The position numbers were made by a program, and so were the translations under genes. Positions 1 to 64,000 of a stretch of DNA of 64,000 nt are shown piece after piece. The stretch is from sequence record OZ413487.1. One strand, written 5' to 3'. This DNA is from a phage. A model generated the notes under the pieces. The model searched no databases, was not told where the DNA came from, and was given only the letters and a program-made list of their open reading frames with translations. How positions within the stretch are numbered: position 1 is the first letter of the stretch; each line of letters opens with the position of its first letter.

Positions 1-1119
1 AAAACAGCGCTGGATGCTACAATTTCCGATACCAATAAAGCCACTGTGGACCTTATCAACGGCACAGCGTCAGCTATTCGTCAAGAACTTGCTGTTGCTA
101 AGCAGGAGATCATTGATGATGTTGGGGATGTGTCTGAGATCAGGGCTGCAGTAGCTACAACATCTAAGGCTGTAACCGACTTAGAGGGTAAAGTAAATGC
201 TCAATGGGGCACAAAAATACAGGTAGACTCCGCAGGGAATAAATATGTTGCAGGTATTCAGTTGGGGATGGAAGGGTCTGGAGGCCAAGTTCAATCCTAC
301 TTCATGGTTAGCGCAAACAATTTTGCGGTATACAACCCTGGCAATGGAACAGCAACCCTTGCTTTCGCAATCAAGAACAACCAAGCGTTCTTGAAAGACG
401 CTTTTATAGAGAATGGCACGATCTCCTCTGCCAAGATTGCACAAGAAATTTCGTCAAACAACTACGATGGCAACGGGTACCATAAATACGGTTGGTATAT
501 TAACAAGAACGGGCACGCCCAATTTATGGATGTGTGGGTGAAAGGCAACATCAACGCCAGTTCTGGTAACTTCACAGGGGCAGTTAACGCCACTAGTGGT
601 ACCTTCCGTGGGGATGTTTATGCCAATAATGGTAGCTTTAGAGGCACCATAGATGCAACCGGAGGTACCTTCCGTGGTCGTGTAGAAGCTTCTGTTATCC
701 GCGCTAACCAGTTCGAAGGTGCAATTGTTGCACACAGGACTTACGGAGATTGTGCTCCAGTATATAACTCCCAGCAAAGGGTTTGCCGTTGGAGGTGGAG
801 ATACGTAGATAACGTTTCAGGTCAGGGTAAGAACGTAACATTCTTCTTTAAACTGAATGGTACTCTTGCCAGCTCCCAACTGAATGCATGGATAGCTGGT
901 CATCAGATCCTTGCTGGCAAGAAGTATTTTAACGACAACAACGGCATGTGCGCGGTAGGGATAACAGGTCTTGGTGAACAAACTATAGACATTGTTATCG
1001 AGATTTACACACCGTGGTCAACGTCGAGCGTGACAGGTGTCACAATTTCCTGTCCTACTGTGATAGTAAGTCGTTCAAACTCTAGCTTCCAGGGACCTTG
1101 GAACGAGTCTCACGACTAA
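1..1119 (+). CDS. tail fiber / host-specificity protein, C-terminal fragment (5' end upstream of window)
   Basis: Reading frame is open from nt 1. Repetitive Gly-rich motifs (GNFTGAVNATSGTFRGDVYANNGSFRGT) and a KVNAQWGTKIQVDSAGNKYVAGIQLG segment resemble phage fiber / J-like C-terminal domains. A terminator follows. Confidence 0.7.
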   Translation, partial: KTALDATISDTNKATVDLINGTASAIRQELAVAKQEIIDDVGDVSEIRAAVATTSKAVTDLEGKVNAQWGTKIQVDSAGNKYVAGIQLGMEGSGGQVQSYFMVSANNFAVYNPGNGTATLAFAIKNNQAFLKDAFIENGTISSAKIAQEISSNNYDGNGYHKYGWYINKNGHAQFMDVWVKGNINASSGNFTGAVNATSGTFRGDVYANNGSFRGTIDATGGTFRGRVEASVIRANQFEGAIVAHRTYGDCAPVYNSQQRVCRWRWRYVDNVSGQGKNVTFFFKLNGTLASSQLNAWIAGHQILAGKKYFNDNNGMCAVGITGLGEQTIDIVIEIYTPWSTSSVTGVTISCPTVIVSRSNSSFQGPWNESHD

Positions 1120-1124
1120 CCTTT

Positions 1125-1153
1125 AAAGCCCCGCTTCGGCGGGGTTTATTTTT
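1125..1153 (+). terminator. rho-independent terminator (CCCCGC-UUCG-GCGGGG hairpin plus T-tract)
   Basis: 6-bp GC stem with UUCG tetraloop followed by TTTATTTTT, directly after the stop at 1119. Confidence 0.8.
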
Positions 1154-1162
1154 ATGCTCAGA

Positions 1163-1191
1163 TTGACTATTGTTACAAAATTTGGTAAAAT
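1163..1191 (+). promoter_or_regulatory. sigma70-type promoter (TTGACT-N17-TAAAAT)
   Basis: -35 TTGACT at 1163-1168, 17-nt spacer, -10 TAAAAT at 1186-1191, upstream of the baseplate gene. Confidence 0.55.
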
Positions 1192-1224
1192 ACCTTGTAG
1201 AGATTTTCATACCGGAGGAGTGAC

Positions 1225-2715
1225 GTGGCTAAGTATGGATTGACAGAGGCTGGTTTCGTTATACCAACCCTAAATGACCTAATCGTTGAAACTAAGCAAA
1301 GCCTGATCCGTGCTTTTGGCGAAAACTTCAACGTACAGAGTAACTCCGTTGCAGATAAGCTGACCACTATCTTCAACGAGCGAGAGTATCAACTTATTCT
1401 TATGGCAGCATCTGTATACGCATCACAGACGCTGTATGGGGCAGAAGGTATTTACCTAGATGAGCTTCTTGGAAGACAGGGTATTTACCGAAGAGGCCGT
1501 TCTAAATCATCAGGTACCTGCCAGTTGACAATCAACACAACTGTGCCGTACAATATGATTTATGATTCCAAAACTTATACACTGGATAGTGGCAACTTTG
1601 TTCTTAGCAATGATGTGCAGGTGGCAGGGAATCTTATTGCCCACAGAATAAATGCTCCAGACCTAAGGATTGGTAAATACAACTTTCAAATCACCAACCA
1701 GACAGATGGAAGTATCAAAACAAAAAGTCTGGTTTTAACAGATAAGTCTCTGGACTCTTCTGATCTGCCAAGCTTTTACGGAGAGATTAAGCAGTTCATT
1801 GTCGATAATACAACCCTGTTGAACGACGATTTGATTCAGATCGATATGTTGACAGGAACGTTGTGGATAGGGTACAATTCGAATCTTGATCAAGTTGGAC
1901 TTAATAGTAGGGTAGATTTCAGAGTATCCCCGATTGTAGGGGAAAGAACTATCACACTGGATGTTATCGCTAACGAGGCTGGTGAGCTGTCAAGAGAAGC
2001 AGAAACCGTGACAACAATGTCACCTACTCCTAGTGGATTTATCAAGCTTACCAACCGAGAAAGATTCAATGAGGGCAGGGATGTTGAGAAAGACTCAGAG
2101 TATCGCTTAAGAGCTTCCAGCACAAAACAGTTAACATCTAAGGCTACCCGTCCTGCAATCCTTAGCGCTGTAAGCGAGGTGAAAGGTGTTGAGAAAGTGA
2201 GAGTGTTCTCCAACAACACCGATAAAACTGATGCTAAAGGTATACCTCCTTACAAGTTCCAAGTGGTTGTGTTTGGTGGTGCAACGGAAGACATTTGCCA
2301 AGCACTTTACCAAACTATAGCCTGTACGAACAGGACTTATGGTAATATTTTCTACGATGTCACTACATCTGATGGTCAAACTGAAAGAATTTATTACTCC
2401 AAGGCAAATACCTACCGCCTAGATGTAAGAATTACCTACTCCGGTGCCGCACTTTCCACAACCGAAAAAGATGCCATTGTAGAGGCTCTTTTGCAGGTTG
2501 TTAACGGACTGGATGTTGCAGATACGTTGTATAATATCCAATTGGTCGGCGCTGCATCTGCTGCTGTATCAATAGGCAGATTTAATAGACTGGTAATTCA
2601 AGTTAAACCAGTAGGAGCTTCTGATGAAGCTTACACTACAAACGATATTGTTGCGAACATGACCGAGGTGTTTGACCTCGACGAAAGTAATATAACTTTC
2701 CAACAAACTATTTAA
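1225..2715 (+). CDS. baseplate J-like protein (baseplate wedge subunit)
   Basis: N-terminal region (GFVIPTLNDLIVETKQSLIRAFGENFN ... YGAEGIYLDELLGRQGIYRRGRSKSSG) matches the pattern of baseplate J family proteins. Lies in the tail module with a Shine-Dalgarno site (GGAGGAG). Confidence 0.65.
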   Translation: MAKYGLTEAGFVIPTLNDLIVETKQSLIRAFGENFNVQSNSVADKLTTIFNEREYQLILMAASVYASQTLYGAEGIYLDELLGRQGIYRRGRSKSSGTCQLTINTTVPYNMIYDSKTYTLDSGNFVLSNDVQVAGNLIAHRINAPDLRIGKYNFQITNQTDGSIKTKSLVLTDKSLDSSDLPSFYGEIKQFIVDNTTLLNDDLIQIDMLTGTLWIGYNSNLDQVGLNSRVDFRVSPIVGERTITLDVIANEAGELSREAETVTTMSPTPSGFIKLTNRERFNEGRDVEKDSEYRLRASSTKQLTSKATRPAILSAVSEVKGVEKVRVFSNNTDKTDAKGIPPYKFQVVVFGGATEDICQALYQTIACTNRTYGNIFYDVTTSDGQTERIYYSKANTYRLDVRITYSGAALSTTEKDAIVEALLQVVNGLDVADTLYNIQLVGAASAAVSIGRFNRLVIQVKPVGASDEAYTTNDIVANMTEVFDLDESNITFQQTI

Positions 2716-2726
2716 GGCGGCGAGAT

Positions 2727-3413
2727 ATGGCAGAGATTAAGTCGGATGTTAACCACATCCACACTCTGCCAGATTTTGTTCAGGGAGGTCTTGACTACCT
2801 GCCTGGAGATTTTCTGGCTGAGAAGGTTAATTTGGTCACATTCTTAACCGTGTACCTTAAAAGGTTGGAGGATGTTGATAAGATGCTGGTAGGTTTGGCT
2901 GAAGGAAGATTGCTTAACAATGCCAGCGGAAGATACCTTGACGAAGTTGGTAATCAACTTGGTATTCTTAGGAATGGACTTTCAGATGCTGATTTTCGTG
3001 CCACACTAATTATTCAGCAGGCCGCAGCATCAAGGGGCGGGACTCGCGAAGATGTCATCTCCACCTTGCGACAATTGTTCGGAAGAAACAATTTCGATAC
3101 GTGGAAAGGAGACAACTTCAGGTTTGACATAAATATTAGAAAAACTTGCTTTGACATATTGCAGTCTATCGATCAGATCTTAGATATGCTACCATTGCCT
3201 TGTCATTTGCGTCTTACAGAATCGCAAGGGCAAGCTTTTGGTTTTGAAGGGGACCATACAGCTCTTGGCTTCGGATCAGTGTGGGAAGAAAACCAATTCG
3301 GAGTTGGTGGGCTGGCTACTTTGCTGTATGTTCCTGACGTAAGACCTGATTGGGACACCACAACCATTTATTGTGAAAGTATTACAGTAAACGCAACTAG
3401 ACAGGAGGGTTAA
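2727..3413 (+). CDS. putative baseplate / tail protein
   Basis: 228-aa ORF coupled to the baseplate J-like gene; position analogous to gpI-like baseplate proteins. No motif verified. Confidence 0.45.
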   Translation: MAEIKSDVNHIHTLPDFVQGGLDYLPGDFLAEKVNLVTFLTVYLKRLEDVDKMLVGLAEGRLLNNASGRYLDEVGNQLGILRNGLSDADFRATLIIQQAAASRGGTREDVISTLRQLFGRNNFDTWKGDNFRFDINIRKTCFDILQSIDQILDMLPLPCHLRLTESQGQAFGFEGDHTALGFGSVWEENQFGVGGLATLLYVPDVRPDWDTTTIYCESITVNATRQEG

Positions 3414-5485
3414 TGGCAACAGCTATTTTTAAACCTTACCGTGATTACTCTACAATGGCTGCACGGTTTCATTACCGCACAGTTCAGGATACTGCAGTTC
3501 CTGGTAGGGATTATAATCATGTTGAGGGTGATGTAACTATCCCAATTGGGGCAACCAGTATTGAGATCCCAGTGGAAATTGTTGACAAATTACCCAACAG
3601 GTTGCCAAGAAGCTTCTTTATGGAGTTTTCATCAAAATCTCAAGGGGTGATGATTGGAACACAAAGGGCGAAATGTACAATAGTTTCAGATGAGAATCTT
3701 GACAGGATATCTTGGGATACTGTCGAGGAGAGAATGTTTCACCCAAGATATTGGGTTACATCTACCCAGCAGACTGAAAGCACCTGTATTGTTGCAGATA
3801 ATAACTGTTGTATTAACCGTTTAGTGTCAAGAACATATGGAGGTATGGCTGGGTGCATTTGGGAAACAGTTGACAAGTATGACCATTTCGGTATTGGGTT
3901 TGATGATCATTATGAGATGAGAAATACCAAGCTTTGGTTCAGAATGTCAATAACCAACGCCAGCAACTTCTCCACTCCTGAAAAGATGATTATGACTGTA
4001 GACCTTGTTGATGGCACAATCATCTATGTTCCTTTAGCTCAATATGCTGTCAGCATCTCAGAGGATAAGAATGTTGCAGAAATTCATATTGATTTCGAGG
4101 ACTGCGTCGGGATGGACCAGAACAACAATATGATGGGTGTTGATCCTCGACAGGTGAGAAGGATTTTAATACCGCTTATGCCTAAAGATTGGGTAAGCAA
4201 TAGCACAAACCCAAGAACGGAAAATGTAGAGTGTGAGTTGCGCCTAGATCTGCTTCAGCCAGACACAGGCTGGAAAATGATGCAACTTAACAATATTCAG
4301 GTGAAAGAACACGACGTTGGGATCTGCACAGCATATGACGATATGTGGAACGTGTCTCCTTTAAGGGTGTTGAACAATATCAAGCGTCTGGGCTATACCG
4401 GAACCATAAACCATTATGTTGGTATGAGTCATTATTATGACTACACATGGTCAGGAACTCAATGGTCTATAAACAGAACAGGAGCGCTAAACGCTGCAGC
4501 TTATAAATGGCATGATGATTTTATGTACAATGCCAAACGACATAACTTCGACGTTATGCAATCTGTAAGTTTTGAGCTTTTCAGCGATGCCTGCCCGTTG
4601 GAATGGACCCAAAGAGACTGGAACGATAACTACGCTAAAACAGGGTATACACCTTGTAGCTACCTCCTGTCTCCAACCATTGAAGAGGGTATGAATTTCC
4701 TTACTGCAGTATTTAAGAATTTTGCATCAGCCGCTATGAGAAACAACCTGCCAGTGATTATGCAGGTTGGTGAACCGTGGTGGTGGTACAATACCGATAC
4801 TCGTAGACCTTGTATTTATGATTACCCTACAAAGCAGGCGTTTTATGATGAGACAGGTGAGTATGCATTAGATATTGGGACTATTGACGATCCTAAAACT
4901 GGCGGTGTTTACGACAAGTATGTAGCATTTTGTCGTGGTAAGCTTGGCGCTCGTATTGCGGCTATTTCAAAGGCAATAAAGGCACACGCTGCATCAGCTC
5001 AGATGACAGCTCTACTGTTTTTCCCAACCATTATGGAAACCGAGCTTACGCAAAAGCTTAACCTTGCTGACCAATATAAAAAGGAAGCAGGTGCTCTTGA
5101 TTTCTTCTGCACCGAGTGCTACGATTGGGTGATGCAGGGAGGTATTGAAAAGGCAAAAGAGTCTGTAAACATACCTATCGTTAAGTTAGGTTGGCAACCG
5201 TCTGAAATACAATACCTTGCAGGGTTCGTTCCTAGTAAAGAGCTTGCTCCGGTATATGGTTACGACCCAACCAGGAATTACCAAGAATTTTTATGGAGAT
5301 GTATTTGCGGAAACATGGCAACTATAGAGTATAGATATCCTGAGGTAAAACAGTATGTGTGGGCATACCCGCAAGTAATGTCTGACAGCATCACTGTTAC
5401 CGCTAGAGATTCTACCGTGCTTCATATGGGGCAGGTTGCTCTGAAAGGGTATGTAGAAGATGTTGTCCCGCCAGACTTCTCATAA
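3413..5485 (+). CDS. putative tail or baseplate structural protein (690 aa)
   Basis: Long ORF with start overlapping the upstream stop (ATGA), inside the fiber/baseplate operon. No recognisable catalytic motif. Confidence 0.6.
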   Translation: MATAIFKPYRDYSTMAARFHYRTVQDTAVPGRDYNHVEGDVTIPIGATSIEIPVEIVDKLPNRLPRSFFMEFSSKSQGVMIGTQRAKCTIVSDENLDRISWDTVEERMFHPRYWVTSTQQTESTCIVADNNCCINRLVSRTYGGMAGCIWETVDKYDHFGIGFDDHYEMRNTKLWFRMSITNASNFSTPEKMIMTVDLVDGTIIYVPLAQYAVSISEDKNVAEIHIDFEDCVGMDQNNNMMGVDPRQVRRILIPLMPKDWVSNSTNPRTENVECELRLDLLQPDTGWKMMQLNNIQVKEHDVGICTAYDDMWNVSPLRVLNNIKRLGYTGTINHYVGMSHYYDYTWSGTQWSINRTGALNAAAYKWHDDFMYNAKRHNFDVMQSVSFELFSDACPLEWTQRDWNDNYAKTGYTPCSYLLSPTIEEGMNFLTAVFKNFASAAMRNNLPVIMQVGEPWWWYNTDTRRPCIYDYPTKQAFYDETGEYALDIGTIDDPKTGGVYDKYVAFCRGKLGARIAAISKAIKAHAASAQMTALLFFPTIMETELTQKLNLADQYKKEAGALDFFCTECYDWVMQGGIEKAKESVNIPIVKLGWQPSEIQYLAGFVPSKELAPVYGYDPTRNYQEFLWRCICGNMATIEYRYPEVKQYVWAYPQVMSDSITVTARDSTVLHMGQVALKGYVEDVVPPDFS

Positions 5486-5497
5486 TCAGGAGATAAA

Positions 5498-6538
5498 ATG
5501 TCAAAACCTAGTTTTCCATTAGAGATTTGGGCAGAGGAGGATCAGGTTCTGCCTAACACCCACAGACAGAACAGGCTACGCCCGATTGATGATTTGTGGA
5601 GAAAAGGTTGGGATCTTGGTCAAAAGCCCTCATGTGAAGAACTTAACTATATTTTCAATATGCTCGGGACTTGGGCAAAATACATCGCTGACGAGCAGAT
5701 CCCCGCTCAAGAAGGCCGTTATCTGGTACGTGATAATAACTTGAGTGATCTTTTGAACATTCCTGTTGCCCGTAGAAACCTTGGGATTATTACTAAGGAA
5801 GAGGCAGACGCCAGGTATGTAAAAGTTACAGGTGATACAATGACAGGCCCATTGGGTTTGCAACGTATCAACTTTAAAGCTGCCGAGTCAGATAAGGCTT
5901 GGATAGAGACAACTATTGGCCCAGATAAGACAACTCTCGACTTTGGGTTAAGTGATAATACCGGGTCGTTTGATGATGGTGGTACATCTACAGTGGATGC
6001 GTTCCGTTGGAGATTCCAGCCAACTCAGCCGGATATTAATCCAGAGTTCACTTTGATGTACCTTAACGCGATCACGGCTAACCGTGCGCTGTTGAAAGTG
6101 GTAGGCAATGTTGAAGTTGTCGATAACATGAGGTGCAATAACCTTACTATCAGCAATACAGCGACATTCACCAACTGTAATGTGGCTAGTCAGTTGACGG
6201 CTGGGTCAGTGTATGTTAATGGTGGTGCAAGTTGTGACAGTATGGTTGTAAGAAGCCAGCACTGTGTTGTCGGTAACAGAAATGTGGTTCGCTCTGTGAA
6301 CGGAGTGACGGCTAACGGTAACGGTGATGTAACGATCACTATCCCGCAGACAGGTGTGCAAGACATCAGAATCGGTGCAAGACTTGTTGACGGCGTTTCC
6401 GAATCTCCAATTCGCAACGGCTACGTTGTCACAGGCTGGCATTTCGGTGACAAAAAAGAGATGCGTGGTTCAACCTACTGGGCAGGACCTTTACAAAAAC
6501 TTGTAAACGGTCAATGGATCACTGTTAATTATGCATAG
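5498..6538 (+). CDS. tail fiber protein, paralogue A
   Basis: Contains the fiber-type motif KVTGDTMTGPLGLQRI. Homologous over its full length to 7553..8596, with conserved N-terminus (P.FPLEIWA) and C-terminus (QKLVNGQWITVNYA). Confidence 0.75.
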   Translation: MSKPSFPLEIWAEEDQVLPNTHRQNRLRPIDDLWRKGWDLGQKPSCEELNYIFNMLGTWAKYIADEQIPAQEGRYLVRDNNLSDLLNIPVARRNLGIITKEEADARYVKVTGDTMTGPLGLQRINFKAAESDKAWIETTIGPDKTTLDFGLSDNTGSFDDGGTSTVDAFRWRFQPTQPDINPEFTLMYLNAITANRALLKVVGNVEVVDNMRCNNLTISNTATFTNCNVASQLTAGSVYVNGGASCDSMVVRSQHCVVGNRNVVRSVNGVTANGNGDVTITIPQTGVQDIRIGARLVDGVSESPIRNGYVVTGWHFGDKKEMRGSTYWAGPLQKLVNGQWITVNYA

Positions 6539-6552
6539 ATCGGAGGACTAGC

Positions 6553-7137
6553 ATGAAAATACTTCAAGAGTTTAAACTTTACCAACCGGGATCTGGCGAA
6601 TACCACTCCAACAAGGAAACCAAGGAGCTGACCCCTCAAGAGGTTGAGGATTACACCGCATACACTGGGTATTTTTTACGTAATGATGATGGCGATTGGT
6701 ATGTGCAGTCACGAACATTACGACAAGAAAATCCGGGTTGTATCTTCCTACTTGTTGACGAGAAGGGAATTCTTAAGACATCTACAGAAGAACCTGATGC
6801 CTTATGGCCTGCTCCAGGTCTTCGTGTGGTTATCGCCAAAAAAGAAGAGGTACCAGAAAACATTATGCTTCACCACGACGCTTTGCGTTTAGTTGGTGAT
6901 GAATTTGTCACAGATAATGAATTCTTTGTTCAACAGGCAGAGGGTGTCATAGAGACAGAACTTGCTTGGGCTACTGCTAGAATTGGTGCCTATCAAGACA
7001 TGATTGACCTTGAATATGATCTTACTGATGACCAGAAACGTAACATCAGAGATTTGAAAATGTACAGGGTAAAACTTCTTGAAATAGATACATCTAAAGC
7101 CCCTGACATTTTCTTCCCGGAGCGACCTACCCTCTAA
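6553..7137 (+). CDS. hypothetical protein (possible fiber assembly or accessory protein)
   Basis: 194-aa ORF with RBS GGAGGA, located between the two fiber paralogues. Confidence 0.5.
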   Translation: MKILQEFKLYQPGSGEYHSNKETKELTPQEVEDYTAYTGYFLRNDDGDWYVQSRTLRQENPGCIFLLVDEKGILKTSTEEPDALWPAPGLRVVIAKKEEVPENIMLHHDALRLVGDEFVTDNEFFVQQAEGVIETELAWATARIGAYQDMIDLEYDLTDDQKRNIRDLKMYRVKLLEIDTSKAPDIFFPERPTL

Positions 7138-7148
7138 GAGGAGGTGTT

Positions 7149-7463
7149 GTGGAGTTGGATTTGGCGGCATTGTACGGTATCTGCATGGGTACCGTTGTCC
7201 CGATCTGTGTATGGGCTTTCAACCAGTGGCACACCAAATGGAAAGGCATTTCCAAGAGGTTGGATGAACTGGAGAAAGACCTCATCTTAGTGAAAAACAG
7301 TATGGTTACAAAAGATAAACTTGATTCCGTTATCGAGACCCGGTTAAGCAAGCTAGAGGCCGATATTAACGACCTTAAGCAGGATGTCAGGACAGATGTC
7401 TCCGGCATCCGAGCTGATGTACAAAAGATTTTGCACATGCTCGTAGAGCATAGTAAAAGGTAA
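7149..7463 (+). CDS. membrane-anchored coiled-coil protein
   Basis: GTG start after GAGGAGG. N-terminal hydrophobic segment (LAALYGICMGTVVPICVWAF) followed by a heptad-like coiled coil. Terminator downstream. Confidence 0.5.
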   Translation: MELDLAALYGICMGTVVPICVWAFNQWHTKWKGISKRLDELEKDLILVKNSMVTKDKLDSVIETRLSKLEADINDLKQDVRTDVSGIRADVQKILHMLVEHSKR

Positions 7464-7471
7464 ACAAAGGT

Positions 7472-7508
7472 CAGAACGGAAAGGACTCCGTTCTTGCATT
7501 TTGTTCTC
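7472..7508 (+). terminator. rho-independent terminator
   Basis: GAACGGA / TCCGTTC stem followed by a U-rich tract (TTGCATTTTGTTCTC). Confidence 0.6.
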
Positions 7509-7552
7509 TAAAGTGTTAAAATAGTCCTAAGGAATTTTCTCAGGAGAACGTG

Positions 7553-8596
7553 ATGACTAAACCAGTTATCCCTCTTGATATTTGGGCCAATCAGGATGTT
7601 GTGCTTGAAAATACGGGAGAGTTGAATAAATCTCAACCAAAAAAAGAAGAGAGATTGAAAGGTTGGGATATGACACAAAGAGTGGCATGTGAAGTTGTTA
7701 ACTTTGAACTCCACATGCTTTCTGCGTGGTTAAAGCATTTAACAGAAGATGTTGTCCCAGGATGGGATAATAGATTCTTAAGGGTCACTAATAATCTAGC
7801 AGACGTTCCAGACAAAGCTGCTGCACGTCAAGTTCTCAATGTATACTCGCCTGAAGAAATGGACGATCTGTATGTTGACAAGTCTGGAGACATAATGACT
7901 CAGACTCAAACTTTAGGCCTTCAAAGAATCGAGTTTGCATCTGCGTCAACAGACAATGCGGCAATATATACCACCATAACTCCAGACAAGACGACGATGG
8001 ATTTCTGGATTATGGACAACATCGGTGGTGCTGACGGCACAGACCTTGATGATCCTTCTCACCAAATAGACGGGTTCCGTTGGAGATTTCAACCTTCTGG
8101 TGGGCAGCCTGTGTTTTCGGCTATGAAGCTCAATGCTATAACTGCCAACCGTGCAAGACTGGCCATCCAAGGAAATCTTGAATGCAACGATGCAAAAAGT
8201 TCCTCTGCAAATGCCAATGCGGTCACGATACCAAGAGCCACTGTTAACGGACAACAATCCTGCGGAATCGCTCAAATAGGTGGAAGAGTTGATTGTAACG
8301 ATGAAACAGTCAGGGGTCAATATGCAACAGTTGGTGGAAGAAACGTGGTCCGCAGGGTAAATGGTAACGGCGCAGACAGTAGTGGTAACCTTACTATCCC
8401 TATGCCCAGCAGAGGGGTTGATGATGTAAGGATAGCAAACCGTTTCAAAACCACCTACAGAGAGTCAAGAGTCTACCCTGGACATGTGATGTGCTCTGGT
8501 AACTACGCTTATAAACACCCTTATCAAGGTGATTACTGGACAGGTGCTATCCAAAAACTTGTAAATGGTCAATGGATCACTATATCTTATGCTTAA
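7553..8596 (+). CDS. tail fiber protein, paralogue B
   Basis: ATG at 7553 preferred over the track GTG at 7550 because of AGGAGA spacing. Motif KSGDIMTQTQTLGLQRI and the shared termini with 5498..6538. Confidence 0.75.
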   Translation: MTKPVIPLDIWANQDVVLENTGELNKSQPKKEERLKGWDMTQRVACEVVNFELHMLSAWLKHLTEDVVPGWDNRFLRVTNNLADVPDKAAARQVLNVYSPEEMDDLYVDKSGDIMTQTQTLGLQRIEFASASTDNAAIYTTITPDKTTMDFWIMDNIGGADGTDLDDPSHQIDGFRWRFQPSGGQPVFSAMKLNAITANRARLAIQGNLECNDAKSSSANANAVTIPRATVNGQQSCGIAQIGGRVDCNDETVRGQYATVGGRNVVRRVNGNGADSSGNLTIPMPSRGVDDVRIANRFKTTYRESRVYPGHVMCSGNYAYKHPYQGDYWTGAIQKLVNGQWITISYA

Positions 8597-8607
8597 AAAG
8601 AGGGTAA

Positions 8608-8874
8608 ATGAAACTAACTCAGTTTTTATGGGGACTGGTTGCGGCATCTGATGACCCTACGAAAGTGTCCCAAACTAAGCTATGGTCGAACATAGGCATG
8701 GCGGTGATGACTGGGGTGTTTATTCATATGGGGTATAATGATACGCTTCCTGAATGGTATGCGTGGATATACGCGCCTTCAGTAGCTTGCCCCCAGCTTA
8801 TTAGCAAATTCATCTCGCTCCGGTGGGGTTGCCAGCACCCTGACCACGTTAAAAACGAAGAGCAAAAAGCTTAA
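8608..8874 (+). CDS. small membrane protein
   Basis: 88 aa with a hydrophobic helix (IGMAVMTGVFIHMGY); RBS GAGGG. Confidence 0.5.
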   Translation: MKLTQFLWGLVAASDDPTKVSQTKLWSNIGMAVMTGVFIHMGYNDTLPEWYAWIYAPSVACPQLISKFISLRWGCQHPDHVKNEEQKA

Positions 8875-8883
8875 GGAGAAATC

Positions 8884-10629
8884 ATGGCGCAAGACATGAC
8901 AAGCTTTGAGCAGGCGGTAGATCAAGTAATTGTTGATTCTGAACGTTTGCACCTGATTGTCAACGGTAACGCTGTGGATGAAGTTGTCGTAGAGGATGGG
9001 ACCACCATCCCTACGGTACGAAAAGCCATGCTTGACACCCTTTATTTTAAAACGCCACCGATCCCTTGGGCGTATGGTGCATCCACAACAGTTTTTAACC
9101 AGCTGTACGAGTTTAAAGGGGACACAGGCCCTCAGTGGTGGTACGCTCCCGCAGCATCAAAATCTAACCCGGTTAGAATGCCAGCAGATCCTTCACAATC
9201 TCCAAACTGGAGATTATATACCGATTCTGCAGTAATGGCAAAATACTACGCAAAACTTAACAGTCCGAGGTTCGAAGGTGACCCGCGAGTACCTACGCCT
9301 CCAATGGACGACAAATCCGAGTCTATAGCAAACACAGAGTTTGTTGTTGACTATGTGGATAGCATATTTGAAGCCATGGAGGGAATGAAAGTTACTGTAG
9401 GGTCTTTGGTGGTAAAAGGTCTTACAGAACTTGCTAACACTATAGTTGGTGGCACACTCACCTTACATGGGCCTGTTAATGGAGCAGATTCTACTGCACG
9501 CTTCAGGAACCTAATCCTCACGGCAAATACTTCTACACTTACTTTTGCGTGGAGTGATCCTAAGCATGCAGACTGGAGAAGCACAGAGCTGCAACCTCAT
9601 GAAGTGTCCACCCACAGGGTTATAGCTGACACTATAACTTCTGGGAAACCAGTGGCTAATAATAACGATGTGCATTTTGATGGTCTAGGTAATAACTTTT
9701 TTGACTACGTGTACATTCGTGGTAATGCCATGAAGGCAGCAACCGAACCGACATTGCAGGTAGATGGAACCACCAGGGTTAAGAACCTTGAGGTGACAGG
9801 CACTGTTACAGGGATAACCTACTCTGTCGATGGCACCATGATTTACCCTAGCTATATTGAAAGCACGGGGGACGCATTAATAAATGGTGATTTAGAAGTT
9901 GGCGGATCTGTAGTTATTCGAGGTACAGCCTCTATCCAAAACATAGCTCTGAATACCCTAAGAGTCAATGAGCGTGCAACTTTTGAAGGGGAAGGGCTTA
10001 CAGCCAACAAAGGTGTAATTACCGAGCTGACAACCACTACTTTAACTGCAACAACTGCAAACTCTGAAAACTGCAACGTTACCAGAAACTTGCAGGTAAA
10101 TGGAGATGTTAGTTTAAACGCAGCAGGGACGGGCACCACCTACCTTCACAACCTTGAAATATCCGGCACAGTGACTGGGTGGCTGCCAGACTTCTCTAAT
10201 GTCAACTTTGTTTGTAATGGCATTAACTCCAGTGGCAAGATAACCACCTCTCAAGAAATTGAGGCGGGTAAAACCATTACTGCCCCTACTTTCCACGCAG
10301 GAAAGGTAGATTTTGATTTAGAGGAGGTTGACGCGTCCAGTGGGACATGGACACCTAACGGGCAGGCCAGTATGTATGTTGTCCACGCGAAAGGGGATTT
10401 TACAATAGGACAATGGCCTGGTACATCAGCGGAAGATAAACCTTATCCATTCACTGCGGTTATCTATGTCATTCAGGATGCTGTAGGTCACAACGTGACT
10501 TTGCACGATAAGTATGCTATCCTGTCGGCAACGCCTGTTATTAATAACAAGGCTAATAGTGTTACCTTGCTGCAATTAACATATTGTGGTGTTGGTGATA
10601 TCGTAGACGTAGTAATTGCACAACGTTAA
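8884..10629 (+). CDS. tail fiber / tail spike protein (581 aa)
   Basis: Long beta-rich ORF with T/G/N-rich repeats, RBS GGAGAA, in the fiber module, followed by a terminator. Confidence 0.6.
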   Translation: MAQDMTSFEQAVDQVIVDSERLHLIVNGNAVDEVVVEDGTTIPTVRKAMLDTLYFKTPPIPWAYGASTTVFNQLYEFKGDTGPQWWYAPAASKSNPVRMPADPSQSPNWRLYTDSAVMAKYYAKLNSPRFEGDPRVPTPPMDDKSESIANTEFVVDYVDSIFEAMEGMKVTVGSLVVKGLTELANTIVGGTLTLHGPVNGADSTARFRNLILTANTSTLTFAWSDPKHADWRSTELQPHEVSTHRVIADTITSGKPVANNNDVHFDGLGNNFFDYVYIRGNAMKAATEPTLQVDGTTRVKNLEVTGTVTGITYSVDGTMIYPSYIESTGDALINGDLEVGGSVVIRGTASIQNIALNTLRVNERATFEGEGLTANKGVITELTTTTLTATTANSENCNVTRNLQVNGDVSLNAAGTGTTYLHNLEISGTVTGWLPDFSNVNFVCNGINSSGKITTSQEIEAGKTITAPTFHAGKVDFDLEEVDASSGTWTPNGQASMYVVHAKGDFTIGQWPGTSAEDKPYPFTAVIYVIQDAVGHNVTLHDKYAILSATPVINNKANSVTLLQLTYCGVGDIVDVVIAQR

Positions 10630-10637
10630 TATATATC

Positions 10638-10667
10638 TAACCGCTCCTGACGGGGCGGTTTTCTTAT
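10638..10667 (+). terminator. rho-independent terminator
   Basis: CCGCTCC / GGGGCGG stem followed by TTTTCTT. Confidence 0.7.
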
Positions 10668-10679
10668 CTGGAGAACACA

Positions 10680-13600
10680 ATGCTTCCAATCCCTTTGCTA
10701 AAACTTGGTCGTCATTTCCTCGATAAGAGGGGTGGAATTAAGGAACTTGCTGTTCTGTCATACCCAATAGACAACAGTGATGGTACAAGCAACACAGTAT
10801 CCTATGTAAATAGCTTAGCTATACTTTTTGATGATGGTCAGCTTAATATTACTGGCTATAATAGGTTCGGAGAGTGTCGGACTGGAGATCTTGATACAAT
10901 AAACTATCCTAATGAGGCAGCTTGGAACGTAGACCATGTTTGGAGAGCTGACCGTGCATTTGTAATCCGCACATTCGATAATAAATTTTTCTATATTGGT
11001 TGCACAGCTGGTCTTATCGGATCGGAGGCAGCAGGTGGAAACGATGTTTGTGTCAGAGAGTGGACACCTTTGCCGGAACAGATCGTAACAGGGTTGCATT
11101 TGGACACCCATCCTGAGAGACTTGTTGAAGTAATGGGTGGCGTAAACAATACAGTGTGGGTAATTGCTGCACCAGAGGCTGATGGTATGCTTCACCTGTA
11201 CGGCTCTGGCAATAATACTTACGGCTCTCTTCATGTTGACAAAAGTCAACACGCTACTCCAGTTAAGATCGGTGAAACATCTGAAAGTCCAGAGACAGGT
11301 CCTTGGAAAAATCCAAGAATTAATTGTGAAGTTCATGACAACTCGGTTATTTTTGGTGGTCCTAACGGATTCTGGATTGCAGGTTACGATTTCTTAAGAA
11401 ATAACAGCAAAAACACACTAGTTTATCCAGCCGAGCATGTGACTCTTGACCAGTTTAAAGGCATCCCGGTGGGCGAGACATGGAAAGGGTTCATGTGTGG
11501 ACCTAATGGTGCAATTATAGCCACAGAAAGGATGCACAAACCTGATGACCAACAGCTTGTTAACGTATTCTACGGGCAAGACGTCTGGGGAGATGACACA
11601 TGGCGTTCCTTAAATATCACCTACACCCATGAGGTGATAATGGCTCGTGGATACGGCACAAGTGGCATTTTCTTCAATAATGGCACTAAACAGTATCGTG
11701 GATTCTCTCGCAACTTGTGTAATGATATTGGTGCACAATCTGCAAACAATAGCCCTAGGGCTAATTTTATCCACTATCAGGCTCTTGCTACAGCTAAATA
11801 TGTTGAGCAACGCCTGCCAGTTAGCTGGACAGAGAGTGTTTATTTCCAAGGCATCCACAGGGAAGGTTTCTTAGGAACCTTTACTGTTGTTAATGGCAAA
11901 CTTTGGTGGTCAGGCATCCCAAGGGGGAGTTTTGCAGGATCTAACAACCTCTTTGGCGGCAGACTTAACAGCCAAGGGTTCACAGAGATTCCGGAGAATT
12001 GGTATAAAAATGTCCCGGTAGATAGCTGGGGTATCGAAGACATCTTTGATGTCAATGGTGTGAGCAATGTTAGCAACATTTACATCGGAGATACTGTCAA
12101 GATGAAATTGAAACCTCAGCCGGAGGGTGCTACGTTCATTATTGACAAGATTGAGTTGGTAAATGCTGCAGGCACTGTTGTTACAGATGCAAACTATCAG
12201 TTCTCCACTAACTGGAACCATGGTGGTGCTAACGAAGTTGTGGTCACCCAGTATAACCGTAACATCAACAGACGTGGTTTGTATTCTATCAAGATCACCT
12301 ACCATGACAAGCATGGCACTGGAAGAACCTGTACGACAAGGACTTTGAACTGGAACACTATAGTTCCTGCGTATCCGTCCAACGGCAAGTGGCATACCGT
12401 TGGTAGAAACAAGCAGTTCCATGTTAACGATACTGTATACTTTGGGCTGAATGGGACCCAGCCTGCAGTAGAAGGGGATACATCGTATATGGTCAGACTC
12501 CACAGAATGGATGCTGGATCAGTCACTTATGATGTGACCCAAGAGATCTACGATCAAAGACGCGCCACGTATGACAATATTGTGAAAACACAAGCCTTGT
12601 GGAAGTTCAATCCTAATGGCAAGGGTGGTAAAATGTTGCAGGTTAATGAGCAGAACGGAACGTCGTTGACTGTTCACGAACACCCAGACCCTTGGCCTGA
12701 TCCTGGAAAACCTCACCCGGGAGCTCGTACACTGAAAATTGTCAGCCATGATGCAGGGTATTTCGGAATACGCTGGGAAGCTACAGTAAGATATGTCGAC
12801 GGGACAACAAACAACATAGGGATTACACTTGGCGGCACTAGTGAAGATAACTCGCTGAAAATTGCCTACACGCCTAGAGGTATCTCTATTGATAATATGG
12901 ATGTTGTTCGCAATGGTTACGGCGATGTGAATGTCAAAGTTACTCTTGGCGAACATCTTGGTGGGGAAAGGATCATCATGTATGCCTTTGATCATGATCC
13001 ACGCACCAATGGAACTTATGCAAATCAGGCATGGAGTTACCTGATAAATGCACCTGAGCCGAATACTAAAGAGTTCTACTATGGTATGAAGCGAGATGTG
13101 TGCAAGAAAACAGGAACACATGACTGGATTGCTATCTGCGTTAAAGATGAGCGCACAGCTTGGGATGAGCCTGTTAACAGATGGTTCATAGGTATTCCTA
13201 CCAGAAGTGATAAGTATGTCGCAGAATATATTGTATGCATGGGCGGTACCAACCTAAACATGTGTTGGAACGAAGATGTAAACAAATACTCTGATTATGA
13301 CTATATGAGGGATTACTCTTGTAATTTGTGGTTTAACCAAACTACAGGTTACCCTCCGCGTCAGGCAAGGGTAAATCCTGCAATCTTTACAGATACGCAG
13401 GTTTTCTTGACAAAACAGGCCAACGAGGTTCAGACCTTCAAGAATAACTATGACCCTAACAAGTGGTTCTACAACTGTTACGGCGCATTTTTCTGGGGAC
13501 CTGGTGAGTTACCTGGTGGAGGATCTTGCTTGAATGAGGCAACTTACGCCAGTGACTACATCATGGGGCAGGTCAAGAAGTATAAGATAATCCCCGGTCC

Positions 13601-16316
13601 TGAGACTCTGGGCAATGCCGTTGACCCTTATATCATCATGACTGCACTGAGATCAAACATGGACGGGACATCCATGTCTATGCAAATTCCGGTAACAAAC
13701 GGGTACAAACGTGTTGTGATGATCATTAAGTGCGATCTGATCGGGAAGCAAGTTCTTGCAGAAAACGGGACATCCACACATCCTTTTGAGATCGCTCTGC
13801 ACTATCAGTTTGCTGACTCACCTTTTGCAGGGGATAAGAGAATATCTGATACAGACGCACAGCGTTGTAAGAAAGTATTGTTGGGTGCAGGTTGGTGGTG
13901 GTATGAGTTTGATTTAACAGACAAATTCACCGACACGTCTAAAGTTGTAACAGGACTTCGTCTAGACCTTGGCGAGAACATGCACAAAGCTGTTTGTGAT
14001 GGCACCTATGGTGACCCTACAATATACCTAAAATATGTTTCTTTTGAGCATCCGGAAGATGTTGTCTACGGTCCAAAACTGAGATTGTTTGGCAGCTGGA
14101 TTGCAAAAGATAGGGTAGGCATGGGTAAGAAGGTAAGAGGGCTCTTGGTTGATGCAGGAACAGAAGACATGCTGGTTAATGCAGTGTGGCCTGAATTACC
14201 TGGGACTCAGTGGGACAACTCAGCCAAATCTATAAACTGGTTTAACATTCATAGGGCCATGTGGACCACTAACTGCTACTTGTGGAGAGAGCTTAACGAT
14301 CAGGCCTTTGGATTCAGCGATGGTAGAAGGATGGCGATCATTTGCTGGACAACACTGCAAAGATGTTATGACCATGACTATGAGATTGGGGGCAGGGCAT
14401 GGAAAAATATCAGGGATAGAATCATAACCAATTTTGCAGACGACAACGGTGGTGGAGCACATAACTTTGGCACAAGCCGACTCATCCATTTGAACGGATC
14501 CTCAGCCTACAAGAAAGAAGGTTACTCTGGGTCTATGATCGAGTGGGGTCTGGTGAAAGATGCTCGCGTATTGATGGGCCAGCAACTTGCTGCCGCAATA
14601 GGTCCCAGCGCAGTGCAGTCGGTTAAACCAGCGTGGTTCGATATTCCATTGTGGTCACCCGGAACACCGGGAACTGCTGCAATCAACCCTACCACTGGGG
14701 ATCTAGAAATCTCCTGGGAGGACTTGAAGCAGGTCGGTGGTTGGGACAAAACAGGGTACCAGGTTCAGTGGTGGAGAGCTGATGGATCTTTAGCTGCTGA
14801 TGAGTTTGTTAAGGACAATTTCTACACTATGTCCTCTGCAAAAGCACAGCAATTATTTGGTCAGGCAACTCCGTCAACGATCACCATGTCTATGTGCTGT
14901 AAAGACAACAGGACTGGAGCTTTGGGGCCAAGGGTTGCTAAAGTTTTCTCAGGTATTAAATGGAATCTACCTGTCCAAAGTATTTCATGGAAGCAAATAG
15001 GTGATAACAAGCTGCTGGTTACCCCTGCCTGTCAGTTCAACGCAACTCTTAACGTTGATCCTGCTGTTGCGGCAAACTCAGCTAAAGCTTCTGACTTCTC
15101 TGTGTCTAACACTGCTATGGCAGATGTGAGGAAGATTGACACGCTGAACGCCAGAATTACCTGTAAAAACACTTATGGCACATTCCAGATCATCAACAAC
15201 TTCACAGATGCTGATTCTAAGGTAGTGAGGACAGCAAGCCAGACTTTGAGTTTAGGAACTCTGGCCTATGCGGCCCTGATCACTGAACAGTCGGCAACAC
15301 TCCAAGGAGGTGGTGTAGGCAAGTCCATTACAACACCTGTGTGGAAGCCAAATGAGTGGGTTGTGTTTGATTTGACTGTGGACTTCTCCAGCGATAATAA
15401 CTGGACATGGGTAAGGAATTGTTTGTCACAGTTGATGGGCGGTCCAAGCTCCGTTAGTGATAGTCACGACTCTACTGACCCGAGTGTGTTCCAGGTAGGT
15501 AAAACTCACCCAGAGACTGGAGAAACGTTGCCTGACAGGAAGTATGCTTTGGTTTGCATCTCTTACGGGAAGGCAGATGTCACCTTCTCAGGGACACACA
15601 CTTATAACGGAACCTACAACTTCTCAAGGAAGTATAGTCTCAAAGCAGGGAACATTATAGACGAGGTTGGTGTGCTGTATAATCCGGGCAACGGCATAGG
15701 GATTGTTGGTGGTAAACTGCAGATGCAGGAACCTTCTATTACCCCTTCCAACGTATCCGGGATTAGAAAGACTTGGGAAAGTAGTAATACCAACATTGCA
15801 ACAGTGGATGCCACCACAGGACTGGTAACATTTAAAGCTACTGGGAATGTCACCATAAAGTTTGTAGTTACAGATGATGCAGGGCGCAAAACGTCTTCAA
15901 CATCTTTTACTGTCAAACAGATGGCACCACAGTGGAGAATGTGGATAGGTACAGCAACAAACGGGGCATACCCTAATCCGGCAGGTACTTCTGGTATGAA
16001 GACTTTCTCTACAAGCAAACCGATGGAGTACGGCAGCGGTCCTAAGGTAGGGCAGATGGTGTACTTTGGTGCGTATATTCCTGAAATTATAGGGCTTCCG
16101 AGAAGTCAGCTTCAGTTGCTGTTTGGGGCTGGTGTTGACGATCTTGCCACTTTCGGGTATAGCGACAACATCGAGGCTGCAAGGAGTTCAGGATGGGTAG
16201 GGTTCAGAATGGAGTCTGGAAAGGAAGGCAGGATTCTAGGGACAGCCTCTATAGGTGTTATGTTCCCTGGTGACCAGCAGTATCGTCTAGAAGCCTACGC
16301 AACCTTTTCTCGTTAA
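10680..16316 (+). CDS. very large structural protein (1878 aa) with C-terminal Ig-like (Big_2-type) domain
   Basis: Single uninterrupted ORF with RBS GGAGAA. A C-terminal segment (ITPSNVSGIRKTWESSNTNIATVDATTGLVTFKATGNVTIKFVVTDDAGRKTSSTSFTVKQ) has the bacterial Ig-like group 2 pattern. Confidence 0.7.
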   Translation: MLPIPLLKLGRHFLDKRGGIKELAVLSYPIDNSDGTSNTVSYVNSLAILFDDGQLNITGYNRFGECRTGDLDTINYPNEAAWNVDHVWRADRAFVIRTFDNKFFYIGCTAGLIGSEAAGGNDVCVREWTPLPEQIVTGLHLDTHPERLVEVMGGVNNTVWVIAAPEADGMLHLYGSGNNTYGSLHVDKSQHATPVKIGETSESPETGPWKNPRINCEVHDNSVIFGGPNGFWIAGYDFLRNNSKNTLVYPAEHVTLDQFKGIPVGETWKGFMCGPNGAIIATERMHKPDDQQLVNVFYGQDVWGDDTWRSLNITYTHEVIMARGYGTSGIFFNNGTKQYRGFSRNLCNDIGAQSANNSPRANFIHYQALATAKYVEQRLPVSWTESVYFQGIHREGFLGTFTVVNGKLWWSGIPRGSFAGSNNLFGGRLNSQGFTEIPENWYKNVPVDSWGIEDIFDVNGVSNVSNIYIGDTVKMKLKPQPEGATFIIDKIELVNAAGTVVTDANYQFSTNWNHGGANEVVVTQYNRNINRRGLYSIKITYHDKHGTGRTCTTRTLNWNTIVPAYPSNGKWHTVGRNKQFHVNDTVYFGLNGTQPAVEGDTSYMVRLHRMDAGSVTYDVTQEIYDQRRATYDNIVKTQALWKFNPNGKGGKMLQVNEQNGTSLTVHEHPDPWPDPGKPHPGARTLKIVSHDAGYFGIRWEATVRYVDGTTNNIGITLGGTSEDNSLKIAYTPRGISIDNMDVVRNGYGDVNVKVTLGEHLGGERIIMYAFDHDPRTNGTYANQAWSYLINAPEPNTKEFYYGMKRDVCKKTGTHDWIAICVKDERTAWDEPVNRWFIGIPTRSDKYVAEYIVCMGGTNLNMCWNEDVNKYSDYDYMRDYSCNLWFNQTTGYPPRQARVNPAIFTDTQVFLTKQANEVQTFKNNYDPNKWFYNCYGAFFWGPGELPGGGSCLNEATYASDYIMGQVKKYKIIPGPETLGNAVDPYIIMTALRSNMDGTSMSMQIPVTNGYKRVVMIIKCDLIGKQVLAENGTSTHPFEIALHYQFADSPFAGDKRISDTDAQRCKKVLLGAGWWWYEFDLTDKFTDTSKVVTGLRLDLGENMHKAVCDGTYGDPTIYLKYVSFEHPEDVVYGPKLRLFGSWIAKDRVGMGKKVRGLLVDAGTEDMLVNAVWPELPGTQWDNSAKSINWFNIHRAMWTTNCYLWRELNDQAFGFSDGRRMAIICWTTLQRCYDHDYEIGGRAWKNIRDRIITNFADDNGGGAHNFGTSRLIHLNGSSAYKKEGYSGSMIEWGLVKDARVLMGQQLAAAIGPSAVQSVKPAWFDIPLWSPGTPGTAAINPTTGDLEISWEDLKQVGGWDKTGYQVQWWRADGSLAADEFVKDNFYTMSSAKAQQLFGQATPSTITMSMCCKDNRTGALGPRVAKVFSGIKWNLPVQSISWKQIGDNKLLVTPACQFNATLNVDPAVAANSAKASDFSVSNTAMADVRKIDTLNARITCKNTYGTFQIINNFTDADSKVVRTASQTLSLGTLAYAALITEQSATLQGGGVGKSITTPVWKPNEWVVFDLTVDFSSDNNWTWVRNCLSQLMGGPSSVSDSHDSTDPSVFQVGKTHPETGETLPDRKYALVCISYGKADVTFSGTHTYNGTYNFSRKYSLKAGNIIDEVGVLYNPGNGIGIVGGKLQMQEPSITPSNVSGIRKTWESSNTNIATVDATTGLVTFKATGNVTIKFVVTDDAGRKTSSTSFTVKQMAPQWRMWIGTATNGAYPNPAGTSGMKTFSTSKPMEYGSGPKVGQMVYFGAYIPEIIGLPRSQLQLLFGAGVDDLATFGYSDNIEAARSSGWVGFRMESGKEGRILGTASIGVMFPGDQQYRLEAYATFSR

Positions 16317-16329
16317 CAAGGGGGTAAAT

Positions 16330-16359
16330 AAAAAGGGGCCAAACGGCCCCTTTCTTTTT
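16330..16359. terminator. bidirectional rho-independent terminator between convergent genes
   Basis: AGGGGCC-AAAC-GGCCCCT hairpin flanked by an A-tract (5') and T-tract (3'), between the plus gene ending at 16316 and the minus gene ending at 16364. Confidence 0.8.
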
Positions 16360-16363
16360 ATAG

Positions 16364-16564
16364 TTAGTAATACTCCCAACATGCCCCATCTTCAGACGGC
16401 TTGACGCGCTTACCTTTATGGTCAACATAGGTATAGCCACAACCTTCACAAATAACAGGTGCTGCATAACCTTCCTTCCACTGCTTCTCCGTGATCAATC
16501 CTTTCAGATCTCCGCAGTCACGACCAAACAACTCTTCAGAACAGTCTTTACAAAAATCAGCCAT
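16364..16564 (-). CDS. small Cys-rich (zinc-ribbon-like) protein
   Basis: 66 aa with CxxC...CxxC spacing (CKDC ... CEGC). Confidence 0.55.
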   Translation of the reverse strand: MADFCKDCSEELFGRDCGDLKGLITEKQWKEGYAAPVICEGCGYTYVDHKGKRVKPSEDGACWEYY

Positions 16565-16633
16565 CTCTATCAGTCTCCATATTTAACCAATCTATATTAC
16601 ATATTGCCGAAGAAACAGTATTTCATTTCATTA

Positions 16634-16852
16634 TCACAGATCTCCAACAACTTCCCAAATACCCCAGTGAGCATCTATATCCTTGATAAAGTATCTTTCT
16701 CCACGGTTTGTCCACACACCTATCCCAACTTTACCATCTATCCCATTGTATACATCTGCCTCATACTCTTTGCCCGGTGTAAAGTGTACACCCATCATAA
16801 GGGCTGTTATTCCATTAGGATTTTTAAATTTAACAAATTTTACTTTGCTCAT
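16634..16852 (-). CDS. hypothetical protein
   Basis: 72-aa ORF in the minus-strand operon, tightly packed with its neighbours. Confidence 0.5.
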   Translation of the reverse strand: MSKVKFVKFKNPNGITALMMGVHFTPGKEYEADVYNGIDGKVGIGVWTNRGERYFIKDIDAHWGIWEVVGDL

Positions 16853-16853
16853 A

Positions 16854-17183
16854 TTACTTAATCCTTGCAGTTACAGTAGCGCTATACCCCATGTAGTTAT
16901 GAGACATAAAGAATGTAAGCCCTTTAAGTTCAGGATTCTTTCTAAGAAATCGTTTCAATTTTCGAATGCAATTAACACCATGATCATAGTTTGAGAAATT
17001 AAATTTAATACCCTGCTCCATCATAGTGCACACTTCTTCATGGGTATGCCATTGTCTATCGTGGTCACAAAACCAGTAACCAATACCTTCTTTTTCTTGG
17101 ATATGCAATCCCCAAAATACTTTATGCATTGGATATTTTGGTTTTCTACCATGATAATGTAGTTTAATATTCACATGTGCCAT
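16854..17183 (-). CDS. hypothetical His/Cys-rich protein
   Basis: 109-aa ORF; an upstream sigma70-like promoter is present on the minus strand. Confidence 0.5.
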   Translation of the reverse strand: MAHVNIKLHYHGRKPKYPMHKVFWGLHIQEKEGIGYWFCDHDRQWHTHEEVCTMMEQGIKFNFSNYDHGVNCIRKLKRFLRKNPELKGLTFFMSHNYMGYSATVTARIK

Positions 17184-17204
17184 TTTTTGTTACTCCGTTC
17201 TGTA

Positions 17205-17247
17205 TCTGTGATAATGAGAATAGCAAACTGGGGTGTGTGCTGTCAAC
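17205..17247 (-). promoter_or_regulatory. sigma70-type promoter (minus strand)
   Basis: On the reverse complement: TTGACA, 18-nt spacer, TATTCT, followed by RBS GGAG and the ATG at 17183. Confidence 0.45.
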
Positions 17248-17351
17248 AACATTTTTAAGCGTTTTGGGGAAGTTTTTTGAAAGGTGGGTGTAATCACAAG
17301 AGAGGGTGGAGTTATTGAAGGCACAGGCCTCTTTTGAGGCCTTAAAGTCGA

Positions 17352-17732
17352 TTATGACACTTTGACGTAGCGCTCTGACAGAGCTGGAAAGCCAAAAGCA
17401 GTACCTATACTACCGTATGCTACCCACCATTGAAGTTCATCGTGACACCATTTTCCGATCAGGAAGGTGCTGGGGTAGCGGGTCAGTATTTTGGCATAAG
17501 CTTTAGGGTCTGCATCTTCTGGGATAATGATACTTGGAACATCTTTGTTATGGCCACAGCAGCAGTTTAGAGTTTTCAATCCTGCCGCCCATAGACTCAT
17601 GATAGGCTTAGCCATGCACTTATCAAGGCACACACGTTTTTTGCCGTCACGGAGCTTTTTAGGCACATCAACGATAACATTTTGATGCTTGGCACCTTTC
17701 ACTTTCCAATTATAGGATTTACACTTGCACAT
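17352..17732 (-). CDS. hypothetical Cys-rich protein
   Basis: 126-aa ORF with multiple Cys clusters (CKC, CLDKC, NCCCGH). Confidence 0.5.
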   Translation of the reverse strand: MCKCKSYNWKVKGAKHQNVIVDVPKKLRDGKKRVCLDKCMAKPIMSLWAAGLKTLNCCCGHNKDVPSIIIPEDADPKAYAKILTRYPSTFLIGKWCHDELQWWVAYGSIGTAFGFPALSERYVKVS

Positions 17733-17762
17733 TTAATCAGTCTCCATCTAGAAAGCAATACT

Positions 17763-17933
17763 TTACTTAAAATCTTTGTCACCTATTACGATTGCACGAA
17801 TCCACTCATTGTGATGTTCAATGGCGGTAAGGTGTAACATAATGCAGTGATTGTCATTACCAAACACGGTGCGGTAAGCTTTAGCAGCACCATGATATAA
17901 CTTCCACATCAGGTAATGATATCTTCGCCTCAT
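17763..17933 (-). CDS. small hypothetical protein (56 aa, below the ORF-track threshold)
   Basis: Hand-translated from the reverse complement: MRRRYHYLMWKLYHGAAKAYRTVFGNDNHCIMLHLTAIEHHNEWIRAIVIGDKDFK. Its ATG overlaps the upstream stop (ATGA) and a GGAG RBS is present. Confidence 0.4.
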   Translation of the reverse strand: MRRRYHYLMWKLYHGAAKAYRTVFGNDNHCIMLHLTAIEHHNEWIRAIVIGDKDFK

Positions 17934-18409
17934 GGCTCTTTCTCCGGTTCAGGATCTGGGTAATCTTCAATAATAAAGGGCCATCCGTTCCGCTTAGCCT
18001 CAGACTTGTACTCAATCTCCTTCATTGCAAACTCTAACTGATTTTTAGCCGGAATACATGCCGGAGAATCATCAACCCAGATATCTGGGTAGATATCAAA
18101 CTGCGCCAGGTAGGCTGCCTTCTGAACACCGCCAGTATAAAACACACCAACATCGAGCTCCTTGCGCCAATACTCAATGTCCACATTGTCTTGAGTAATG
18201 AATCGGAAAGTCACAAGGTATACTGTCCACCCCTCCTTCTTCAGGTCCCTGATCAGGCGGGAGAAGATGAAAGGGCTCGCATTAAACGTTCCATCAAAGT
18301 CAATGGCAATGATGTGCGTGCCGTGGCGAGTCTCATATGGATTGCTTGTGGTAAGATTGCTGTAGTTAAAAGGGACCTCTTCCCCGCAGTAGCTGTAGTC
18401 CATATTCAC
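17930..18409 (-). CDS. HAD-superfamily phosphatase (5'-nucleotidase / deoxyribonucleotidase-like)
   Basis: HAD motif I DxDGT present (IIAIDFDGTF) and the size (159 aa) is typical of small HAD nucleotidases. Confidence 0.55.
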   Translation of the reverse strand: MNMDYSYCGEEVPFNYSNLTTSNPYETRHGTHIIAIDFDGTFNASPFIFSRLIRDLKKEGWTVYLVTFRFITQDNVDIEYWRKELDVGVFYTGGVQKAAYLAQFDIYPDIWVDDSPACIPAKNQLEFAMKEIEYKSEAKRNGWPFIIEDYPDPEPEKEP

Positions 18410-18681
18410 ACCTTCTCGTTGATAAATTTACGGGCGGTTTGGTGAGTTGTTTCTGCTGTCTTCAGAATAATATTAATTTTATCGTCAAGATCATTCATCT
18501 CAGCAGTTAATTCAGGAATCTCTCCGGCATGCATAGTGAAATCATACATAGACATGCCAAGAATCTCATTGATTCGGCGGTTGCATTCTGCAGCACGCTG
18601 GTTCATTTTCCAAGCTAACACCAGAGCCTCTTGCGTAGCCTCCAGTGCAAAGTCTAATACGTCAGCTTCTTCTTTCGTCAT
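18406..18681 (-). CDS. hypothetical protein
   Basis: 91-aa ORF coupled to its neighbours. Confidence 0.5.
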   Translation of the reverse strand: MTKEEADVLDFALEATQEALVLAWKMNQRAAECNRRINEILGMSMYDFTMHAGEIPELTAEMNDLDDKINIILKTAETTHQTARKFINEKV

Positions 18682-18736
18682 CTCAGTCTCTCTTGTTGTA
18701 TTGTTGGTAGGTGCATGAACACCTTATATCTCACTT

Positions 18737-19303
18737 TTATTCAAACTGCAATAGTAAGTCCACCACCGCGCTAGGTCTGTCAACAAATTCCCCAGGTCCA
18801 CATGCCCACAGAGGGTATCCGTCTACATACCGCCAAATCCAACCTGCGGTGTGGAGTTCGAGCAGGGCAGTGCCGTCCTTACTGTCAACCACTCTTTCCC
18901 ACAGTGTCGGGCAGCGAAGCTTGAGGATCGGATCCCCTCCCTTATACCCATCCATGTAGATACCCATTGCAAAGTTCAGCATCATCTTTTTGTGCACTGA
19001 TCTTTTACTGAGGGTACTCATCACTTCCTCTTTGTGAATGTTTGTAAGCTTCTCCTTGGCTACCCGCAGATCGTTGCAACCATTGTTCAGCAGATCTTCC
19101 AGACACTTGATCCGAAGGTCGTGAATGTCTTTGTCGTGTACCGTTGGCACAGGGTCGTAGCGGTATAGCACTGTTGATACAAGGTTGCTCGGGTGTGGGT
19201 CTGACAGCAACCCATAACCCCAATACTCTTCTGTATCTGAAAGGACAAGACACCCAATGTCTCTGTCAAGCTTTCCTGTGTTGTAAGCCACATTGACCGC
19301 CAT
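18737..19303 (-). CDS. hypothetical protein
   Basis: 188-aa ORF with no recognised motif. Confidence 0.5.
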   Translation of the reverse strand: MAVNVAYNTGKLDRDIGCLVLSDTEEYWGYGLLSDPHPSNLVSTVLYRYDPVPTVHDKDIHDLRIKCLEDLLNNGCNDLRVAKEKLTNIHKEEVMSTLSKRSVHKKMMLNFAMGIYMDGYKGGDPILKLRCPTLWERVVDSKDGTALLELHTAGWIWRYVDGYPLWACGPGEFVDRPSAVVDLLLQFE

Positions 19304-19305
19304 GA

Positions 19306-19551
19306 CTATAGCTCCACTAGCAAAGTGCTTTCAAAGTGCCGTTCATGCAAACCGTTGTAAGGGACCACTTCTACAACGCCATCACGGACATATGGGGCCA
19401 TCATGGTGGTATAATCTCCAAACGGGTTGGTATTGTCACTAACCACAACCACCTTCTGCCCTTCCTTGGCAGAGTGCCAAATAGATCTGCACTTCATCAG
19501 GTGTTCGAGAGCTCCAGGTAAAATTTTGTTACGTTCTTTACGGGTCTTCAT
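19306..19551 (-). CDS. hypothetical protein
   Basis: 81-aa ORF in the operon. Confidence 0.45.
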   Translation of the reverse strand: MKTRKERNKILPGALEHLMKCRSIWHSAKEGQKVVVVSDNTNPFGDYTTMMAPYVRDGVVEVVPYNGLHERHFESTLLVEL

Positions 19552-19997
19552 AACAGATATAGCTCCTTATGAAAGTGGTCTTTTAATTTCTCACTGAGAA
19601 ACTTCTTGATACCTTCCTCTAAAGTGTTTTCGATGTAGTCCAGCTTAACTGCTTCGATGGACATATCATAGATTGCCAGCTCTAAGCTGTCAAGTCCCAT
19701 CATAGCATGAACCATAAGATTTTCATCTTCAGATACATTCAGGGGACTTCCTATAACATCTGGAGGCAGAATAGTTTCCCAATTATTCTGGGTGGTAGTT
19801 CTCCCGCCATCTACTTTACGGCGCAGTTCGAATGTGTTCTTAGTGTAGAACACTTCATAAGAAACGATACGACTGTCACTCTCATAATAAACGAAGTTCA
19901 GGTAGGAGCCTAGCCGCAGTCGGCAAACTTCCACCCCAAACCATTGTTTCTTATAAGAATTCAGGCTAATGCTGTCGCATTCACGTTTGCTCAACAC
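19548..19997 (-). CDS. hypothetical protein
   Basis: 149-aa ORF overlapping the downstream start by 4 nt. Confidence 0.5.
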   Translation of the reverse strand: MLSKRECDSISLNSYKKQWFGVEVCRLRLGSYLNFVYYESDSRIVSYEVFYTKNTFELRRKVDGGRTTTQNNWETILPPDVIGSPLNVSEDENLMVHAMMGLDSLELAIYDMSIEAVKLDYIENTLEEGIKKFLSEKLKDHFHKELYLL

Positions 19998-20013
19998 GGC
20001 TATCTCCTTTTTG

Positions 20014-20247
20014 TTAATCTTCGTAAATCAGGATTTCTGCTTTAGGTTTTCGTGCTTTCAGATCCAGCTCTATCCAATGCACCATGGCTGTTTCAAGAAA
20101 AACAGCCTGGATGCATCCGTCCTCAGCGTGCCCTACCAACATAACAAGATCTTCACCTTCGTCATCTGCATCACGAACATACAGAATCTCTCCAGATTCA
20201 AAGTCTTTCACAACCTGATTGCTGGATAATTTACGAATTTTTGCCAT
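20014..20247 (-). CDS. small acidic protein
   Basis: 77 aa, acidic (DADDEGED). Confidence 0.5.
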   Translation of the reverse strand: MAKIRKLSSNQVVKDFESGEILYVRDADDEGEDLVMLVGHAEDGCIQAVFLETAMVHWIELDLKARKPKAEILIYED

Positions 20248-20248
20248 A

Positions 20249-20512
20249 TCAGAAACCCTCTAAAAAGCTCTTGTAGAAAACAATCTCAGTATCCACACCA
20301 GTCACAATCTTGTCGTTCCTGATTTCATCAGTAAGATAGGTGTCAAAACGCAGAACCTGTGTGGTATTGTCGCACATCCACTCAGCTGTGACCATGGCGA
20401 AAATCTTAGCATCCTCATTATCTGGTGTAAATGTTACCACCTCACCACATTTAAATTTTTCGATAGGTTGCGTGTTAGCTTTCGGTTCTGCAATAGTGAT
20501 TTTCGTGGTCAT
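20249..20512 (-). CDS. hypothetical protein
   Basis: 87-aa ORF. Confidence 0.5.
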   Translation of the reverse strand: MTTKITIAEPKANTQPIEKFKCGEVVTFTPDNEDAKIFAMVTAEWMCDNTTQVLRFDTYLTDEIRNDKIVTGVDTEIVFYKSFLEGF

Positions 20513-20769
20513 TACTCTTCCTCCATAGTTTCACCAAATACTTCGATACGAGCATCGAGCTCTGTTGCTTTCAGCTCCCCAACAAAATCTTTTAGTTCTT
20601 TCTCGTCCAGATCGTAAGCCCACACACAAGAAGAACATGCAGATTTCACAATCAGCAGCGTAGATACACGGCCTGACTCTGTGATCATGCTCACAATGGT
20701 TCCCACAGGGAACGTGTTGATAGCTTTTTTAACTGGGCGTTCAGATTTGATTACTACTTCTGTTGCCAT
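20512..20769 (-). CDS. small acidic protein
   Basis: 85 aa with an acidic C-terminus (GETMEEE). Confidence 0.5.
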   Translation of the reverse strand: MATEVVIKSERPVKKAINTFPVGTIVSMITESGRVSTLLIVKSACSSCVWAYDLDEKELKDFVGELKATELDARIEVFGETMEEE

Positions 20770-20784
20770 AAATAACGTCCTCTC

Positions 20785-22266
20785 TTACTTAGCGTACTCG
20801 ATTAATTCCACAGTTTTCCCAAAGCTCGGGATATAATTTTTATTATACCCTTCGGTGAGAACCCATAAAGTATCGTACTTTTTCCACTTGTTGTCAACAG
20901 CCTTTTGTTCAAAGTTATGCTCAAAGTATAGGTCGGTCAGGACGATGACATCTTTTGCATTTGGTATGTTGGCATCCAGATACTCGAACACGCAAGCAGC
21001 TGTTGTGCCCCATGTTGAGTGGACCTCATAGTTAATCATCTCATCGATGTTACCGCGAGTGTATACTTTAACCTCTCCAACCTCCGTTGACCAACAGAAC
21101 ATAGTAACCTTAAACTCTTTATACAAATTGCACAACCCGGTGATCTCATTGAACATTTTCTTTAAAGTTCTTTGTGAGATCGACCCAGAAACGTCTAAAG
21201 CCACTACAATATCTATAGTGTTTTCCGGATTACGACCAGGAACAATAACGTGTTGATTCTTGTTTATAGCTCCAACTTTTCGCATTGTGGTGGTCAAAGA
21301 CCCAGATCGGCGACCAGGTTTTCTGTAGGTTAACTCAGCCTTTCTTTTAGATAACATACGTTGCTTAATAATATCTATATAATTGATTACAGGCTTGCCT
21401 CTGTTTTTGACAAACTCGCGCACCGCCTCGGGGCAACGACCTCCTGAAGCTTGCATTGCTGCTTCCAACATGTCACCAGAGTCCTGCATGGCCTGATCTT
21501 TGTCAGATTGACTGATTACTGGTTGCGGCTGATCATACCCCATAGCCTTTCCAAGATCATCACTAGTGCCACCGTTCCCGCTCATGTGATCATCGGTTTG
21601 TCGTTTATCTCCTTGGGAGTTCTCACCTTTACCGTTCTTACTTTTACCGTTATTCTGATCTCTTTGCTTATCAAGAACTGCATAGACGTTCTCAGCAATC
21701 CATCCATGAAACCTCATGTCGCAGTAGCAATTAGCTAAGAAGCCAAAAGGCTTACCTTTTACGAACTCAGTGCTTTTCCCCTTCGGGAAGAAAACACAAG
21801 GAGGCTTACTAAAGTCAACCACAAGACCTGTGTTGATAACGTGATCACAAGCAATATTGAACAGTTCCGGCTCAAAGCTTTTACCACGGACCAGATGATC
21901 ACAGATAATATGCCCCACCTCATGTGACAGAAGAAAGGCCACCTCTTTCACAGATTTTGGGGAATAGAAAACCTCAGCCATCTCAAACTGCTTGTCAGTC
22001 AGAGATGCTTTAAGAATGGTTTTACGCTCATCCGCCAACCCCATAATGAACTCAGGGCTGTAGTAGATGCGTTTATGGTCGGTTGCCATGGTGGAGCACC
22101 ATGTGTGGTTTTCTACGAACTGCAACCCTGACAGTAGTGTGCCATAAAACGGCAGCTTTTCAAGGAGATACATACGTGCAGCCTGCAACATTCTCAGGGC
22201 ATCATCTTTCTGTGAGGCAATGATTTCTGAACTTCTGCTATCCATTAAAACTCCAGAAGGGGCCAT
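20785..22266 (-). CDS. VWA-domain protein with N-terminal HExxH metallopeptidase-like domain
   Basis: HExxH motif (LSHEVGHIICDH) in the N-terminal half and a MIDAS-type DxSGS motif (VVALDVSGSIS) in the C-terminal von Willebrand A-like half. Confidence 0.65.
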   Translation of the reverse strand: MAPSGVLMDSRSSEIIASQKDDALRMLQAARMYLLEKLPFYGTLLSGLQFVENHTWCSTMATDHKRIYYSPEFIMGLADERKTILKASLTDKQFEMAEVFYSPKSVKEVAFLLSHEVGHIICDHLVRGKSFEPELFNIACDHVINTGLVVDFSKPPCVFFPKGKSTEFVKGKPFGFLANCYCDMRFHGWIAENVYAVLDKQRDQNNGKSKNGKGENSQGDKRQTDDHMSGNGGTSDDLGKAMGYDQPQPVISQSDKDQAMQDSGDMLEAAMQASGGRCPEAVREFVKNRGKPVINYIDIIKQRMLSKRKAELTYRKPGRRSGSLTTTMRKVGAINKNQHVIVPGRNPENTIDIVVALDVSGSISQRTLKKMFNEITGLCNLYKEFKVTMFCWSTEVGEVKVYTRGNIDEMINYEVHSTWGTTAACVFEYLDANIPNAKDVIVLTDLYFEHNFEQKAVDNKWKKYDTLWVLTEGYNKNYIPSFGKTVELIEYAK

Positions 22267-22278
22267 TGGCCCCTGTCA

Positions 22279-23322
22279 TTATTTAACGTGTTTGAAAATA
22301 CCTGCCAACTCGGTCATTGTCATGCGGGTGGTCTTCATAAGATCTGTCATAGCTTTCTCCATAATTGGAGATACTACCATAAAGTTTCCTTTAGTGAAAC
22401 CTTTATTCCAGTCGGTCACCAACAGTGGTTTAAGTCCAGCTCTGAGACGTTCACCAGTTAAAGCACAGCATTTGCGAATATACGAACTCTTAAATTGGCT
22501 GAACGACAGATCAACTTTCATACCTGCATCGTAGAACGTTTGACAATAGAAAGTGTAAGCCTTAGCAATCTCAACATCATCAGGCAGTGCAGGAACCTCT
22601 TCTGCAATCCCCTCTTCGACCTCCTGAGGCTCTTTTTCCTCTTCAGAGTTCTGTTCTTCAACTTCTTCTGTCACAGTCTCGTTCACGATGTCTGAAATGT
22701 GTTTGTTGGCTGCACGATCAGCCATGAAATTTTTAAAGTCCTGCATTGGTGACATATCTTCTTCCTCTTCGTCAAATAGTGCTAGTTTATCTTCTTCTGT
22801 CCCGTATTGCAAGATGAAATCTTCAAAAGTATAATAACCTTTCAATTTCTCCATACGCTCTTCGCTCAGGTGGAGCATCATCTGCTGGACAATTTTTCGA
22901 TCAGTTTTGTCTTTAATCAGGATTGCAGTCTTTTTATCTACCAGACAGTCTTTCAGAGCATTGCACCTCAACCCTACCACACAACAATTGTCAATTGCGT
23001 AAGGACCTTCATCATCTATACGCTCCAAAGATGGGTAGAAAGGATTCCCCAGCCCGTTTTCATCTGTGTGCATGTCAAAAGGTATAAGGGTATAGTCGCA
23101 TACTCCATCTCCTAAAAGTTTTTTACCAAATAGGAGGTATTCTTCCCATGACAGGTCGAACTCTATATCTCGTTTCCGTGCGTTATTCTGTTTGCGTCTA
23201 TATTTTTTGAGCAAGCGCTCTAACTCTTCTGGTGTATAATATTTTTCAAGATTCATGAGTCGTCTCTCGTGCTCTGTAAGTGAAGAAATCGTATCAATTG
23301 TCTCAACAGATGTCAACATCAA
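22279..23322 (-). CDS. HNH-like domain protein with acidic linker (degenerate endonuclease or regulator)
   Basis: Segment GVCDYTLIPFD ... SLERIDDEGPYAIDNCCVVGLRCNALK resembles an HNH core with the usual His replaced, followed by a strongly acidic central linker. Weak assignment. Confidence 0.35.
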   Translation of the reverse strand: MMLTSVETIDTISSLTEHERRLMNLEKYYTPEELERLLKKYRRKQNNARKRDIEFDLSWEEYLLFGKKLLGDGVCDYTLIPFDMHTDENGLGNPFYPSLERIDDEGPYAIDNCCVVGLRCNALKDCLVDKKTAILIKDKTDRKIVQQMMLHLSEERMEKLKGYYTFEDFILQYGTEEDKLALFDEEEEDMSPMQDFKNFMADRAANKHISDIVNETVTEEVEEQNSEEEKEPQEVEEGIAEEVPALPDDVEIAKAYTFYCQTFYDAGMKVDLSFSQFKSSYIRKCCALTGERLRAGLKPLLVTDWNKGFTKGNFMVVSPIMEKAMTDLMKTTRMTMTELAGIFKHVK

Positions 23323-23329
23323 AAACGTG

Positions 23330-23358
23330 TTGACTTTACTCTAACTCTACAATATAGT
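23330..23358 (+). promoter_or_regulatory. sigma70-type promoter (TTGACT-N17-TATAGT)
   Basis: Lies in the divergent intergenic region, upstream of the 23399 gene, with RBS AGGAG. Confidence 0.6.
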
Positions 23359-23398
23359 GCACCCATTCGAAAGAAAACTAACATAGGAGCACTTACTT

Positions 23399-24298
23399 AT
23401 GGCAAATCTTAACAGTTTTAGTACGCGGTGGAAACAGGACATAACAACCAATCTTTCAGCTGGGGACATCCTTTCTGCAATTTACGAGGCTTTAGATGAT
23501 AAAGCTACTTCAAAAGCGGTTTGTACCAACCCGCTAATTCCTGTAGTGATGAAGGTTATTGAGCGTAGATTGGTATCTGGGTCTGATAAGTGGACATATT
23601 TAGATAATGAAGGACACACCTATTCCAATGGGTACGTCGATATAAAAGTAGAATACGCGGTATCATACCGCCGGAGCGGTTCTGTAACTTTCAACTTCTC
23701 TGGAGGTTTTCGATCTCTGGCTACCTCACCTTTTGTTTCCTCAGAGGAGAAGTATGAGCTGCCATTTCTTTGGATGATGGCTAACGCGACAGGAAAAACC
23801 CCCGTTAGCATCCGAGTAAAATACAACTACAACGGATCTAGTAAGATCTATGCCGAAAGTGTCTCAGCAAGTTTTTATTTTGTGATGGGGGATGGAATCC
23901 TCAAACATATAAAGATGTGCGATATGCATGATGTTATAAATGAAGTGACTGATAAGAATGTTCTAGTGAAAGACCTCAACAATTTTTATACACCCGGAGA
24001 CTATTACGTCAGCCGTCCACTGTGCATCTTTAATGCCGCACACCCTCTAGGTGAGTATTTGATCGCCAATAGCGATATTGCCAATAACCGCTTCGAGGTA
24101 GCAAGAGTTCAGAATGAGGTATTGACATCTTGCAAGAGCGGTGATAAGTTTACCGAAGAAGAGATGGGTGTTTTAGAAATGATGGGATATAAGTGTAGCC
24201 TTTGGGTAGATGAGGTGTTTAATGATTGCATCTATGGACAGGATATTTACCCATTAAAGAAGTATACTGATACAAGTTTAATTTATGCAAGGGTTTGA
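23399..24298 (+). CDS. hypothetical protein (299 aa)
   Basis: ORF with RBS TAGGAGCA; first gene of the plus-strand block. Confidence 0.6.
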   Translation: MANLNSFSTRWKQDITTNLSAGDILSAIYEALDDKATSKAVCTNPLIPVVMKVIERRLVSGSDKWTYLDNEGHTYSNGYVDIKVEYAVSYRRSGSVTFNFSGGFRSLATSPFVSSEEKYELPFLWMMANATGKTPVSIRVKYNYNGSSKIYAESVSASFYFVMGDGILKHIKMCDMHDVINEVTDKNVLVKDLNNFYTPGDYYVSRPLCIFNAAHPLGEYLIANSDIANNRFEVARVQNEVLTSCKSGDKFTEEEMGVLEMMGYKCSLWVDEVFNDCIYGQDIYPLKKYTDTSLIYARV

Positions 24299-24573
24299 CT
24301 ATGATGAAGGCATGTGGTAATGTATATTACGTCGGTGAACATGTTCAGGCAGACAGTGTGTGGAAATCTATTAAGTCCACCACTGACGATGCCTTTCTGA
24401 GTGGACTATGTTTCCCCAATCCGGGAGACATCCTCCCTCATCCTGGAGATTTTGTTGTCAACAAGATGGACGGTTATACCGTGTGCCTGATGGTTGAAAA
24501 AATCTTTTTAGACACTAGACACAATCACCGTCTTGTGTTAAAATTTCAAGAATGTAAAATGACAATTGCCTAA
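24295..24573 (+). CDS. hypothetical protein
   Basis: 92-aa ORF coupled to its neighbours. Confidence 0.5.
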   Translation: MTMMKACGNVYYVGEHVQADSVWKSIKSTTDDAFLSGLCFPNPGDILPHPGDFVVNKMDGYTVCLMVEKIFLDTRHNHRLVLKFQECKMTIA

Positions 24574-24586
24574 GGAGACCTTACCG

Positions 24587-24943
24587 ATGTCTAAAGTTAC
24601 TTATCGTGCAGCTATTTACTGCAATGAACACCCAATCAACAATGATGGTCACTGCCTTTTTAAAGAAAATCAGTTGGGATGTATTGTCCTCCCTGATGAA
24701 GGGAAAGGTTATCTGATTGCATTGACAGGGTTTGAACCTGAAGCTCTGGAAGCCAATCTGGACTACCTGGTAGAAGAGGGTGCTGCAGACCTGGTTGCCA
24801 ATGGCTTCTCCATAAGCCTTGACGAAGTGGAGCGCTTCATGGGCAATTACCGTGTAGTGCGTGAGTTTACTATCGAGGTGGAAACTCCAGAGTGGGGTAG
24901 CCATGAAACTAATGCCGAAGAAAAAGAAGAGGAGGTAGAATAA
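24587..24943 (+). CDS. hypothetical acidic protein
   Basis: ATG at 24587 with RBS AAGGAGA; the track start at 24566 is a TTG inside the RBS region. Confidence 0.55.
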   Translation: MSKVTYRAAIYCNEHPINNDGHCLFKENQLGCIVLPDEGKGYLIALTGFEPEALEANLDYLVEEGAADLVANGFSISLDEVERFMGNYRVVREFTIEVETPEWGSHETNAEEKEEEVE

Positions 24944-25200
24944 TGAAAGTGCAGATCTTGACTAATGCCGAGAAGATGTTTATTGAAGATACACCTTTTG
25001 AAGCTGGTGAGCTCCAGTTCATTTATTTTGTTGACTTAGATAAGGTGTTCCCTGCACTGAATCTTGGTCTGGATGAAGTTCCTCATAAGGTTTTGTGCCA
25101 AGTTGTTCGTGCATTAGCGGCAGATGGGGAGTTCCACACCCTTGAAGATGTCCAGACCTACGGGTATCTTGAACTACAACGAGAAGAAGAGGTGGACTGA
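24943..25200 (+). CDS. hypothetical protein
   Basis: 85-aa ORF with ATGA overlap. Confidence 0.5.
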   Translation: MKVQILTNAEKMFIEDTPFEAGELQFIYFVDLDKVFPALNLGLDEVPHKVLCQVVRALAADGEFHTLEDVQTYGYLELQREEEVD

Positions 25201-25202
25201 TA

Positions 25203-25583
25203 ATGGCCCGGTGGAAGACAACAGTTGACCTTCATGATCAGTGGTTAGGACGCATCACTGAAGACGGGAAGCTAGTGGAGTGGGACAATAAGCATGTTAG
25301 CGAGTTGGCAAGTATTGTGGCTGGCAAGTTACGCTCCAAGTTCCCTGAACAACTGGATCCTGATAGTTCAAAGTTCGATCCTGAGTTGGAGGATGTTGTA
25401 TACTACTTCGACACCGTTGATGACTACGACGCGTGGTTTGCAGCACGGGAGCTTTACCCACAAGGCTCTGCTATGCGTCAGATGGAAGAAGATTATCCTC
25501 CGTGTGAGCAATTCAATAGTGCAATGACTTGCCTCTATGATTGGGCAGATAAGAACCTTGTCTGGATTCGGACTGCATTTTAG
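25203..25583 (+). CDS. hypothetical protein
   Basis: 126-aa ORF. Confidence 0.5.
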   Translation: MARWKTTVDLHDQWLGRITEDGKLVEWDNKHVSELASIVAGKLRSKFPEQLDPDSSKFDPELEDVVYYFDTVDDYDAWFAARELYPQGSAMRQMEEDYPPCEQFNSAMTCLYDWADKNLVWIRTAF

Positions 25584-25627
25584 TGGGCAGGAATGGCGGC
25601 AAGGATGCTGCTTAAGGAGTAGTAGAG

Positions 25628-25897
25628 ATGTTATACCAGCAATATGAACTTCGTGCAGAAAAAGAGTTAAATTTTGACAAAGATATTCACAGATATTATT
25701 ATGGGAAAGTTAGAGGGCAAGCAAGAAAGTGTACTCCAACACTCTTTTATGCCAGCAGACGACTAGCGCCAGAAGAGGCAACAGCAGAAAGGGTTGCGTA
25801 CAACTGGAGAGTCACGTATGATATTGACAGATCCGATGTGATATCTGTTTTGGAAAACTTTGAAAACACTTACACACAAGTAGAGGACTTTTACTAA
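25628..25897 (+). CDS. hypothetical protein
   Basis: 89-aa ORF with RBS AAGGAG. Confidence 0.5.
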   Translation: MLYQQYELRAEKELNFDKDIHRYYYGKVRGQARKCTPTLFYASRRLAPEEATAERVAYNWRVTYDIDRSDVISVLENFENTYTQVEDFY

Positions 25898-27081
25898 TGT
25901 CAAGAAACGTATTCGAAAGTGGTCAAATCACTGTCCGTGAGTTGCCAGCTATTATTCAGTTTGCCCAACGTCATAGCCGATCTGTCCTAATTTTGGGACC
26001 AATGGGTGTGGGTAAAAGTCAGGTGATGAAGCAGATCGCTGATAATATGTTCGGTGAGCGAGATGACAACCTTGTTGACGTGCGACTGTCAGATAAAGAT
26101 CCTGCCGACTTATCTGGGCTACCTATCCCTGTAGAGGCGGATGGAACTACACGTACAGTGTTTGCAATTCCAGAATTTTGGCCTGCGGATCCTGACTGGA
26201 GCGGAATTATCTTTCTGGATGAGCTCACTCATGCAGATAACTACCTGCAAAAGGTTGCAATGCAAATTATGCTTGACCACAAGTGCGGTACCTATGCATT
26301 CCCTAAGGGTTCTGTTTTTGTGGCTGCTGGTAACCGTTCTACAGATGGTGCGGTTCTTTCGGCGCTCGAAGCCCCTCTGGCTAACCGTTTTATCATTGTA
26401 GAGGTTACAAGCAATGCAGAGGTGTTTATTGAGGACTACGCATTCCTTAATGGGGTGCACTCCTCTGTAATTGGATATCTGAAAAGAGTTCCATCAGCTA
26501 TCGATAATTATGAGGCCATGGCTGAGATTAATTGTCCATCTTTTGCCACACCGCGATCTTGGGTTGCTGCATCTGATATCTTGCACGATTTTGACAGCGG
26601 TATTATTTCTGACGCTATGGCCCGTGTTCTTCTGCAAGGTGCTATTGGTCACACTGCAGCGGTAGAGATCTGGACATACCACACCAAGAAACGCAATTTA
26701 CCTGAAATCGGTCGGATTATGGCAGGTGGTTGCAAAGAATACGTAGGTCCTAAGCAGCCAGACATTTTGTGGATTCTTGGATCTGAAGGTTGTATCGCTA
26801 TTCGTAATATGATGGAAAATGCAAGTATCTCAGACGAAGATCTTGTCAGCTGCGTGGCAAACTTCCTCGATTTCCTTTGGGAAAACTTCAAGGACGAGAA
26901 CCGAGATTTTGTATTCTCAGTCTTTATGGCGATGATGAAACCTAATGCCTTAGGAAATGCCTTGCTTATCGGCAAAGGGCGTGACAAGATTGTTGCTCAG
27001 CTGATCAAAGCATACCCAAACCTGATGAAGATTGTAAAAGAGTTTGGTGAAGAGTTTAGCGCCATTTTGGCTAAAGCTTAA
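25897..27081 (+). CDS. MoxR-like AAA+ ATPase (AAA_5 / CobS-like)
   Basis: Walker A (LILGPMGVGKSQ), Walker B (IIFLDELTHAD) and a sensor-1-like AAGN segment, in a 394-aa protein. Confidence 0.65.
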   Translation: MSRNVFESGQITVRELPAIIQFAQRHSRSVLILGPMGVGKSQVMKQIADNMFGERDDNLVDVRLSDKDPADLSGLPIPVEADGTTRTVFAIPEFWPADPDWSGIIFLDELTHADNYLQKVAMQIMLDHKCGTYAFPKGSVFVAAGNRSTDGAVLSALEAPLANRFIIVEVTSNAEVFIEDYAFLNGVHSSVIGYLKRVPSAIDNYEAMAEINCPSFATPRSWVAASDILHDFDSGIISDAMARVLLQGAIGHTAAVEIWTYHTKKRNLPEIGRIMAGGCKEYVGPKQPDILWILGSEGCIAIRNMMENASISDEDLVSCVANFLDFLWENFKDENRDFVFSVFMAMMKPNALGNALLIGKGRDKIVAQLIKAYPNLMKIVKEFGEEFSAILAKA

Positions 27082-27090
27082 GGGGGTTGT

Positions 27091-27471
27091 ATGGCTAAAG
27101 TAGGTAAGCGGGGAAACTGCCTGGTGGTATTGACCGAGGAGCCGGAGAAGGAGTACGAATGCAGCTCCACTTGCGTGATCGATATCCGAGAAAAAGATGT
27201 AGATGAAATCTGGTTTAAAATATTGGACGCTTGCGACAGCAGTGATTATTTCTTCATCTATGTCAACGATAAGGCTGGGTTCTTCCATGACGACGGAGAG
27301 TTGCCGTATGAAATCTATGAACTTGTAGAGGCTTGCCATCGTGGAGATGCGGAGTTGTTTGGCTTACGGCTGAAAAGCGGTAAATTCTTCTATCAAGATG
27401 AGTGCATGAATCTTCATAACTTTGTAGAGGGAACTTGCAACGATGGAGAGATTTTGGCACACTATGATTAA
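27091..27471 (+). CDS. hypothetical acidic protein
   Basis: 126-aa ORF followed by a terminator. Confidence 0.5.
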   Translation: MAKVGKRGNCLVVLTEEPEKEYECSSTCVIDIREKDVDEIWFKILDACDSSDYFFIYVNDKAGFFHDDGELPYEIYELVEACHRGDAELFGLRLKSGKFFYQDECMNLHNFVEGTCNDGEILAHYD

Positions 27472-27479
27472 TTTCTAAG

Positions 27480-27511
27480 ACCTCCCCCGCTTCGGCGGGG
27501 ATTTTCTATTT
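27480..27511 (+). terminator. rho-independent terminator (CCCCGC-UUCG-GCGGGG)
   Basis: Same hairpin core as the terminator at 1125, followed by ATTTTCTATTT. Confidence 0.7.
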
Positions 27512-27520
27512 GGAGTTATT

Positions 27521-28021
27521 GTGAAAATTAAGATCTTTGCTATTATTTTGAGCGCATTTTTATCGCTGCCTGTTGTTGCAGCACCAAAACAAAAAGTATA
27601 CCATACTTGCAAGCCATCAGATACTAAGGAAAACATTCTAGCATGCAATATCTACAGGGAAGCTAGAGGGGATGGCACGATGGGTATGCTGGCATCTGGG
27701 TTTGCCACCCTAAACAGGAAATCTCACCCCAAATACCCAGACACCATAAGAAAGATTGTCTACCAACCTAACCAGTTTTCGTGGACAAACCACGGCAAAA
27801 CTTTTAAGGTGACAGAAAAAGATTCATGGGATCACGCTAAAAGTCTTGCAAAGATGCTTCTAAAGGTCTATAATAACAACCATGTTGCATACATGGCTAT
27901 GGACATAACAGGTGGAGCAACACACTACCATACAACCAAAGTACGACCGAAATGGGCAAAAAAGATGCAGAGGACAGCTCAATTCGGGAGTCATATCTAC
28001 TACAAGGAGCGCAATAAATGA
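27521..28021 (+). CDS. secreted cell-wall hydrolase, SleB / Hydrolase_2-like
   Basis: N-terminal signal-peptide-like segment (MKIKIFAIILSAFLSLPVVAAP) and motifs NIYREARGDG ... VYQPNQFSW matching the spore-cortex-lytic / cell wall hydrolase family pattern. Confidence 0.6.
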   Translation: MKIKIFAIILSAFLSLPVVAAPKQKVYHTCKPSDTKENILACNIYREARGDGTMGMLASGFATLNRKSHPKYPDTIRKIVYQPNQFSWTNHGKTFKVTEKDSWDHAKSLAKMLLKVYNNNHVAYMAMDITGGATHYHTTKVRPKWAKKMQRTAQFGSHIYYKERNK

Positions 28022-28563
28022 TTGTAAACAGTAATGAAACTAAAGCAGTACTAACCGGAAATATGGAGGTCACCAGGGGCTCAATTTCTCTGAACAAAGA
28101 GACTTTTGGGCTAATCATTAAAGGGATTTACGAAGATAAGGTGCTGGCAAGCTGCCGTGAACCAATCTTCAATGCTGTGGACTCTCATGTTGAGTCTGGA
28201 CGGGGTGATGTACCGATCATCATTCACTCCCCTACAGACCTTGAACCATACTTCTTTGTGCAGGACGTTGGATTGGGTATGTCAGAAGAGATGGTCCGCA
28301 ACACTTTCATGAACCTCGGGGAGTCAACCAAGCGCAACAGCAACGCTCTGGTAGGTAATAAAGGTGTAGGTTCAAAGGCCCCGTTCAGCATGGTTGACCC
28401 TGCAGATGTGGTTAGTGTGCCATACCAACACAATAGCGCCAAGTGCCGTGCATGCCGCTATGAGATTGTGGTAGCTCCGGAAGCACGCAAAGATGGAGAC
28501 CCTATTGAATATGTAGTTGATCGTGACGGTAACACTATCGACATTCTTTACGAGGAGGCGTAA
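28018..28563 (+). CDS. small GHKL-fold (histidine-kinase-like ATPase) protein
   Basis: Bergerat-fold boxes in canonical order: N-box EPIFNAVD, G1 DVGLGM, G2 GNKGVGS. Confidence 0.4.
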   Translation: MIVNSNETKAVLTGNMEVTRGSISLNKETFGLIIKGIYEDKVLASCREPIFNAVDSHVESGRGDVPIIIHSPTDLEPYFFVQDVGLGMSEEMVRNTFMNLGESTKRNSNALVGNKGVGSKAPFSMVDPADVVSVPYQHNSAKCRACRYEIVVAPEARKDGDPIEYVVDRDGNTIDILYEEA

Positions 28564-29933
28564 TGGAAAAAGGGCAGTATGATGTAGGCACAGATGCTGC
28601 CCTCGTTGCAATCATGAGCGGTGAGAATGTCTTCGTTTCAGGACCTGCAGGTTGTGGGAAGACGTATCTCATCAACATGATCCAGTCGATGTATGGAGAC
28701 TCTTGCATAACGGTTGCCCCGACAGGGGTAGCCGCTTTAAACGTTAATGGAGCAACAGCACACCGAACCTTCGATCTTGCAGCAGGTGTGAGCATGGAGT
28801 CAGACTGGACCGCAATAAGGGCAAAAACAGCAAAGCCTTTGAAAAGCAAGGCATTTACCATCCTAATTATCGATGAAATCTCTATGATCCGTGCTGATAA
28901 GTTTATAGAGATGGATAGGAAACTCCGCTTCCTTCGAAAAAATGACAAACCTTTCGGAGGCATACAGGTCATATTGTTTGGCGATTTTTACCAGGCACCT
29001 CCTGTTGTCTCTTCTATGGAGAAGGAAGCCTACTTCAACTTCTACCATACGGACCTGTGTTGCTATACCGAATCTTGGAAAGAGCTTGACCTCCACAACA
29101 TAGCCCTAATAGATCAGTTCCGACAGGAGTCTATTCGATTTGCCACAATGCTCAACTGTGTTCGTGAGGGTCGTCGCATAAAAGAGGTTGTAGCAGAACT
29201 TAATGCTCGCTGTTACAAAGGAGGTGTACCAACAGATGCTCTCACAATTTGCGCCACCAACAAACAAGCAGAGGAAGTGAACAGAAGGTTCTATGATGCC
29301 ATCAACGCCCCAGAGAAGGTATACACTGGTGAAATGAAGGGTAAGTTTCCCTCCACCCTGCCAGTTGAGCAGGAGATGAAGTTGAAAATTGGCATGAAAG
29401 TTATGATAACCGCCAACGATGTTGACCCGACGCACAAAGTACCTTATTATGTTAACGGAACACGTGCCACAATTGTTAAATTTAAGAACAAGGCGGTGGT
29501 GGTAGAGCTTGAAGATGGAACACAGGTTGACATAGAGCAGAGGTTGTGGGAGAATAACGAGTATAAGCCATCTCAGAGATACAACATTGCAGAAAGGAAG
29601 ATGGAGAAGTTTATAGAGAGGGTAGTGATTGGGTCATACAGGCAACTTCCTCTGAAATCTGGGTATGCCGTAACATCTCATAAAAGTCAAGGACTTACGC
29701 TAGATTGTTACAACCTGGACCTTGGAAAGAACGGAGCTTTCTCTCCTGGGATGACGTATGTTGCTTTGAGTCGGGTTAAGACAATACAAGGAATAAACTT
29801 GTTGCGTCCACTAAGAGAAGTTGACATTATTGTTGACCCGCGAGTCGTAGAGTTTTACAATACAACATTCCCTGACTTAGACAAAATTGTCAGGAAAGAT
29901 TTTGAAACCAGAGCCGAAGAGGGGGACGTATGA
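28563..29933 (+). CDS. dda: Dda-like SF1 DNA helicase (RecD/Pif1-like)
   Basis: Walker A SGPAGCGKT, Walker B ILIIDEISM, C-terminal SHKSQGLT ... YVALSRVK motifs and a size (456 aa) comparable to T4 Dda. Confidence 0.7.
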   Translation: MEKGQYDVGTDAALVAIMSGENVFVSGPAGCGKTYLINMIQSMYGDSCITVAPTGVAALNVNGATAHRTFDLAAGVSMESDWTAIRAKTAKPLKSKAFTILIIDEISMIRADKFIEMDRKLRFLRKNDKPFGGIQVILFGDFYQAPPVVSSMEKEAYFNFYHTDLCCYTESWKELDLHNIALIDQFRQESIRFATMLNCVREGRRIKEVVAELNARCYKGGVPTDALTICATNKQAEEVNRRFYDAINAPEKVYTGEMKGKFPSTLPVEQEMKLKIGMKVMITANDVDPTHKVPYYVNGTRATIVKFKNKAVVVELEDGTQVDIEQRLWENNEYKPSQRYNIAERKMEKFIERVVIGSYRQLPLKSGYAVTSHKSQGLTLDCYNLDLGKNGAFSPGMTYVALSRVKTIQGINLLRPLREVDIIVDPRVVEFYNTTFPDLDKIVRKDFETRAEEGDV

Positions 29934-30271
29934 GTTTGTGGAGAAATATCGTTAACTACGTGTGCGGCAATCCAACTCCTGAAGAGAAGGATGTTGTGAT
30001 TCACGATTTTACTAAAAGATCTCGTGAAAAAGATCTACTGCTAACAAAGGTGACTGATAAAGATCCTGCAGTAGGGGACTGGGCAGGTTTTGCGTTTACA
30101 TCGGACAAATACACCTTTAACAAAGGTGACTACCTTGTTGTGGATTTTAACGAAGACATTGAGGGTGCTGAACCTTACTATCAAACCCTTATTGTTGCAG
30201 GGTGTGTTGATCTCTCTGCAGGCATGCACAGTTTGATTCTTTTTGAGCTTGACTCTGAAGACCTTGAGTAG
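29930..30271 (+). CDS. hypothetical protein
   Basis: 113-aa ORF with ATGA coupling. Confidence 0.5.
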   Translation: MSLWRNIVNYVCGNPTPEEKDVVIHDFTKRSREKDLLLTKVTDKDPAVGDWAGFAFTSDKYTFNKGDYLVVDFNEDIEGAEPYYQTLIVAGCVDLSAGMHSLILFELDSEDLE

Positions 30272-30331
30272 TAAGATGTGAGTATAAAGGGGAGGCACTC
30301 CTCCCCACAAAAACTAAGGAAGCACTAAACG

Positions 30332-30634
30332 ATGAAACGTTATAAACCATACACTTTTGAAATCGATTTCGAACTTGACGATATGTTTACTGTGGAAGCT
30401 CAGGCAGTAGTTCAGTTGCCAGATCCGGAGTGCCGGGATTCTGATGTTGACTGTTACGGATTTAGACAAATCACCGATGTGCATGTTTACCACAACGGTG
30501 AAGAGGTGGACTTCCACCAACTGCCAAACGATATGCGCCACTCAATTTACAAACGTGCAGCCCGTGAACTAGAGTCCTATCTGGATGCAGCGACGACAGC
30601 AGCTGCATTTGCTGAAGAAGTGGGAGGTTTCTGA
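30332..30634 (+). CDS. hypothetical protein
   Basis: 100-aa ORF with RBS AAGGAAG. Confidence 0.5.
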   Translation: MKRYKPYTFEIDFELDDMFTVEAQAVVQLPDPECRDSDVDCYGFRQITDVHVYHNGEEVDFHQLPNDMRHSIYKRAARELESYLDAATTAAAFAEEVGGF

Positions 30635-31029
30635 TGATTACAGGTGTGAAGATTATCCAATACCACTTAACCAAATTGGAAGATGCTGAAAAAGAGCTTG
30701 CAGAAGTTCTGAATAGTGGATATACTTTACTATCATGCGCCTGCTCAGACACATACGCTGTGTGGACACTTATCCGGAAGGAAGAGCCTGCGTGGATCTT
30801 GGTGCCAAACCCTAAGATCATTAGTGAGGTGGATGACTACGCTCAGGACGGCCTGCCAGAAGGCTGGGAAGTATGGGAAGGTGGTGAAAACCCTGCACCA
30901 GGTAAGTGGGTAAAATACAAACTACGTAGCGGTGCACAGTACGCTGACTACTCTGATGACCTGGACTGGAGTCATTCTTCACCAGGATCATCTGCAAGTT
31001 CATATGATATCGTAGCTTTTCAGGAATAA
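30634..31029 (+). CDS. hypothetical protein
   Basis: 131-aa ORF. Confidence 0.5.
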   Translation: MITGVKIIQYHLTKLEDAEKELAEVLNSGYTLLSCACSDTYAVWTLIRKEEPAWILVPNPKIISEVDDYAQDGLPEGWEVWEGGENPAPGKWVKYKLRSGAQYADYSDDLDWSHSSPGSSASSYDIVAFQE

Positions 31030-31041
31030 GGAGAAGAAGGT

Positions 31042-31524
31042 ATGTCAGATTTTATGTGGAAAGTAGGTTACGCAACCCCTGAAATGTGTGAGGCTTGCTT
31101 TGTTAAAATAGGCCGCGAGGATATCGACAAAGTGATCCTTAAGTTTCGTGATGTGGCTGTAATCGGCAACCGAGTGCTTAAGCACTTAAAGAATCTGAAG
31201 CTCACCAAAAAGAAGTTCTTTGGACTTTTCGAAGAGAAGGTTGATGCTTGGACCCATTGCATTCAGGAAGCTAAATCTCACTACAGTGCCATCGTTACTC
31301 CAGAACGGGTAGCAAAGATGGAAGGATTCATCAACAGCACAGAATTTGAGTGCCTAAAGGCTGCCCTTGATAGCTATCCAAAGTGCCTCAAACACCTTGA
31401 CAAGTATGCAGAAAAGGATGGTGAAATGTATCTCACCCTGGACGCATATTATGAGATGCAAGAAATTTTAAATTTAGATTTGACATTGGTATCCACCGAG
31501 TATACAATAGGTATCCGGGTTTAA
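31042..31524 (+). CDS. hypothetical protein
   Basis: 160-aa ORF with RBS AGGAGAAGAAGG; terminator downstream. Confidence 0.55.
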   Translation: MSDFMWKVGYATPEMCEACFVKIGREDIDKVILKFRDVAVIGNRVLKHLKNLKLTKKKFFGLFEEKVDAWTHCIQEAKSHYSAIVTPERVAKMEGFINSTEFECLKAALDSYPKCLKHLDKYAEKDGEMYLTLDAYYEMQEILNLDLTLVSTEYTIGIRV

Positions 31525-31528
31525 CACT

Positions 31529-31558
31529 AGGCCCTGCCCGAAAGGGTGGGGCTTTTTG
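31529..31558 (+). terminator. rho-independent terminator (GCCCUGCCC-GAAA-GGGUGGGGC)
   Basis: 8-bp stem with GNRA loop plus T-tract; an identical hairpin recurs at 42527. Confidence 0.75.
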
Positions 31559-31575
31559 CATTAGGAGACAGCAAA

Positions 31576-32340
31576 TTGAAATTTATCTACAAAGAACACT
31601 ACCACAAAGGTGTTGTGTGGAGTCTATTTGACGGGTCTGGTGGTGCAGTCATTGACTGGGCAAAAGCTGGGTACCTGTGCCTGTGCTTTAATGCAGAAGG
31701 TGCTGATCACGGCAGTTATGCAGAGGTTATAACCGATCATCCCAACATTCACTATGTGGATTATTGGATTGACCCATGGTTCCCTCAGGAAACTTTTTGC
31801 ATGTACCCAGCTCCAGACTTTATTCTTGCATTTCCTCCGTGCACGCATTTAGCGGTATCAGGTGCTGCACATTTTAAGAAAAAGCTGGCTAAGGACCCCA
31901 TGATCCAAATTAATGCTGTAAAGGATGCTCGGGTTGCGGAAGAGCTGGGAGAGATTTACGATTGCCCGTGGCATGTAGAGAATCCTGTGGGTGTTATGTC
32001 CACACTGTGGCGTAAACCTGATTACCGTTTTCATCCTTCTGACTATGGTGGGTATTTACCGGAGGATGATGTAAACCCTTGGTTTCCTGAATTTATAGCT
32101 CCACGTGATGCCTATCCAAAAATAACTTGCGGCTGGATAGGTAATGGATTTATAATCCCGCCCACAAAACCTGTCCCGCAAATAGTTGACGCGGTTAGCG
32201 GGTATTCCATGCAACACGCCAAGCTGGGTGGAAAGAGTGCAAGAACGAAGATGATTCGAAGCCTCACACCACGTGGCTGGGCAAAAGCCGTATTCTTAGC
32301 AAACGAGCCTGTAGTAAGGAGCAGAATTAATGGGAAGTAA
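31576..32340 (+). CDS. DNA (cytosine-5)-methyltransferase-like protein, compact form
   Basis: Motif I (LFDGSGG), motif IV (FPPCTH, with Thr in place of the usual Gln) and motif VI (HVENPVG) in canonical order. Start placed at TTG 31576 after AGGAGA, because the track start at 31546 lies inside the terminator hairpin. Confidence 0.5.
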   Translation: MKFIYKEHYHKGVVWSLFDGSGGAVIDWAKAGYLCLCFNAEGADHGSYAEVITDHPNIHYVDYWIDPWFPQETFCMYPAPDFILAFPPCTHLAVSGAAHFKKKLAKDPMIQINAVKDARVAEELGEIYDCPWHVENPVGVMSTLWRKPDYRFHPSDYGGYLPEDDVNPWFPEFIAPRDAYPKITCGWIGNGFIIPPTKPVPQIVDAVSGYSMQHAKLGGKSARTKMIRSLTPRGWAKAVFLANEPVVRSRINGK

Positions 32341-34408
32341 ATTTATGGCATCTGCATACAACCGTTTCGGTGAGCCAAACCCGAAAGCAACTAAGTATAA
32401 AAGTGGGGGAAGTGTGAAACGAGACTATCGTGATGAAAAAGAGATTGAAACTGTAGAGACTGTTTTAGAAAATACTAAAATCGTCCCTGTCCCACAACAA
32501 AATATCGGTCTGATGGCTGCACAATATTTTGGTGTGCGATCAGCATTGTCCCAAGAAGACGGTGTGACAGTTACTGCAACATATTTCCCATATTACGACC
32601 GCTACGGGAATCTGTCCGGTTTCAAAAAGCGTGACTGGACGATTCCTAAAGAGCAAAGGGGCCATTTCTCCGTTGTTGGCATAGTAAAGGCCAACTCCCA
32701 GATGTTTGGTCAAAAGCTGTGTGCATCTTCCAACAACCGTAAGCAGATTAACGTTTGTGAGGGGGAAGGTGATGTTATTGCAGCATGGCAGGCTGCATAT
32801 CAGATACAAGTAAAAGGGATTCTCACCAACGCTAAAGCCCCGGCAAAGGTGAAGCAGTGGGCTAAAGAAGTCCAGGACGGGATCGATGCAGTTATCAACG
32901 GTGGTGATCTGGCAGGAAAACCATGCCTGCCTTTTGTTGGAATTAACTGTGGATGTGCAAACGCAGTAGATACTTTTGCAAACAATGAGAAGTTTATCCG
33001 TAGCTATGGAACAGTTGTGCTGGCAATGGATAACGATGCAGCTAACGAGGTAGAGAAGCAAAAACACGTCATTAAAGGTGTTGAGGCCACGCACAATATC
33101 GCAGCATTTTTGATGGCTGATAACGTTTACCACGTAGAATACCCTGGTGAAGTAAACGACCCTGACGGTGTAAAAGATATCCGAGACATGCTGAAGGCTA
33201 AAAAGCTGGAAGATATTGTCAACATGTTCCGGCATCCTGTTAAATATGTGCCTGATGCGGTGTCGGATTTAGAAGACTTCTCTATCGAGTCTTTGCGGAA
33301 AAAGACTTCCAACGGGGTAGATATCAGCGCAGAGTTCCCAAAACTGCAAAAAATGCTAAAAGGCTTGCACAAAGGGACACTCGTAATGCTTACAGGTCCA
33401 TCAGGTGGCGGTAAAACAACCGTAGCTAAAAAACTGGAACACTGTATTGCAAGATACCTAATGGACCCGACATGCCCGAAGGCTGATGACTATGAAGAGG
33501 ATGATCGTCTATGTATGATCCATCTTGAGGAGGACCCAGAGGAAGCAATTAACTCCTTGTATGCAAACCAGTTAGGGTTTGATGTTAAAGAGTTTGTTGA
33601 AGATCCTAGCCAGTTTTTAACTGATCAAGAACACGCAGAGATTCACCAATCATGGGCAAAAGCTGGAAAAATCAAAGTGTTCAAACATTTCGGGTCTATT
33701 CCGGTGGATGAGTTGATTACCAAGCTTAAGCAAATGGTTTGCCTGTACCATTGCCGTTATATTGTGCTGGATCACCTGTCCATGGTAATTTCAGGGCTTA
33801 ATGTTAAGGATGAGCGAAAAGAACTGGACATGGCTATGACTCAGCTGGCTGCGTTTTGTAAGCAGTTTAACGTGTTTATCTTGGTGATCGCTCACCTCAA
33901 ACGTACAGAGATTGTGCCTCCTAAGGACAAGGATGGTAACCCGTTACCTTTCTGGTATCCTGTGCGAAAAGAGAATTTGCGAGGATCGGCGGGGCTTGAA
34001 CAGTTGAGTTGGGTAGTCATAGGTGTCGAGGCCGAAGAAATGGTGGATCGTTCTCGTGGACGTGTCCGTCTGGTAGGTCTTAAAAACCGTCCAGCAAAAA
34101 CTCTAGGTATTGCTGACACTTTGGTTATGGACCCGCACACAGGTAAGTTCCATGATGCCAGTAATTGGTACTGGGACAAAGAAATGCAGATGTTTACAGA
34201 CGGAGAAGGTGGGGAGGTTGTTTGGAGACCTCAGGCCATGTTTGAGGACCAAGAGCATGCAGTTGTAGAAACACCTATGGGCAAGGTTGTAGCCGATAAG
34301 GTTGTAACTCCTACTATTAAGCCTGTTGACACGCAGGAAGACCTCCAGTACGATGATCCATCCTCTGATCCGGTCCCCGGTTTTGAGGATGATGAAACAC
34401 CTTTTTAA
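32330..34408 (+). CDS. bifunctional DNA primase / helicase (T7 gp4-like)
   Basis: TOPRIM-like acidic motifs (VCEGEGDVIAAWQ, VLAMDNDAANE) in the N-terminal half; RecA-like helicase Walker A (LTGPSGGGKTT) and ILVIAHLKR in the C-terminal half. Confidence 0.7.
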   Translation: MGSKFMASAYNRFGEPNPKATKYKSGGSVKRDYRDEKEIETVETVLENTKIVPVPQQNIGLMAAQYFGVRSALSQEDGVTVTATYFPYYDRYGNLSGFKKRDWTIPKEQRGHFSVVGIVKANSQMFGQKLCASSNNRKQINVCEGEGDVIAAWQAAYQIQVKGILTNAKAPAKVKQWAKEVQDGIDAVINGGDLAGKPCLPFVGINCGCANAVDTFANNEKFIRSYGTVVLAMDNDAANEVEKQKHVIKGVEATHNIAAFLMADNVYHVEYPGEVNDPDGVKDIRDMLKAKKLEDIVNMFRHPVKYVPDAVSDLEDFSIESLRKKTSNGVDISAEFPKLQKMLKGLHKGTLVMLTGPSGGGKTTVAKKLEHCIARYLMDPTCPKADDYEEDDRLCMIHLEEDPEEAINSLYANQLGFDVKEFVEDPSQFLTDQEHAEIHQSWAKAGKIKVFKHFGSIPVDELITKLKQMVCLYHCRYIVLDHLSMVISGLNVKDERKELDMAMTQLAAFCKQFNVFILVIAHLKRTEIVPPKDKDGNPLPFWYPVRKENLRGSAGLEQLSWVVIGVEAEEMVDRSRGRVRLVGLKNRPAKTLGIADTLVMDPHTGKFHDASNWYWDKEMQMFTDGEGGEVVWRPQAMFEDQEHAVVETPMGKVVADKVVTPTIKPVDTQEDLQYDDPSSDPVPGFEDDETPF

Positions 34409-34466
34409 TGTTTAACAAAGAGTGGGAGGGGTAGTACAACCGCCTCCCCTTTAAGGAGAACTGTAT

Positions 34467-36890
34467 ATGAGCATGTGGTCGTTCGACTTTGAGTCATCCG
34501 GTTTGCTGGAAGACCCAGATCTTTATTATCACTGCGGCCTGTTTAAAGAGCTGAATAAGAACCGTTTTATGCTGTTCCTTCCTCTAAATGACCGCACACA
34601 CTACTCCGAGGAGGATATAGAAAAGGCTAAGAACTTCATTCTGGCAAAGAAAACTCTTTATAAAGATTTTGAAGTTCGCATAGCAGATTTTTCAGAGTTG
34701 GAAGGTTGGCTTACAGGAAATTCTGACTGGTCACCAACAGCTTTGAACTGCCATAACTGCTACAGTTATGACTTTATGCTGATGGAAAGATTATCTGGTA
34801 TTCATTTTGATATGTTCCGTGATCCTAAATGTATGGGGACTATCAACGATCACCAGGTTAACCTGTTTGATACGTTGGCGATGAGCCGAATCTTGTGGCC
34901 TGATCGCCCTTTACCAAAAGGTTGTCCGGACTCTGTATTCAACCCGGTTACTAAGAAAATGCAGCCTGTTGGTCCTCACGGCCTTATGGCATGGGGCTAC
35001 GCCCTTGGTAACCAGAAAGTTCAAATTGATGACTGGCGCGATCTTCCGTTGTGGAAGTATGTGGATCGTGTATTCGAGGACGTTATCATCCAGGAGCTGC
35101 TCTGGAAAGAGCTGGTAGCGGAATCAAAAGGTGTATTCTACGGCAAATCTGACATGCAGAACTTTATGTACGATCCGGCCAAAGAGAAGCCGAAAGGGTT
35201 CAAGAAGATCACCTGGAAGAACGCATTACGTCGAGGCATGCTGCAGCACTTCCTGATGGAGCTGCAGGCCCGTCAGGGTGTATACTTCGACATAGATGGA
35301 GCTATTGCTTTACGTGACCGTTGCGATGCGTGGATGAAAGAAATCGCTGATCGTGTTGAACCACAACTACCTTTAAAAGAGCTGTCAATGTCTCAGCGGC
35401 CCAAGTTCCCTGAAAAGCCGTTTAACCAAGACGGGACAATCTCTAATAATGGTTGGAAATGGTTAAAAGATAAGCTTGGCTATCCTGTAGACATGAGTGC
35501 TTTAGAGTTCAAAGCCCTGCCTAAGCGAGCATTTACCTCTACAGGAGATGTCAGCAAGATGGGGATAAAATGGTGTGAAGAGATGGGCTGCAAAGACCCC
35601 GATAAGATGGCTGATTTCTTGAGAGGCTATATTAAGGGCACCTCCACACCACAACCCTTACCTAAAGAGCTGATGGATCAGGCAATAAGTGATCTGCAGC
35701 AGAAGCGAATGCCTGACTGCAAGATACCTATGAAAATCAGCAATCAGGACGACATCAAGCGATACCTAATCAGTGCTGGTTGGCTCCCAACAATGTGGAG
35801 AACTAAAGATGTAACTAAAGACAGCAAGAAGAAAGCTTTACCTGATGCAGATGTTGATGCACGAGTATATGCATATATGGACGAGCTTTTGGAGTCAGAG
35901 TATTGTGACCTAATTATCAACTTCTGGAACAAAACTGATGCTAAGTTCCAGACAACCGTGCACAAGTTCCGAAGCTTTCCTAACTCCGAAAGGATTAAAA
36001 AGGAAGTATTCGGGAAAATACGTAGAAAAGCCAGGGCACTTATTACTTCTCCGCAACTGAAAGATACGTTTGGACACCTATGCCCAAATCTTGAAAAATT
36101 GAACGGAGAGATGGCTAAAGATATCGTCTTGTGGTTATCATTGCGAAACCGCAGATCGGTCCTTGATCCAATCAAGGAGGATAAGGTTGATACTGGTCTT
36201 CTTAATCACCCACGTTTGAAGATTGACCATAAGCTTCCTGCTAAAAGCTCTGGATTAACAAACACTTCCAGACAGAAACACAGTATTTGTGCAAACATGC
36301 CTAAACCATCTCCTAAAGTAGTTATGGGTAAAGAGATGCGTAGTCTGTGGGGTGTTCCTCCAGGATACTTTGAGATCGGTATTGACGGGTCCAACTTAGA
36401 GCAGCTCATCGGGGCTTGGGGTGCCTTTGAGTTCGACAACGGCTTGTATTATGATGTTGTAAGTAACGGAGACGCACACCAAAACAATGCTGAGGCATAT
36501 ACAAAAGTGGCAGGCAGAGAGGTGTCCCGTAACGACGGTAAACCTATCACGTATGGGGTTATGTACGGGGCACAAAAAGATAAAGTTGCAGATATGCTGG
36601 ACATCTCCCCAGAGTTGGGACAAAGGGTAATCGATGCACTCTGGGATGCCAACCCAGGTCTTAAGGGGCGCAAAGAGGATCTGGAGAAATTCTGGGAAGC
36701 AACAGGTAAGAAGTTTATCTACTCTTTTGATGGTCATGCTATCTGGACCCGATCTAAACACTCTTTACTTAATGCATACCAACAAAATGGCGGTGCATCG
36801 TTGTGTGACTTAGTTGGAATACTCATGCACCACCAGATGGTGAAGCGTGGGTGGTACGATGAAGGTGTTCGTCGTATTATTTATTACCAT
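34467..36890 (+). CDS. family A DNA polymerase (T7 gp5-like), exon 1 (ends at the His codon of the HDE motif)
   Basis: 3'-5' exo motifs (FDFESSGL, YSYDFM), HGLMAWGYALG (compare T7 HALEAWGYRLG), polymerase motif A (GIDGSNLEQL), motif B (RNDGKPITYGVMYG) and QQNGGASLCDL. The reading frame hits a stop two codons after ...IIYYH. Confidence 0.8.
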
Positions 36891-37166
36891 AAATAACATT
36901 GTGGCTTCATAGAGTAATCTATGTCGAATAACCTCTTTAACTGCGGGAAGCCTAAACCTTATGGCAAGGTAATCCGCAACGAAGCGCTCAAAAGAGCGAA
37001 CGCTCAGAGGCCATTCCGAAAGGAAGTAGACCAGCAAGTGCGGTCGAAATGGGAGGATTCCTGTGGTTGCTTATCATAGGAATATGAGATGGTCCGATCC
37101 TACGTGAAAACGTATGGCTATGCACGTAATGGTGCGGGGTAGCTTAACGACCTACCTGAACTATTG
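36891..37166 (+). other. intervening sequence in the DNA polymerase gene; candidate group I self-splicing intron
   Basis: 276 nt with no credible ORF. The 5' exon ends in U (CAU), the insert ends in G (...CUAUUG), and a GUGG near its 5' end can pair with exon CCAU to form P1 with a U-G wobble. Joining the flanks restores IIYYH-DEYQLQV. Confidence 0.6.
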
Positions 37167-37520
37167 GATGAGTACCAACTTCAAGTGCCTGACACACCGA
37201 AGTATAAGACTGTGTACACCTTCGACACAATTGAAGAACTGGAAGCATTTAAGGCAGAGCAGGAAGCCAAACTTCATGTGTTCGACGGTCATAAGTACAA
37301 AAAGGCACGCAAGGATGAGGACGGAAACGAAGTGGTTGACAGAGACGGAAACACGGTGTACGATCCTATCCTGAACGATGACGGAAAGCTTGAACTTATC
37401 TGGAGCCCTGTGGGTGAAATGGTGGTACATTGCTTCTGGCAAGCTTCTAAAATGATGGGAGTCCCGTTCCAGATCACAGGTGAATACTTGTGTGGTCGTA
37501 ATTGGGGTGATTGTCACTAA
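37167..37520 (+). CDS. family A DNA polymerase, exon 2 (C-terminal segment)
   Basis: Begins with DE, completing HDE. Ends ...ITGEYLCGRNWGDCH, like the T7 gp5 C-terminus (...GKMGPNWAICH). No RBS or ATG of its own. Confidence 0.7.
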   Translation, partial: DEYQLQVPDTPKYKTVYTFDTIEELEAFKAEQEAKLHVFDGHKYKKARKDEDGNEVVDRDGNTVYDPILNDDGKLELIWSPVGEMVVHCFWQASKMMGVPFQITGEYLCGRNWGDCH

Positions 37521-37569
37521 TGTAAACTATCAACACATGGAAGTGTTGTTGAGCAAAGAGGAGACTTTT

Positions 37570-37854
37570 ATGGTAGTAGAACCAACAAAAACATTTACAT
37601 CCATGACTATCCCTGTTATTATGCAGGTGGAGTGTGTTCAGGTATCTCAAGTGTGGCCTGGCACCAAAATCCCAACAGGGCCTGATTTCTTTCAGGTTGG
37701 GAAAGTGTACAATGTCTGGAAGGCACCAGATTGTTACCCTTTCATTAAAGATGACCGTGGGATGCTGTGGTACCTTGGAAATGACTTGACACTGCACCTT
37801 GGGAATACTATTATTGCAGTATTCAGACTTAACAAGAAGGAGACCGATCAATGA
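37570..37854 (+). CDS. small protein, paralogue family member (FxxGKxY ... DDxG.W motif)
   Basis: ATG at 37570 after AGAGGAGA. Carries FQVGKVYNVW ... KDDRGMLWYL. Confidence 0.55.
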   Translation: MVVEPTKTFTSMTIPVIMQVECVQVSQVWPGTKIPTGPDFFQVGKVYNVWKAPDCYPFIKDDRGMLWYLGNDLTLHLGNTIIAVFRLNKKETDQ

Positions 37855-38078
37855 CGACTTTGGTTAAAGCTACCTTTGTAGAAGAAAAGATGACAGACCT
37901 GTCATTCTTTAAAGAAGGAAAGACCTACGAGGTTTATTACGATAAAGCTCGTGCAAACAAAATGATTAAAGACGAGGAAGGGGTTGCCTGGTATATCTCT
38001 CACCTGGCAAACGGTGAGTATCATATCTACGGAACCACTTTGCTTGCCAAGTTTGTAGTTGTTGAAGAGGACCTATGA
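37851..38078 (+). CDS. small protein, paralogue family member
   Basis: FKEGKTYEVYY ... KDEEGVAWYI; ATGA coupling. Confidence 0.55.
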   Translation: MTTLVKATFVEEKMTDLSFFKEGKTYEVYYDKARANKMIKDEEGVAWYISHLANGEYHIYGTTLLAKFVVVEEDL

Positions 38079-38269
38079 AAGTAAAGTATCTTGCTGAAGG
38101 TATGAATAGGTATTTTACCCTTGGTGAAGAATATTGGCCCTTTACAAACAACGGCGATGTCTACGTGAAAGATAATTTCGGCACGCCGTGGTTTCTGCAC
38201 TCTAATGGGCTGGGATACTCCATTTACTGCGGTGCAGTGAACAACACAACTCTTGCAGAGTTCGTTTAG
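38075..38269 (+). CDS. small protein, paralogue family member
   Basis: FTLGEEYWPF ... DNFGTPWFL. Confidence 0.5.
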   Translation: MKVKYLAEGMNRYFTLGEEYWPFTNNGDVYVKDNFGTPWFLHSNGLGYSIYCGAVNNTTLAEFV

Positions 38270-38279
38270 AGGAGGTAGG

Positions 38280-38651
38280 ATGTTAGTAAAAGGTACCCAC
38301 ACAGTCAAACAACGTATTGAAGTTGAGATTGATGATTGTGAGCTGAAGCATATTTTACGGTCATGCTCCAACGTTTTGCTCCTTAGTATTCTTCAGGAGC
38401 GAGCGGAGAACGAGTTCTTAAATGCATTGGCAGGCCGTCCCGGTGACTTCTGTGTGCGTAAGCGTGGTGACAACAAGTCGTGGTTGTGGGAGATCGATGC
38501 CGACTGGGATTACCACAAAAATGAGGGTATAGATGAGCCTATTCGTGAACTGACGGACAAAGAGATTCAGATGTACAATGAAGTTTGTCATTGGGCAACA
38601 CGCCAACAAATTTACCTAGACCCTGTGTGGCTGATTGAAAATAGTCGTTGA
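38280..38651 (+). CDS. hypothetical protein
   Basis: ATG at 38280 after GGAGGTAGG. Confidence 0.55.
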   Translation: MLVKGTHTVKQRIEVEIDDCELKHILRSCSNVLLLSILQERAENEFLNALAGRPGDFCVRKRGDNKSWLWEIDADWDYHKNEGIDEPIRELTDKEIQMYNEVCHWATRQQIYLDPVWLIENSR

Positions 38652-38676
38652 CAAGAAGTAAGGCTAGATGTAAGAT
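38648..38676 (+). promoter_or_regulatory. sigma70-type promoter (TTGACA-N17-TAAGAT)
   Basis: Upstream context AATAGTCGTTGACAA recurs at 47229. Confidence 0.5.
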
Positions 38677-38727
38677 ACTCCCCACAAACAGAGTATTGAT
38701 TGTTAAATAATTAAGGAGACCTCTAAG

Positions 38728-38982
38728 ATGAAAATCATGTTGAAACCAGAATGCGTTGCAAACGACCGAGCTTTTAAAGATTGCACACTTGGCGCTACTT
38801 ATGAAGCAGAGTTTTGTGAGAACCCTTTGGTAAAAGCCCTTTTGGAAGAAGGGGCCCCTCTATCACAAGAAGAGCTTGATGAGCTGGAAAACTCAGCACA
38901 GTGCCTTACCTTTAAAGATGATGAAGGAGACTCTGTCTGGTGCACTGTTAATGAAGTAGTTTTTGTAAAACCTGAACATTAA
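38728..38982 (+). CDS. small acidic protein, paralogue family member
   Basis: CTLGATYEAEF ... KDDEGDSVWC; RBS AAGGAGA. Confidence 0.55.
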   Translation: MKIMLKPECVANDRAFKDCTLGATYEAEFCENPLVKALLEEGAPLSQEELDELENSAQCLTFKDDEGDSVWCTVNEVVFVKPEH

Positions 38983-38985
38983 TAC

Positions 38986-39014
38986 TTGACAACAGTGATG
39001 GGGCCTAATATAAT
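38986..39014 (+). promoter_or_regulatory. consensus sigma70 promoter (TTGACA-N17-TATAAT)
   Basis: Perfect -35 and -10 hexamers with a 17-nt spacer. Confidence 0.65.
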
Positions 39015-39045
39015 GGCCCTATCAAAACGAAAGGGGACCACAGCA

Positions 39046-39306
39046 ATGACCAAACAATATCAACGAATTAAAGCCAAGGTTAAGCCAGACTATCTGGAGA
39101 AAGACTCTGCTTTTCGGGACTGCACAGCCGACAAAGTTTACACAGGGGCTGTCCTGTTGAACGATAAACTTGAAGTAGATGTGCTGGGTAAAGAGGCCGT
39201 TATCGAGGATGACAACGGTGACTGGGTTTTCTGCACCACACGAGAGCTAGAAGTCTTAGAATATTTCGGTGAAATCTTCAACTCCTTAGACGACGAGGAA
39301 GCGTGA
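39046..39306 (+). CDS. small acidic protein, paralogue family member
   Basis: Start moved to the ATG at 39046, downstream of the promoter. CTADKVYTGAV ... EDDNGDWVFC. Confidence 0.5.
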   Translation: MTKQYQRIKAKVKPDYLEKDSAFRDCTADKVYTGAVLLNDKLEVDVLGKEAVIEDDNGDWVFCTTRELEVLEYFGEIFNSLDDEEA

Positions 39307-39695
39307 TGAAAAATATTTGGGATATCGATATCTTTGAAGCCTCTAAGCTTGACGGTGCTGATGGAGTGATTATGGTGTCTGATGGCAAGGCAACACTAAC
39401 TTCCGGAGATATCATCTATGCCTTGGACGAGCTGGCGCTTCTGAAATCTACCGGTAACACTTTGGAGGAGCGTCTTCAAGGATTCGCTTTCAAAGAAGGT
39501 ACAAATACAGCCATGATGTGCACCACACGGACAGTTCAGGTTGGTAACGGTGTCTATATGATTATTGCTGTGTGTCCTAAATTCAGCAACGTCAACAAAG
39601 ATGATGCTGACGCGGTCAACGATGTGGTTGTTCTCTTCGTGGGTGACGCTATGGCAGATCTGATGAATGCAGGAGAAGCAGCAAATGAAGACTGA
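39306..39695 (+). CDS. hypothetical protein
   Basis: ATG at 39306 overlapping the upstream stop. Confidence 0.5.
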   Translation: MKNIWDIDIFEASKLDGADGVIMVSDGKATLTSGDIIYALDELALLKSTGNTLEERLQGFAFKEGTNTAMMCTTRTVQVGNGVYMIIAVCPKFSNVNKDDADAVNDVVVLFVGDAMADLMNAGEAANED

Positions 39696-39987
39696 AAACA
39701 TCACCCCAGCAGGGTTCTTAAAAGTATACCGTGAACTGCTATATACTACAGAGGACAGTGTTCTAGAGTATCCAGAATATCTTTTGCTGTATAAGTATCT
39801 GCAGGAGGCTGGTGAAAATCTGCCAGTTAGTGCAGAAGGTGGTCCAAACTGGATATACAGCGCATGGAGAAAGGTTGACATTCTCCCAGACCCAGGTAAA
39901 GATATGGTAGTTTGGCAGCTTATCAACAACATCGGGATTCCAATCTTTGATGAAGCTGTTAAAATCTATTTTGAACTTGACGATTAA
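39667..39987 (+). CDS. hypothetical protein
   Basis: 106-aa ORF; the true start may be the ATG at 39685. Confidence 0.45.
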   Translation: MQEKQQMKTENITPAGFLKVYRELLYTTEDSVLEYPEYLLLYKYLQEAGENLPVSAEGGPNWIYSAWRKVDILPDPGKDMVVWQLINNIGIPIFDEAVKIYFELDD

Positions 39988-40004
39988 TATCAGGAGACCT
40001 TAAG

Positions 40005-40250
40005 ATGACTGAAGCAGTTGCTCGCGCAGGACAGAAAGTACGTTGTGTTGAAGTAGGTTTTGGTGGCAAAGGGTGTCAAAACTTGACTCAAGGTAAGGAA
40101 TACGCTGTTATCTCTGGGGGTGGAGACGAAAGTATTGTGTTCGAGGGCCACATCCTGGATGCTGAAAACTTTGAAATCTTTGACGACGATGGGGACCCGA
40201 TCACCTGCCTGCTGGACGGGAATTGGGGAACTTTCGAAGTGATTGGCTAA
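40005..40250 (+). CDS. small protein, paralogue family member
   Basis: LTQGKEYAVIS ... DDDGDPITC; RBS CAGGAGA. Confidence 0.55.
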   Translation: MTEAVARAGQKVRCVEVGFGGKGCQNLTQGKEYAVISGGGDESIVFEGHILDAENFEIFDDDGDPITCLLDGNWGTFEVIG

Positions 40251-40333
40251 CAAATACCTATTGTAATTTACAGAAGGGGATGCTAAAATAGTGTCTCCTT
40301 CTATGTTGTTCAAATAAAATCGGAGATTCCATA

Positions 40334-40699
40334 ATGGAACAAATGAACGATCAAGCGTCGGTTGCGATGAACGAGCAAGAACAACCTCAAGAATTTTTCT
40401 TAGGGTTAAGTAAAGATCAAGTGTCTCTTCTGCTAGTGCTTTCTTCTTTCATGGGAAGACTTCAGGAGCTTACACAACAGCCAGAGGCTGAACAATTATT
40501 CCAGGCTCTGCGTGAAGAAGAAAAATATCGTCGTTTGGACTATGCCTTAGGTTGGGTAGCTCAACAACGAGATATGCTGATGGCCCTCTCTGGGACCACA
40601 AGTTTTGCAATGGGCCTGTTGGCTCAAGTTCAGGACAAATTAATTCAAGCAGGGTTTGCACACACGGCAAACACTAACGAAGAACAAGGAGATAAATAA
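40334..40699 (+). CDS. hypothetical protein
   Basis: 121-aa ORF with RBS GGAGA. Confidence 0.5.
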   Translation: MEQMNDQASVAMNEQEQPQEFFLGLSKDQVSLLLVLSSFMGRLQELTQQPEAEQLFQALREEEKYRRLDYALGWVAQQRDMLMALSGTTSFAMGLLAQVQDKLIQAGFAHTANTNEEQGDK

Positions 40700-41925
40700 T
40701 GAGCGTTATTCAACAATTCGCTAACCCGATGAATCCGCGTGAAACTGTTTTACTAGCTCACGGCATGATTAAACGTGTCAGCATCAAGCCTATCAAAGGT
40801 GCTGATCCTACAACAGGTATTAAAACCACTGTGTGGCAAGGTAAGAAAATTGAATCCAGCCACACCATCTCTTTACTGATTTCTGAACTGGATTCCTCTG
40901 ATAACCTACTTCAAGGTGGTGAAGAAGTTTGGATCAGTATGGGCGATAAGCTGCTTAAACCAGGTCATCAAGACTCTGTCTCTGTTAAAATTGATGACAA
41001 GTGGGAAACCGTAACGCCAGGATGGATCGTAAATATCCCTTTGAAGGCAAACGAGCATAACGGTAAGACCTACTACAAAGGCTCACTGGCTAAGATGGTT
41101 AAGCTGGGTGCAGGAGAGGCTCCAGCAGCGACTCAGCAGCAAAAACAGCAACAAGGTGCACAATCACAAGGCCAGAAGCAGAAACCTCAGCAGAATGCCA
41201 ATCAGGACGTTTTACGCATCTATGGTGATGTGACTCAGATTGTTGGCAACGTGGTTACTGTTAATGACCACAAGATTGGCGAAGGTGCTATGGTTGTCAC
41301 TGATGAGCAGCTTAAAGACCTGGTGGTAGGTGGTCGTGTTGCAGCCATTGTTGACAAAGACACCGGAAACATTATCAGTGGCTTCAAGGCCTATCCTCCT
41401 AAGGCAGAGAACGGCACTCAAGGCTCTGGTGGCAAGCGTAAATCCTCTTACGACCCTATCGGTGTGGAGACGGGACATAGCATCAATGCGTTGCAGATCA
41501 TCCTGGATCGCGGGTTTAAGGTGGACGACCCACTAGGCGTGGCTAAAACACTGCACGTAGTCACCATTGAGCTTAAGAAAGAGTATGCTCAAGCCACCAA
41601 CCGAACTGAAGATGAAGTAGGTGCCAGTGTCGGCAATGCGGTGTTGAACGCTTGTCGCCGTATTGACAAGAAAACGAAAGTTGATGATTTTGCAGCGGCA
41701 ATTACTGCAGAAGCAAAAGATGTCTTGACTAATCTGGCTGAGCCGTTGTACGATTGGATCAAGAACGGTGCTGGGTCCACTGACCATCAAGAACCTCAAG
41801 CTGCCAAACAGGAAGCAGCTCCACAGCAAAACACTGTAGACGCTCCTCCTGTAAATGACGAGGAAGATGACCCGATGGATCAGAATCCAGCACAGTATGA
41901 GTTCGATGACTCGATCCCTTTCTGA
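40699..41925 (+). CDS. single-stranded DNA-binding protein-like (acidic C-terminal tail)
   Basis: C-terminus ...EFDDSIPF resembles the SSB acidic tail (E. coli SSB ends DDDIPF). Q-rich low-complexity linker. Adjacent to the replication genes. Confidence 0.5.
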   Translation: MSVIQQFANPMNPRETVLLAHGMIKRVSIKPIKGADPTTGIKTTVWQGKKIESSHTISLLISELDSSDNLLQGGEEVWISMGDKLLKPGHQDSVSVKIDDKWETVTPGWIVNIPLKANEHNGKTYYKGSLAKMVKLGAGEAPAATQQQKQQQGAQSQGQKQKPQQNANQDVLRIYGDVTQIVGNVVTVNDHKIGEGAMVVTDEQLKDLVVGGRVAAIVDKDTGNIISGFKAYPPKAENGTQGSGGKRKSSYDPIGVETGHSINALQIILDRGFKVDDPLGVAKTLHVVTIELKKEYAQATNRTEDEVGASVGNAVLNACRRIDKKTKVDDFAAAITAEAKDVLTNLAEPLYDWIKNGAGSTDHQEPQAAKQEAAPQQNTVDAPPVNDEEDDPMDQNPAQYEFDDSIPF

Positions 41926-41933
41926 GGTCAGTT

Positions 41934-42512
41934 ATGAAATGCAAACGTTGTGGAGAGGACAAGGAGGCCTCCGACTTCTACACCAGTAACAAATCAACGT
42001 GCAAAGAGTGTTGCAAGAAGGCCAGCAGGGAGGCTGACCAATTTGCTAAAGACTCTTCAGAAAAAGGTGTAATACGTGTGTTGTACAAGGCTCAAAAGTG
42101 CAACAGCAAGCAAAGAGGTCACCCTCCTCCGACTTACACCAAAAAAGAGTTTAAGGAGTGGCTATACCTTAACGGTTACAAAGAGTTGTATGATCAGTGG
42201 GTAGCCAGCGGATACGACAAAAGGAAAAAGCCTTCTTGTGACAGGATAGATGATTTCAAAGGGTACTCTTTTGATAATATCCGTTTAACGACTTGGGGAG
42301 AAAATAAAGACAAGCAGACAGAGGATATTCTGTTACATAGAAGCACCAGCGGTAGACGGTGCAAAAATGTAAGGAGGTTGGACATGAATGGTAACGTTCT
42401 TAAAGAATGGGTATCTCACAACTCTTGTAGCAGAGAAACCGGAATATATATTGGTTACTACATTCATGAAAAAATTCCAGCTCCAGATGGATACTTATAC
42501 GAATACTTTTAA
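41934..42512 (+). CDS. HNH-family endonuclease-like protein with N-terminal zinc ribbon
   Basis: CKRCG ... CKECC zinc ribbon and a DRIDDFKGYSFDNIRLTTWGEN core resembling HNH_3-type homing endonucleases, with the His position substituted. Confidence 0.4.
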   Translation: MKCKRCGEDKEASDFYTSNKSTCKECCKKASREADQFAKDSSEKGVIRVLYKAQKCNSKQRGHPPPTYTKKEFKEWLYLNGYKELYDQWVASGYDKRKKPSCDRIDDFKGYSFDNIRLTTWGENKDKQTEDILLHRSTSGRRCKNVRRLDMNGNVLKEWVSHNSCSRETGIYIGYYIHEKIPAPDGYLYEYF

Positions 42513-42526
42513 CACATAACTAACAT

Positions 42527-42557
42527 AGCCCTGCCCGAAAGGGTGGGGCATTTTTGT
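42527..42557 (+). terminator. rho-independent terminator (same hairpin as 31529)
   Basis: CCCTGCCC-GAAA-GGGTGGGG hairpin plus TTTTTG. Confidence 0.75.
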
Positions 42558-42574
42558 ATAAGGAGATCTGAAAA

Positions 42575-42991
42575 ATGACATTAGAAGATATCATTGTTAA
42601 ACCTGAGAACTATGACCAATACAACCTGTCAACTCAATCTGTAGACCTTGGATGCGCCACAGTTAGTGCGTGGCTGGTTAATGGAAAAGAGCTGGACAAG
42701 TGCTTAGAAGCTCACATGTCTGTTAACAAGTTTCTGGATGAAAATACTCACTGGCTTGAGGGTGCTGGAGTATATGCTTCATGGTTGGAGAGCATGGGCT
42801 TTGACTATCAATCTGATGAAGGGTGGTGGAGCTATCTGGCTATCTGTCCAGAAACACTGCAATGCTTCATGAAATACTCTGAAGATCTTGAGTACCGAGC
42901 GGTGGTTGATAGTGCTATTGCCCGTTATAGCCGTAAACCTTTTTCCCATGACATTAAAACTGTGGAAGAATTTGTTGAAGTTTTCTGTTGA
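42575..42991 (+). CDS. hypothetical protein
   Basis: 138-aa ORF with RBS AAGGAGA. Confidence 0.55.
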   Translation: MTLEDIIVKPENYDQYNLSTQSVDLGCATVSAWLVNGKELDKCLEAHMSVNKFLDENTHWLEGAGVYASWLESMGFDYQSDEGWWSYLAICPETLQCFMKYSEDLEYRAVVDSAIARYSRKPFSHDIKTVEEFVEVFC

Positions 42992-43087
42992 CACAGGTTG
43001 AAAGGTGTGCAATTATAACTTCATAAAACGGGAGGACGCGATGAACGAAGAAAACTGGGATGTATAACTAACAGGAGACCACTGCCC

Positions 43088-43285
43088 ATGATTTATCGAA
43101 TCCGTGTAAGAGAAGATGCACCAGGCTGTTACTTTGACTGGCGTGGGTGGTGGTTTCTCCACCCGATGGATGGACTCACAGATAGAATGCTGGATGCTGC
43201 CCTTTATACAGATACCGACATAGAATATAATCTTTATCTGAAGGACGGTATAGATAACGGCCTATTTGAAGCAATTCCTGTGTAA
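43088..43285 (+). CDS. hypothetical protein
   Basis: 65-aa ORF with RBS AGGAGA; a TTGACA promoter-like element lies at about 42990. Confidence 0.45.
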   Translation: MIYRIRVREDAPGCYFDWRGWWFLHPMDGLTDRMLDAALYTDTDIEYNLYLKDGIDNGLFEAIPV

Positions 43286-43353
43286 GAGACTGCGATAGCC
43301 ATGTTTTATGATCTTCCTGTAGCACCACCACCTATTGAACCCGGAGAACCAAG

Positions 43354-43773
43354 ATGATCTATGAAATGCCAAAATTGATCCGTGACGATGCCCAAAACCA
43401 CACCATTATTATGGGTAAACGCATGAATATCCTTTGCCGTAACGATTTCTGTGGTGGAGAATACGTTGCAGACTACTTCGGTGAGAATGGTAAACACCCT
43501 GTTCAGTTCTTCCTTGACCATGAGGATAACATTATCTGGGAGTTTGAAACTGAAGATATCCGCAACCTCTTCATCTTCCTCGGTGTCAAGGTTAAGGCCA
43601 ATTTCGCAGAAGGTGAGTGCGACGATTGTGGATTTTATGAGGTGACAGACTTTTATCTCCCGAGTGGCAAGAACCTTTACTATGAGAGTCACTTCGGAAA
43701 CACCAACATGCCTCAAAGCTGGGAAGAATTTTTCAGTATCGTAGAAGAGGAGCTGGCATACCGTGATTATTGA
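43354..43773 (+). CDS. hypothetical protein
   Basis: 139-aa ORF with RBS GGAGAA. Confidence 0.5.
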   Translation: MIYEMPKLIRDDAQNHTIIMGKRMNILCRNDFCGGEYVADYFGENGKHPVQFFLDHEDNIIWEFETEDIRNLFIFLGVKVKANFAEGECDDCGFYEVTDFYLPSGKNLYYESHFGNTNMPQSWEEFFSIVEEELAYRDY

Positions 43774-44221
43774 TACTGTAAAGGGAGATTTAATCTCCCT
43801 TTTTAAGAGCGGTGCTGGTCACCTGATCCACGGTTGTAACTGCTTCCACACAATGGGTAAAGGTATAGCAAAACAGATTGCCCGTGAGTTCCCTCAAGCA
43901 TTGGCAGCCGACAAAGAGACGAGACACGGTTGCCTAAGTAAACTGGGTGCGTTCTCCCGATGGGAGCACTTATCTCCGATAGGTATTGTCTACGGAATCA
44001 ATCTGTATACTCAGTTCTACCCAGGGCCTAATGCTGAATATTTCTCAATCCTGAAAGGCTTTGAGCTAGTCAATGAGGTATTCAAGGGATCGACTTTACC
44101 ATTCTACATCCCTAAGATCGGGTGCGGCATAGGCGGTTTGAAGTGGGAGCACGTAGAGGACGTTATTAACCTCGCCACTTTTGATATAGATATTATCGTG
44201 GTGGAGTACAAAGAGTGTTGA
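43763..44221 (+). CDS. macro-domain protein (ADP-ribose binding / processing)
   Basis: LIHGCNCFHTMGKGIAKQIAREFP matches the macro-domain N-terminal signature and IGCGIGGLKWEHV the C-terminal G-x-G-I-x-G signature. GTG start. Confidence 0.55.
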   Translation: MIIDTVKGDLISLFKSGAGHLIHGCNCFHTMGKGIAKQIAREFPQALAADKETRHGCLSKLGAFSRWEHLSPIGIVYGINLYTQFYPGPNAEYFSILKGFELVNEVFKGSTLPFYIPKIGCGIGGLKWEHVEDVINLATFDIDIIVVEYKEC

Positions 44222-44246
44222 CAGCTGGCTTTTGAGATGGTATAGT
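44218..44246 (+). promoter_or_regulatory. sigma70-type promoter (TTGACA-N17-TATAGT)
   Basis: Hexamers with a 17-nt spacer, upstream of the 44275 gene. Confidence 0.55.
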
Positions 44247-44274
44247 CACCACAACGATTGAGAGAGGGAGCACT

Positions 44275-44475
44275 ATGGAGACTAAAATCTTAATTCTGGC
44301 TGTGATAGATACGACCGAAGGGGCCGTGTTCGAATCTGCAGGAGGGTATTTCTACCTGCCCTACGGAAAAAGAACTTCCGAACCGAGTAAAGATTCAATC
44401 CTTAAAGTGTTCCCTTGTGCTTTCTGGCTGGAGATTCTGGTAGAAGATTGCAGAGGATTGGGGAGAGAATTATGA
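44275..44475 (+). CDS. hypothetical protein
   Basis: 66-aa ORF with RBS GAGGGAG. Confidence 0.5.
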   Translation: METKILILAVIDTTEGAVFESAGGYFYLPYGKRTSEPSKDSILKVFPCAFWLEILVEDCRGLGREL

Positions 44476-44666
44476 GAAACAAGAAAGAGCTTTACTCTGG
44501 CGAGTGGATCAACGATCAACAGGTCGGAGAGGTAACCTGCTTCCGATGTTTTACCAGGTACAATCTTAAAACTGCACCAAAAAGTGTTCCAAAGACTGAT
44601 GGTTATTATATAAAAGAACCTCATTGCCCAAAATGTAAATGCCGATTGTACTGGAGCAATCTGTAA
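44472..44666 (+). CDS. small zinc-ribbon protein
   Basis: ATG at 44472 after GGGGAGAG. CFRC ... CPKCKC Cys pairs. Confidence 0.5.
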   Translation: MRNKKELYSGEWINDQQVGEVTCFRCFTRYNLKTAPKSVPKTDGYYIKEPHCPKCKCRLYWSNL

Positions 44667-44670
44667 GAGG

Positions 44671-44698
44671 TTGACATCTGAAAACTGCAGTGTATAAT
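44671..44698 (+). promoter_or_regulatory. sigma70-type promoter (TTGACA-N16-TATAAT)
   Basis: Consensus hexamers with a TG immediately upstream of the -10. Confidence 0.6.
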
Positions 44699-44729
44699 AT
44701 ACGCATAAACTAACAGAGAGCGATGTATT

Positions 44730-44921
44730 ATGGTAATTTTTAACCGGGATGGTATCATAGTTAGACAGCACCCGTTCCTTGAATACTATCAAATTGAGCA
44801 ATGGTGCTACGGGGATTGCAGTCACTCCTATGGGCAAAGTTGGGGATACCGTACAGTTTTTGAATCCACAGACCTTGACAAAGTAAGACAGAAAGTTTTA
44901 GAACTTATTAACAACAAGTGA
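44730..44921 (+). CDS. hypothetical protein
   Basis: 63-aa ORF. Confidence 0.45.
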   Translation: MVIFNRDGIIVRQHPFLEYYQIEQWCYGDCSHSYGQSWGYRTVFESTDLDKVRQKVLELINNK

Positions 44922-44928
44922 GTATGAT

Positions 44929-45261
44929 ATGGTAACATTAGAAAGACGTAAAGCTATTGCCGCCACACTGGCAGACATCTTTTGGGATTGTAATTTAAAA
45001 TCTACCCGAAATTGTGGCGCATCTGTAGATGTATTATTCCCACGGCCTACTATTGTTGCAATGGGCAACCTTCTTGATGTGGTATATGGAGCATGGGACA
45101 AGGAAGGTGGATTCTATATCTGGCAACCTGACTACGGGACTTGGAAAGAGGTTAGTGGTTCTACGGACTTCACTCCTGCAGTGGCTAAAATGGATGGCTG
45201 GAAAATCTATGTCGGTAACGACATGGAACTGAAAGGCGAAATTGTTTACTGGTTACCTTAA
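44929..45261 (+). CDS. hypothetical protein
   Basis: 110-aa ORF. Confidence 0.5.
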   Translation: MVTLERRKAIAATLADIFWDCNLKSTRNCGASVDVLFPRPTIVAMGNLLDVVYGAWDKEGGFYIWQPDYGTWKEVSGSTDFTPAVAKMDGWKIYVGNDMELKGEIVYWLP

Positions 45262-45282
45262 GAGAATGCAGGAGATAAAGTT

Positions 45283-45528
45283 ATGAACAAAGGGTGGACA
45301 TTTGTAGACGGCGTTAAAAACATGCCTCTAGGAAAGTATATTGTAGCCATGGCTGATGAGGATGGCAATGTGGATTTCGGAGCTTGCGAGGTTGTTCTTG
45401 CAGGATCTGGTAACTATGTGGACAAAACCGGGATAATTAACGGTCAGTTCTACTTTGATCACAACCCTGTTGTAGCGTATATGGCTATGCCAGAGTTTAA
45501 GTTCCCAAAGGATGGTGCTGATGTTTAA
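45283..45528 (+). CDS. hypothetical protein
   Basis: 81-aa ORF with RBS CAGGAGA. Confidence 0.5.
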   Translation: MNKGWTFVDGVKNMPLGKYIVAMADEDGNVDFGACEVVLAGSGNYVDKTGIINGQFYFDHNPVVAYMAMPEFKFPKDGADV

Positions 45529-45718
45529 GCTTAAATCCGCATGGAGCATTGCTGTGGGTGATGAGATCCGTATCCCCGGTGGGAAGACCATTATGAAGAT
45601 ATCTCGTATTGAGTACGAAGGTGACCGTGTATTCCACATCTTCGCAGAAGATGGTCGAGAAATTTATATACAGGCAGGTTCTCACATTTATATCCGTAAG
45701 AAAGGGGACGACAAATGA
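45512..45718 (+). CDS. hypothetical protein
   Basis: 68-aa ORF. Confidence 0.45.
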   Translation: MVLMFKLKSAWSIAVGDEIRIPGGKTIMKISRIEYEGDRVFHIFAEDGREIYIQAGSHIYIRKKGDDK

Positions 45719-46044
45719 CAGAAATCATCATTTCAACTGCAGGGTATGTGTTCCTGACAATCATTGCACTGACTATTTTGGTGACAGTGTATGGGTTTGT
45801 TATCCTTCCTATCCTTGAGACATTTAGTTTGTGTCGGTGTTGGAGAAAAGCTTACGGTCCACAACCATGGAAGGACTGGCCCCACCTGGTGCGCTTAGCG
45901 TTCTCTTATGCTTACGATCACTCCAGTAGTGCATGCATAACCGGATACCACGCCCACAACTGGAGCTGGGAAGGGTTGAGGAAATGGAATGTTACAAAGA
46001 CCATACCTCTGCGCATGTACAAACCTAAAAACAAAGACAACTGA
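45715..46044 (+). CDS. small membrane protein
   Basis: N-terminal transmembrane segment (YVFLTIIALTILVTVYGFVILPIL); RBS AAGGGGA. Confidence 0.55.
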   Translation: MTEIIISTAGYVFLTIIALTILVTVYGFVILPILETFSLCRCWRKAYGPQPWKDWPHLVRLAFSYAYDHSSSACITGYHAHNWSWEGLRKWNVTKTIPLRMYKPKNKDN

Positions 46045-46086
46045 TACTTGAAAATTCTTGGCATATCAAGTATAAGGGGGATTTCT

Positions 46087-46533
46087 AAAATGGATTTCCT
46101 CCTTTTGATATTTCACCGGGCCGGATATTTTAAAATTCTTAGAAAATCAGAAAATGGATCGAAAACTAAAATGGATTTTTCAGAGTAGGCGCGACAAGCT
46201 GAATAACTCATCCTATCGTTTGCACCATATTCCAGGCCACCATTATAGATTTCCCACACATGCTAACCTCCCTCTACTAGAACTTCCTCCACTTACCCTT
46301 GACCTTCTATGGTAACAATCTAACCGCTATCTTGAAGTTGCTGTGCAGCTTTCCAGGTACTCGATCTACTTTTCATTTCAGGGCTTGGATTTTCTGAAAA
46401 TTTTTCTCGATAAATTTCTCAGTACTCGATCTGTTTTTCGTTTTCTGAATCGGATTTTCTGGAAATCGTTCCGGCTCTCGACCTGAAATTTTTGGGGACG
46501 AAATCGATTTTTCGTTTTCAGAAATGGATTTTT
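46087..46533. repeat. iteron-like array of short direct and inverted repeats (AAAATGGATTTT / GGATTTTCTGAAA, TACTCGATCT)
   Basis: Seven or more copies of the core and its complement within about 450 bp of ORF-free DNA. Confidence 0.6.
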
Positions 46534-46680
46534 AAAATTTCTATATGGGAATATTTTATGGGATACTGTTTTATAGGAAATTGTTACGGAGGGTAATTAG
46601 CGTGCTAATTAAATTTATTAAATGCGAGGAGTTCTCATTTAGAATTTTGAATGATAATCATTCTCGTTTGCAGAATAACG

Positions 46681-46703
46681 GGCAGGCCCGGTGATTGTCT
46701 CCC
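46681..46703 (+). repeat. 23-bp motif GGCAGGCCCGGTGATTGTCTCCC (left copy; a variant lies at 46821-46837)
   Basis: Exact reverse-complement copy at 54121-54143; embedded in a roughly 60-bp imperfect direct repeat (46640-46705 versus 46780-46840). Confidence 0.6.
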
Positions 46704-47060
46704 GGCCCCTACTGCCCCGGCTTGTTATTATAGTATCACACAGGACAAAGAAAGCAAGGATTTTTTGCATAAATTTTTAAATGATAATGATAACCGTTCT
46801 CATTTTATGCAGCGCCCATCCCCGGTGGTTGTCTCCCCCGTCACCGGTGCCTGCCGTCCTTTCGATAGGTATATCGTGCCACCTGGCGGGGCCGCTGTCA
46901 ACACTTTTCAAAAAATTTTTCTAACCTGATGCGCTAACCGCTGCAACCTGGCGGGGTCAGCCTGGCAGGACCTAACTGACCGGGTAGGAGAGAATGAAGG
47001 CTTGTAAACCTGGTGGGCCTATGCTACAGGATAGGTAACAATTGAAGAGGAGGTACAAAA

Positions 47061-47228
47061 ATGAAAGGTAATATGATCCCCCTAGAAAATGTAGCTATTA
47101 ATGACGCTGAGGCTATCGCCCTGGTTGAAAAGGCTATGGCGGGAGCGTTGGAACATAAAGAAGAGTACGAAAAATGGTGGTTAACCTGGCGGGGGCGGCA
47201 GGTGGATTCTATCATAAAAATAATTTAA
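47061..47228 (+). CDS. small protein (55 aa, below the ORF-track threshold)
   Basis: Strong RBS GAAGAGGAGG 7 nt before the ATG. Hand translation MKGNMIPLENVAINDAEAIALVEKAMAGALEHKEEYEKWWLTWRGRQVDSIIKII. Confidence 0.5.
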   Translation: MKGNMIPLENVAINDAEAIALVEKAMAGALEHKEEYEKWWLTWRGRQVDSIIKII

Positions 47229-47236
47229 AATAGTCG

Positions 47237-47265
47237 TTGACAACAAGGTTAATCATGGTATTATT
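47237..47265 (+). promoter_or_regulatory. sigma70-type promoter (TTGACA-N17-ATTATT)
   Basis: -35 hexamer in the same AATAGTCGTTGACAA context seen at 38641. Confidence 0.5.
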
Positions 47266-47315
47266 ACCCTACAAGGTGAACAACACCGCACTAACCAGTA
47301 AAGAGGATAAATTTA

Positions 47316-47512
47316 TGAACGCATACGGGATCAAAGTACGTCGCAACACTCGCCAGGTGGTCACCAATCAAGTGATTTGCCGGGTGGATGTAACCATCAA
47401 CAACGGGCAAGGCCTTTATAAATTTCGTCGCGGTCATAGCTATACCCTGCAACAGCTTAATCGTTGCGCCCTGACAAAAGGTCAGATCAACCATTGGTTT
47501 AATAAAAAATAA
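47316..47512 (+). CDS. small basic protein
   Basis: ATG after AAAGAGGATAAA; the N-terminal extension in the track ORF (47237) overlaps the promoter. Confidence 0.5.
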
Positions 47513-47515
47513 GTA

Positions 47516-47544
47516 TTGACATACAGTCCGACACCAAATACACT
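47516..47544 (+). promoter_or_regulatory. sigma70-type promoter (TTGACA-N17-TACACT)
   Basis: Upstream of the 47577 gene. Confidence 0.55.
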
Positions 47545-47576
47545 AAAAGCACAAAAGACACTAAGAGGATAAAATC

Positions 47577-47975
47577 ATGAAAACCACTACCTTTAATTTT
47601 GATAATGCAGACTTTTCTTTTTCTGATGTCAAGAACTGCCGCCGTGATCGTGGATTTTACAAGGCTTATAATCTGGTGGGCCTGGACGATGACAATAATT
47701 TGCACGAAGTAGCTGAGATCCGGTATTATGCCGCCGCCAGCGGTAACACTAACTACTGCGTTTTTTGGATACACGACAACAAGAACAATAAGTACGGTTA
47801 TACTGGTGGCAAGGCTAGCGGTCACGGTTATGATAAAGCCAACGCTGCACTTGAAAGCGCATTAAATGCCATGGGAATCACTGCCGACGGCTGGATCTAT
47901 GAAGAAGAGTTTTTGGCGGCACTTGCTGCCCACCTGGGCTATAAAAAGCACATTGTAACATGCGCCCACGAATAA
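47577..47975 (+). CDS. hypothetical protein
   Basis: 132-aa ORF with RBS AAGAGGA. Confidence 0.55.
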   Translation: MKTTTFNFDNADFSFSDVKNCRRDRGFYKAYNLVGLDDDNNLHEVAEIRYYAAASGNTNYCVFWIHDNKNNKYGYTGGKASGHGYDKANAALESALNAMGITADGWIYEEEFLAALAAHLGYKKHIVTCAHE

Positions 47976-47986
47976 AAAAAAAATTA

Positions 47987-48014
47987 TTGACACGCTGCAA
48001 AATTCAAGTAAACT
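47987..48014 (+). promoter_or_regulatory. sigma70-type promoter followed by 5' UTR hairpin GGCGGGAATGTTTCCCGCC (48025-48043)
   Basis: TTGACA at 47987, then a stable hairpin between the -10 and the RBS. Confidence 0.5.
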
Positions 48015-48062
48015 AGGCACAAAAGGCGGGAATGTTTCCCGCCAACACGAAGGAAAAAGATC

Positions 48063-48458
48063 ATGAATAAAAACGTACGCCGCATCATGAACGAACTGGC
48101 AAACGATGAAAAAATTATTGATATGCATTTGGTCAACATTTGCCGCCGTTGTGTAACATATAACAACCGCGCCGCAAAAGCGCGTGAGATGAACGCAAAA
48201 GGCACCTTAAAGCCCTTTCAGGTGGTTGTAAAATCTATGACCAGTGCAGCAGGCCAGGCGCATGACCACAACAACGGGAGCACTAATATTGATCCATCTT
48301 ACGTAATGAAACGGATCCGGACTTGCAAGAATAAAGAGCAGGTGTATAACGTCATAGATTGGCTGGACTCCCTGGGTGACGTGGTTTACAATAGGTTTTC
48401 TGCAGCTATTGAAATTCAGTTAGACAGGTTGGACGGGAAAGTACTGAAAACTTACTGA
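48063..48458 (+). CDS. hypothetical protein
   Basis: 131-aa ORF. Confidence 0.55.
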   Translation: MNKNVRRIMNELANDEKIIDMHLVNICRRCVTYNNRAAKAREMNAKGTLKPFQVVVKSMTSAAGQAHDHNNGSTNIDPSYVMKRIRTCKNKEQVYNVIDWLDSLGDVVYNRFSAAIEIQLDRLDGKVLKTY

Positions 48459-48460
48459 GT

Positions 48461-48505
48461 TTATTTTTAGATGGCCTTGACTCCAGGGCCATCAATAAAG
48501 TAAAC
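48461..48505 (+). repeat. 45-bp intergenic element TTATTTTTAGATGGCCTTGACTCCAGGGCCATCAATAAAGTAAAC (copy 1)
   Basis: Nearly identical copies at 49089-49133 and 52804-52848 and a variant at 49425-49470, each immediately after a stop codon. Contains the palindrome GATGGCC ... GGCCATC. Confidence 0.7.
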
Positions 48506-48538
48506 TAATCCCAGTTAAGCGAAAAAGGAGGCTTGAAG

Positions 48539-48658
48539 ATGAGCACTACACGCCAGCACACAAAGGTAACTATTATCGTTTGCATCATTGGTTATATCCT
48601 GGCGCAAATGTTGATGGGTAGCGCTAACGGTGTCGCAAAATTTTTCTTAAACTTTTAA
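48539..48658 (+). CDS. small hydrophobic peptide (39 aa)
   Basis: RBS AAAAAGGAGG; hand translation MSTTRQHTKVTIIVCIIGYILAQMLMGSANGVAKFFLNF, with a single transmembrane-like segment. Confidence 0.4.
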   Translation: MSTTRQHTKVTIIVCIIGYILAQMLMGSANGVAKFFLNF

Positions 48659-48686
48659 TTGACAAGCTAACTTAGATCAGTATACT
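48659..48686 (+). promoter_or_regulatory. sigma70-type promoter (TTGACA-N16-TATACT)
   Basis: Followed by a small 5' UTR hairpin and RBS AAAGGAGAAAACAT. Confidence 0.55.
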
Positions 48687-48735
48687 AAACACATAAACGG
48701 GAAAACTTCCCAGAACACCAAAAGGAGAAAACATT

Positions 48736-49086
48736 ATGAATACTTCCATCACTATGACCGCCGAAGAAAAAGCCCTGCAGATCGCCGCTCTGAAAAAACA
48801 GATTGCAGAACTTGAAGACAAGATCGACAATTTTGAAATCGACGAAGACAAATACGACGATAAATATGATGAATGGTTGGACGAGATCTACGGCGAAATT
48901 ATGATCGGAAACATTTCTTTTCTTCCGTCGCGTATCCTCAAGGAGCTAGATCCTATCGCTTACCGCTGCGGATTTAGCGACTACATCGACAGCCTGGATA
49001 TTGAGGACGATGAAGAATACCAGGAATTGCAGACAGAGCTTGAAGAAGTGAAAGAAGAGCTTGCAGAACTGGAAGAAAACGAGTAA
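48736..49086 (+). CDS. highly acidic coiled-coil protein
   Basis: 116 aa, rich in D/E with heptad character (IAELEDKIDNFEIDEDKYDDKYDEW ... EELQTELEEVKEELAELEENE). Confidence 0.6.
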   Translation: MNTSITMTAEEKALQIAALKKQIAELEDKIDNFEIDEDKYDDKYDEWLDEIYGEIMIGNISFLPSRILKELDPIAYRCGFSDYIDSLDIEDDEEYQELQTELEEVKEELAELEENE

Positions 49087-49088
49087 GA

Positions 49089-49133
49089 TTATTTTTAGAT
49101 GGCCTTGACTCCAGGGCCATCAATAAAGTAAAC
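49089..49133 (+). repeat. 45-bp intergenic element (copy 2)
   Basis: Identical to 48461-48505. Confidence 0.7.
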
Positions 49134-49175
49134 TTTATACTGTTAACACTGAACTAATGCATAGGAGTTAAAACC

Positions 49176-49421
49176 ATGGCAGCACTAATCACCAAATATT
49201 ATGCCCCTACCAACACCAAAAGCGCCCGTATCATGGTAAAAGGCTTCGGACGTAAAAAGGTTTACACTTGGGATTATTCCCTAGACATGGAAGACAACTA
49301 CACCAACGCGATGACCGATTTTATTAATGAACTAAATAAGCAGATCTTAACCAATTATAAGGTGACCGACATCGCCTATGTTGGGGAAGGTGGGATCTGT
49401 TTTGTCGGTATTGTCAAATAA
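49176..49421 (+). CDS. hypothetical protein
   Basis: 81-aa ORF with RBS ATAGGAG. Confidence 0.5.
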   Translation: MAALITKYYAPTNTKSARIMVKGFGRKKVYTWDYSLDMEDNYTNAMTDFINELNKQILTNYKVTDIAYVGEGGICFVGIVK

Positions 49422-49424
49422 GCT

Positions 49425-49470
49425 GTTTTTTCGGTGGTCCTGGTGGCAGGGCCATCTATAAAGATAGTTT
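49425..49470 (+). repeat. variant of the 45-bp intergenic element
   Basis: Shares GGCAGGGCCATC-TATAAAG-TA with the other copies. Confidence 0.45.
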
Positions 49471-49496
49471 ATTAACACCATGAAAGGAGAAAGTAC

Positions 49497-49850
49497 ATGA
49501 TCAGCGGGGCTAGTTTTATTATTGGCGCTATTGCTACAGCTTTAATTGTAAACAAGATCCAGGATAAAAAGGAAAGAGGAAGTACCGCCCTTGCAGAATA
49601 TCCATTTTGGACATTCAACGATAACGAAGATTATATTATAAAGTATAAAAATAAAGAAGGTGACCAAGTAACACCGCGACCGATCCCGGCTTACAAGATG
49701 CAGGAAACACTATACCGCTTGGAGGCAGGGGGCGCAAAAATTGTGGACTTTTGGGGATACGATCACACAGATCAGGAAGTTATAAAGCGCCGTATCCGGG
49801 CTATTCAGGCCAATATTGAAGTTAGCAAGGGGGGAATATATGAAGATTAA
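49497..49850 (+). CDS. hypothetical protein with N-terminal transmembrane segment
   Basis: RBS GAAAGGAGAAAG; N-terminus MISGASFIIGAIATALIV. Confidence 0.55.
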   Translation: MISGASFIIGAIATALIVNKIQDKKERGSTALAEYPFWTFNDNEDYIIKYKNKEGDQVTPRPIPAYKMQETLYRLEAGGAKIVDFWGYDHTDQEVIKRRIRAIQANIEVSKGGIYED

Positions 49851-50037
49851 TTTTGAGAAAATTGTAAAGCGATCTCATGATTCCGAAGAGCTGCCGGAAC
49901 GCCGCCAGCGTAACAATAAACTGAATAAGCCAAAAAGATTTGGGAAGATCTGGCGGAATCATTATGATCGTAAATTGCCGGGCCTCCTTTTGGAACGTGA
50001 ACGGCAGGCGGAACGATACCGCCACAAAGGCAACTAA
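49840..50037 (+). CDS. small basic protein
   Basis: ATG at 49840 after AAGGGGGGAA; terminator downstream. Confidence 0.45.
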   Translation: MKINFEKIVKRSHDSEELPERRQRNNKLNKPKRFGKIWRNHYDRKLPGLLLERERQAERYRHKGN

Positions 50038-50043
50038 CAACCA

Positions 50044-50074
50044 ACGCCCCGCCATCGTGCGGGGCTTTTTATTT
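50044..50074 (+). terminator. rho-independent terminator
   Basis: GCCCCGC ... GCGGGGC hairpin plus TTTTTATTT. Confidence 0.75.
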
Positions 50075-50195
50075 CTACCCTACGAATAGCGCCCCTGGTT
50101 GGCCCCACAACGCCCTAAAAGCCCCCTACCCATGCAATCCCATTTCTTAACCTGAAAACATCGTCAAAGGCTGTTTTAAAGCGTTAAAAATATTG

Positions 50196-50224
50196 TTGAC
50201 ATCTAAAATATTCTAGATATACTA
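50196..50224 (+). promoter_or_regulatory. sigma70-type promoter (TTGACA-N17-ATACTA)
   Basis: Upstream of the 50259 gene with RBS AAGGAG. Confidence 0.5.
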
Positions 50225-50258
50225 ATCACATCAAAGCGAGAAGTAAGGAGTAAACGCC

Positions 50259-50519
50259 ATGCGTAAATTAAAAAATTTTGATAAAGTTGATATTGTCCTG
50301 AATAATTTTTACTACTGCAATAACAAGGCCGTTTGGTGGCGTGATAGTTCCACCGATAAAGTCAAGGCGCGCTTTCTCCAGGGGCACTGGCAAGGCCGCC
50401 CAGTGATTAAAATCATGGGGCAATTGGTAGCGTTTAAAAATTGCCGCCGTGTTGATGACGTTGAAGAGATTTTAAACATTTTGCGCCACAATAATTTAAA
50501 AAATAGTGTTGACAAGTAA
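50259..50519 (+). CDS. hypothetical protein
   Basis: 86-aa ORF. Confidence 0.55.
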   Translation: MRKLKNFDKVDIVLNNFYYCNNKAVWWRDSSTDKVKARFLQGHWQGRPVIKIMGQLVAFKNCRRVDDVEEILNILRHNNLKNSVDK

Positions 50520-50536
50520 ATCTCAATAAGTATAAT
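50509..50536 (+). promoter_or_regulatory. consensus sigma70 promoter (TTGACA-N16-TATAAT) followed by 5' UTR hairpin GGCGGGAAAACTTCCCGCC (50547-50565)
   Basis: Overlaps the 3' end of the upstream gene; the hairpin is 8 bp with a 3-nt loop. Confidence 0.6.
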
Positions 50537-50593
50537 TAAAAACACAGGCGGGAAAACTTCCCGCCACTAACAAAGAAAACAGGAGAAAATATC

Positions 50594-51217
50594 ATGACCA
50601 CCGTTAACATTACCACAGGTTACAATTTATCTTTCGACGTGCTGACCGACGAACAAAAAGAAAAAGCCGTGGAAATGGTCCGCGAAAGAGAAGAACACAG
50701 CGGGGATAACTTTTTTGCAGAAAGTGTAATTGAGTACTATAAAGAATATGTTTTTCCAGAGTACGGCCTTGAAGATACCGATGTACATTGGTCAGGCTTT
50801 TGGTGCCAGGGTGACGGCGCGTCAATCAGTGCGGAAAACGTGGATTTAGAAAAATTCTTGCGTAAAGTCAAGTCTCTGACTAAATTCCGCTCAATTCGTC
50901 ACTTGTTCGGCACAATGCACGATGGCGAGTTATCCGCAAGTGTTGAGCGTGATCCATATAGCCGCTATAGTCACGAAAACACTGTAAACGGATACATCGA
51001 TACTACATGGCTAGACCTGACCACCAAACAAGAAAACAAAGTGGAAGATCTGGAAGAGCTGATCACCGAGACGGTACGGGAGTTATCCCGCAAGGTTTAC
51101 GTAGACCTGGAGGAGGCCTATCTTGAACAATTCACCGCCGAAAACTTGATCGGCCTTATCGAGGCCAATGATTGGCGGTTTGATGTCGATGAACACGGTA
51201 AGATGACTTTTTCATAA
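50594..51217 (+). CDS. hypothetical acidic protein (207 aa)
   Basis: RBS AACAGGAGAAAA; no recognised motif. Confidence 0.6.
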   Translation: MTTVNITTGYNLSFDVLTDEQKEKAVEMVREREEHSGDNFFAESVIEYYKEYVFPEYGLEDTDVHWSGFWCQGDGASISAENVDLEKFLRKVKSLTKFRSIRHLFGTMHDGELSASVERDPYSRYSHENTVNGYIDTTWLDLTTKQENKVEDLEELITETVRELSRKVYVDLEEAYLEQFTAENLIGLIEANDWRFDVDEHGKMTFS

Positions 51218-51224
51218 ATAAAGT

Positions 51225-51252
51225 GTTGCAATAACCTAAAAACCTGCTATAT
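51225..51252 (+). promoter_or_regulatory. sigma70-type promoter (TTGCAA-N16-TATATT) followed by 5' UTR hairpin (51264-51282)
   Basis: Same cassette architecture as at 50509. Confidence 0.45.
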
Positions 51253-51305
51253 TAAAACTCAAGGGGCAAGACGTTTGCCCCACACAAAACAAAGAGGTAA
51301 ACATT

Positions 51306-51686
51306 ATGAAAAACACTACTAAAGCTATTGACACCGTTATGTTTAACCTGGTTACATTCCGTGAAGATATGAAAGATCTTCCACGTGAAACAGTGTGCGA
51401 TCACATTGAAAACTATCGCAAACTAATCAAAGAGTTGCCTTTAAAACGTGACCAGTATGCGGCTAACGCTATGCTTAACGCCATGATCAAAAAGATGATT
51501 CAGTGTGATTTAACTCTGGCCTATGATTATGCAGGTGGTCGTTTTGCAGTATACAATCAGCCCGTGCCTGGTATGAGCACCACCGAAGAATTGCACGCGT
51601 TAAATCTGAAACAAGATGTATGGGATAACATGCCCCGCGTGGTGGTGTGGGCAGAAAGCGGAAAGATTTACGGCGATAATTTTTAA
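51306..51686 (+). CDS. hypothetical protein
   Basis: 126-aa ORF with RBS AAAGAGGTAAACATT. Confidence 0.55.
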   Translation: MKNTTKAIDTVMFNLVTFREDMKDLPRETVCDHIENYRKLIKELPLKRDQYAANAMLNAMIKKMIQCDLTLAYDYAGGRFAVYNQPVPGMSTTEELHALNLKQDVWDNMPRVVVWAESGKIYGDNF

Positions 51687-51750
51687 TCAGGTAACAGGCG
51701 GCATATTTGCCGCCTTATTGTTAAACAGAACTGCAAAAGAGGTACATAGA

Positions 51751-52122
51751 ATGGAATTTATTATTTTGGCTGTAGTAGTTGCCTTGTTCAACGCCTGGAT
51801 CGCTGGCAAGATAGGTAGATCCGCTTTTCTATGGTTTGTTATATCTATTTTCCTGGGAGTGGTTGCAACTATTGTATTGGTTATCCTTGCAATTGTTGAC
51901 AAGGGCGATAATAGAAAGGGTAAAGTGTTTTCCGACCTGTATGACGCACAAACGTTTGTCAACGCCTATTATAGTGATCTTCCAGTCTCCCTACGCTGCA
52001 GCCTGGCACAACAGGTTTTTGATGAGGCTAAAACCAGAGACCAAGCCCATGAGATATGTTTAACTGAAGCGGATCGCCTATTTGAGAGGAATAGAAAATA
52101 TGTGGACCAGCCGTTTAAATAA
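51751..52122 (+). CDS. membrane protein (two predicted transmembrane helices)
   Basis: ATG at 51751 after AAAAGAGG; hydrophobic helices FIILAVVVALFNAWIAG and LWFVISIFLGVVATIVLVILAIV. Confidence 0.55.
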   Translation: MEFIILAVVVALFNAWIAGKIGRSAFLWFVISIFLGVVATIVLVILAIVDKGDNRKGKVFSDLYDAQTFVNAYYSDLPVSLRCSLAQQVFDEAKTRDQAHEICLTEADRLFERNRKYVDQPFK

Positions 52123-52321
52123 CGCCACGTTAATTAATCCCTTTAGTGAAGATTTGAAGCCAGCCGCCTGGCGTGACGGATTCAATAACGAACGCTTTAT
52201 TTTCAGGCCTGATCTTGAGGAATTTTATAACAATGGATCGAACAACAGCGGAGATAATTTTTCTTGTGGTGTGCGTGGTGATAGGACTCCTGGGGGCCAT
52301 TGTAAACCACGTCACTACTAA
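52100..52321 (+). CDS. hypothetical protein (uncertain)
   Basis: ATG after GAGAGGAATAG; low-complexity N/G/S-rich. Overlaps an alternative-frame small membrane ORF at 52233..52358. Confidence 0.3.
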   Translation: MWTSRLNNATLINPFSEDLKPAAWRDGFNNERFIFRPDLEEFYNNGSNNSGDNFSCGVRGDRTPGGHCKPRHY

Positions 52322-52341
52322 CAGGAGGGAAGGGGGAGACG

Positions 52342-52461
52342 ATGACAACCAAAGATAAGCCATGCGCTGATAAGGTGCGCCGTGTTATGGTATGGCTTGA
52401 GATTATCGCCCTTGAAATATTGTTAGGCGTAGGGATGTACTTTATCGCTGTAAGTAACTAA
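52342..52461 (+). CDS. small membrane peptide (39 aa, uncertain)
   Basis: GGGGGAG just upstream; hydrophobic core VMVWLEIIALEILLGVGMYFIAV; terminator immediately downstream. Confidence 0.35.
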   Translation: MTTKDKPCADKVRRVMVWLEIIALEILLGVGMYFIAVSN

Positions 52462-52463
52462 GA

Positions 52464-52494
52464 GCGGCCCCCGATCATGGGGGCCTATCTTTTA
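52464..52494 (+). terminator. rho-independent terminator
   Basis: GGCCCCC-GATCAT-GGGGGCC hairpin plus TATCTTTT. Confidence 0.7.
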
Positions 52495-52515
52495 AAAAAT
52501 TTTTCTTCCGGGGTG

Positions 52516-52544
52516 TTGCAATCCGGTCCGGAATGTGGATAATA
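52516..52544 (+). promoter_or_regulatory. sigma70-type promoter (TTGCAA-N17-ATAATA)
   Basis: Followed by a 5' UTR hairpin and RBS AGAAAGGAGAAA. Confidence 0.5.
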
Positions 52545-52599
52545 ACAATCAACGGGGAGCTAATCCCCACCACCACAAAAACCAGAAAGGAGAAACAAA

Positions 52600-52800
52600 A
52601 TGAGCAACAATATCCGCGTTATTAACTTCAAAAAAGAAGAAAAAATTGCCGTGCTGATTGACGGTCAAGAAATCTTCAAGGGCGACTATGAAGATCATCA
52701 AACGGCGATTAGTATCACTCGCGTGATTGGTTATCATAATTTCTACCCCCAAGGCGCTGAGGCAGCAGTTAAACGAATCAAAGAGATTGTAGGCCTGTAA
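52600..52800 (+). CDS. hypothetical protein
   Basis: 66-aa ORF. Confidence 0.55.
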   Translation: MSNNIRVINFKKEEKIAVLIDGQEIFKGDYEDHQTAISITRVIGYHNFYPQGAEAAVKRIKEIVGL

Positions 52801-52803
52801 AAT

Positions 52804-52848
52804 TTATTTTTAGATGGCCTTGACTTCAGGGCCATCGATAAAGTAAAT
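52804..52848 (+). repeat. 45-bp intergenic element (copy 3)
   Basis: Two mismatches relative to copy 1. Confidence 0.7.
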
Positions 52849-52893
52849 TTAAACCCTGTTAAAATACCACGCAGTTAACAAGGAGTGATAGAC

Positions 52894-53193
52894 ATGTTTA
52901 TCCAGGCTAATAATCTTTATTTCTTTGATGGTCAGATCGTAGATGGTGTGGAAGTGGAGATCACCGGGTGCCCTGGCGGTCAGGCTATGACTTTTCGGAA
53001 TAATGCCTTTGATGATTCTCATATCGTTATAAGAATGGAAGTTACGAAGCTGGACGACAAGAAAACACTTATTGACTATTCTGTGAAAGATCATCCAGAC
53101 TACCGCATGATCCATGGTGATTTGTGCATTGTTGACCGTGACAAGGTGGGCGGCATTGTGATCGCTATTGTGAACGATGTTTTCTCAAACTAA
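52894..53193 (+). CDS. hypothetical protein
   Basis: ATG at 52894 after AAGGAG. Confidence 0.55.
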   Translation: MFIQANNLYFFDGQIVDGVEVEITGCPGGQAMTFRNNAFDDSHIVIRMEVTKLDDKKTLIDYSVKDHPDYRMIHGDLCIVDRDKVGGIVIAIVNDVFSN

Positions 53194-53210
53194 TTTCAGC
53201 AGGCGATTTT

Positions 53211-53561
53211 ATGAAAGTCAAACTATATTACCTTAATGAGCTTAACCCCCTTGCCCAGGTCCGCGCCCTAGCTAATACCTTGATTTGTGAGAAATCTGTA
53301 TATTGTGTTGAGCTTAACGCCATGCGTGAACGTCTCAAAGGTGGTTACTTTGACATCCATGCTGCAATCAACGGCCTGAATATGGAATTTATACGCTTAC
53401 GTAACAGCCGCCGGAATCTGGCAAGAATGGAACAAGATCCGGCCCACCTTCGTAAACTGGTTATTGAAAATCATCTGATGTTTAATGCCGAGGGGGATTA
53501 TTACCATTTTCACCGCAAACGCTGGTACCGTGGCGGCAATACAGGCAAGAATGCAAAATAA
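53211..53561 (+). CDS. hypothetical basic protein
   Basis: 116-aa ORF; two hairpins and a terminator downstream. Confidence 0.55.
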   Translation: MKVKLYYLNELNPLAQVRALANTLICEKSVYCVELNAMRERLKGGYFDIHAAINGLNMEFIRLRNSRRNLARMEQDPAHLRKLVIENHLMFNAEGDYYHFHRKRWYRGGNTGKNAK

Positions 53562-53596
53562 GGCCCCTAGCAGGGCCTGCAGCAATATAATCACAT

Positions 53597-53631
53597 AAAG
53601 GCCATGCGGTTGCATGGCCTTTATTATTTTG
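53597..53631 (+). terminator. rho-independent terminator
   Basis: GGCCATGC-GGTT-GCATGGCC hairpin plus TTTATTATTTT. Confidence 0.75.
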
Positions 53632-53678
53632 GCGTTACAACGGCATACGGGGCGCTTAAAAAATTTTTAAAGAAGTAC

Positions 53679-53706
53679 TTGCATCATTCCCGACAATATG
53701 GATAAT
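53679..53706 (+). promoter_or_regulatory. sigma70-type promoter (TTGCAT-N16-GATAAT)
   Basis: Followed by hairpin GGGGGAGGCCCCC and an RBS; downstream coding is ambiguous. Confidence 0.45.
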
Positions 53707-54120
53707 AAGAGTTGTCGAGGGGGAGGCCCCCAATCGTTGACCAGATAGATAGGAGTTAAAATCATGGCTATTGTTACCGCTGGCTATCTTCAAAGATGCG
53801 GAAGCAAAACAACGCCGGATCTCAATACATGAGATCATCAACCTTAACGCTGGAGGCACACCATACCGCCCAGGACCTGGCCGTGAGATGGACAATACGC
53901 TAGCGATCCTGAAGATACGCCGTAAACGGTCCTCCCTTACTCTGGACTCATTACACACAATGCAGCCTCCGTTCCAGGTGACCGGGAAACGGATCGCCAG
54001 GTCCTGGACAAAGGCCAATGATCGGACCGTATAAATAAAAGTGTTTTGGTACTGATTTTGGGGTTGACTTGTTCGGCCCCTTTTGCTATTCTTATTAAAC
54101 GGGCGGCACTTGGGAACAGG

Positions 54121-54143
54121 GGGAGACAATCACCGGGCCTGCC
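54121..54143 (-). repeat. 23-bp motif, inverted copy of 46681-46703
   Basis: Exact reverse complement (GGGAGACAATCACCGGGCCTGCC). Confidence 0.6.
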
Positions 54144-54168
54144 TGTCATATAAGAACTATAAAAACCG

Positions 54169-54197
54169 TTGACATCTGCCATGGGGTGGGGTAACAT
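54169..54197 (+). promoter_or_regulatory. sigma70-type promoter (TTGACA-N17-TAACAT)
   Basis: Upstream of the 54252 gene. Confidence 0.5.
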
Positions 54198-54251
54198 TTA
54201 TCTTGAAGGGGCAAAAGTGCCCACACAACAACCAAGAGAGAGGAAAACACT

Positions 54252-54524
54252 ATGTCAAACTGGATTAATCAAGAAGTCGAATCACGTTTTAATGCTATTT
54301 GGGATCTCATCGAAAAAGAAGACGGCACATCAAGCCCCTACCTCAACAATTTGGAATTCCATTTTGTGGAAGCGATGAACGCAGAACATGATCACGAAGG
54401 TGGCGCGGATGAGTTCGCTAAAGGTTATGGCTTTAACAATGCCAACGAAATGATCGAGGCGGTAGTACTCCAGGCTGAGGAAGATTATCAACTAAAAACG
54501 CTTGAATTCTGCCGCCGCAAGTAA
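54252..54524 (+). CDS. hypothetical acidic protein
   Basis: 90-aa ORF with RBS AGAGAGGAAAACAC. Confidence 0.55.
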   Translation: MSNWINQEVESRFNAIWDLIEKEDGTSSPYLNNLEFHFVEAMNAEHDHEGGADEFAKGYGFNNANEMIEAVVLQAEEDYQLKTLEFCRRK

Positions 54525-54584
54525 TAAGATAATGACACGGGCCAAAAGGCCCACTAATCAGAACCGCACAAAGAGGTAAACATC

Positions 54585-54848
54585 ATGAAACGTCTTGATC
54601 AGCTCAAATTAGTTCAATATATGGCTTATCGTGTTCTTGAAGTCCAGAAAGGTAGCAAAAAAGAGGTTTGCGAGAAAGCTTATAAGATCTTCACTCGCAA
54701 AAAAGATGACTGGATGCTACGCCAGACTAAAAAGGCTGACATCTTGGGGTACCTGGAAGAAGAGATCCGCCTTGAAGAGCAAGAAGAGATCCGCCGTAGT
54801 GAGGCAGATTATCAGGCAGCTTGGGAAAACTGGATGAGCAACAAATAA
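54585..54848 (+). CDS. hypothetical protein
   Basis: 87-aa ORF with RBS AAAGAGGTAAACAT; terminator downstream. Confidence 0.55.
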   Translation: MKRLDQLKLVQYMAYRVLEVQKGSKKEVCEKAYKIFTRKKDDWMLRQTKKADILGYLEEEIRLEEQEEIRRSEADYQAAWENWMSNK

Positions 54849-54865
54849 TACAACAAGGTGCACGG

Positions 54866-54894
54866 TCAGGGGCTTAAAGCCCCTTTCTTTTTGT
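54866..54894 (+). terminator. rho-independent terminator
   Basis: GGGGC-TTAAA-GCCCC hairpin plus TTTCTTTTT. Confidence 0.75.
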
Positions 54895-55772
54895 CTCCTC
54901 TTTTCCTACCACAAATGGCCCCGCCTGGCAAATGGAATAATCAACAAGCCAGCAATTAACCCCACTGTACAAACATACATATAAAATAACTATTGCATAA
55001 TTTTTCATTGTGTGGTAGCAGTGCCATTTTTACACGTTTTTCCTTCCAAAATTGCACGTAATGCAGCATTTGCACAAAATTTAACCTGATGCATATCTTC
55101 AATAGCTTGTCAACAACTAAAAATCTTTATAAGTCATACACTTACATAACTACAAAAACGTTTTCTACGTGAAAAATCGAGTATAACTATAGCCGCCAGA
55201 TCTCAGAATTTACGTACGCTCGCCATTCTATAGCCTGCTAAGCATTTATTCCAACCATAGAATAACGGAATAGTCAATACCTGCATAAAATAATTATTCG
55301 TGTAAACTGCATAACATAAATCGGCCCAGGTGTCAACATTTTTCGTAAACAGTCTGGAATTGTCACGTTAGGTTACCATAAGCAGAGAAATCTTTAGTCG
55401 TCTAATGTTTACTGTACATTACTATACTGACTGGAATCATTAGATGACTAAGAGAAAGATAAGAAATAATTAATAATGTAATTATTTTACCTGTAACAAT
55501 AAGGCAACTATGCAAACGAATGGCATGGCGCGACGGAGTCGCGACATAATATAAAAGCAGTAACCATCACCCCCGTGATAGTTTGTCTGCAAACTATTAA
55601 TCAGATCATAGTTGCCTTGTATTTAGTTAATCATGACATGACAAGCAAGGCAACTATAGATCTGCTAATAGTTGCCCTGCTTTTATATTATGTCATGCTA
55701 ATTATAATCAGTGCGATTATTGTCATGTATAATTATTGTCATGCAAACGAATGGCATGGCTGATTATCGGTG

Positions 55773-55859
55773 TGTAAACAGTCAATCATGTAAATGGTTA
55801 GCATGTGAACAATCAGGAATGTAAACAATCCAGTGTGTAAACTAATAGGTGTGTAAAAG
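55773..55859. repeat. iteron array: six copies of (G/A)TGT(A/G)AA(C/T) at roughly 16-bp spacing
   Basis: GTGTAAACA, ATGTAAATG, ATGTGAACA, ATGTAAACA, GTGTAAACT, GTGTAAAAG. Confidence 0.6.
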
Positions 55860-56135
55860 TGTCATGTTGTGTCAGTTAGGTCACATTATGTCAGACAAGT
55901 TTTTCTCCTCTTTGTCAAGTGCTGCATGAAAAATTTACAAGCTTGTATGGTAGCATTTTTGCGGCCCTGTTTACATTCAGTAATGTATGTATAATCCTTG
56001 TTGTGTGGGCGTTTAGACGTCTAGACGGTTGGAAGTCCACAGGTCAATATCTAATCTATCGGCTGCTAACTATATCCCACACAAATAGTAAGAAATATGA
56101 TTGTTATATGCGTAAACTGTAACTCATGTTATCAA

Positions 56136-56505
56136 TCCCTGTATGGATCGCCAGTGGTGCGCATAATAGGTATTATGTTAAATTGCCCGTAATGATAACA
56201 GTTCTCACAATGATAGGTATTCTCATTCATCCACACAAAATAGGTTGCAAATGTTGTGCCACTGTGTGAACGGCCTGGCCTATTAATTTCTCTCACTGCC
56301 TCGATATTTGAGAATTGTTATCCCTGTATGGATCGCCAGTGGTGCGCATAATAGGTATTATGTTAAATTGCCCGTAATGATAACAGTTCTCACAATGATA
56401 GGTATTCTCATTCATCCACACAAAATAGGTTGCAAATGTTGTGCCACTGTGTGAACGGCCTGGCCTATTAATTTCTCTCACTGCCTCGATATTTGAGAAT
56501 TGTTA
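56136..56505. repeat. perfect tandem direct repeat, 2 x 185 bp
   Basis: Copy 1 (56136-56320) and copy 2 (56321-56505) appear identical base for base when read by eye. Confidence 0.8.
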
Positions 56506-57564
56506 TAAGAATGAGAAGTATTCCCATTCCGTCCGCCTGGCAGCACTCCTGTAGGTCCTGCAAGGACTCTAGCTGAAAGCTAGACCCTTCGGGCCTCCCT
56601 GTAGGTCAGGTCAAAATCGTGGTAGAATTGGGCCTGTTCAGATATTTCTGGCTGACTCTTCAGGTCTGTGTGGGAAAAGCCAACCTCTCCGGCGGGGCAG
56701 GGGGTCATGACGGGAAAATTGCAGGTCAATTAAAAAATTTACGTGGTGTATGAAGCGCTCTTCAGGTAAGGCATGTATTATGGGATGAAACCCTCTTCAG
56801 GCAATGATATTTGTGGGTGTGATATTTGCTGGAAAGCCAGATATGACGGGACTCCCGGCGGGGATGGGGTAGTACAGACAGGGAAAATATGAGAATGTAG
56901 TTGGGGAAATTGATCAGACAGGTAGAGTATGGAATATGTTACAAGTATGTTAAATATGGAGGTTGAATATCTGTAGGATTTGTGTGTAAAATCAAAGACT
57001 TAAGGGGTGTTGTGGTATTTTCTATAAATAATTCAAGTTTAATAGGCAATATTTGTCTCTATCCGCTTTGTGTGGTAAACAGATTCAGATTAGATTGGTT
57101 TACAAGTGTATACATAATATACAAATTAAAGATACAAGAAACCCCCCTCCCCCTTCGGCTACCATTCACCTTTTCCTCTGACTGGTACTTAAACACTTAT
57201 TCAGACTCTTCAGGTTATCACCCATATATCATATGGCAGTGACTGGTGTCCTCCGGCCCCTCTTTCGTCACCCGTCCGCTTCGCCATGCTAATGCCATAG
57301 CCAATGGTTCGGTTGTTCACTCTGTTCACTCAGGTGTATCTCCATACCCCTTCAAACCGAAGAGAACAGAAAACCCGAATTACTCGGTAAAAGAAAAGAG
57401 AAGAACTTAATTTTATCAGGATAGGCAAGAATGTCAAGGCATGACTGCTCACTAAACAAGCAAACAGTCATGTGTGGAAGGTAAGTGATTGTGGTGGTGG
57501 GAAATTTAGTTGAAAGATGTGTTATAGGTGCTCCCAGCACTTTAGCCGGGTAGCTAATTGTGTG

Positions 57565-57846
57565 TCAGTCCAGTGGTTCATCACCTACTTCACTGAAATC
57601 AATGTTCATGGTCTCCTCCCAACCATCAATCTCAGCACCAGAGTAGAGATCTTTAGGACTTACTCCCAAAGCATCAGCAACAGAGTCCATATTTAACACC
57701 TCTGGCAGGTATGATTCATCGAATTCAAGGTAAATCAGGCCACGAGTGTTGTCAGCTCCACCAAATATTTCTATCTTCATGAAATCTCCTCTGGGAATGA
57801 GAGTGTGAACAGGGTTTATACGTTCCAATGCGCTGGAATTATGCAC
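57565..57846 (-). CDS. small acidic protein
   Basis: 93-aa ORF, first of the minus-strand block. Confidence 0.5.
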   Translation of the reverse strand: MHNSSALERINPVHTLIPRGDFMKIEIFGGADNTRGLIYLEFDESYLPEVLNMDSVADALGVSPKDLYSGAEIDGWEETMNIDFSEVGDEPLD

Positions 57847-57900
57847 GTTTGCCTCTTCAGGCCATGCTTCAGCATGAGGAACCTGTGTGGGCTCGGTGCT

Positions 57901-58113
57901 TCATAGTCTACCACCCCTGAACTCTTCGTGCTCAGGCATAATAGAGAACCAGATATCTACGATGTCTTCCCACGTCAGGTCATCAGCCTCAGGATCTACC
58001 TGGAGCGAAGATGAAGAATCTTCAGAATCGAAGTTTTCCTCTTGCACTGGCTCAGTCAAGGGACATATAGTCACTCCTTTGGATGTCTCTTCAGATGCAT
58101 GTGTGTTTATCAT
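57901..58113 (-). CDS. small acidic protein
   Basis: 70 aa, D/E/S-rich. Confidence 0.45.
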   Translation of the reverse strand: MINTHASEETSKGVTICPLTEPVQEENFDSEDSSSSLQVDPEADDLTWEDIVDIWFSIMPEHEEFRGGRL

Positions 58114-58232
58114 GTTCCACCCGTGAGTATTCCGGCAACAGCTGCTATGGACGTAATGATCATCAGGATCACCACTAAAACTTCGGACAATGTTCTCATT
58201 GTGTACTCCATATTCTACAAACTATGTGTGGA

Positions 58233-58261
58233 TACTATCACTGGATCGGTAATGTGTCAAC
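58233..58261 (-). promoter_or_regulatory. sigma70-type promoter (minus strand, TTGACA-N17-TAGTAT)
   Basis: Reverse complement of 58233-58261 reads TTGACA, a 17-nt spacer, then TAGTAT. Confidence 0.5.
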
Positions 58262-58418
58262 AGAAACGCCGCGAGGGTTTGGTTAAAATCCGAGCGTATG
58301 GTGATTTGGGTCAAAACGGACGTGCGTTCTCGCTACGCTCGAAATATGGAGTTGTTTGTAGGGAGCTCTTAAACGCTCTGTAATGAAATTAACTACCCAA
58401 GGTATGCAATCGTGCACC

Positions 58419-58449
58419 AGACAAAGAAAAGGACGCCACAGAGCGTCCT
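58419..58449 (-). terminator. rho-independent terminator (minus strand)
   Basis: AGGACGC / GCGTCCT hairpin followed on the minus strand by TTTCTTTGT, just downstream of the gene ending at 58474. Confidence 0.6.
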
Positions 58450-58473
58450 AGGTGTCTTAAATTTGATATTTTG

Positions 58474-58785
58474 CTATACCCACGAGGGCTTATCAAGGTT
58501 GGAGTAGCTGAAAGGTGTCAAAAGGTGACTGTCAAAATCTCTCAAACTATCCAAATCTTTTTCCTCGTCCTGACACCATCTGTGCCTACATTTGTTGTTG
58601 TAGTGCATGGAATGCATAGCGTTCTGCAACTTAACAGGCACAAGTGATTCAGGAGTAGATAGTATTGTTGGGTATGCCAGAACCACCTCAAACAGTGGAA
58701 ACACATCGAAACTAAAGTCTACCTCTGCAGAGGTTGATGGCATATAGGAGTATTTAGCCGCCTTTGTAGACATAATCCACCTCAC
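58474..58785 (-). CDS. hypothetical protein
   Basis: 103-aa ORF. Confidence 0.5.
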   Translation of the reverse strand: MRWIMSTKAAKYSYMPSTSAEVDFSFDVFPLFEVVLAYPTILSTPESLVPVKLQNAMHSMHYNNKCRHRWCQDEEKDLDSLRDFDSHLLTPFSYSNLDKPSWV

Positions 58786-59114
58786 ACAGGTTTGATAATA
58801 CCTTCACCGAATAGCTCTTCGTATCTAATCTTGTCCGGATCCCACTCCTGTATAATTTCGAAGACAATATCCAACCCAGGAACAATCACTTCTCCAGTGT
58901 CAAGCTTAGCAAGAACAAAACCGGAAGGTTGAATGGTTTCCCAGTTACGGCGATCAGAATAAAATACTTCGAAAATATCACCAACCTCAATCCGTTTCTG
59001 TTGCTCAAGATGCTGAAGGTTCTCTTTCATACGGATGCAGCGTATTTTTCGTGCAGGCCATAGACCACCTGCATCACGTTCATTCAATTCTTTTACAGTG
59101 ATCGGTATACCCAT
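58782..59114 (-). CDS. hypothetical protein
   Basis: 110-aa ORF overlapping the downstream gene by 4 nt. Confidence 0.5.
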   Translation of the reverse strand: MGIPITVKELNERDAGGLWPARKIRCIRMKENLQHLEQQKRIEVGDIFEVFYSDRRNWETIQPSGFVLAKLDTGEVIVPGLDIVFEIIQEWDPDKIRYEELFGEGIIKPV

Positions 59115-59169
59115 CTCAAGTCTCCTTCATGGATAGTAAAAAGAGGGGCCTAAGCCCCCCTCTTTGTCA

Positions 59170-59475
59170 TTATTCTACAGAGCGTTTGAACAGAATGTCT
59201 GCCTCAGACATGTGCTCAACCTCTTCTTCGATTTTAGCTCGACGTTTTTCAGCCTCATATCGAATATCGAACTCGGTAGCCACCAGAGATTTGATGAATT
59301 TAGGAGAATACAGATGATCCTGCTTCTCAACAAGAATGATATCCTTGATGGCATCTTTCAAATCTTTAATCTGAAGCTGGAGTTCCACCAGTTCTTCAAT
59401 TGTTTTGCGAAGGCGATCACGTTCTGCAGTGTCAGAAGGAAGAGAGGTGAACAGTTCAACTTTAGATTTAGCCAT
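59170..59475 (-). CDS. coiled-coil protein
   Basis: 101 aa, charged and heptad-rich; preferred over the overlapping plus-strand ORF. Confidence 0.5.
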   Translation of the reverse strand: MAKSKVELFTSLPSDTAERDRLRKTIEELVELQLQIKDLKDAIKDIILVEKQDHLYSPKFIKSLVATEFDIRYEAEKRRAKIEEEVEHMSEADILFKRSVE

Positions 59476-59503
59476 AGTAAGAGTCTCCTTATGTTGTTTT
59501 AAA

Positions 59504-59821
59504 TTAACGTTCTACAAAAATACCGTTCAGTTCAATAACCAGGAATTTCTGGTCTTCACTATCGTCTCGTGCCAGCACCTCACAGACGTATCGGTCATCC
59601 CCATCATCATCGCAGTCAAATACAAGACTGAGGACTTTATCATGGTAAACCTTCGCCACTACCGCCTCGTAAGTATTGCCGATTGTGAATCCAAGATAAT
59701 CTCCGATGCATTTGACAACAACATGGTCTCCAGCATTTAAGTCAATCTTCGTCATTACTGCGCTCCTTGGGTAATAATACTGTATGTAAAACTTTAACCA
59801 GAGATGTGAATAACGCCCCAA
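59504..59821 (-). CDS. small protein, paralogue family member (FxxG.xY ... DDDGD motif)
   Basis: GFTIGNTYEAVV ... DCDDDGDDRYVCEV; the true start is probably the internal Met (MTKIDLNAG). Confidence 0.5.
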   Translation of the reverse strand: MGRYSHLWLKFYIQYYYPRSAVMTKIDLNAGDHVVVKCIGDYLGFTIGNTYEAVVAKVYHDKVLSLVFDCDDDGDDRYVCEVLARDDSEDQKFLVIELNGIFVER

Positions 59822-59910
59822 AACACACCGATAGCGCTAAAACAGACAAGGCCATCATTAAAGCTTCAGTAAAATCCGTCATTCCTCACCTCTTGTTAGT
59901 CACTATACTA

Positions 59911-60174
59911 TCATTTATCCTTGTCGTCAAGAACTTTTTTAAATCTTTCAGGGATATCTCCCGTTCTTAGATAGTTCATGACCTCGCAAGGTTCCCACTT
60001 GAATTTCTTACAGAGCAGGGCGGCTGAGATTGTTTCATTGCGAAAAGAAAGGATATTAATATCCCACTCTGAGAACCCCAACTTCCGAAGGGTAGCTACA
60101 GAAATCCTCACCGCAACCCAGCAGCAAAAACATGCAACAAACGCCACTGCTACAACCCACATCAGGATGTTCAT
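59911..60174 (-). CDS. small membrane protein
   Basis: N-terminal transmembrane segment MNILMWVVAVAFVACFCCWVAV. Confidence 0.5.
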   Translation of the reverse strand: MNILMWVVAVAFVACFCCWVAVRISVATLRKLGFSEWDINILSFRNETISAALLCKKFKWEPCEVMNYLRTGDIPERFKKVLDDKDK

Positions 60175-60263
60175 ATAAGCACCTTACTGAAATACAAGAC
60201 ACAGTGTTAAGGTTACTGACCAGCAAATAATTAACAGTGCCGTTGCAACCTTGGCAAGATTTA

Positions 60264-60551
60264 TCATAGTGCCTCTAAGATTTCATATCCTTCGGGTCGG
60301 AATACAAGCCACTCCGTGGCTCCGTTTGGTCGATACGCTTTATACAGAACAACCTGATCTCGGCACATGCACATGGCTACATAGTTTTCATCCACACCTG
60401 CAGCCTGCATTGCATCTTCTTCTCCGGCAACCGCTTTGCTTACAACTTCCTTGGTAGGCAGGTGTGCGATCAGCTCGTCACCATCATTAATTCCAAAATG
60501 GCTGAGTTCTCCATTGGTATCTTTGATCTTAATCTTAACCAGATCTTTCAT
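60264..60551 (-). CDS. small acidic protein
   Basis: 95-aa ORF. Confidence 0.5.
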   Translation of the reverse strand: MKDLVKIKIKDTNGELSHFGINDGDELIAHLPTKEVVSKAVAGEEDAMQAAGVDENYVAMCMCRDQVVLYKAYRPNGATEWLVFRPEGYEILEAL

Positions 60552-60880
60552 TAGTCTTTCTCCAGGTTCAAAGGTCCTAAGATTTCATATGCCAGATTAG
60601 AAGTTACAAGAGGGTCTTCTGCGTCTTTAGTATTATACCACCCGTGAATAACCAGAGTCCCACTTTGTTTCATGTCCAACTGTAACTCTTCTGCCGTTTC
60701 CTCATCCAGCTCCAAGATTTCCATAAGGTATTTGATGTTAGGGAGGTATGCAGCTGTTACAGTCCCCTCTACCAGACCTTCAGGCCAACCTACATCTGGA
60801 TGACAAGTAGGAACCAGGTTGGTCAGCTTAATGGTGTACGCTTTTTCTGCACGAGCCTTCAGTAACGGGTCAATCTTCAT
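60551..60880 (-). CDS. small acidic protein
   Basis: 109-aa ORF. Confidence 0.5.
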   Translation of the reverse strand: MKIDPLLKARAEKAYTIKLTNLVPTCHPDVGWPEGLVEGTVTAAYLPNIKYLMEILELDEETAEELQLDMKQSGTLVIHGWYNTKDAEDPLVTSNLAYEILGPLNLEKD

Positions 60881-61230
60881 TATTCGTCCTCCTCTTCGGT
60901 ACCTGCTTCCAGTAATAAGTTAAGAATATCTTCTGCACAAGGCTCATAGAACTCTTGGCCTTCATTATCGATGATTTTATAGTCATCTCCACGAATAATC
61001 AGGGGATCACTCTCAAAATTATCGAGACCTTTAACAACGACAACACGATCGATTGCCATCATTGTAAGAACTTTATCGACATCTTCCTCTGCTACACCAT
61101 ACTGCAGCAGAATGTCTTTGGTAGGAGGAACAGCATCCACCACAACGCCGTTACCAAAACCTTCTGGAAGTTTAGCTAAAATATCTTCCGGAACCACATT
61201 CACATCAAAACCGGTAATTTCTACTTTCAT
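60880..61230 (-). CDS. small acidic protein
   Basis: 116 aa with acidic C-terminus (EAGTEEEDE). Confidence 0.5.
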   Translation of the reverse strand: MKVEITGFDVNVVPEDILAKLPEGFGNGVVVDAVPPTKDILLQYGVAEEDVDKVLTMMAIDRVVVVKGLDNFESDPLIIRGDDYKIIDNEGQEFYEPCAEDILNLLLEAGTEEEDE

Positions 61231-61491
61231 TTACAGCACCTCTTCGTCAACTACTTCATAAAAATGGCCTGGGATTGCAATAGCGTTCTCACCTTCACCT
61301 ACAAACACAGTTCCGTCAAGAATCAACATCATAAGAATTTCTGTAATATCCTCTTCCGGAACGTTGCCAAAACCTTTAATCAGCTCGTAGGTTGGAATAT
61401 TTACCTCTAAGATGTCACCATCTTTAGAACGGAAATCAACACCGTCCTGAATCTCTGCCGTTTCAAGGTTTTTCAATTTAATCTTCATCAA
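61231..61491 (-). CDS. small acidic protein
   Basis: 86-aa ORF. Confidence 0.5.
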   Translation of the reverse strand: MMKIKLKNLETAEIQDGVDFRSKDGDILEVNIPTYELIKGFGNVPEEDITEILMMLILDGTVFVGEGENAIAIPGHFYEVVDEEVL

Positions 61492-61567
61492 TCGGTCTCC
61501 TGTCTTGTTAAGATGAAGGTATTATTTCACACAGGGTTGGCGTTGTCAACACCTGTGTGCAAGAAAA

Positions 61568-61963
61568 TTACTGAAACAGTGCGGATAAATTACCTTCTGG
61601 TGGGAACTTATCTGCCAAAAACGGTGTTAGCACAGTAGCCCTCTGAAGATCTGGGGTCCACTCGTTGTTCAGAACATCCCAGTAGTACGCAATGTTGCTG
61701 TGTGGGTGCCGCATTACGAACTTTTTCCCTTCGTAGTCATCTGAAACCTCTACAGAAGAAATAACAACAGAATCTTCAAGGGTTTCTTCATAGAAAGATC
61801 CACCTTCAAATTTCCAACGAGATGCAAGAGCCCCTGCCTTGAACGCTGCAGATAACGGACTGTCGGCAAGAACATACATTTCTTGCACTCTGTCGCTGCG
61901 ATCTTTGCTTCTTACGTTGTATACAGTATCTGAGCTATACTCAACACGGTATAGGCTTACCAT
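61568..61963 (-). CDS. hypothetical protein (HP.S..YW....WTP motif family)
   Basis: Shares FV.RHPHS...YYWDVLNNEWTP with the ORF at 63770..63961. Confidence 0.5.
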   Translation of the reverse strand: MVSLYRVEYSSDTVYNVRSKDRSDRVQEMYVLADSPLSAAFKAGALASRWKFEGGSFYEETLEDSVVISSVEVSDDYEGKKFVMRHPHSNIAYYWDVLNNEWTPDLQRATVLTPFLADKFPPEGNLSALFQ

Positions 61964-62322
61964 TACCGAACCTCCTCAATAACTTCCACATCTGAACCTA
62001 CCACAAATGCAAAAGGACAGGTTTCATGAAAGATATCCGGATCGCCGCCAAGCTTGCTAACAATTTCTCCACCACTAATAAACACAAGCTCACCGATATT
62101 CATCAGATTGCTGAAATAGTACCCATAATGATTAAAGAATGCAGCAGGGTCAGGTAGACTAGTAGCCTCAAGCACTACATCGGTTGAGGTTACTTTCTTA
62201 TCATAACCTCTCGCCTTTTGAGATGCAAGATCTGCAGAATCCTCAGGCGACCGGAGATGCACAGGAATTGTTTCACCAATAAAGCGTACTTTCATATTAT
62301 CACCCAACAACCATAGCTTCAA
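61963..62322 (-). CDS. hypothetical protein
   Basis: 119-aa ORF. Confidence 0.5.
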   Translation of the reverse strand: MKLWLLGDNMKVRFIGETIPVHLRSPEDSADLASQKARGYDKKVTSTDVVLEATSLPDPAAFFNHYGYYFSNLMNIGELVFISGGEIVSKLGGDPDIFHETCPFAFVVGSDVEVIEEVR

Positions 62323-62563
62323 AAGGAGTCATGAACGAATAAACGGCATCATCATCTGCTTCAGGGAATGCTCCCAAAGACTTCATATCTGAGCCCTTGA
62401 CAAATACAAGGTTTTGATCAAAGGCTTCTTGGGGGTCAATCCGATACATATTTCGTAAAATATCGCTTACCTCCTCATCAAGAGGTGAGTATGCTGTGCA
62501 CGTTTTTCCGATCAAGCTTTGAGAATCAGGGTATCCACCTGAAGTTTTAAAATAAACAATCAT
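62300..62563 (-). CDS. hypothetical protein
   Basis: 87-aa ORF. Confidence 0.45.
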   Translation of the reverse strand: MIVYFKTSGGYPDSQSLIGKTCTAYSPLDEEVSDILRNMYRIDPQEAFDQNLVFVKGSDMKSLGAFPEADDDAVYSFMTPFEAMVVG

Positions 62564-62654
62564 ATAGTATCACCTCTGGTAAGAGATTGGGACTCCTTTC
62601 CCACAAATAATTACAAATCTTCCTTAGCGAGGAAGTATGCTAATCCAAGCAGGA

Positions 62655-62924
62655 TTATTCCTCTACAATCTCATACACATCAGGAGTTACAATCAACTCT
62701 TCTCCGTTACCCGGTGCAACAAACACCACCAAACCTTCAGGTGTGTGCTTTTTAGCCATCTCGATAACATCTTCTCGCAGAGCTGGCTCCATCAGATCAA
62801 AACCTTCACCTAGGGCATCACGAACCACCTTCATATAGTCCACTGGTTGTGCTTCAACAATCATGCCTTCAACCAGTCCACAATTTTTGTCTGCCAGCTC
62901 AGTTTGGAATAATTTAATTTTCAT
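62655..62924 (-). CDS. small acidic protein
   Basis: 89-aa ORF. Confidence 0.5.
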   Translation of the reverse strand: MKIKLFQTELADKNCGLVEGMIVEAQPVDYMKVVRDALGEGFDLMEPALREDVIEMAKKHTPEGLVVFVAPGNGEELIVTPDVYEIVEE

Positions 62925-63061
62925 TTAGAGGTCTCCTCAATTATTTGATATTAATAGCCGTAACCTAACACATTAACTACAACTGCGATTGCAAACATAA
63001 TTTCAAAGCATGCAATCTCTACATTTGGGACTAATTTCTTAATCACACCCATTGTAGCACC

Positions 63062-63379
63062 TCATTCTCCAAAGTCAATCTTTACTTTGCCTTTCCCCTT
63101 ACCTTTCTTTCCACCGCATTTAGCCAGCTGACGTGCTGCAACATCTACCATACGGTCAGTTGCCTCGTAAGCATCACTGCCTTTAGCCTTGGCAATAACT
63201 TCTTTTCCAGAATTGTCAAAAATGAACGCCATAACTTCCTGGTGATCATTTTCAACTTTTACACTCACACGTGCATAGTTGGCAGAGGGATGCAAACGCT
63301 CCAACTTAGACATTTTGTGGGAAATGAAAGACACCATACCTTCAGTGATTTCTACGTTGCCAGTGATTTCAATTTGCAT
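63062..63379 (-). CDS. hpf: ribosome hibernation-promoting factor homologue (HPF / YfiA / RaiA family, short form)
   Basis: MQIEITGNVEITEGM...KLERLH...VSVKVEN...DAYEA.D..VD.AARQL.K aligns with the short bacterial HPF pattern (E. coli HPF begins MQLNITGNNVEITEALREFV). Confidence 0.6.
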   Translation of the reverse strand: MQIEITGNVEITEGMVSFISHKMSKLERLHPSANYARVSVKVENDHQEVMAFIFDNSGKEVIAKAKGSDAYEATDRMVDVAARQLAKCGGKKGKGKGKVKIDFGE

Positions 63380-63461
63380 AACGTGTTCCTTTTAAAGAAG
63401 AGGGAACCGAACCCTCTTTGAAAACAATGATACTAAATCTGAAGCGTTGTGTCAACAGTTT

Positions 63462-63752
63462 TTACAGATTGTTGTCGATAGTTTTTAAAATATCCACAGC
63501 AAGATCTGCCATTTTTCGAACATACTCTGCAAACTCAACAGGATCCTTGATCAAAGAATTCACAGGGTCGTACCCTAGAGCGTTCAAAATGGCTGCAGCA
63601 TCTACAACCTTCTCATCATTTGCGAAGATCTCTCCATCAAACTTGTAGGTCCATTTTGAGTCAATCTTGGCAGGGAATGATTGGTCAACGCTTGTTACAC
63701 CATCCTTTTTAAACGCTCCGGTGTTATCAGTGTCTAGAACTAAATCCATCAT
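63462..63752 (-). CDS. hypothetical protein
   Basis: 96-aa ORF. Confidence 0.5.
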   Translation of the reverse strand: MMDLVLDTDNTGAFKKDGVTSVDQSFPAKIDSKWTYKFDGEIFANDEKVVDAAAILNALGYDPVNSLIKDPVEFAEYVRKMADLAVDILKTIDNNL

Positions 63753-63769
63753 GTTAGTACCTCACCGTT

Positions 63770-63961
63770 TCAGTTTAGCTTTTCTTCAACAACCCCATAG
63801 CTCGGGACAGAGTCAAGAGCTTTCTGGTTTAAAAGTGGTGTAGCAGAATCTGCAAACGGTGTCCAAGTTTTTGTTCTGGCGTTCCAGTAATGCTTCACTC
63901 TGGAATCTGGATGCACTATAACAAAAACTTTTTCACTTGTCAACACATTAATTTCTTCCAC
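63770..63961 (-). CDS. hypothetical protein (paralogue of 61568..61963)
   Basis: FVIVHPDSRVKHYWNARTKTWTP motif. Confidence 0.45.
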   Translation of the reverse strand: MEEINVLTSEKVFVIVHPDSRVKHYWNARTKTWTPFADSATPLLNQKALDSVPSYGVVEEKLN

Positions 63962-64000
63962 ACCCCTGCTGATAATTTCTCCGTCATATCCCCCGGTCTG

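Follow-up and report, generated by a model that had tools for sequence, protein, structure and literature searches.

Why would a phage encode, between a terminator and a Dda-like helicase, a secreted cell-wall hydrolase that is translationally coupled to a small protein with the Bergerat boxes of the GHKL fold? We addressed this question for a 64,000-nt stretch of phage DNA (sequence record OZ413487.1; hereafter the window). The earlier note on this DNA had placed both genes within a replication module. It suggested that the hydrolase may be an unusual signal-peptide endolysin or a superinfection-related enzyme, and took its 181-aa neighbor for a minimal GHKL-fold protein, similar in size to a kinase or ATPase of the anti-sigma-factor type and with no obvious phage role. 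The gene layout was readily reproduced: the two ORFs occupy 27521-28021 (+) and 28018-28563 (+), a terminator-like hairpin precedes the hydrolase (27485-27510) and a Dda-like helicase follows. The identity of the second ORF, on the other hand, had to be revised. This ORF is an rIIA::rIIB fusion, in our judgment very probably the scar of a recurrent repeat-mediated deletion in an rV5-like phage, and the hydrolase is an ordinary gene. The features on which the analysis is based are as follows.

25897..27081, + strand: MoxR-type AAA ATPase (PHROG 1297 'ATPase', E=2e-110), kept in Vequintaviruses
27091..27471, + strand: hypothetical gene, 126 aa (PHROG 12370, E=2e-87), present in all related loci
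27485..27510, + strand: terminator-like hairpin CCCCGC-TTCG-GCGGGG, then the T-run ATTTTCTATTT (terminator scan and sequence)
27521..28021, + strand: SleB-like cell-wall hydrolase (Hydrolase_2), 166 aa, GTG start (PF07486, PHROG 938)
28018..28563, + strand: in-frame rIIA(1-126)::rIIB(347-401) deletion fusion, 181 aa (PHROG 612, blastn, tblastn, translation comparison)
28018..28394, + strand: rIIA-derived part of the fusion (N-terminal GHKL segment), identical to AlexBoehm rIIA up to 28394
28389..28420, + strand: hybrid copy of a 32-nt imperfect direct repeat (overlap of two BLAST segments; three-way alignment)
28395..28563, + strand: rIIB-derived part of the fusion (last 55 rIIB codons and stop; 100% identity to rIIB 345-401)
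28563..29933, + strand: Pif1/Dda-like SF1B helicase (Pfam PIF1, E=1e-32; PHROG 325 Dda-like helicase, E=9e-112)
51751..52122, + strand: ortholog of the 'putative holin' bas56_0110 of AlexBoehm, 123 aa (colinearity, AlexBoehm annotation, ORF listing)

The window derives from an rV5-like myophage of E. coli (Vequintavirus) with 96-99% nucleotide identity to AlexBoehm and rV5. Altogether, 121 phage records matched the window at 80-99.5% identity, some 100 of them E. coli Vequintaviruses, and in the colinearity map AlexBoehm positions 30454-99424 are colinear with the window. The usual gene order in these relatives is MoxR ATPase, hypothetical gene, SleB-like hydrolase, rIIA (660 aa), rIIB (401 aa) and helicase. 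The gene upstream of the hypothetical one is annotated as a MoxR ATPase in both AlexBoehm and inoa, and its ortholog bas54_0063 is reportedly required to overcome a predicted defense system. The assignment of the locus to a replication module is incomplete: with the MoxR ATPase and the rII genes the neighborhood is accessory/anti-defense as much as replicative.

The hydrolase gene lies immediately 3' of the G+C-rich hairpin and is preceded by a GGAG ribosome-binding site (27513-27516). Its product is indeed a Hydrolase_2 enzyme: it scores above the Pfam gathering threshold across the entire PF07486 domain (E=2e-19; 70.4 bits, the cut-off being 27; positions 2-100 of the 100-position profile), the catalytic domain spanning residues 51-161. 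The glutamate motif of SleB (Y-G-E-[AS]-R-G-E) is matched as well, since NIYREARGD aligns with AVYGESRGE of the SleB catalytic domain in PDB 4F55 (E=2.5e-6; YREARGD on YGESRGE). Going by the SleB structures, we take the Glu of the YREARGD motif to be catalytic. The homologous catalytic domain and the aligned Glu-containing motif are shared with the Bacillus spore-cortex lytic enzymes SleB/CwlJ (PDB 4F55, 4FET). Unlike these, the hydrolase is a phage protein of a Gram-negative host with a putative Sec signal, and the N-terminal peptidoglycan-binding domain of SleB is absent. Nor does it qualify as SleB proper, as it scores below the TIGR02869 cut-off (48.3 versus 236.5 bits) and matches only positions 83-201 of that profile. 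Its N-terminus, MKIKIFAIILSAFLSLPVVA followed by AP, reads as a putative Sec signal peptide (residues 1-20, 27521-27580), in line with the earlier note. By eye, one can make out a positive n-region (MKIK), a hydrophobic core 16 residues long and a VVA/A cleavage site.

The view of the hydrolase as something unusual, however, did not survive the comparison with relatives. The rV5 protein ABI79074.1 has exactly the same sequence (100%), and the identical protein occurs on 668 contigs, rV5 included. Moreover, a SleB-like hydrolase with a signal peptide has been reported in every Vequintavirinae genus, the CB7 homolog among them; of the homologs, CR3_087 has been linked to lysis, and toxicity in E. 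coli has been noted for CB7_83 (PMC7344957). CB7_83, CR3_087 and ABI79074.1 have the same Hydrolase_2 domain, a signal peptide and a location outside the lysis cassette, although in Certrevirus the gene after the hydrolase encodes a small holin candidate with two transmembrane segments, whereas in Vequintavirus it is rIIA. The hydrolase of the window, too, lies away from other lysis genes, as had been noted. The possibility of a canonical endolysin and holin elsewhere in the genome, raised previously, held for the relatives, which encode a separate endolysin (PHROG 90, E=3e-56), spanins and a putative holin. Within the window, the putative holin ortholog at 51751..52122 is the sole lysis-related candidate besides the hydrolase; it has two hydrophobic segments and matches only a PHROG of 'unknown function' (13090). 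The hydrolase is therefore an ordinary, previously described gene of this phage group, and it is intact and untouched by the rII deletion. As far as its sequence tells, it would be a Sec-exported SleB-type muralytic enzyme, one that supplements the endolysin, spanins and holin encoded by separate genes.

The 181-aa ORF is a different matter. It does carry the N, G1 and G2 Bergerat boxes (E48-D55, EPIFNAVD; D83-G87, DVGLG; G113-G118, GNKGVG), with the motif columns invariant, and it matches HATPase_c_3 (PF13589; E=7e-7; 29.8 bits, the cut-off being 25; 11-105 of the 137 profile positions). The coupling to the hydrolase was likewise confirmed: the hydrolase stop and the fusion start overlap in the sequence ATGA, and an AAGGAG ribosome-binding site lies upstream. 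Nevertheless, residues 1-134 cover columns 1-134, and only these, of the 725-column RIIA profile PHROG 612 (E=1e-55), and residues 124-152 additionally match RIIB PHROGs. Over its last 57 residues the protein shows 100% identity to the rIIB C-terminus, and tblastn with the parent proteins detected in the window rIIA 1-134 and rIIB 345-401 only. Precomputed Pfam assignments agree, listing PF13589 together with PF26926 (Phage_T4_rIIB) as a C-terminal remnant. In other words, the ORF has homology to the N-terminal GHKL segment of RIIA and none at full length (about 660-725 aa); nor does its homology extend across the rIIB core (PF26926, T4 approximately 106-303), the T4 alignment of full-length rIIB spanning residues 172-371. 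The gap of 2653 bp, the reading frame and the translation all agree on one in-frame ORF across the cistron boundary, that is, on a fusion of the r1589 type. The 181-aa protein has an obvious phage origin after all, because it is a deletion-derived rIIA::rIIB fusion.

What is left of the parents can be stated precisely. The fusion has lost 81% of rIIA and 86% of rIIB, so that 14% of rIIB is left. Residues 1-196 of T4 rIIA align with the N-terminus of full-length Vequintavirus rIIA, and by sequence about two-thirds of this conserved N-terminal domain of approximately 190 aa remain, about one-third being gone. Past the G2 box, all residues after 126 come from rIIB, including the block DVVSVP...CRYEIV, which is conserved as far as T4 (T4 rIIB 279-303). 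At the joint, the rIIB strand MVDPADVVSV stands in place of the similar rIIA strand MVDTFDVISV, and because of this replacement the HATPase_c_3 match extends just as far along the profile as that of full-length rIIA. We considered paralogy of rIIA and rIIB and dropped it, as BLASTP similarity is confined to this MVDxxDVxSV strand (E=1.0). The rIIB-derived part also harbors the ribosome-binding site of the helicase (GAGGAGG), and the helicase start overlaps the stop of the 181-aa ORF as TAATG. An observation that runs counter to the scar view is that the rIIA GHKL motifs and the rIIB DVVSVP...CRYEIV block are kept in frame along with both couplings. An AlphaFold2 model of the fusion, built from a 9-sequence alignment, is uninformative, with a pLDDT of 42. 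A search for homologous proteins yielded few candidates; it missed full-length rIIA and found the fusion cluster. Short rIIA-like proteins of other phages (P0002-P0008) look like fragments or truncations.

The geometry of the deletion is apparent from the comparison with the AlexBoehm locus (L002). In blastn, window positions 25001-28420 correspond to 964-4379 and positions 28389-31000 to 7001-9612, leaving a gap of 2653 bp; tblastn did not find the deleted rII DNA elsewhere within the window. The two segments overlap in a 32-nt imperfect direct repeat, the copies of which (rIIA nt 372-403 and rIIB nt 1032-1063) are identical at 26 of 32 positions, the longest exact block being 9 nt. In full-length AlexBoehm the copies lie at 4348-4379 and 7001-7032 (81% identity, spacing 2653) and constitute the top direct-repeat family of the rII locus (D1). 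For codon-shuffled controls the corresponding number of identical positions was 21.3 on average (sd 0.8, maximum 24). In the window the crossover falls inside CATGGT (28389-28394), 28395 being the first rIIB-specific base. Recombination or replication slippage between the repeat copies removed the intervening 2653 bp. Since the rIIB frame is +1 relative to that of rIIA and 2653 equals 1 modulo 3, every crossover within the repeat leads to the same in-frame 181-aa product. The repeat geometry thus forces the product to be in frame, and the in-frame status is neutral with respect to function.

Some 19 contigs of the Logan/ENA assemblies, representing 10 or more samples, have the same deletion; a mixed population behind such an assembly is conceivable. 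It surfaced only through an exact-protein look-up in the Logan and ENA assemblies: none of the 117-121 GenBank phage records has it, and the junction is absent from IMG/VR, JGI metagenome contigs, GTDB genomes and complete E. coli genomes. The contrast between GenBank isolates (0 of approximately 117) and the assembly contigs could reflect sampling. The exact 181-aa protein is encoded on two Logan contigs, the flanks of which differ from the window by 2-3%, and the 90% cluster adds six further 181-aa variants on contigs of up to 133 kb, several of them named metagenome scaffolds. Three types of junction can be distinguished, in CATGGT (J1), GATGTG (J2) and (T/C)AGTGT (J3). The deletion alleles belong to two lineages approximately 5% apart and are interleaved with full-length phages in the flank trees; for example, the left flank of the window differs from AlexBoehm by 0.30%, the right flank of L003 differs from it by 0.00%, and L018 differs from L008 by 0.2%. 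In both the AlexBoehm-like and the L008-like lineages, lineage-own SNPs flank the junction on both sides. GenBank alleles are 96.7% identical to the rIIA part, which had suggested a separate deletion clade; this was rejected, as the mismatches fall in the rIIB-derived part of the repeat. The same 2.65-kb deletion recurs, and the repeat is a recurrent deletion hot spot, because there are three crossover points and two diverged lineages. We estimate at least two independent deletion events, and probably five or more. The exact count is uncertain because heteroduplex repair in crosses with full-length phages, rather than separate deletions, could account for some of the junction types. In the literature that we searched, rII deletions had not been described for Vequintavirinae.

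Other lesions of the locus were also encountered. One J3 fusion (L028) has an additional frameshift, another locus (L027) has a 2613-bp deletion with a different junction and out of frame, one genome (L026) has a double deletion and one (L025) an rIIA frameshift. Non-main junctions of Vequintavirus rII deletions display overlaps of 6-9 nt. Because the fusion of L028 is frameshifted and out-of-frame and multi-deletion alleles (L027, L026) exist, what recurs is the loss of rII rather than the fusion protein.

How well do other explanations account for these data? An assembly or sequencing artefact, with a mis-join at the repeat and a true genome having full-length rIIA and rIIB, might be suspected from a junction within a repeat and from the lack of the deletion among GenBank isolates. 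However, the repeat is imperfect, with exact blocks far shorter than assembler k-mers, and the contigs, assembled in different projects by different programs (Logan, ENA metagenome scaffolds, a SPAdes NODE contig), vary in junction type and in lineage-specific SNPs, so that an artefact is extremely improbable. A stand-alone minimal GHKL ATPase or kinase partnering a secreted hydrolase, the latter being an unusual signal-peptide endolysin or superinfection enzyme, is very unlikely too. Although HATPase_c_3 is matched above the gathering score, N, G1 and G2 are present and the ATGA overlap is real, the GHKL part is refuted by the residue-for-residue identity of the protein to the rIIA N-terminus plus the rIIB C-terminus. 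A Pfam scan at E<=1 returned PF13589 and a weak PF02518 (E=0.13), and anti-sigma-factor kinase families (SpoIIAB/RsbW) gave no match at Pfam E<=1 or NCBIfam E<=0.01. The partnership fares no better: in all 117+ relatives the hydrolase is coupled to full-length rIIA, and its linkage to rII is absent in Certrevirus and in the distant phage (L010) among the three IMG/VR loci recovered with the hydrolase as query, the other two being full-length Vequintaviruses. For an unusual endolysin one could cite the lysis-related data on CR3_087, the toxicity of CB7_83 and the label 'endolysin' given to the family by PHROG 938 (E=2e-27) and some records; against it, relatives have a separate endolysin and spanins. 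A further alternative is that the deletion arose only once, long ago, and was then passed between Vequintavirus genomes by homologous recombination, without any recurrent hot spot. The genomes are mosaic, and flanks have been exchanged, because near-identical left flanks (L003, L011, L012 and L017; 0.00-0.15%) pair with different right flanks; furthermore, heteroduplex repair over the 81%-identical repeat could interconvert junction types. Yet the lineage-specific SNPs beside the junction on both sides, the nesting of deletion alleles within full-length clades in both flank trees and the three crossover positions make a single origin unlikely, and the unrelated rII deletions at other microhomologies indicate that the locus is generally deletion-prone.

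The fusion might also be a functional, selected 'mini-rII' that, to judge from its sequence, would have residual rII activity (membrane protection or counter-defense) or a new one. It retains blocks conserved from Vequintavirus to T4 from both parents, both translational couplings and ribosome-binding sites are intact, the HATPase_c_3 match ends where it does in full-length rIIA, the allele has persisted, being present in 10 or more samples and in genomes that are nearly complete, and T4 r1589 reportedly provides a precedent of a fusion with rIIB activity. We nevertheless regard this as rather unlikely. So much of both parents is missing, whereas r1589 retains most of rIIB, and about one-third of the conserved rIIA N-terminal domain is gone. 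Frameshifted (L028), out-of-frame (L027) and multi-deletion (L026) alleles exist, the in-frame product is automatic, and substitutions are too few to show purifying selection (only two synonymous differences among the three closest fusion alleles). An extension of the same idea, to which we would give quite little credence, is that the rII locus is a built-in switch by which populations toggle, irreversibly per lineage, between full and deleted rII, with the fusion keeping residual function. The repeat is situated where the coding sequences of rIIA and rIIB are most conserved. Full rII would be Rex-resistant, yet visible to RIIB-sensing defenses, and a possible residual function of the fusion is that of a dominant decoy or a minimal membrane-protecting module.

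Coming back to the reading that we favor, the fusion is in all likelihood without function, a scar left when rII was lost. The rII genes would be dispensable on hosts without Rex-like exclusion: in T4, rIIA and rIIB are non-essential in the absence of RexAB, and T4 with an r1589-like rIIAB fusion is sensitive to RexAB (PMC8594841, S5 Fig). By analogy with T6, rII loss may even be favored where host defense senses RIIB. An in-frame deletion would keep ribosomes moving from the hydrolase through to the helicase start, and perhaps because of this it may be the commonest surviving rII lesion.

These events have well-known counterparts in T-even phages. T4 r1589 of Benzer and Champe is said to be an rIIA-rIIB fusion that was used in the genetic-code frameshift experiments, and reportedly it lacks no more than the rIIA end and the rIIB start and keeps B activity. 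As in r1589, the Vequintavirus deletion spans the rIIA/rIIB boundary and joins 5' rIIA in frame with 3' rIIB into one polypeptide. Unlike this laboratory mutant of a T-even phage, it occurs in a Vequintavirus, removes most of both genes (81%/86%) and recurs in environmental assemblies. Spontaneous T4 rII deletions are likewise said to have formed between short direct repeats in the classical work of Pribnow, Singer and others. The end points of the Vequintavirus deletions also lie in short direct repeats (the 6-9-nt overlaps), but the hot spot differs in being a 32-nt, 81% repeat within conserved coding blocks, with crossovers at three sub-sites that always give the same in-frame product. A third parallel is offered by T6, in which RIIB triggers a Lysobacter CARD/NLR-gasdermin defense and rIIB-null mutants escape it at the cost of becoming RexAB-sensitive (PMC10312443). 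These escapers were laboratory-selected and have point frameshifts or stop codons rather than a deletion; still, they offer a ready selective rationale for natural rII loss.

For annotation, the locus teaches caution: a small ORF that looked 'GHKL-like' and had good Bergerat motifs proved to be a gene-fusion scar. Should the fusion have retained function, as the switch would imply, it would define a minimal functional core of the long-enigmatic rII proteins. There is a practical side as well, because rV5-like phages serve in cocktails for biocontrol and therapy, so that their rII status, which a junction PCR screens easily, could affect host range on lysogens. In nature, rV5-like phages repeatedly form Benzer-style rIIA-rIIB deletion fusions, the hot spot being a single imperfect repeat. 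The data show frequent loss of rII among these phages, and such loss fits a recently described trade-off, whereby RII proteins overcome RexAB but set off other defenses.

Across the region, E. coli Vequintavirus phages (rV5, AlexBoehm, inoa and others) show 97-99.5% identity, and the entire window is colinear with positions 30454-99424 of AlexBoehm except for a handful of insertions and deletions. Both ORFs that the earlier note had placed at 27521-28563 lie at those positions. The terminator it described ahead of the hydrolase corresponds to a G+C-rich hairpin with a T-run, and the proposed coupling is borne out by an ATGA overlap between the two ORFs. A GGAG ribosome-binding site precedes the hydrolase ORF, and AAGGAG lies upstream of the 181-aa ORF.

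Features of the hydrolase locus and other genes in the window
25897-27081, plus strand: MoxR-type ATPase, two genes upstream of the hydrolase
27485-27500: G+C-rich hairpin and T-run, before the hydrolase ORF
27521-28021, plus strand: hydrolase ORF, 166 aa, GTG start
28018-28563, plus strand: fusion ORF (the 'GHKL protein'), 181 aa
directly after the 181-aa ORF: Pif1/Dda-like helicase, 456 aa, its start overlapped by the stop of the 181-aa ORF (TAATG)
41934-42512, plus strand: EndoVII/HNH-like endonuclease ORF, 192 aa (PHROG 1035, E=3e-32)
51751-52122: ortholog of the putative holin of relatives

All the annotated relatives that were examined share one gene order: MoxR ATPase, a 126-aa hypothetical gene, hydrolase (501 nt), rIIA (1983 nt, 660 aa), rIIB (1206 nt, 401 aa) and helicase. 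Stop and start codons overlap at both ends of the rII pair in these genomes, the hydrolase stop with the rIIA start and the rIIB stop with the helicase start. The 181-aa ORF, which had been taken for a stand-alone GHKL partner of the anti-sigma-kinase type, is an rIIA::rIIB deletion scar. It does contain the N, G1 and G2 motifs and exceeds the gathering score of HATPase_c_3 (29.8 bits against 25, E=7e-7). Its residues 1-134 align with columns 1-134 of the 725-column PHROG RIIA profile (E=1e-55), and residues 124-152 match RIIB families of PHROGs. The ORF does not encode an anti-sigma-type kinase, and the profile scans gave no hit to such a family. In blastn against AlexBoehm the alignment breaks inside the ORF: window 25001-28420 matches 964-4379 of the AlexBoehm locus, and window 28389-31000 matches 7001-9612. 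Therefore, 2653 bp are missing from the window, and no copy of them was found elsewhere within it. The translation consists of rIIA 1-126 followed by rIIB 347-401; the fusion is in frame because the rIIB frame is +1 relative to rIIA and 2653 equals 1 modulo 3. The retained part of rIIA extends to just beyond the G2 box, while the rest of its conserved N-terminal domain, which in full aligns with T4 rIIA over ~190 residues, is lost. Overall, the fusion lacks 81% of rIIA and 86% of rIIB. Structure prediction gave no usable information on the fusion (pLDDT 42). Proteins of 142-239 aa in other phages (P0002-P0008, e.g. the 202-aa SP40_76 of Salmonella phage 40) match the rIIA N-terminal GHKL segment only, at 56-70% identity; in those phage groups, such proteins may come from rIIA genes that have been truncated or split.

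The two BLAST segments have 32 nt in common (window 28389-28420). A direct repeat is formed in full-length phages by rIIA nt 372-403 (CATGGTGGACACTTTCGATGTGATTAGTGTGC) and rIIB nt 1032-1063 (CATGGTTGACCCTGCAGATGTGGTTAGTGTGC), which are 26/32 identical and spaced by 2653 nt. It ranks top among the repeat families of the locus, and its 26 matches exceed those of codon-shuffled controls (mean 21.3, maximum 24). The encoded peptides, MVDTFDVISV in rIIA and MVDPADVVSV in rIIB, are strand-like, and both copies fall within blocks conserved to T4, namely the strand after the G2 box of rIIA and the DVVS[VI]P...C.YE[IV]V block of rIIB. The window's own crossover falls within CATGGT (28389-28394), position 28395 being the first rIIB-type base. 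This repeat is the favoured site of rII deletion.

The junction was not found in about 117 GenBank phage records, in IMG/VR, JGI metagenomes and GTDB genomes, or in complete E. coli genomes. Two Logan contigs encode the exact 181-aa protein, with flanks 2-3% different from the window, and the 90% cluster of this protein adds six more 181-aa variants. Their contigs reach 133 kb, and several are named as metagenome scaffolds (e.g. VISC19-1_..._METAG and ZHAN20-1_..._METAG). Altogether, deletion carriers amount to about 19 contigs, drawn from no fewer than 10 samples; for comparison, one exact rIIB sequence occurs on 329 contigs and the exact hydrolase sequence on 668. An assembly artefact is implausible, since the repeat contains no exact block longer than 9 nt and the result is consistent across several assemblers and projects.

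Crossover types within the 32-nt repeat (J1-J3) and other rII lesions in Logan/ENA contigs
J1: crossover in CATGGT; window, L003, L004, L015, L016, L018
J2: crossover in GATGTG; L011
J3: crossover in (T/C)AGTGT; L012, L017, L013, L014
L028: J3 fusion with an extra frameshift; 101 + 57 aa
L027: 2613-bp deletion, out of frame, different 6-nt junction; 89 + 92 aa
L026: two deletions, 157 and 1419 bp; 9-nt and 8-nt junction overlaps
L025: rIIA frameshift

The rII deletion in rV5-like phages is recurrent. The three crossover positions are distinct at the nucleotide level, and all lie within the repeat. The deletion alleles form two lineages about 5% apart, each with lineage-specific SNPs directly on both sides of the junction. 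In flank trees (left, 1.3 kb; right, 1.5 kb), full-length phages and deletion alleles are interleaved. The window differs by 0.30% from AlexBoehm on the left flank and by 0.20% from inoa on the right; the right flank of L003 is 0.00% from AlexBoehm, and that of L018 0.2% from a full-length IMG/VR contig (L008). Two origins are the minimum required, and the number is probably five or higher. A single origin, later spread by recombination, could conceivably still account for all alleles: flanks have clearly been exchanged, and heteroduplex repair could interconvert the junction types.

The other lesions, found through the protein cluster of the fusion in Vequintavirus contigs, bear on what it is that recurs. 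Given these lesions, the recurring event is rII inactivation by deletions at short repeats and, most likely, not a selected fusion. Such deletions are the classical behaviour of T4 rII. The in-frame state of the fusion follows from the repeat geometry and so has no bearing on function. The 2653-bp deletion may have been favoured in survival, because the helicase ribosome-binding site (GAGGAGG) lies within rIIB and the helicase starts at the rIIB end, so that in-frame translation would continue to that start.

The hydrolase is intact in all deletion carriers. That it is a Hydrolase_2 enzyme with a signal peptide agrees with its PF07486 match (E=2e-19; 70 bits, cut-off 27) and with an N-terminus, MKIKIFAIILSAFLSLPVVA/AP, that reads as a predicted Sec signal peptide. 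It also matches PHROG 938 (E=2e-27) and aligns with the SleB catalytic domain 4F55 such that the conserved Glu motifs line up. Judged by profile score it is not a SleB ortholog, because it reaches 48 bits with TIGR02869 (SleB) against a cut-off of 236. The enzyme is ordinary, where the earlier note had considered a possibly unusual endolysin: its sequence matches the rV5 protein at 100% identity, and a SleB-like hydrolase with a signal peptide has been described in all Vequintavirinae genera (PMC7344957). The CB7 protein (CB7_83) is toxic on expression in E. coli, and the CR3 homolog has been implicated in lysis (PMC7344957). As to lysis genes elsewhere, relatives have a separate endolysin (bas56_0202, PHROG 90, E=3e-56), an i-spanin, an o-spanin and a putative holin; the window itself carries the holin ortholog. 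Accessory lysin, wall remodelling or another function are candidate roles. The link with rII is a feature specific to rV5-like phages. In a distant phage (IMG/VR contig 3300009092_000012, 5815-6384), a homolog with 38% identity and a hydrophobic N-terminus lies between two unrelated ORFs, one dCMP-deaminase-like and one ligase-like, and rII genes were not found nearby; in Certrevirus a small membrane protein gene lies downstream of the hydrolase (PMC7344957). The AlexBoehm rIIB (5970-7172 of its locus) has a weak, below cut-off SPOR-domain match at its N-terminus (E=0.0014), and many Vequintavirus rIIB copies bear the NCBI name 'SPOR domain-containing protein'; a connection with the adjoining hydrolase through peptidoglycan binding is possible.

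The hydrolase neighbourhood looks like an accessory/anti-defence block and not a pure replication module; bas54_0063, the Bas54 ortholog of the MoxR ATPase, is reported to be needed against the predicted defence system DS-28. The 1.3-kb adenine methyltransferase of rV5, inoa and slur16 is a presence/absence polymorphism, missing at window 30272-30331 and in AlexBoehm. Relative to AlexBoehm, the EndoVII/HNH-like ORF is a ~600-bp insertion and probably a free-standing homing endonuclease. At window ~36955-37025 the DNA polymerase gene is without the ~570-bp insert that interrupts the AlexBoehm polymerase and has been annotated as a putative homing endonuclease. AlexBoehm 86521-88833 (~2.3 kb of small hypothetical genes) is missing at window ~53777-53784, and more small insertions and deletions occur at 54.9-56.6 kb. 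GC skew and AT skew reverse sign at 16000-24000, coinciding with a minus-strand small-gene block that matches AlexBoehm 46.8-50.2 kb; window 16065-16591 is just 79% identical to AlexBoehm. Sixteen GenBank records within MG065646-MG065682 (hits H11, H12, H16 and H25-H27) carry the label 'Campylobacter phage' and name C. jejuni as host; over the region searched they show ~99% identity to E. coli Vequintaviruses, and they are probably mislabelled or contaminant genomes.

T4 rIIA and rIIB are dispensable without RexAB. A T4 r1589-like rIIAB fusion is RexAB-sensitive (PMC8594841). A CARD/NLR-gasdermin defence is triggered by RIIB, and its T6 escapers are rIIB nulls that turn RexAB-sensitive (PMC10312443). 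In Vequintaviruses the rII deletion could, by analogy, be neutral on hosts that lack Rex or be a means of escaping an RII-sensing defence. The deletion resembles r1589, the T4 rIIA-rIIB deletion fusion, and is a further example of a well-known type of event; what it adds is a natural, recurrent, r1589-like rII deletion hot spot in rV5-like phages, with some relevance to phage-defence trade-offs.

Follow-up and report, generated by a model that had tools for sequence, protein, structure and literature searches.

A compact, predicted orphan DNA cytosine-5 methyltransferase of the phrog_757 family in an rV5-like Vequintavirus

The gene at positions 31576 to 32340 of the window (the whole stretch of phage DNA analysed, 64,000 nucleotides; record OZ413487.1) very probably encodes an orphan SAM-dependent DNA cytosine-5 methyltransferase of the compact phrog_757 family; its activity, target and biological role are inferred. 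The reading frame, family, fold and conservation described below come from the present analysis, and 5-methylcytosine (5mC) formation from the work of others on a homologue with 54% identity. The window corresponds to an rV5-like Vequintavirus (an E. coli phage) and is 98.7% identical to phage nomine; the gene sits in a 137-kb myovirus. The identical coding sequence in phage DrSchubert (98.5% nucleotide identity) is annotated “Dcm-like C5 cytosine methyltransferase”, and other GenBank relatives are labeled “putative site specific DNA methylase”. The gene, initially considered possibly novel, is the known Dcm-like orphan cytosine methyltransferase of BASEL and other Vequintavirus genomes, and its annotation is settled. 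The finding is real but ordinary: the protein belongs to a widespread, already known family of unusually short phage enzymes.

Gene, start site and replication neighborhood

The open reading frame (ORF) extends from a GTG codon at 31546 to 32340, and translation from the TTG codon at 31576 to the TAA stop codon at 32340 gives a product of 254 amino acids. The features of the gene and its flanks are as follows.

31480 to 31508, + strand: candidate sigma-70-like promoter, TTGACA-17-TACAAT, with 11/12 consensus matches, within the final codons of the upstream ORF.
31529 to 31559, + strand: terminator-like site, a hairpin (11-bp G+C-rich stem, GAAA loop) with a T-run after it.
31563 to 31567, + strand: Shine-Dalgarno sequence AGGAG, 8 nt before the TTG codon, read from the sequence.
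31576 to 32340, + strand: coding sequence for a predicted 254-aa compact Dcm-like C5-cytosine DNA methyltransferase (phrog_757), from the ORF, profile match, fold and DrSchubert annotation.
32330 to 32340, + strand: 11 nt (ATGGGAAGTAA) shared by the end of the methyltransferase gene and the beginning of the primase-helicase gene, from ORF coordinates.

The 254-aa ORF picked out by the sequence-only reading is real, its TTG start codon lying 8 nt downstream from AGGAG. The same start and length are found in bas50_0075 of DrSchubert (765 bp), and both also fit the representative of its sequence cluster (P0001; 254 aa, 99% identical, 332 member sequences). The GTG codon at 31546 was rejected as an alternative: it has no ribosome-binding site and is an unlikely start because it lies within the stem of a strong hairpin. 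With a minimum free energy of −22.8 kcal/mol (z −2.2), this hairpin either terminates the upstream unit or belongs to the 5′ leader of the methyltransferase mRNA. The promoter ranks as a candidate because it was identified by consensus match only, with three such sites in the region against 2.9 expected.

The gene was correctly described as lying upstream of the primase-helicase gene (32330 to 34408), which it directly precedes. The 11-nt overlap suggests co-transcription of the two genes and possibly translational coupling. All the neighbors, in the window and in DrSchubert, are replication genes (helicase, primase-helicase, polymerase), no restriction endonuclease or other nuclease gene was found beside the methyltransferase gene in the window or in annotated relatives, and PADLOC returned no defense-system match. 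The proposal of an orphan methyltransferase is consistent with this arrangement.

Family membership, fold and conserved motifs

The protein matched the phrog_757 “DNA methyltransferase” profile with an E-value of 6.7e-87, residues 2 to 251 aligning with profile positions 5 to 226 of 247. Its homologues numbered 3,567 at 90% clustering and formed 1,027 clusters at 50% identity, with nearly all members 210–260 aa long, and 1,505 of 50,697 phage records contained a family match. Compact size is a trait of the whole phrog_757 family, not of this gene alone.

The initial description of a compact C5-cytosine methyltransferase-like protein held with respect to family match, fold and the presence of relatives above the PF00145 threshold, but not in its interpretation of the PCT sequence, considered below. 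As judged from the AF2 model (pLDDT 91.1, pTM 0.90), the window protein has a C5 methyltransferase fold; the top 42 Foldseek matches in the PDB were all DNMT3A/B (best E-value 4.3e-7). Alignment of the family profile with hhalign gave E-values of 1e-4 for DNMT3A and 3.3e-4 for SpCmoX, covering motifs I–IV only in both cases, and weak matches to M.HhaI alone (E-values of 0.018 and 0.14 for the family profiles). The window protein itself had no NCBIfam or Pfam match, PF00145 being absent even at E≤10. PF00145 was detected at E≤1 in 27 of 43 relatives, three of which (P0054, P0069 and P0071) exceeded its gathering score (24.7–28.5 bits versus 22), with matches confined to profile positions 4–94, spanning motifs I–IV. 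A search of PDB chains with the protein and two family profiles yielded nothing significant, the best match being motifs I–IV of HaeIII (E-value of 0.33). The wider family profile drifted to SDR Rossmann proteins in this search.

The conserved elements of the protein map to the following positions.

31627 to 31644, + strand: motif I, F18-D-G-S-G-G23, predicted SAM-binding glycine loop after strand beta1, from alignment.
31831 to 31848, + strand: motif IV, F86-P-P-C89-T-H91, predicted catalytic cysteine loop, from conservation and alignment.
31972 to 31992, + strand: motif VI, H133-V-E135-N-P-V-G139, end of strand beta5, from invariance and alignment.
32113 to 32142, + strand: motif VIII-like strand beta7, Y180-P-K182-I-T184-C-G-W187-I-G189, from invariance, the model and hhalign.
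32227 to 32277, + strand: basic C-terminal element, G218-G-K-S-A-R-T-K-M-I-R228-S229-L-T-P-R-G234, from conservation and the model.

Motifs I (LFDGSGG, residues 17–23), IV (FPPCTH, residues 86–91) and VI (HVENPVG, residues 133–139) do occur in canonical order, as originally read, and on sequence grounds their occurrence is far beyond chance. G20 and S21 of motif I, which aligns with SLFDGIATG of DNMT3A, DLFAGLGG of HhaI and SLFSGAGG of HaeIII, are invariant in a 42-sequence alignment, as are P87, P88, C89, E135, N136 and P137 in 42 homologues of 51–79% identity. C89 aligns with C81 of HhaI, C710 of DNMT3A and C98 of CmoX, and motif VI with FENV of DNMT3A (global hhalign). Across 113 representatives with identities as low as 29%, C89, E135, N136 and P137 are at least 90% conserved; T90 is also at least 90% conserved in the family.

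Toward the C-terminus, the 42-sequence alignment shows no variation at Y180, K182, T184 or W187, and residues 184–189 form a predicted strand. Global hhalign placed K182 and T184 on R790 and R792 of DNMT3A, and W187 on W795, with low confidence. The arginines of the canonical RxR of motif VIII are absent, the positions aligned with them (low-confidence hhalign) being Lys and Thr, with a family consensus of K-K/R-T. Within the basic element, G218, G219, T224, K225, I227, R228, S229, P232 and R233 are invariant in the same alignment, and R228, P232 and G234 are at least 90% conserved in the wide family. In the AF2 model, the C-terminus consists of a helix (222–229), a loop and a second helix (233–251), and residues 196–254 include 11 Lys/Arg versus two Asp/Glu. 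The element at 218–234 is a candidate for motif X or for a DNA-contact element replacing the target-recognition domain (TRD); we infer the motif X equivalence from the predicted secondary structure. Global and segment-wise hhalign comparisons of motifs VIII–X with HhaI, DNMT3A and CmoX gave C-terminal alignments that were all non-significant and mutually contradictory, placing GGYL...GNGF on motifs IX–X of HhaI, and IRSLTPRG on the TRD loop of DNMT3A or on motif X of CmoX. The motif X reading retained is the one consistent with the predicted strands and helices, with the candidate I-R228-S229-L-T-P lying between the two C-terminal helices in alignments that are non-significant and ambiguous in register by one residue. 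All the family-invariant residues (G20, S21, P87–C89, E135–P137, K182, T184, W187, R228, S229, P232 and R233) are present in the window protein.

The DNMT3A/DNMT3B catalytic domain is the best profile match, with an identity of only 12–17%. The resemblance extends to the SLFDG of motif I, a catalytic loop without Gln (PCN-DL versus PCT-D/H-L), W-x-GN after motif VIII, Arg-Ser in the C-terminal motif and a short TRD; the DNMT3 enzymes differ in having an RxR motif VIII and a longer stretch from motif VIII to motif X (99 residues versus 46 here), which accommodates a TRD loop and motif IX. DNMT3 functions as a DNMT3L-assisted tetramer with chromatin-reading domains. The classical PF00145 enzymes M.HhaI, M.HaeIII and E. 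coli Dcm share the order of motifs I, IV and VI, but the window protein has PCT rather than PCQ, ENP rather than ENV and Lys/Thr rather than RxR, and lacks an 80–140-residue TRD, a recognizable motif IX and a GN(S/A)V motif X. Despite the name “Dcm-like”, E. coli Dcm is not a close relative.

Target recognition and the nature of the modification

The Thr of PCT was initially linked to possibly altered chemistry, but it is no sign of special chemistry in this gene: Thr after the catalytic Cys is the near-invariant family norm. The residue at this position is Thr90 here, with PCN in human DNMT3A and PCS in SpCmoX, so Gln after Cys is a weak criterion. Altered chemistry is unlikely: the Dcm of phage K42, a 54%-identical PCT homologue, raised 5mC levels in vivo, as detected by LC-MS.

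K42 and KarlJaspers (Bas06) have 95.4%-identical genomes, and the Dcm of KarlJaspers is 54% identical to the window protein over 235 residues; the identity to the Bas07 protein is also 54%. K42 Dcm is encoded by a 711-bp gene, carries C82, E128, K175 and K176, raised 5mC on retron Ec86 msDNA (LC-MS with a synthetic 5mC standard) and triggers retron Ec86 (Eco1); no 5mC rise was obtained when all four residues were replaced with alanine, and the authors place the 5mC in the DNA stem-loop of the purified msDNA. These four residues align with C89, E135, K182 and I183. The K42/KarlJaspers and window proteins share the FDGSG, FPPCT, ENPVG and GGKSxRTKMIRSLTPRG motifs, catalytic positions, compact length class and an orphan location near a helicase gene. 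The window protein differs in its nine-residue N-terminal and roughly 10-residue C-terminal extensions, in having His rather than Asp after PCT and Ile183 in place of the second Lys (K176), and in being encoded in a 137-kb myovirus by a gene overlapping that for the primase-helicase. Two substitutions would speak against activity: Ile183 for the second Lys of the K42 pair, and Lys/Thr for the motif VIII arginines.

The remark that little room is left for a TRD was borne out: the motif VIII position K182 and the Arg-Ser motif at R228 are 46 residues apart, the corresponding distance being 139 in M.HhaI, 99 in DNMT3A and 148 in SpCmoX. Recognition must, therefore, use something other than a normal TRD, candidates being an invariant Pro/aromatic-rich loop (153–183) and the basic GGKSxxTKxIRSxTPRG element. 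Palindrome statistics for the window provided no hint of a target, CCWGG being mildly depleted (O/E 0.74). In the K42 study, CCWGG is an assumed target, taken by analogy from host Dcm rather than mapped, and msDNA from dcm+ MG1655, which has Dcm, contained little 5mC without the phage enzyme, which argues against simple redundancy between the phage enzyme and host Dcm. Formation of 5mC at a motif that is short or differs from CCWGG, read by a new mechanism without a TRD, is a tentative possibility, well short of an even chance, and much likelier than the version based on carboxy-SAM.

According to that version, carboxy-SAM, the product of E. coli CmoA, would be used to form 5-carboxymethylcytosine (5cxmC), as by phage CmoX; we consider this very improbable, and give equally little credence to the proposition that R228-S229, at the place of the carboxy-SAM Arg of CmoX, together with the Thr after Cys, would allow host carboxy-SAM or another SAM analogue to be accepted. 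Arg350 of CmoX replaces Asn304 of M.HhaI and binds the carboxymethyl group, the invariant Arg228-Ser229 of the window protein ends the penultimate helix roughly at the motif X G-N-S site, and host cmoA supplies carboxy-SAM. SpCmoX (Synechococcus phage S-B43, PDB 8yf3) also has PPCS rather than PCQ, resembling the PPCT of phrog_757, followed in both by xxxV(A/S)G, and an Arg in the C-terminal region. However, DNMT3A, a SAM-dependent methyltransferase, also has PCN and Arg891-Ser892 in its C-terminal motif (sequence verified), so neither Gln loss nor Arg-Ser is diagnostic, and the alignment that brings R228 near R350 is non-significant (E-value of 0.93), with a one-residue uncertainty in register. 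SpCmoX, at 372 aa, has a complete TRD (motifs VIII and X lie 148 residues apart) and its own SPPC, QARER and GRMVPP motifs, of which SPPC is the CmoX hallmark (PMC12783734), whereas FPPC is found here and family-wide. It accepts only carboxy-SAM, whereas the closest tested homologue of phrog_757 yielded 5mC; the K42 study, in its accessible portions, assays C5 methylation only and makes no mention of 5cxmC, but the rise was measured against a synthetic 5mC standard. Phage cmoA and a ligase gene usually accompany CmoX, and SpCmoX itself is encoded beside both cmoA and an amide ligase gene. Of the 83 phage records that matched cmoA, none came from an Escherichia phage, and the neighbors in the window are helicase, primase-helicase and polymerase rather than cmoA or an amide ligase.

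An RNA cytosine-5 methyltransferase resembling Dnmt2, with the small size reflecting a tRNA or rRNA substrate, is barely credible. RNA m5C methyltransferases often have a small residue next to the catalytic Cys (PC-S/T), but all the higher-scoring structural matches were DNA enzymes, the gene lies in a DNA-replication module, and the 5mC of the K42 study was measured on purified msDNA and placed in a DNA stem-loop. It is also most unlikely that the protein has lost catalysis or been repurposed, acting as a methyltransferase-like DNA-binding factor in replication with the primase-helicase. The lack of a recognizable TRD, the degeneracy of motifs VIII to X and the overlap with the primase-helicase gene would fit such a role, as would the absence of a linked restriction phenotype and the recurrent association with helicases, phrog_757 members in unrelated phages adjoining or lying near helicase genes and one BFVD structural match (26% identity) being a 1,397-aa protein named “Helicase/UvrB, N-terminal”. 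Yet hundreds of clusters show no variation in the catalytic Cys, the Glu of ENP or the SAM loop, a degree of conservation unexpected in a non-enzyme, and, in the K42 study, 5mC was detected and the effect depended on the four residues changed in the mutant.

Proposed activity and significance for the family

As an orphan SAM-dependent DNA cytosine-5 methyltransferase, the protein would be expressed together with the replication genes, its stop codon overlapping the primase-helicase start. SAM would be bound by the FDGSGG loop and the target cytosine flipped out of the DNA, C6 being attacked by Cys89 of the PPCT loop while Glu135 of ENP and Lys182 hold the base; transfer of the methyl group to C5 would generate 5mC on replicating phage DNA and, incidentally, host DNA. 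The phage would likely gain protection from a limited range of methylation-sensitive nucleases, and a cost has been described for the homologue, the modification being sensed by host immunity (retron Ec86/Eco1; K42 study).

Restriction evasion, the role first proposed, is unproven. In BASEL, the methyltransferase genes of Drexlerviridae had no simple link to restriction resistance, and Vequintavirinae were exceptionally susceptible to RM systems, making a broad protective role unlikely. Literature searches on Vequintavirus DNA turned up neither methylomes nor restriction digests. The complete EcoRII resistance of Klebsiella phage KP36 is suggestive, and was attributed by its authors to host Dcm.

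The interest lies in the family as a whole rather than in the window: a C5 enzyme of 230–250 residues has to choose its cytosines with about 46 residues in place of a TRD, and the Vequintavirus copy may, as with the homologue from Drexlerviridae, lay the phage open to immunity that senses methylation (such as retron Ec86/Eco1). Were carboxy-SAM the true donor, more than 1,500 sequenced enterobacterial phages would carry 5-carboxymethylcytosine in their DNA, alone or beside 5mC. With family members in about 3% of sequenced phage genomes, a mapped specificity would be useful for phage engineering and for the choice of therapy phages against retron- or restriction-bearing hosts.

Gene, family and annotation

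One long ORF runs along the plus strand across the interval in the ORF listing of the window, from GTG 31546 to 32340. This GTG sits within a hairpin detected by folding analysis, whereas a ribosome-binding motif precedes a downstream TTG from which the product has 254 aa. The local features are as follows.

31529-31554, 11-bp G+C-rich hairpin, followed by a T-run
31563-31567, AGGAG
31576-32340, plus strand, methyltransferase CDS, TTG to TAA

The 765-bp CDS bas50_0075 of phage DrSchubert has an identical extent, and the cluster representative P0001 (254 aa) is 99% identical to the window protein. LFDGSGG (17-23), FPPCTH (86-91) and HVENPVG (133-139) occur in this order, and the stop overlaps the ATG of a 692-aa primase-helicase ORF by 11 nt. 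The sequence-only reading had proposed this ORF of about 254 aa, with three motifs in canonical order, upstream of the primase-helicase; its ORF and motifs were confirmed in every detail, and its location was borne out. Positions 31480-31559 also contain a near-consensus candidate sigma-70 promoter (TTGACA-17-TACAAT, 11 of 12 matches) within the final codons of the upstream ORF and, directly 3' of it, a strong GAAA-loop hairpin with a T-run, followed by the methyltransferase RBS. This layout could combine a terminator with a promoter, or the hairpin could serve at the 5' end for stabilisation or attenuation.

Over its full length, the protein matched PHROG 757 (“DNA methyltransferase”; E 6.7e-87), and searches against Pfam, NCBIfam and PADLOC gave no match. 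Among 43 relatives, 27 touched PF00145 at E≤1 and three passed its gathering score, each over profile positions 4-94 only (motifs I-IV). Relatives were detected by tblastn in 1,505 of 50,697 phage records, including Vequintavirus, Phapecoctavirus, Drexlerviridae (T1-like, Tls and Webervirus), Dhillonvirus (HK578) and others, with mostly Escherichia, Klebsiella and Salmonella hosts. A search of 5.8 billion proteins yielded 3,567 matches, and the 1,027 clusters obtained at 50% identity in the exhaustive search were nearly all 210-260 aa long, so compactness is characteristic of the lineage rather than the result of truncation. Longer proteins were also seen: one relative (P0245, 348 aa) carries a C-terminal HNH_2 endonuclease domain (E 5.9e-8), another (P0261, 414 aa) an N-terminal extension of about 170 residues with no Pfam match, and a structural match from an uncultured phage (BFVD A0A6J5SE15, 26% identity, 1,397 aa) is named “Helicase/UvrB, N-terminal”.

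The 3.5 kb around the gene share 98.7% identity with Escherichia phage nomine, and over 100 rV5-like Vequintavirus genomes match this region at 97-98.5%. In Vequintavirus records, the gene is named “putative site specific DNA methylase”, “Dcm-like C5 cytosine methyltransferase”, “DNA methyltransferase” or “hypothetical protein”, so the functional idea was already attached to it in databases; the gene is already annotated, and the family already characterised by experiment. Sixteen unannotated GenBank “Campylobacter phage” records (MG065654, MG065666, MG065677, MG065647 and others; host Campylobacter jejuni) match window 31000-34500 at 98% identity and are probably mislabelled or derived from contaminating coliphages.

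Fold and reduced recognition region

An AlphaFold2 model built from a 42-sequence alignment (pLDDT 91.1, pTM 0.90) has the strand and helix order of a class I methyltransferase: beta1 before the glycine loop, beta4 before PPC, beta5 ending in ENP, a beta6/beta7 pair and three C-terminal helices. With this model as the Foldseek query, the first 42 PDB matches were DNMT3A/3B catalytic domains (best E 4.3e-7); the methyltransferase fold on which the reading depended is thus found. Matches among viral models were family members and cytosine methyltransferases.

Structural matches of the model (match, score)
DNMT3B, 13.4
SpCmoX (8yf3), 12.5
Prophage CP-933R MTase, 12.1
DNMT3A, 12.1
M.HhaI, 10.8
M.HaeIII, 10.5
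DNMT1, 10.5
Dnmt2, 9.5-9.9
Generic Rossmann dehydrogenases, from rank 19, ≤9.2

Landmarks (catalytic Cys; motif VI; motif VIII; motif X region; VIII-to-X spacing)
Window protein: C89; E135; K182; R228; 46
M.HhaI: C81; E119; R165; N304; 139
DNMT3A: C710; E756; R792; R891; 99
SpCmoX: C98; E156; R202; R350; 148

The Cys-to-Glu (46 residues) and Glu-to-motif-VIII (47 residues) spacings are ordinary, but that from motif VIII to motif X is far below those of the three reference enzymes. As this stretch usually houses the target-recognition domain (TRD) and motif IX, almost no room is left for a TRD, as had been claimed. Contact with DNA may be made by two conserved elements particular to this family: a Pro/aromatic-rich loop (153-183) between beta6 and beta7, with L161, P168, P171, D178 and Y180 invariant, and a basic segment (218-234; GGKSxxTKxIRSxTPRG). 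Residues 196-254 include 11 Lys/Arg and 2 Asp/Glu. A low-confidence global hhalign alignment places K182 and T184 where motif VIII would have its arginines. Several local features are shared with DNMT3, namely SLFDG, PC-x-D-L, a W-x-GN downstream of motif VIII and an Arg-Ser close to the C-terminus, and the family profile aligned better with DNMT3A (E 1e-4) than with HhaI (E 0.14). This resemblance may stem either from common descent or from convergence towards a small TRD.

Catalytic loop, chemistry and target

The sequence-only reading took the PCT in place of PCQ as a possible sign of altered chemistry. Among 42 homologues (51-79% identity), P87, P88 and C89 do not vary, and conservation of T90 is at least 90%. 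In 123 representatives (50% clustering), the commonest loops were FPPCTDL (45), FPECTDL (8) and FPPCTHL (6), and none of the 12 commonest forms had Gln after Cys. Human DNMT3A (GGSPCNDLS; sequence 285/285 identical to PDB 5yx2_A) has Asn at this position, and SpCmoX, the C5-carboxymethyltransferase of Synechococcus phage S-B43 (GSPPCSAFS; translated from the phage genome and located via the neighbouring cmoA), has Ser. As Thr is the family norm and some active enzymes lack Gln, PCT is nothing special about this gene.

Experiments are available for the Dcm of phage K42, the genome of which is reported to be 95.4% identical to KarlJaspers/Bas06 (10.1101/2023.08.16.553469). According to that study, all four K42 escapers of retron Ec86 carried lesions within the 711-bp dcm or immediately before it, Dcm expression was toxic only to retron-bearing cells, and LC-MS revealed high 5mC on msDNA from Dcm-expressing cells, but low levels with a C82A/E128A/K175A/K176A mutant or empty vector. 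Later papers, citing the published version, accept this mechanism. The KarlJaspers and JakobBernoulli genes are 711 bp each; the encoded proteins share 54% identity with that of the window and also carry PCT. C82, E128 and K175 correspond in the alignment to C89, E135 and K182, and K176 to Ile183. The closest tested relative is therefore a 5mC-forming DNA methyltransferase, and PCT provides no support for altered chemistry. With the PHROG 757 match, the fold and the lack of a restriction-modification (RM) neighbour, this indicates that the reading as a compact orphan C5 methyltransferase was right.

Use of carboxy-SAM, as by CmoX, is very improbable. The family PPCT and an Arg228-Ser229 pair, invariant and placed where the last two helices meet, recall PPCS and GRMVPP in SpCmoX, and E. 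coli supplies carboxy-SAM; however, DNMT3A shares both features (PCN, Arg891-Ser892) and is a SAM-dependent methyltransferase, and the R228/R350 register is not fixed by the alignment (E 0.93). Furthermore, the K42 enzyme gave 5mC, the motif is FPPC rather than SPPC, the gene has no accompanying cmoA or ligase, and none of the 83 cmoA-matching phage records is from an Escherichia phage.

The K42 study assumed a CCWGG target from host Dcm, with support from CCTGG msDNA mutants that lose defence (10.1101/2023.08.16.553469). Its host, MG1655, has its own Dcm (PMC4924334, PMC12369378), and yet msDNA carried little 5mC without the phage enzyme (10.1101/2023.08.16.553469). The phage enzyme would thus be unlike host Dcm in its target, in the cytosine methylated, or in access to hairpin or protein-bound DNA. 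Klebsiella weberviruses encode homologues 47-48% identical to the window protein (tblastn); DNA of another webervirus, KP36, is reported to resist EcoRII at 155 predicted sites, which is only suggestive because its authors credit host Dcm. CCWGG has an O/E of 0.74 in the window, and palindrome statistics gave no clear signal.

Genomic setting and possible role

The gene is an orphan and its neighbours are all replication genes: a helicase (28563-29933), the primase-helicase and a DNA polymerase. The helicase ORF (456 aa; DrSchubert homologue annotated “DNA helicase”) and several small ORFs of no assigned function (29930-31524) stand between rIIB and the methyltransferase/primase-helicase block. 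The association with a helicase gene recurs in Drexlerviridae and Dhillonvirus, and would fit methylation of replicating DNA.

Missing from the window at 30272-30335 is a 1,333-bp cassette bearing a “putative N6 adenine methyltransferase”, which in DrSchubert lies between homologues of ORFs 29930-30271 and 30332-30634 (junction 30327-30335). The break coincides exactly with the start codons (AAACGATGA versus AAATGATGA), such that the 100-aa ORF inherits the methylase's leader. A Bas51 gene, likened to that of DrSchubert by name alone, is a GATC methylase triggering retrons Asa1 and Squ1 (PMC12548924).

In the whole window (1-64000), GTAC (O/E 0.61, z -7.8) and CTAG (O/E 0.58, z -6.6) are strongly under-represented, and several 6-bp palindromes are nearly absent (both-strand counts: GGCGCC 0, CTCGAG 0, CGATCG 2, GGGCCC 2, TGGCCA 4). 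This scarcity suggests that restriction sites are avoided rather than protected by modification.

Restriction evasion by the methyltransferase is plausible but unproven. BASEL describes Vequintavirinae as “exceptionally susceptible” to RM systems and found no simple pattern linking Drexlerviridae methyltransferase genes to restriction phenotypes, which together argue for a narrow specificity and against a frequent-site or hypermodifying activity. The remaining interest is family-wide, and concerns the target sequence and the mode of recognition without a TRD.

Follow-up and report, generated by a model that had tools for sequence, protein, structure and literature searches.

The introns of the T7-like phages phiI and W31 lie in family A DNA polymerase genes at the motif C His (E. 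coli Pol I position 881), and their published description assigns them to subgroup IA2, with helices P7.1 and P7.2 joined by GUA and an HNH ORF in P6a (PMC3428280). The SPO1, SP82, Bastille, and Pf-WMP3 introns (I-HmuI, I-HmuII, I-BasI, and I-PfoP3I) are likewise IA2 introns at highly conserved catalytic-site codons of phage family A polymerase genes, although they sit at position 674, in the fingers, rather than at 881, and encode nicking HNH endonucleases. In Pectobacterium phage vB_PatM_CB7 (Certrevirus, Vequintavirinae), a 687-nt polymerase intron with a 127-aa HNH ORF lies between CB7_51 and CB7_49, and its splicing in vivo was demonstrated by RT-PCR and Sanger sequencing (PMC7344957). 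CB7 has a second polymerase intron upstream. A DNA polymerase "disrupted by predicted intron sequences" has also been mentioned (PMC6658697), while the rV5 paper reports introns only in the terminase and gives a polymerase of 775 aa (PMC3606486). In GenBank, the polymerase of phages LL12 (MH491969) and MaxTheCat (MZ501094) is annotated as a two-piece join, in LL12 with the remark [quoted passage not shown] and the rV5 RefSeq record lays two hypothetical ORFs over the intron. None of the LL12, MaxTheCat, and rV5 records states the class or structure of the intron or reports on its splicing.

Here, we analyzed a 64,000-nt stretch of phage DNA (the window), which comes from an rV5-like coliphage (Vequintavirus). 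An earlier note had interpreted an insert in its polymerase gene as a group I intron, and our results support that interpretation. We are highly confident that what interrupts the gene at motif C is a group I intron of subgroup IA2, 276 nt long, that is removed by splicing. The element itself is already known, in that the 276-nt sequence of LL12, MaxTheCat, rV5/V5, and relatives is 100% identical to that of the window. Compared with phiI and W31, the window intron shares the reported site, the family A polymerase host gene, the subgroup, and the GUA-joined P7.1 and P7.2; its sibling alleles share the HNH ORF in P6a, whereas the window copy is ORF-less and resides in a 137-kb myovirus rather than a podovirus. 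The CB7 site is the same as that of the window (…RRIIYYH/DEYQLEV, the slash marking the intron), and the two introns have in common the guide CAUUGUGG, a compact P7.1, the GUA linker, and P9. Their cores are about 80% identical over three local segments (49/62, 41/51, and 57/68 aligned positions), but the window intron differs in length and in lacking the HNH ORF, and the window gene is without the upstream intron. No similarity to the SPO1-type introns was found beyond a 46-nt match (intron nt 15 to 60) to Bacillus phage Goe21. The intron also occurs in Vibrio, Pectobacterium, and Pseudomonas phages.

Results

The polymerase gene and its two exons. All features described here lie on the plus strand. 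In the family A DNA polymerase gene, exon 1 spans 34467 to 36890 (808 codons), as read from the ORF list and the alignment to the T7 structure in the PDB, and begins at the start annotated in LL12, where it has an RBS. Motif A (GIDGSNLE) lies within it, and its final residue is the motif C His (…IIYYH). The ORF as it stands runs from 34467 to 36896 and ends in ...RGWYDEGVRRIIYYHK; the His codon CAT closes at 36890, and an in-frame UAA follows at 36894 to 36896, two codons beyond ...IIYYH. After a 276-nt insert (36891 to 37166), the frame resumes in exon 2 (37167 to 37520), which comprises 117 codons plus the stop at 37518 to 37520, opens GAT GAG TAC (DEYQLQV, the motif C Asp-Glu first), and closes ...CGRNWGDCH. 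These coordinates, together with the stop just after the 5' splice site, the U that ends exon 1 (36890), and the G that ends the insert (37166), reproduce base for base what had been claimed before. Joining 34467 to 36890 and 37167 to 37520 in silico yields an uninterrupted 925-codon ORF, and the intron is in phase 0.

Pfam DNA_pol_A matched exon 1 alone at an E value of 1.5e-6 and 27.9 bits, below the gathering score of 34.3. The spliced protein aligned to T7 DNA polymerase in the PDB with an E value of 7e-16 (phmmer), with iiyyHDEyql on mawvHDEiqv, YYHDE on WVHDE, and GIDGSNLE on GIDASGLE. Family A membership thus follows from the alignment of the acidic residues of motifs A and C to the solved T7 enzyme, and the proposed correspondence with the HDE of T7 gp5 is confirmed. 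The insertion point is the His/Asp boundary of motif C (T7 H653/D654; E. coli Pol I 881/882). The C-terminus, described earlier as canonical by comparison with T7 (…NWAICH), does end in ...CGRNWGDCH, but the T7 likeness was not recovered: exon 2 alone searched against the PDB gave only chance matches (E > 0.1). The polymerase of the relative L019 ends in …GSNWAECH.

The exon junction in intron-less relatives. The intron boundaries are fixed by intron-less alleles that read across the junction. Several phages without the intron, among them pangalan, Murica, and CarlMeissner, encode the 190-aa junction peptide in one piece, at 99.5 to 100% identity. In pangalan and Murica, which are close relatives, the two exons are contiguous and the predicted junction has 100% amino-acid identity, so that a comparison suggested in the earlier note turned out in its favor. 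The DNA junction of pangalan is TATTACCAT/GACGAA. The ligated mRNA of the window phage would read TATTACCAT-GATGAGTAC at the junction (also written TATTACCAT/GATGAGTACC), and the peptide across it would be ...IIYYHDEYQLQVPDTPK, including YYHDEYQ. All intron-plus alleles examined have CCAT/GATGA, with U as the last nucleotide of exon 1 (-1) and GAUGA as the first five of exon 2 (+1 to +5), whereas intron-less alleles have C at -1 in 10 of 16 cases.

We considered whether the polymerase could instead be truly split, with 808-aa and 117-aa products made separately without splicing and assembling as in Aeh1 NrdA/mobE. The rV5 RefSeq record does list two polymerase CDSs, with GTG 37185 as the start of the exon 2 product, and nonspliced split phage genes are known, including one HNH-interrupted gene in the CB7 paper for which splicing was not detectable (PMC7344957). 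The earlier description of the downstream segment as free of start signals holds for the RBS, since no Shine-Dalgarno-like motif is present upstream of exon 2 at 37131 to 37190. It does not hold for start codons, of which TTG 37164 and GTG 37185 are the only in-frame ones, both without an RBS. Tested for translation start signals of its own, the downstream half thus proved negative. Furthermore, the break falls within the catalytic HDE triplet, the exon nucleotides of P1 and P10 are invariant in intron-plus alleles only, and the homologous CB7 intron is spliced (PMC7344957). A split polymerase would also leave unexplained why a complete group I core should be under compensatory selection if it were never used. 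We therefore regard a split polymerase as very improbable and treat the insert as an intron.

Identification of the insert as a group I intron. The Rfam covariance model RF00028 (Intron_gpI) matched the insert over its full length (model positions 1 to 253) with a score of 64.7 bits and an E value of 4e-14, where the gathering score is 50, which was the outcome sought from a covariance-model check. This was the sole Rfam match in the window on both strands, even at E ≤ 0.1, and chance is excluded by that E value over the whole window and the uniqueness of the match. The introns of relatives score 70 to 91 bits against the same model. Further introns in the window, for instance in the terminase as in rV5, were not indicated by any Rfam match at E ≤ 0.1, and a tRNA scan of the whole window found no tRNA. 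The minimum free energy (MFE) z-score of the intron was -2.83, and thermodynamics alone is therefore weak evidence. A fold prediction had been suggested earlier for P3 to P7; the MFE fold gave the local hairpins P2, P4, P5, P6a, P7.1, P8, and P9 and missed the pseudoknot.

Other element types are accommodated less well. The insert is short and ORF-less, and the related phage 241Ecol014PP/JEP1 apparently has an intein elsewhere in its polymerase gene, which could suggest an intein, a group II intron, or, as in T4 gene 60, a segment skipped by translational bypass (hopping). However, the stop two codons into the insert and the absence of any frame open throughout exclude an intein, and no Pfam match was found. 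No Rfam group II family matched at E ≤ 0.1. To our knowledge, 276 nt far exceeds the gaps of known translational bypasses, and this reading was rejected for that length. The group I model accounts for all of the conservation, and the other three readings, refuted in silico, retain next to no probability.

Intron anatomy. Every canonical group I element, from P1 through P9.2 and including the P3/P7 pseudoknot, can be placed on the window sequence, an assignment established directly in this analysis. P1 (36887 to 36904), identified from the sequence, the invariance of the guide, and the exon context, pairs exon CCAU and intron AA (36887 to 36892) with UUGUGG (36899 to 36904). The GUGG at 36901 to 36904 (insert nt 11 to 14) pairs with exon CCAU as had been proposed, placing the wobble U36890.G36901 at the 5' splice site. 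The internal guide CAUUGUGG (36897 to 36904) serves P1 and, contiguously, the 4-bp P10, in which exon 2 GAUG pairs with CAUU at 36897 to 36900; guide residues A8 to C18 are invariant in 14 relatives. P2 (36908 to 36923) has 6 bp and a GUAA tetraloop and is 100% paired, with four of six pairs changed on both sides. The 5' strand of P3, CCUCUU (36932 to 36937), pairs with GGGAGG (37051 to 37056), with 96% pairing and 3 pairs changed on both sides. P4 (UGCGGG/UCCGCA, 36942 to 36978) encloses a short P5 (36950 to 36970), in which pair 61-79 is G-C in some alleles and C-G in others. P6/P6a (36980 to 37002) has the form CG..(CGCUC-AAAA-GAGCG)..CG; it is placed by covariation, with CGCUC/GAGCG in the window and CAUCC/GGAUG in relatives, and by the position of the HNH ORF in relatives.

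In the 3' half, the 5' strand of P7, GaGGCCA (37007 to 37013), pairs with UGGUCC (37090 to 37095), with 100% pairing and 2 pairs changed on both sides. A bulged A37008 precedes the G37009-C37094 pair, the guanosine-binding site predicted from its position, and P7 residues G119 and C204 are invariant across relatives. The region from 37014 to 37045 contains P7.1 (UUCC-GAAA-GGAA), the GUA linker (37026 to 37028), and P7.2 (GACC..GGUC plus GC/GC); P7.2 is 95% paired with 4 pairs changed on both sides, and G136 and U137 are invariant. Subgroup IA2 is distinguished by two additional helices, P7.1 and P7.2, that lie between P7 and P3' and are linked by G-U-A (PMC3428280), and the window intron is therefore IA2 by this one structural criterion from the literature. 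P8 (37058 to 37082; 10 bp, loop UGCUU) is 89% paired with 6 pairs changed on both sides. P9, with a GAAA tetraloop, P9.1 (37122 to 37135), and P9.2 (37138 to 37156) occupy 37099 to 37156 and are 98 to 100% paired, with 10 pairs changed on both sides. The terminal guanosine (omega-G, 37166) marks the 3' splice site and is invariant (G276, 14/14 relatives).

Covariation support. Covariation, likewise established here, was assessed in a MAFFT alignment of 14 same-site introns, with the structure drawn on the window sequence. Standard pairs made up 90.9% of 943 pair cells, compared to 36.8 to 40.9% when partners were slid by 1 to 3 columns, a control that favors the window given that the structure was drawn on it and that five of the sequences had their ORFs removed manually ahead of the alignment. 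Thirty-nine of 71 pairs were changed on both sides, and none of 500 shuffles reached any of five measures. The invariant residues include the guide, J3/4 A49 and A50, P7 G119/C204, J8/7 UGA, and omega-G. P5 and P6a are the least secure helices of the model: P6a is only 54% paired, the combined P4/P5 helix 86.4%, and pairs 61-107 and 64-104 of P5/P4 are unpaired in many of the 14 sequences. These low scores arise in part because MAFFT misaligns length-variable hairpins. The conserved core, comprising the P4-P6 and P3-P8 domains with the pseudoknot, is supported by compensatory change, and the P3, P4, P6, and P7 helices and the G-binding pair on which the earlier interpretation depended are all present with covariation support.

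Discussion

Group I chemistry suggests how the window intron would be removed. One pre-mRNA would be transcribed across exon 1, the intron, and exon 2, and the intron RNA would fold into P1 to P9.2 with the P3/P7 pseudoknot. At the G-C pair of P7, an exogenous guanosine would be bound and would attack the phosphate after U36890, the latter positioned by the U.G wobble of P1. Through P10, the guide CAUUGUGG would next position exon 2 (GAUG), omega-G37166 would occupy the guanosine site, and the 3'-OH of exon 1 would then attack the 3' splice site. Ligation would yield an mRNA (...IIYYH-DEYQLQV...) that encodes the 925-aa polymerase. On unspliced RNA, translation would halt at the UAA at 36894 to 36896, giving a protein without the catalytic Asp/Glu and the C-terminus. 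The intron is at least 99% identical across 23 phage records, and the allele is compatible with the polymerase being essential, given that rV5, LL12, MaxTheCat, and others are described as isolated phages.

We infer that the window copy is catalytic and self-sufficient. Efficient in vivo folding of some phage group I introns depends on translation or chaperones, and a genuine intron removed in vivo could be nonautonomous: it might depend on a protein or RNA chaperone or on translational coupling, and would then fail to self-splice under mild conditions in vitro. The P5 extension and P7.1 are much shorter in the window than in the 328-nt and HNH-bearing alleles, and support for P5 was weak in the covariation count. 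However, Vibrio phage relatives are shorter still (253 to 259 nt) yet score higher against RF00028 (70 to 77 bits). CB7, with an equally compact P7.1, splices in vivo (PMC7344957), and the IA2 polymerase introns of phiI, W31, and Pf-WMP3 self-splice under mild conditions (PMC3428280). Dependence on such help is accordingly improbable, and self-splicing is the reading that we favor.

The allele series established here comprises four states at one site: empty, ORF-less at 276 nt (the window), ORF-less at 311 to 329 nt, and about 842 to 851 nt with an HNH ORF. The ORF of these sibling alleles encodes 168 aa and lies in the P6 loop; its match to HNH_3 is weak (E = 6e-4, below the gathering score), and depositors annotate it as an HNH homing endonuclease. 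The absence of a homing endonuclease ORF from the window insert, as claimed before, is upheld, with the sole internal ORF (36921 to 37079, 52 aa) having no Pfam match. Pfam likewise matched neither of the two ORFs that follow the polymerase gene (37480 to 38075), and an endonuclease is thus neither concealed in the intron nor located next to the gene. The window copy is thus the ORF-less state of a mobile intron with HNH-bearing sibling alleles. Without an endonuclease gene it cannot drive its own homing, and it is therefore a group I intron but not an autonomous homing element. The sequence TATTACCATGACGAATATCAG is a candidate substrate for the 168-aa HNH protein, as against the intron-plus flanks.

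The intron is polymorphic among Vequintavirinae, and phages with 96 to 99% identity across the polymerase gene may have the empty, the ORF-less, or the HNH-plus allele. Of the flanking exon differences within ±60 nt, 5/7 are synonymous, ≤12 nt from the site. The intron is also mosaic, in that nearest relatives differ between its segments. We tentatively raise the idea, which we consider rather doubtful, that the ORF-less allele is a selected recombinant mosaic that shields the polymerase gene, perhaps spread in trans, rather than a decaying remnant. Such protection, we speculate, would be against the sibling HNH endonuclease during coinfection, through the occupied site and the exon codons GAT-GAG-TAC-CAA. 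Spread in trans ("collaborative homing") may occur via the endonucleases of sibling introns or free-standing HNH genes, which adjoin the polymerase gene in 241Ecol014PP, Vibrio phages, and L019.

In summary, the finding is correct but ordinary, given that public records already contain identical copies with an intron annotation, and it opens no new question. Its main import is for annotation: the rV5 reference and many relatives list two polymerase genes and overlay the intron with spurious "hypothetical proteins." The gene should be a joined CDS whose product is a polymerase of 925 aa, compared to 775 aa in the rV5 paper. The IA2 ribozymes of 250 to 330 nt found at this site could be small model introns. 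Collectively, the alleles of this single site illustrate neatly how the homing cycle looks in nature, running from the empty site through the HNH-bearing intron to a pair of ORF-less forms, with intervening mosaics.

Interruption of the polymerase gene

The exon 1 reading frame opens at 34467 and ends …RGWYDEGVRRIIYYH, with the His codon closing at 36890, and is followed directly by AAA and a UAA at 36894-36896. The frame restarts at 37167 (GAT GAG TAC…, DEYQLQV…) and runs to a C-terminus of …CGRNWGDCH, with its stop codon at 37518-37520. Once 34467-36890 and 37167-37520 are joined, 925 codons can be read without an internal stop, the insert lying in phase 0. All coordinates of the ORF break, the 276-nt insert, and the resumed frame claimed in an earlier note were borne out, as were its U at the end of exon 1, G at the end of the insert, and in-frame stop (this UAA) after the 5' splice site. 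Over this region the window shares 99% identity with rV5 (Vequintavirus) and with E. coli O157 typing phage 5. The spliced protein matched T7 DNA polymerase in the PDB (E 7e-16), with motif A GIDGSNLE aligned on GIDASGLE. Motif C aligned as iiyyHDEyql on mawvHDEiqv, in agreement with the proposed equivalence to the T7 HDE, and within motif C the insert therefore falls between His and Asp-Glu. We take E. coli Pol I position 881 to be the motif C His, in which case the insertion site is that of the T7-like phages phiI and W31. Their group I introns lie at position 881 (PMC3428280).

That the polymerase is genuinely split, with the RNA left unspliced, is extremely improbable, given that the break falls within HDE and that exon 2 is not preceded by an RBS. 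The earlier note was right that exon 2 has neither RBS nor ATG, and we found no Shine-Dalgarno-like motif upstream of it; it is not wholly without a start codon, as in-frame TTG (37164) and GTG (37185) are present. The in-frame stop, the absence of any group II match, and the length of the insert rule out an intein, a group II intron, and translational bypass.

Structure and covariation of the intron

The full length of Rfam model RF00028 (Intron_gpI) aligned to 36881-37116 with a score of 64.7 bits (E 4e-14; gathering score 50), which supports a group I core. No other Rfam match was found anywhere in the 64 kb of the window, even with the threshold loosened to E ≤ 0.1. Every group I element, as expected from the hallmarks claimed for the insert, could be placed on the sequence. 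P1 (36887-36904) pairs CCAUAA with UUGUGG, with a U.G wobble at the splice site, and the GUGG previously proposed to pair with exon CCAU is indeed complementary to it (insert nt 11-14). In P10, exon 2 GAUG pairs with CAUU of the guide (36897-36904), and this guide, CAUUGUGG, keeps both exons adjacent. P2 (36908-36923; 6 bp, GUAA loop) is followed by P3 (36932-36937 with 37051-37056, CCUCUU/GGGAGG), P4 (36942-36947 with 36973-36978, UGCGGG/UCCGCA), the short hairpin P5 (36950-36970), and P6/P6a (36980-37002, CG..[CGCUC-AAAA-GAGCG]..CG). P7 (37007-37013 with 37090-37095, GaGGCCA/UGGUCC) has a bulged A ahead of the G-C pair. P7.1 (37014-37025, UUCC-GAAA-GGAA) is linked via GUA (37026-37028) to P7.2 (37029-37045, GACC..GGUC plus GC/GC), a feature by which subgroup IA2 is assigned in the literature (PMC3428280). 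P8 (37058-37082, 10 bp), P9 (37099-37117, GAAA tetraloop), P9.1 (37122-37135, GCAC/GUGC), P9.2 (37138-37156, GGUAG/CUACC), and the terminal omega-G (37166) complete the intron.

The same intron family occupies this codon in other Vequintavirinae, including Avunavirus 19-1-2, in 140-kb Vibrio phages (K470 and IBT_VpB-34), and in several IMG/VR contigs. We aligned 14 same-site introns with MAFFT, after cutting out the internal ORF by hand in 5. Standard pairs filled 90.9% of 943 cells versus 36.8-40.9% with the 3' partners slid 1-3 columns, a control flattered by drawing the structure on the window sequence, which leaves compensatory counts unaffected. Both sides had changed in 39 of 71 pairs (121 cells), and none of 500 shuffles attained any of five measures. 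P2, P3, P4, P7, P7.2, P8, P9, P9.1, and P9.2 were each 89-100% paired with compensatory changes, which supports P3, P4, and P7 of the core. P6a (54%) and part of P5 scored weakly, partly because these hairpins vary in length and are misaligned by MAFFT; on visual inspection, P6a does show covariation (window, CGCUC/GAGCG; relatives, CAUCC/GGAUG and GGUAAGG/CCUUAUC). A ribozyme structure under selection also argues against a split polymerase.

Exon junction and proposed splicing

The predicted 190-aa junction peptide was found by tblastn as one unbroken 570-nt stretch at 99.5-100% identity in close intron-less relatives (pangalan, Murica, CarlMeissner, and "Campylobacter phage A12a," among others). 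The junction reads …ATCTATTACCAT GACGAATATCAG… in pangalan versus …ATTTATTACCAT[276 nt]GATGAGTACCAA… in the window. Within 60 nt on either side, the two differ at 7 positions, 5 of them synonymous and ≤12 nt from the site, a clustering that would be expected around a homing site; the differences also affect P10 nucleotides. Every intron-plus allele examined reads CCAT/GATGA (slash, insertion site). Among 16 intron-less alleles, the His codon is CAC in 11 (CAC/GAT in 10), which therefore have no U at -1, and 3 read CAT/GAC.

Pectobacterium phage CB7 (Certrevirus, same subfamily) has an intron between CB7_51 and CB7_49 exactly at …RRIIYYH/DEYQLEV. It shares the guide sequence, the compact P7.1-GUA-P7.2, and P9 with the window intron, at ~80% identity over three locally aligned segments. 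Its removal in infected cells was seen by RT-PCR and Sanger-sequenced cDNA (PMC7344957), which contradicts a split polymerase. CB7 also has a second HNH-containing intron (20811-21523) upstream in the gene, before …MYGAQ, where the window polymerase is unbroken (…ITYGVMYGAQKDK…).

Our data show the anatomy, covariation, junction, and polymorphism of the intron. From family membership and the CB7 experiment, we infer that it is also catalytic; splicing that is real but nonautonomous is unlikely. The gene would be transcribed with the intron included and the RNA would fold, after which exogenous guanosine held in P7 would drive cleavage after U36890. The guide would position exon 2 via P10, omega-G37166 would occupy the guanosine site, and ligation would yield mRNA encoding the 925-aa polymerase. 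Translation of unspliced RNA would end at 36894-36896, and the product would lack the motif C carboxylates and C-terminus.

Relation to existing annotation

The intron itself is not new. The LL12 and MaxTheCat records give the polymerase as a joined CDS with the identical intron (LL12 note, "intron-interrupted gene"), and the LL12 announcement describes a polymerase disrupted by a predicted intron (PMC6658697). For phiI and W31, insertion site and subgroup were reported in 2004, as relayed in PMC3428280. The present analysis contributes an explicit IA2 structure and its covariation, connects the intron to the one in CB7 whose splicing was shown by experiment, and sets out the allele series. 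Its use in practice lies in annotation correction: the rV5 RefSeq record (NC_011041) has the polymerase as two CDSs with a late start codon and "hypothetical proteins" gp222 and gp221 within or across the intron (3956-4114 and 4149-4409 in our rV5 sequence; window ~36921-37079 and ~37114-37374), all probably annotation artefacts. The rV5 paper gives terminase introns only and a 775-aa polymerase. Separately, 14-21 GenBank MG0656xx records labelled Campylobacter jejuni phages ("Campylobacter phage A142, A141, D1, C2 …") share 97-100% identity with E. coli Vequintavirus over the polymerase gene, intron included, and their host label looks doubtful.

Alleles and mobility

Other elements accompany the intron in relatives. 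Polymerase exon 1 of 241Ecol014PP (L003 ~3514-4482), and of JEP1, carries a 323-aa in-frame insertion, absent from the window polymerase, at window ~36479 after aa 671 (…SNGDAH). It starts CYSGDTQILT… and ends …VCGN then Cys, with a Pfam Hint_2 match (E 7e-5) below gathering score, and is probably an intein in a gene also holding a group I intron. Among phages with an ORF-less polymerase intron, several have a standalone HNH endonuclease gene directly 3' of the polymerase: 241Ecol014PP (L003 5544-6191, matching NUMOD4 and HNH_3) and the phage sequences L007 (894-1039), L008 (889-1023), and L019. Such an arrangement is compatible with trans ("collaborative") homing. No such gene was found downstream of the window polymerase, where ORFs at 37480-38075 have no Pfam match. 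The intron 3' ~80 nt (P7' to P9.2) is 79-85% identical across phages of quite different groups (PVP-SE1, Klebsiella VLCpiM5b, Pseudomonas SPA01, Vibrio 1.161.O, and Pseudaeromonas KLEP7), and sampled SPA01 relatives have uninterrupted polymerase genes, a pattern suggesting that the intron, or its 3' module, has spread horizontally. In Av-05 (KM190144), three places match the polymerase intron; its terminase large subunit intron (1501-1633) is 73% identical to nt 8-148, and a single phage thus holds related introns in different genes.

Four kinds of allele occur at the one site: empty, 276-nt, 311-329-nt ORF-less, and 842-851-nt ORF-bearing. The 276-nt form is present at ≥99% identity in 23 phage records; its sole internal ORF (52 aa) has no Pfam match, consistent with the claimed absence of a homing endonuclease ORF. 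The 311-329-nt form, with longer P5 and P7.1, occurs in JEP1, JLBYU08, 19-1-2, and L017. The longest form (I29, FV3-type, and L012-L016) carries a 168-aa ORF within the P6 loop, with a weak Pfam HNH_3 match (E 6e-4) and labelled HNH homing endonuclease by depositors; in phiI and W31 the ORF likewise lies in P6a. The nearest relatives of the window intron differ by segment (P1-P3, JLBYU08, 98%; P4-P6, L017, 71%; P8, L015, 82%; 3' 49 nt, JEP1, 100%), so that the alleles are mosaics, which implies that intron lineages sharing this site have recombined. Given this allele series and mosaicism, the window copy belongs to a mobile intron lineage but lacks the endonuclease.
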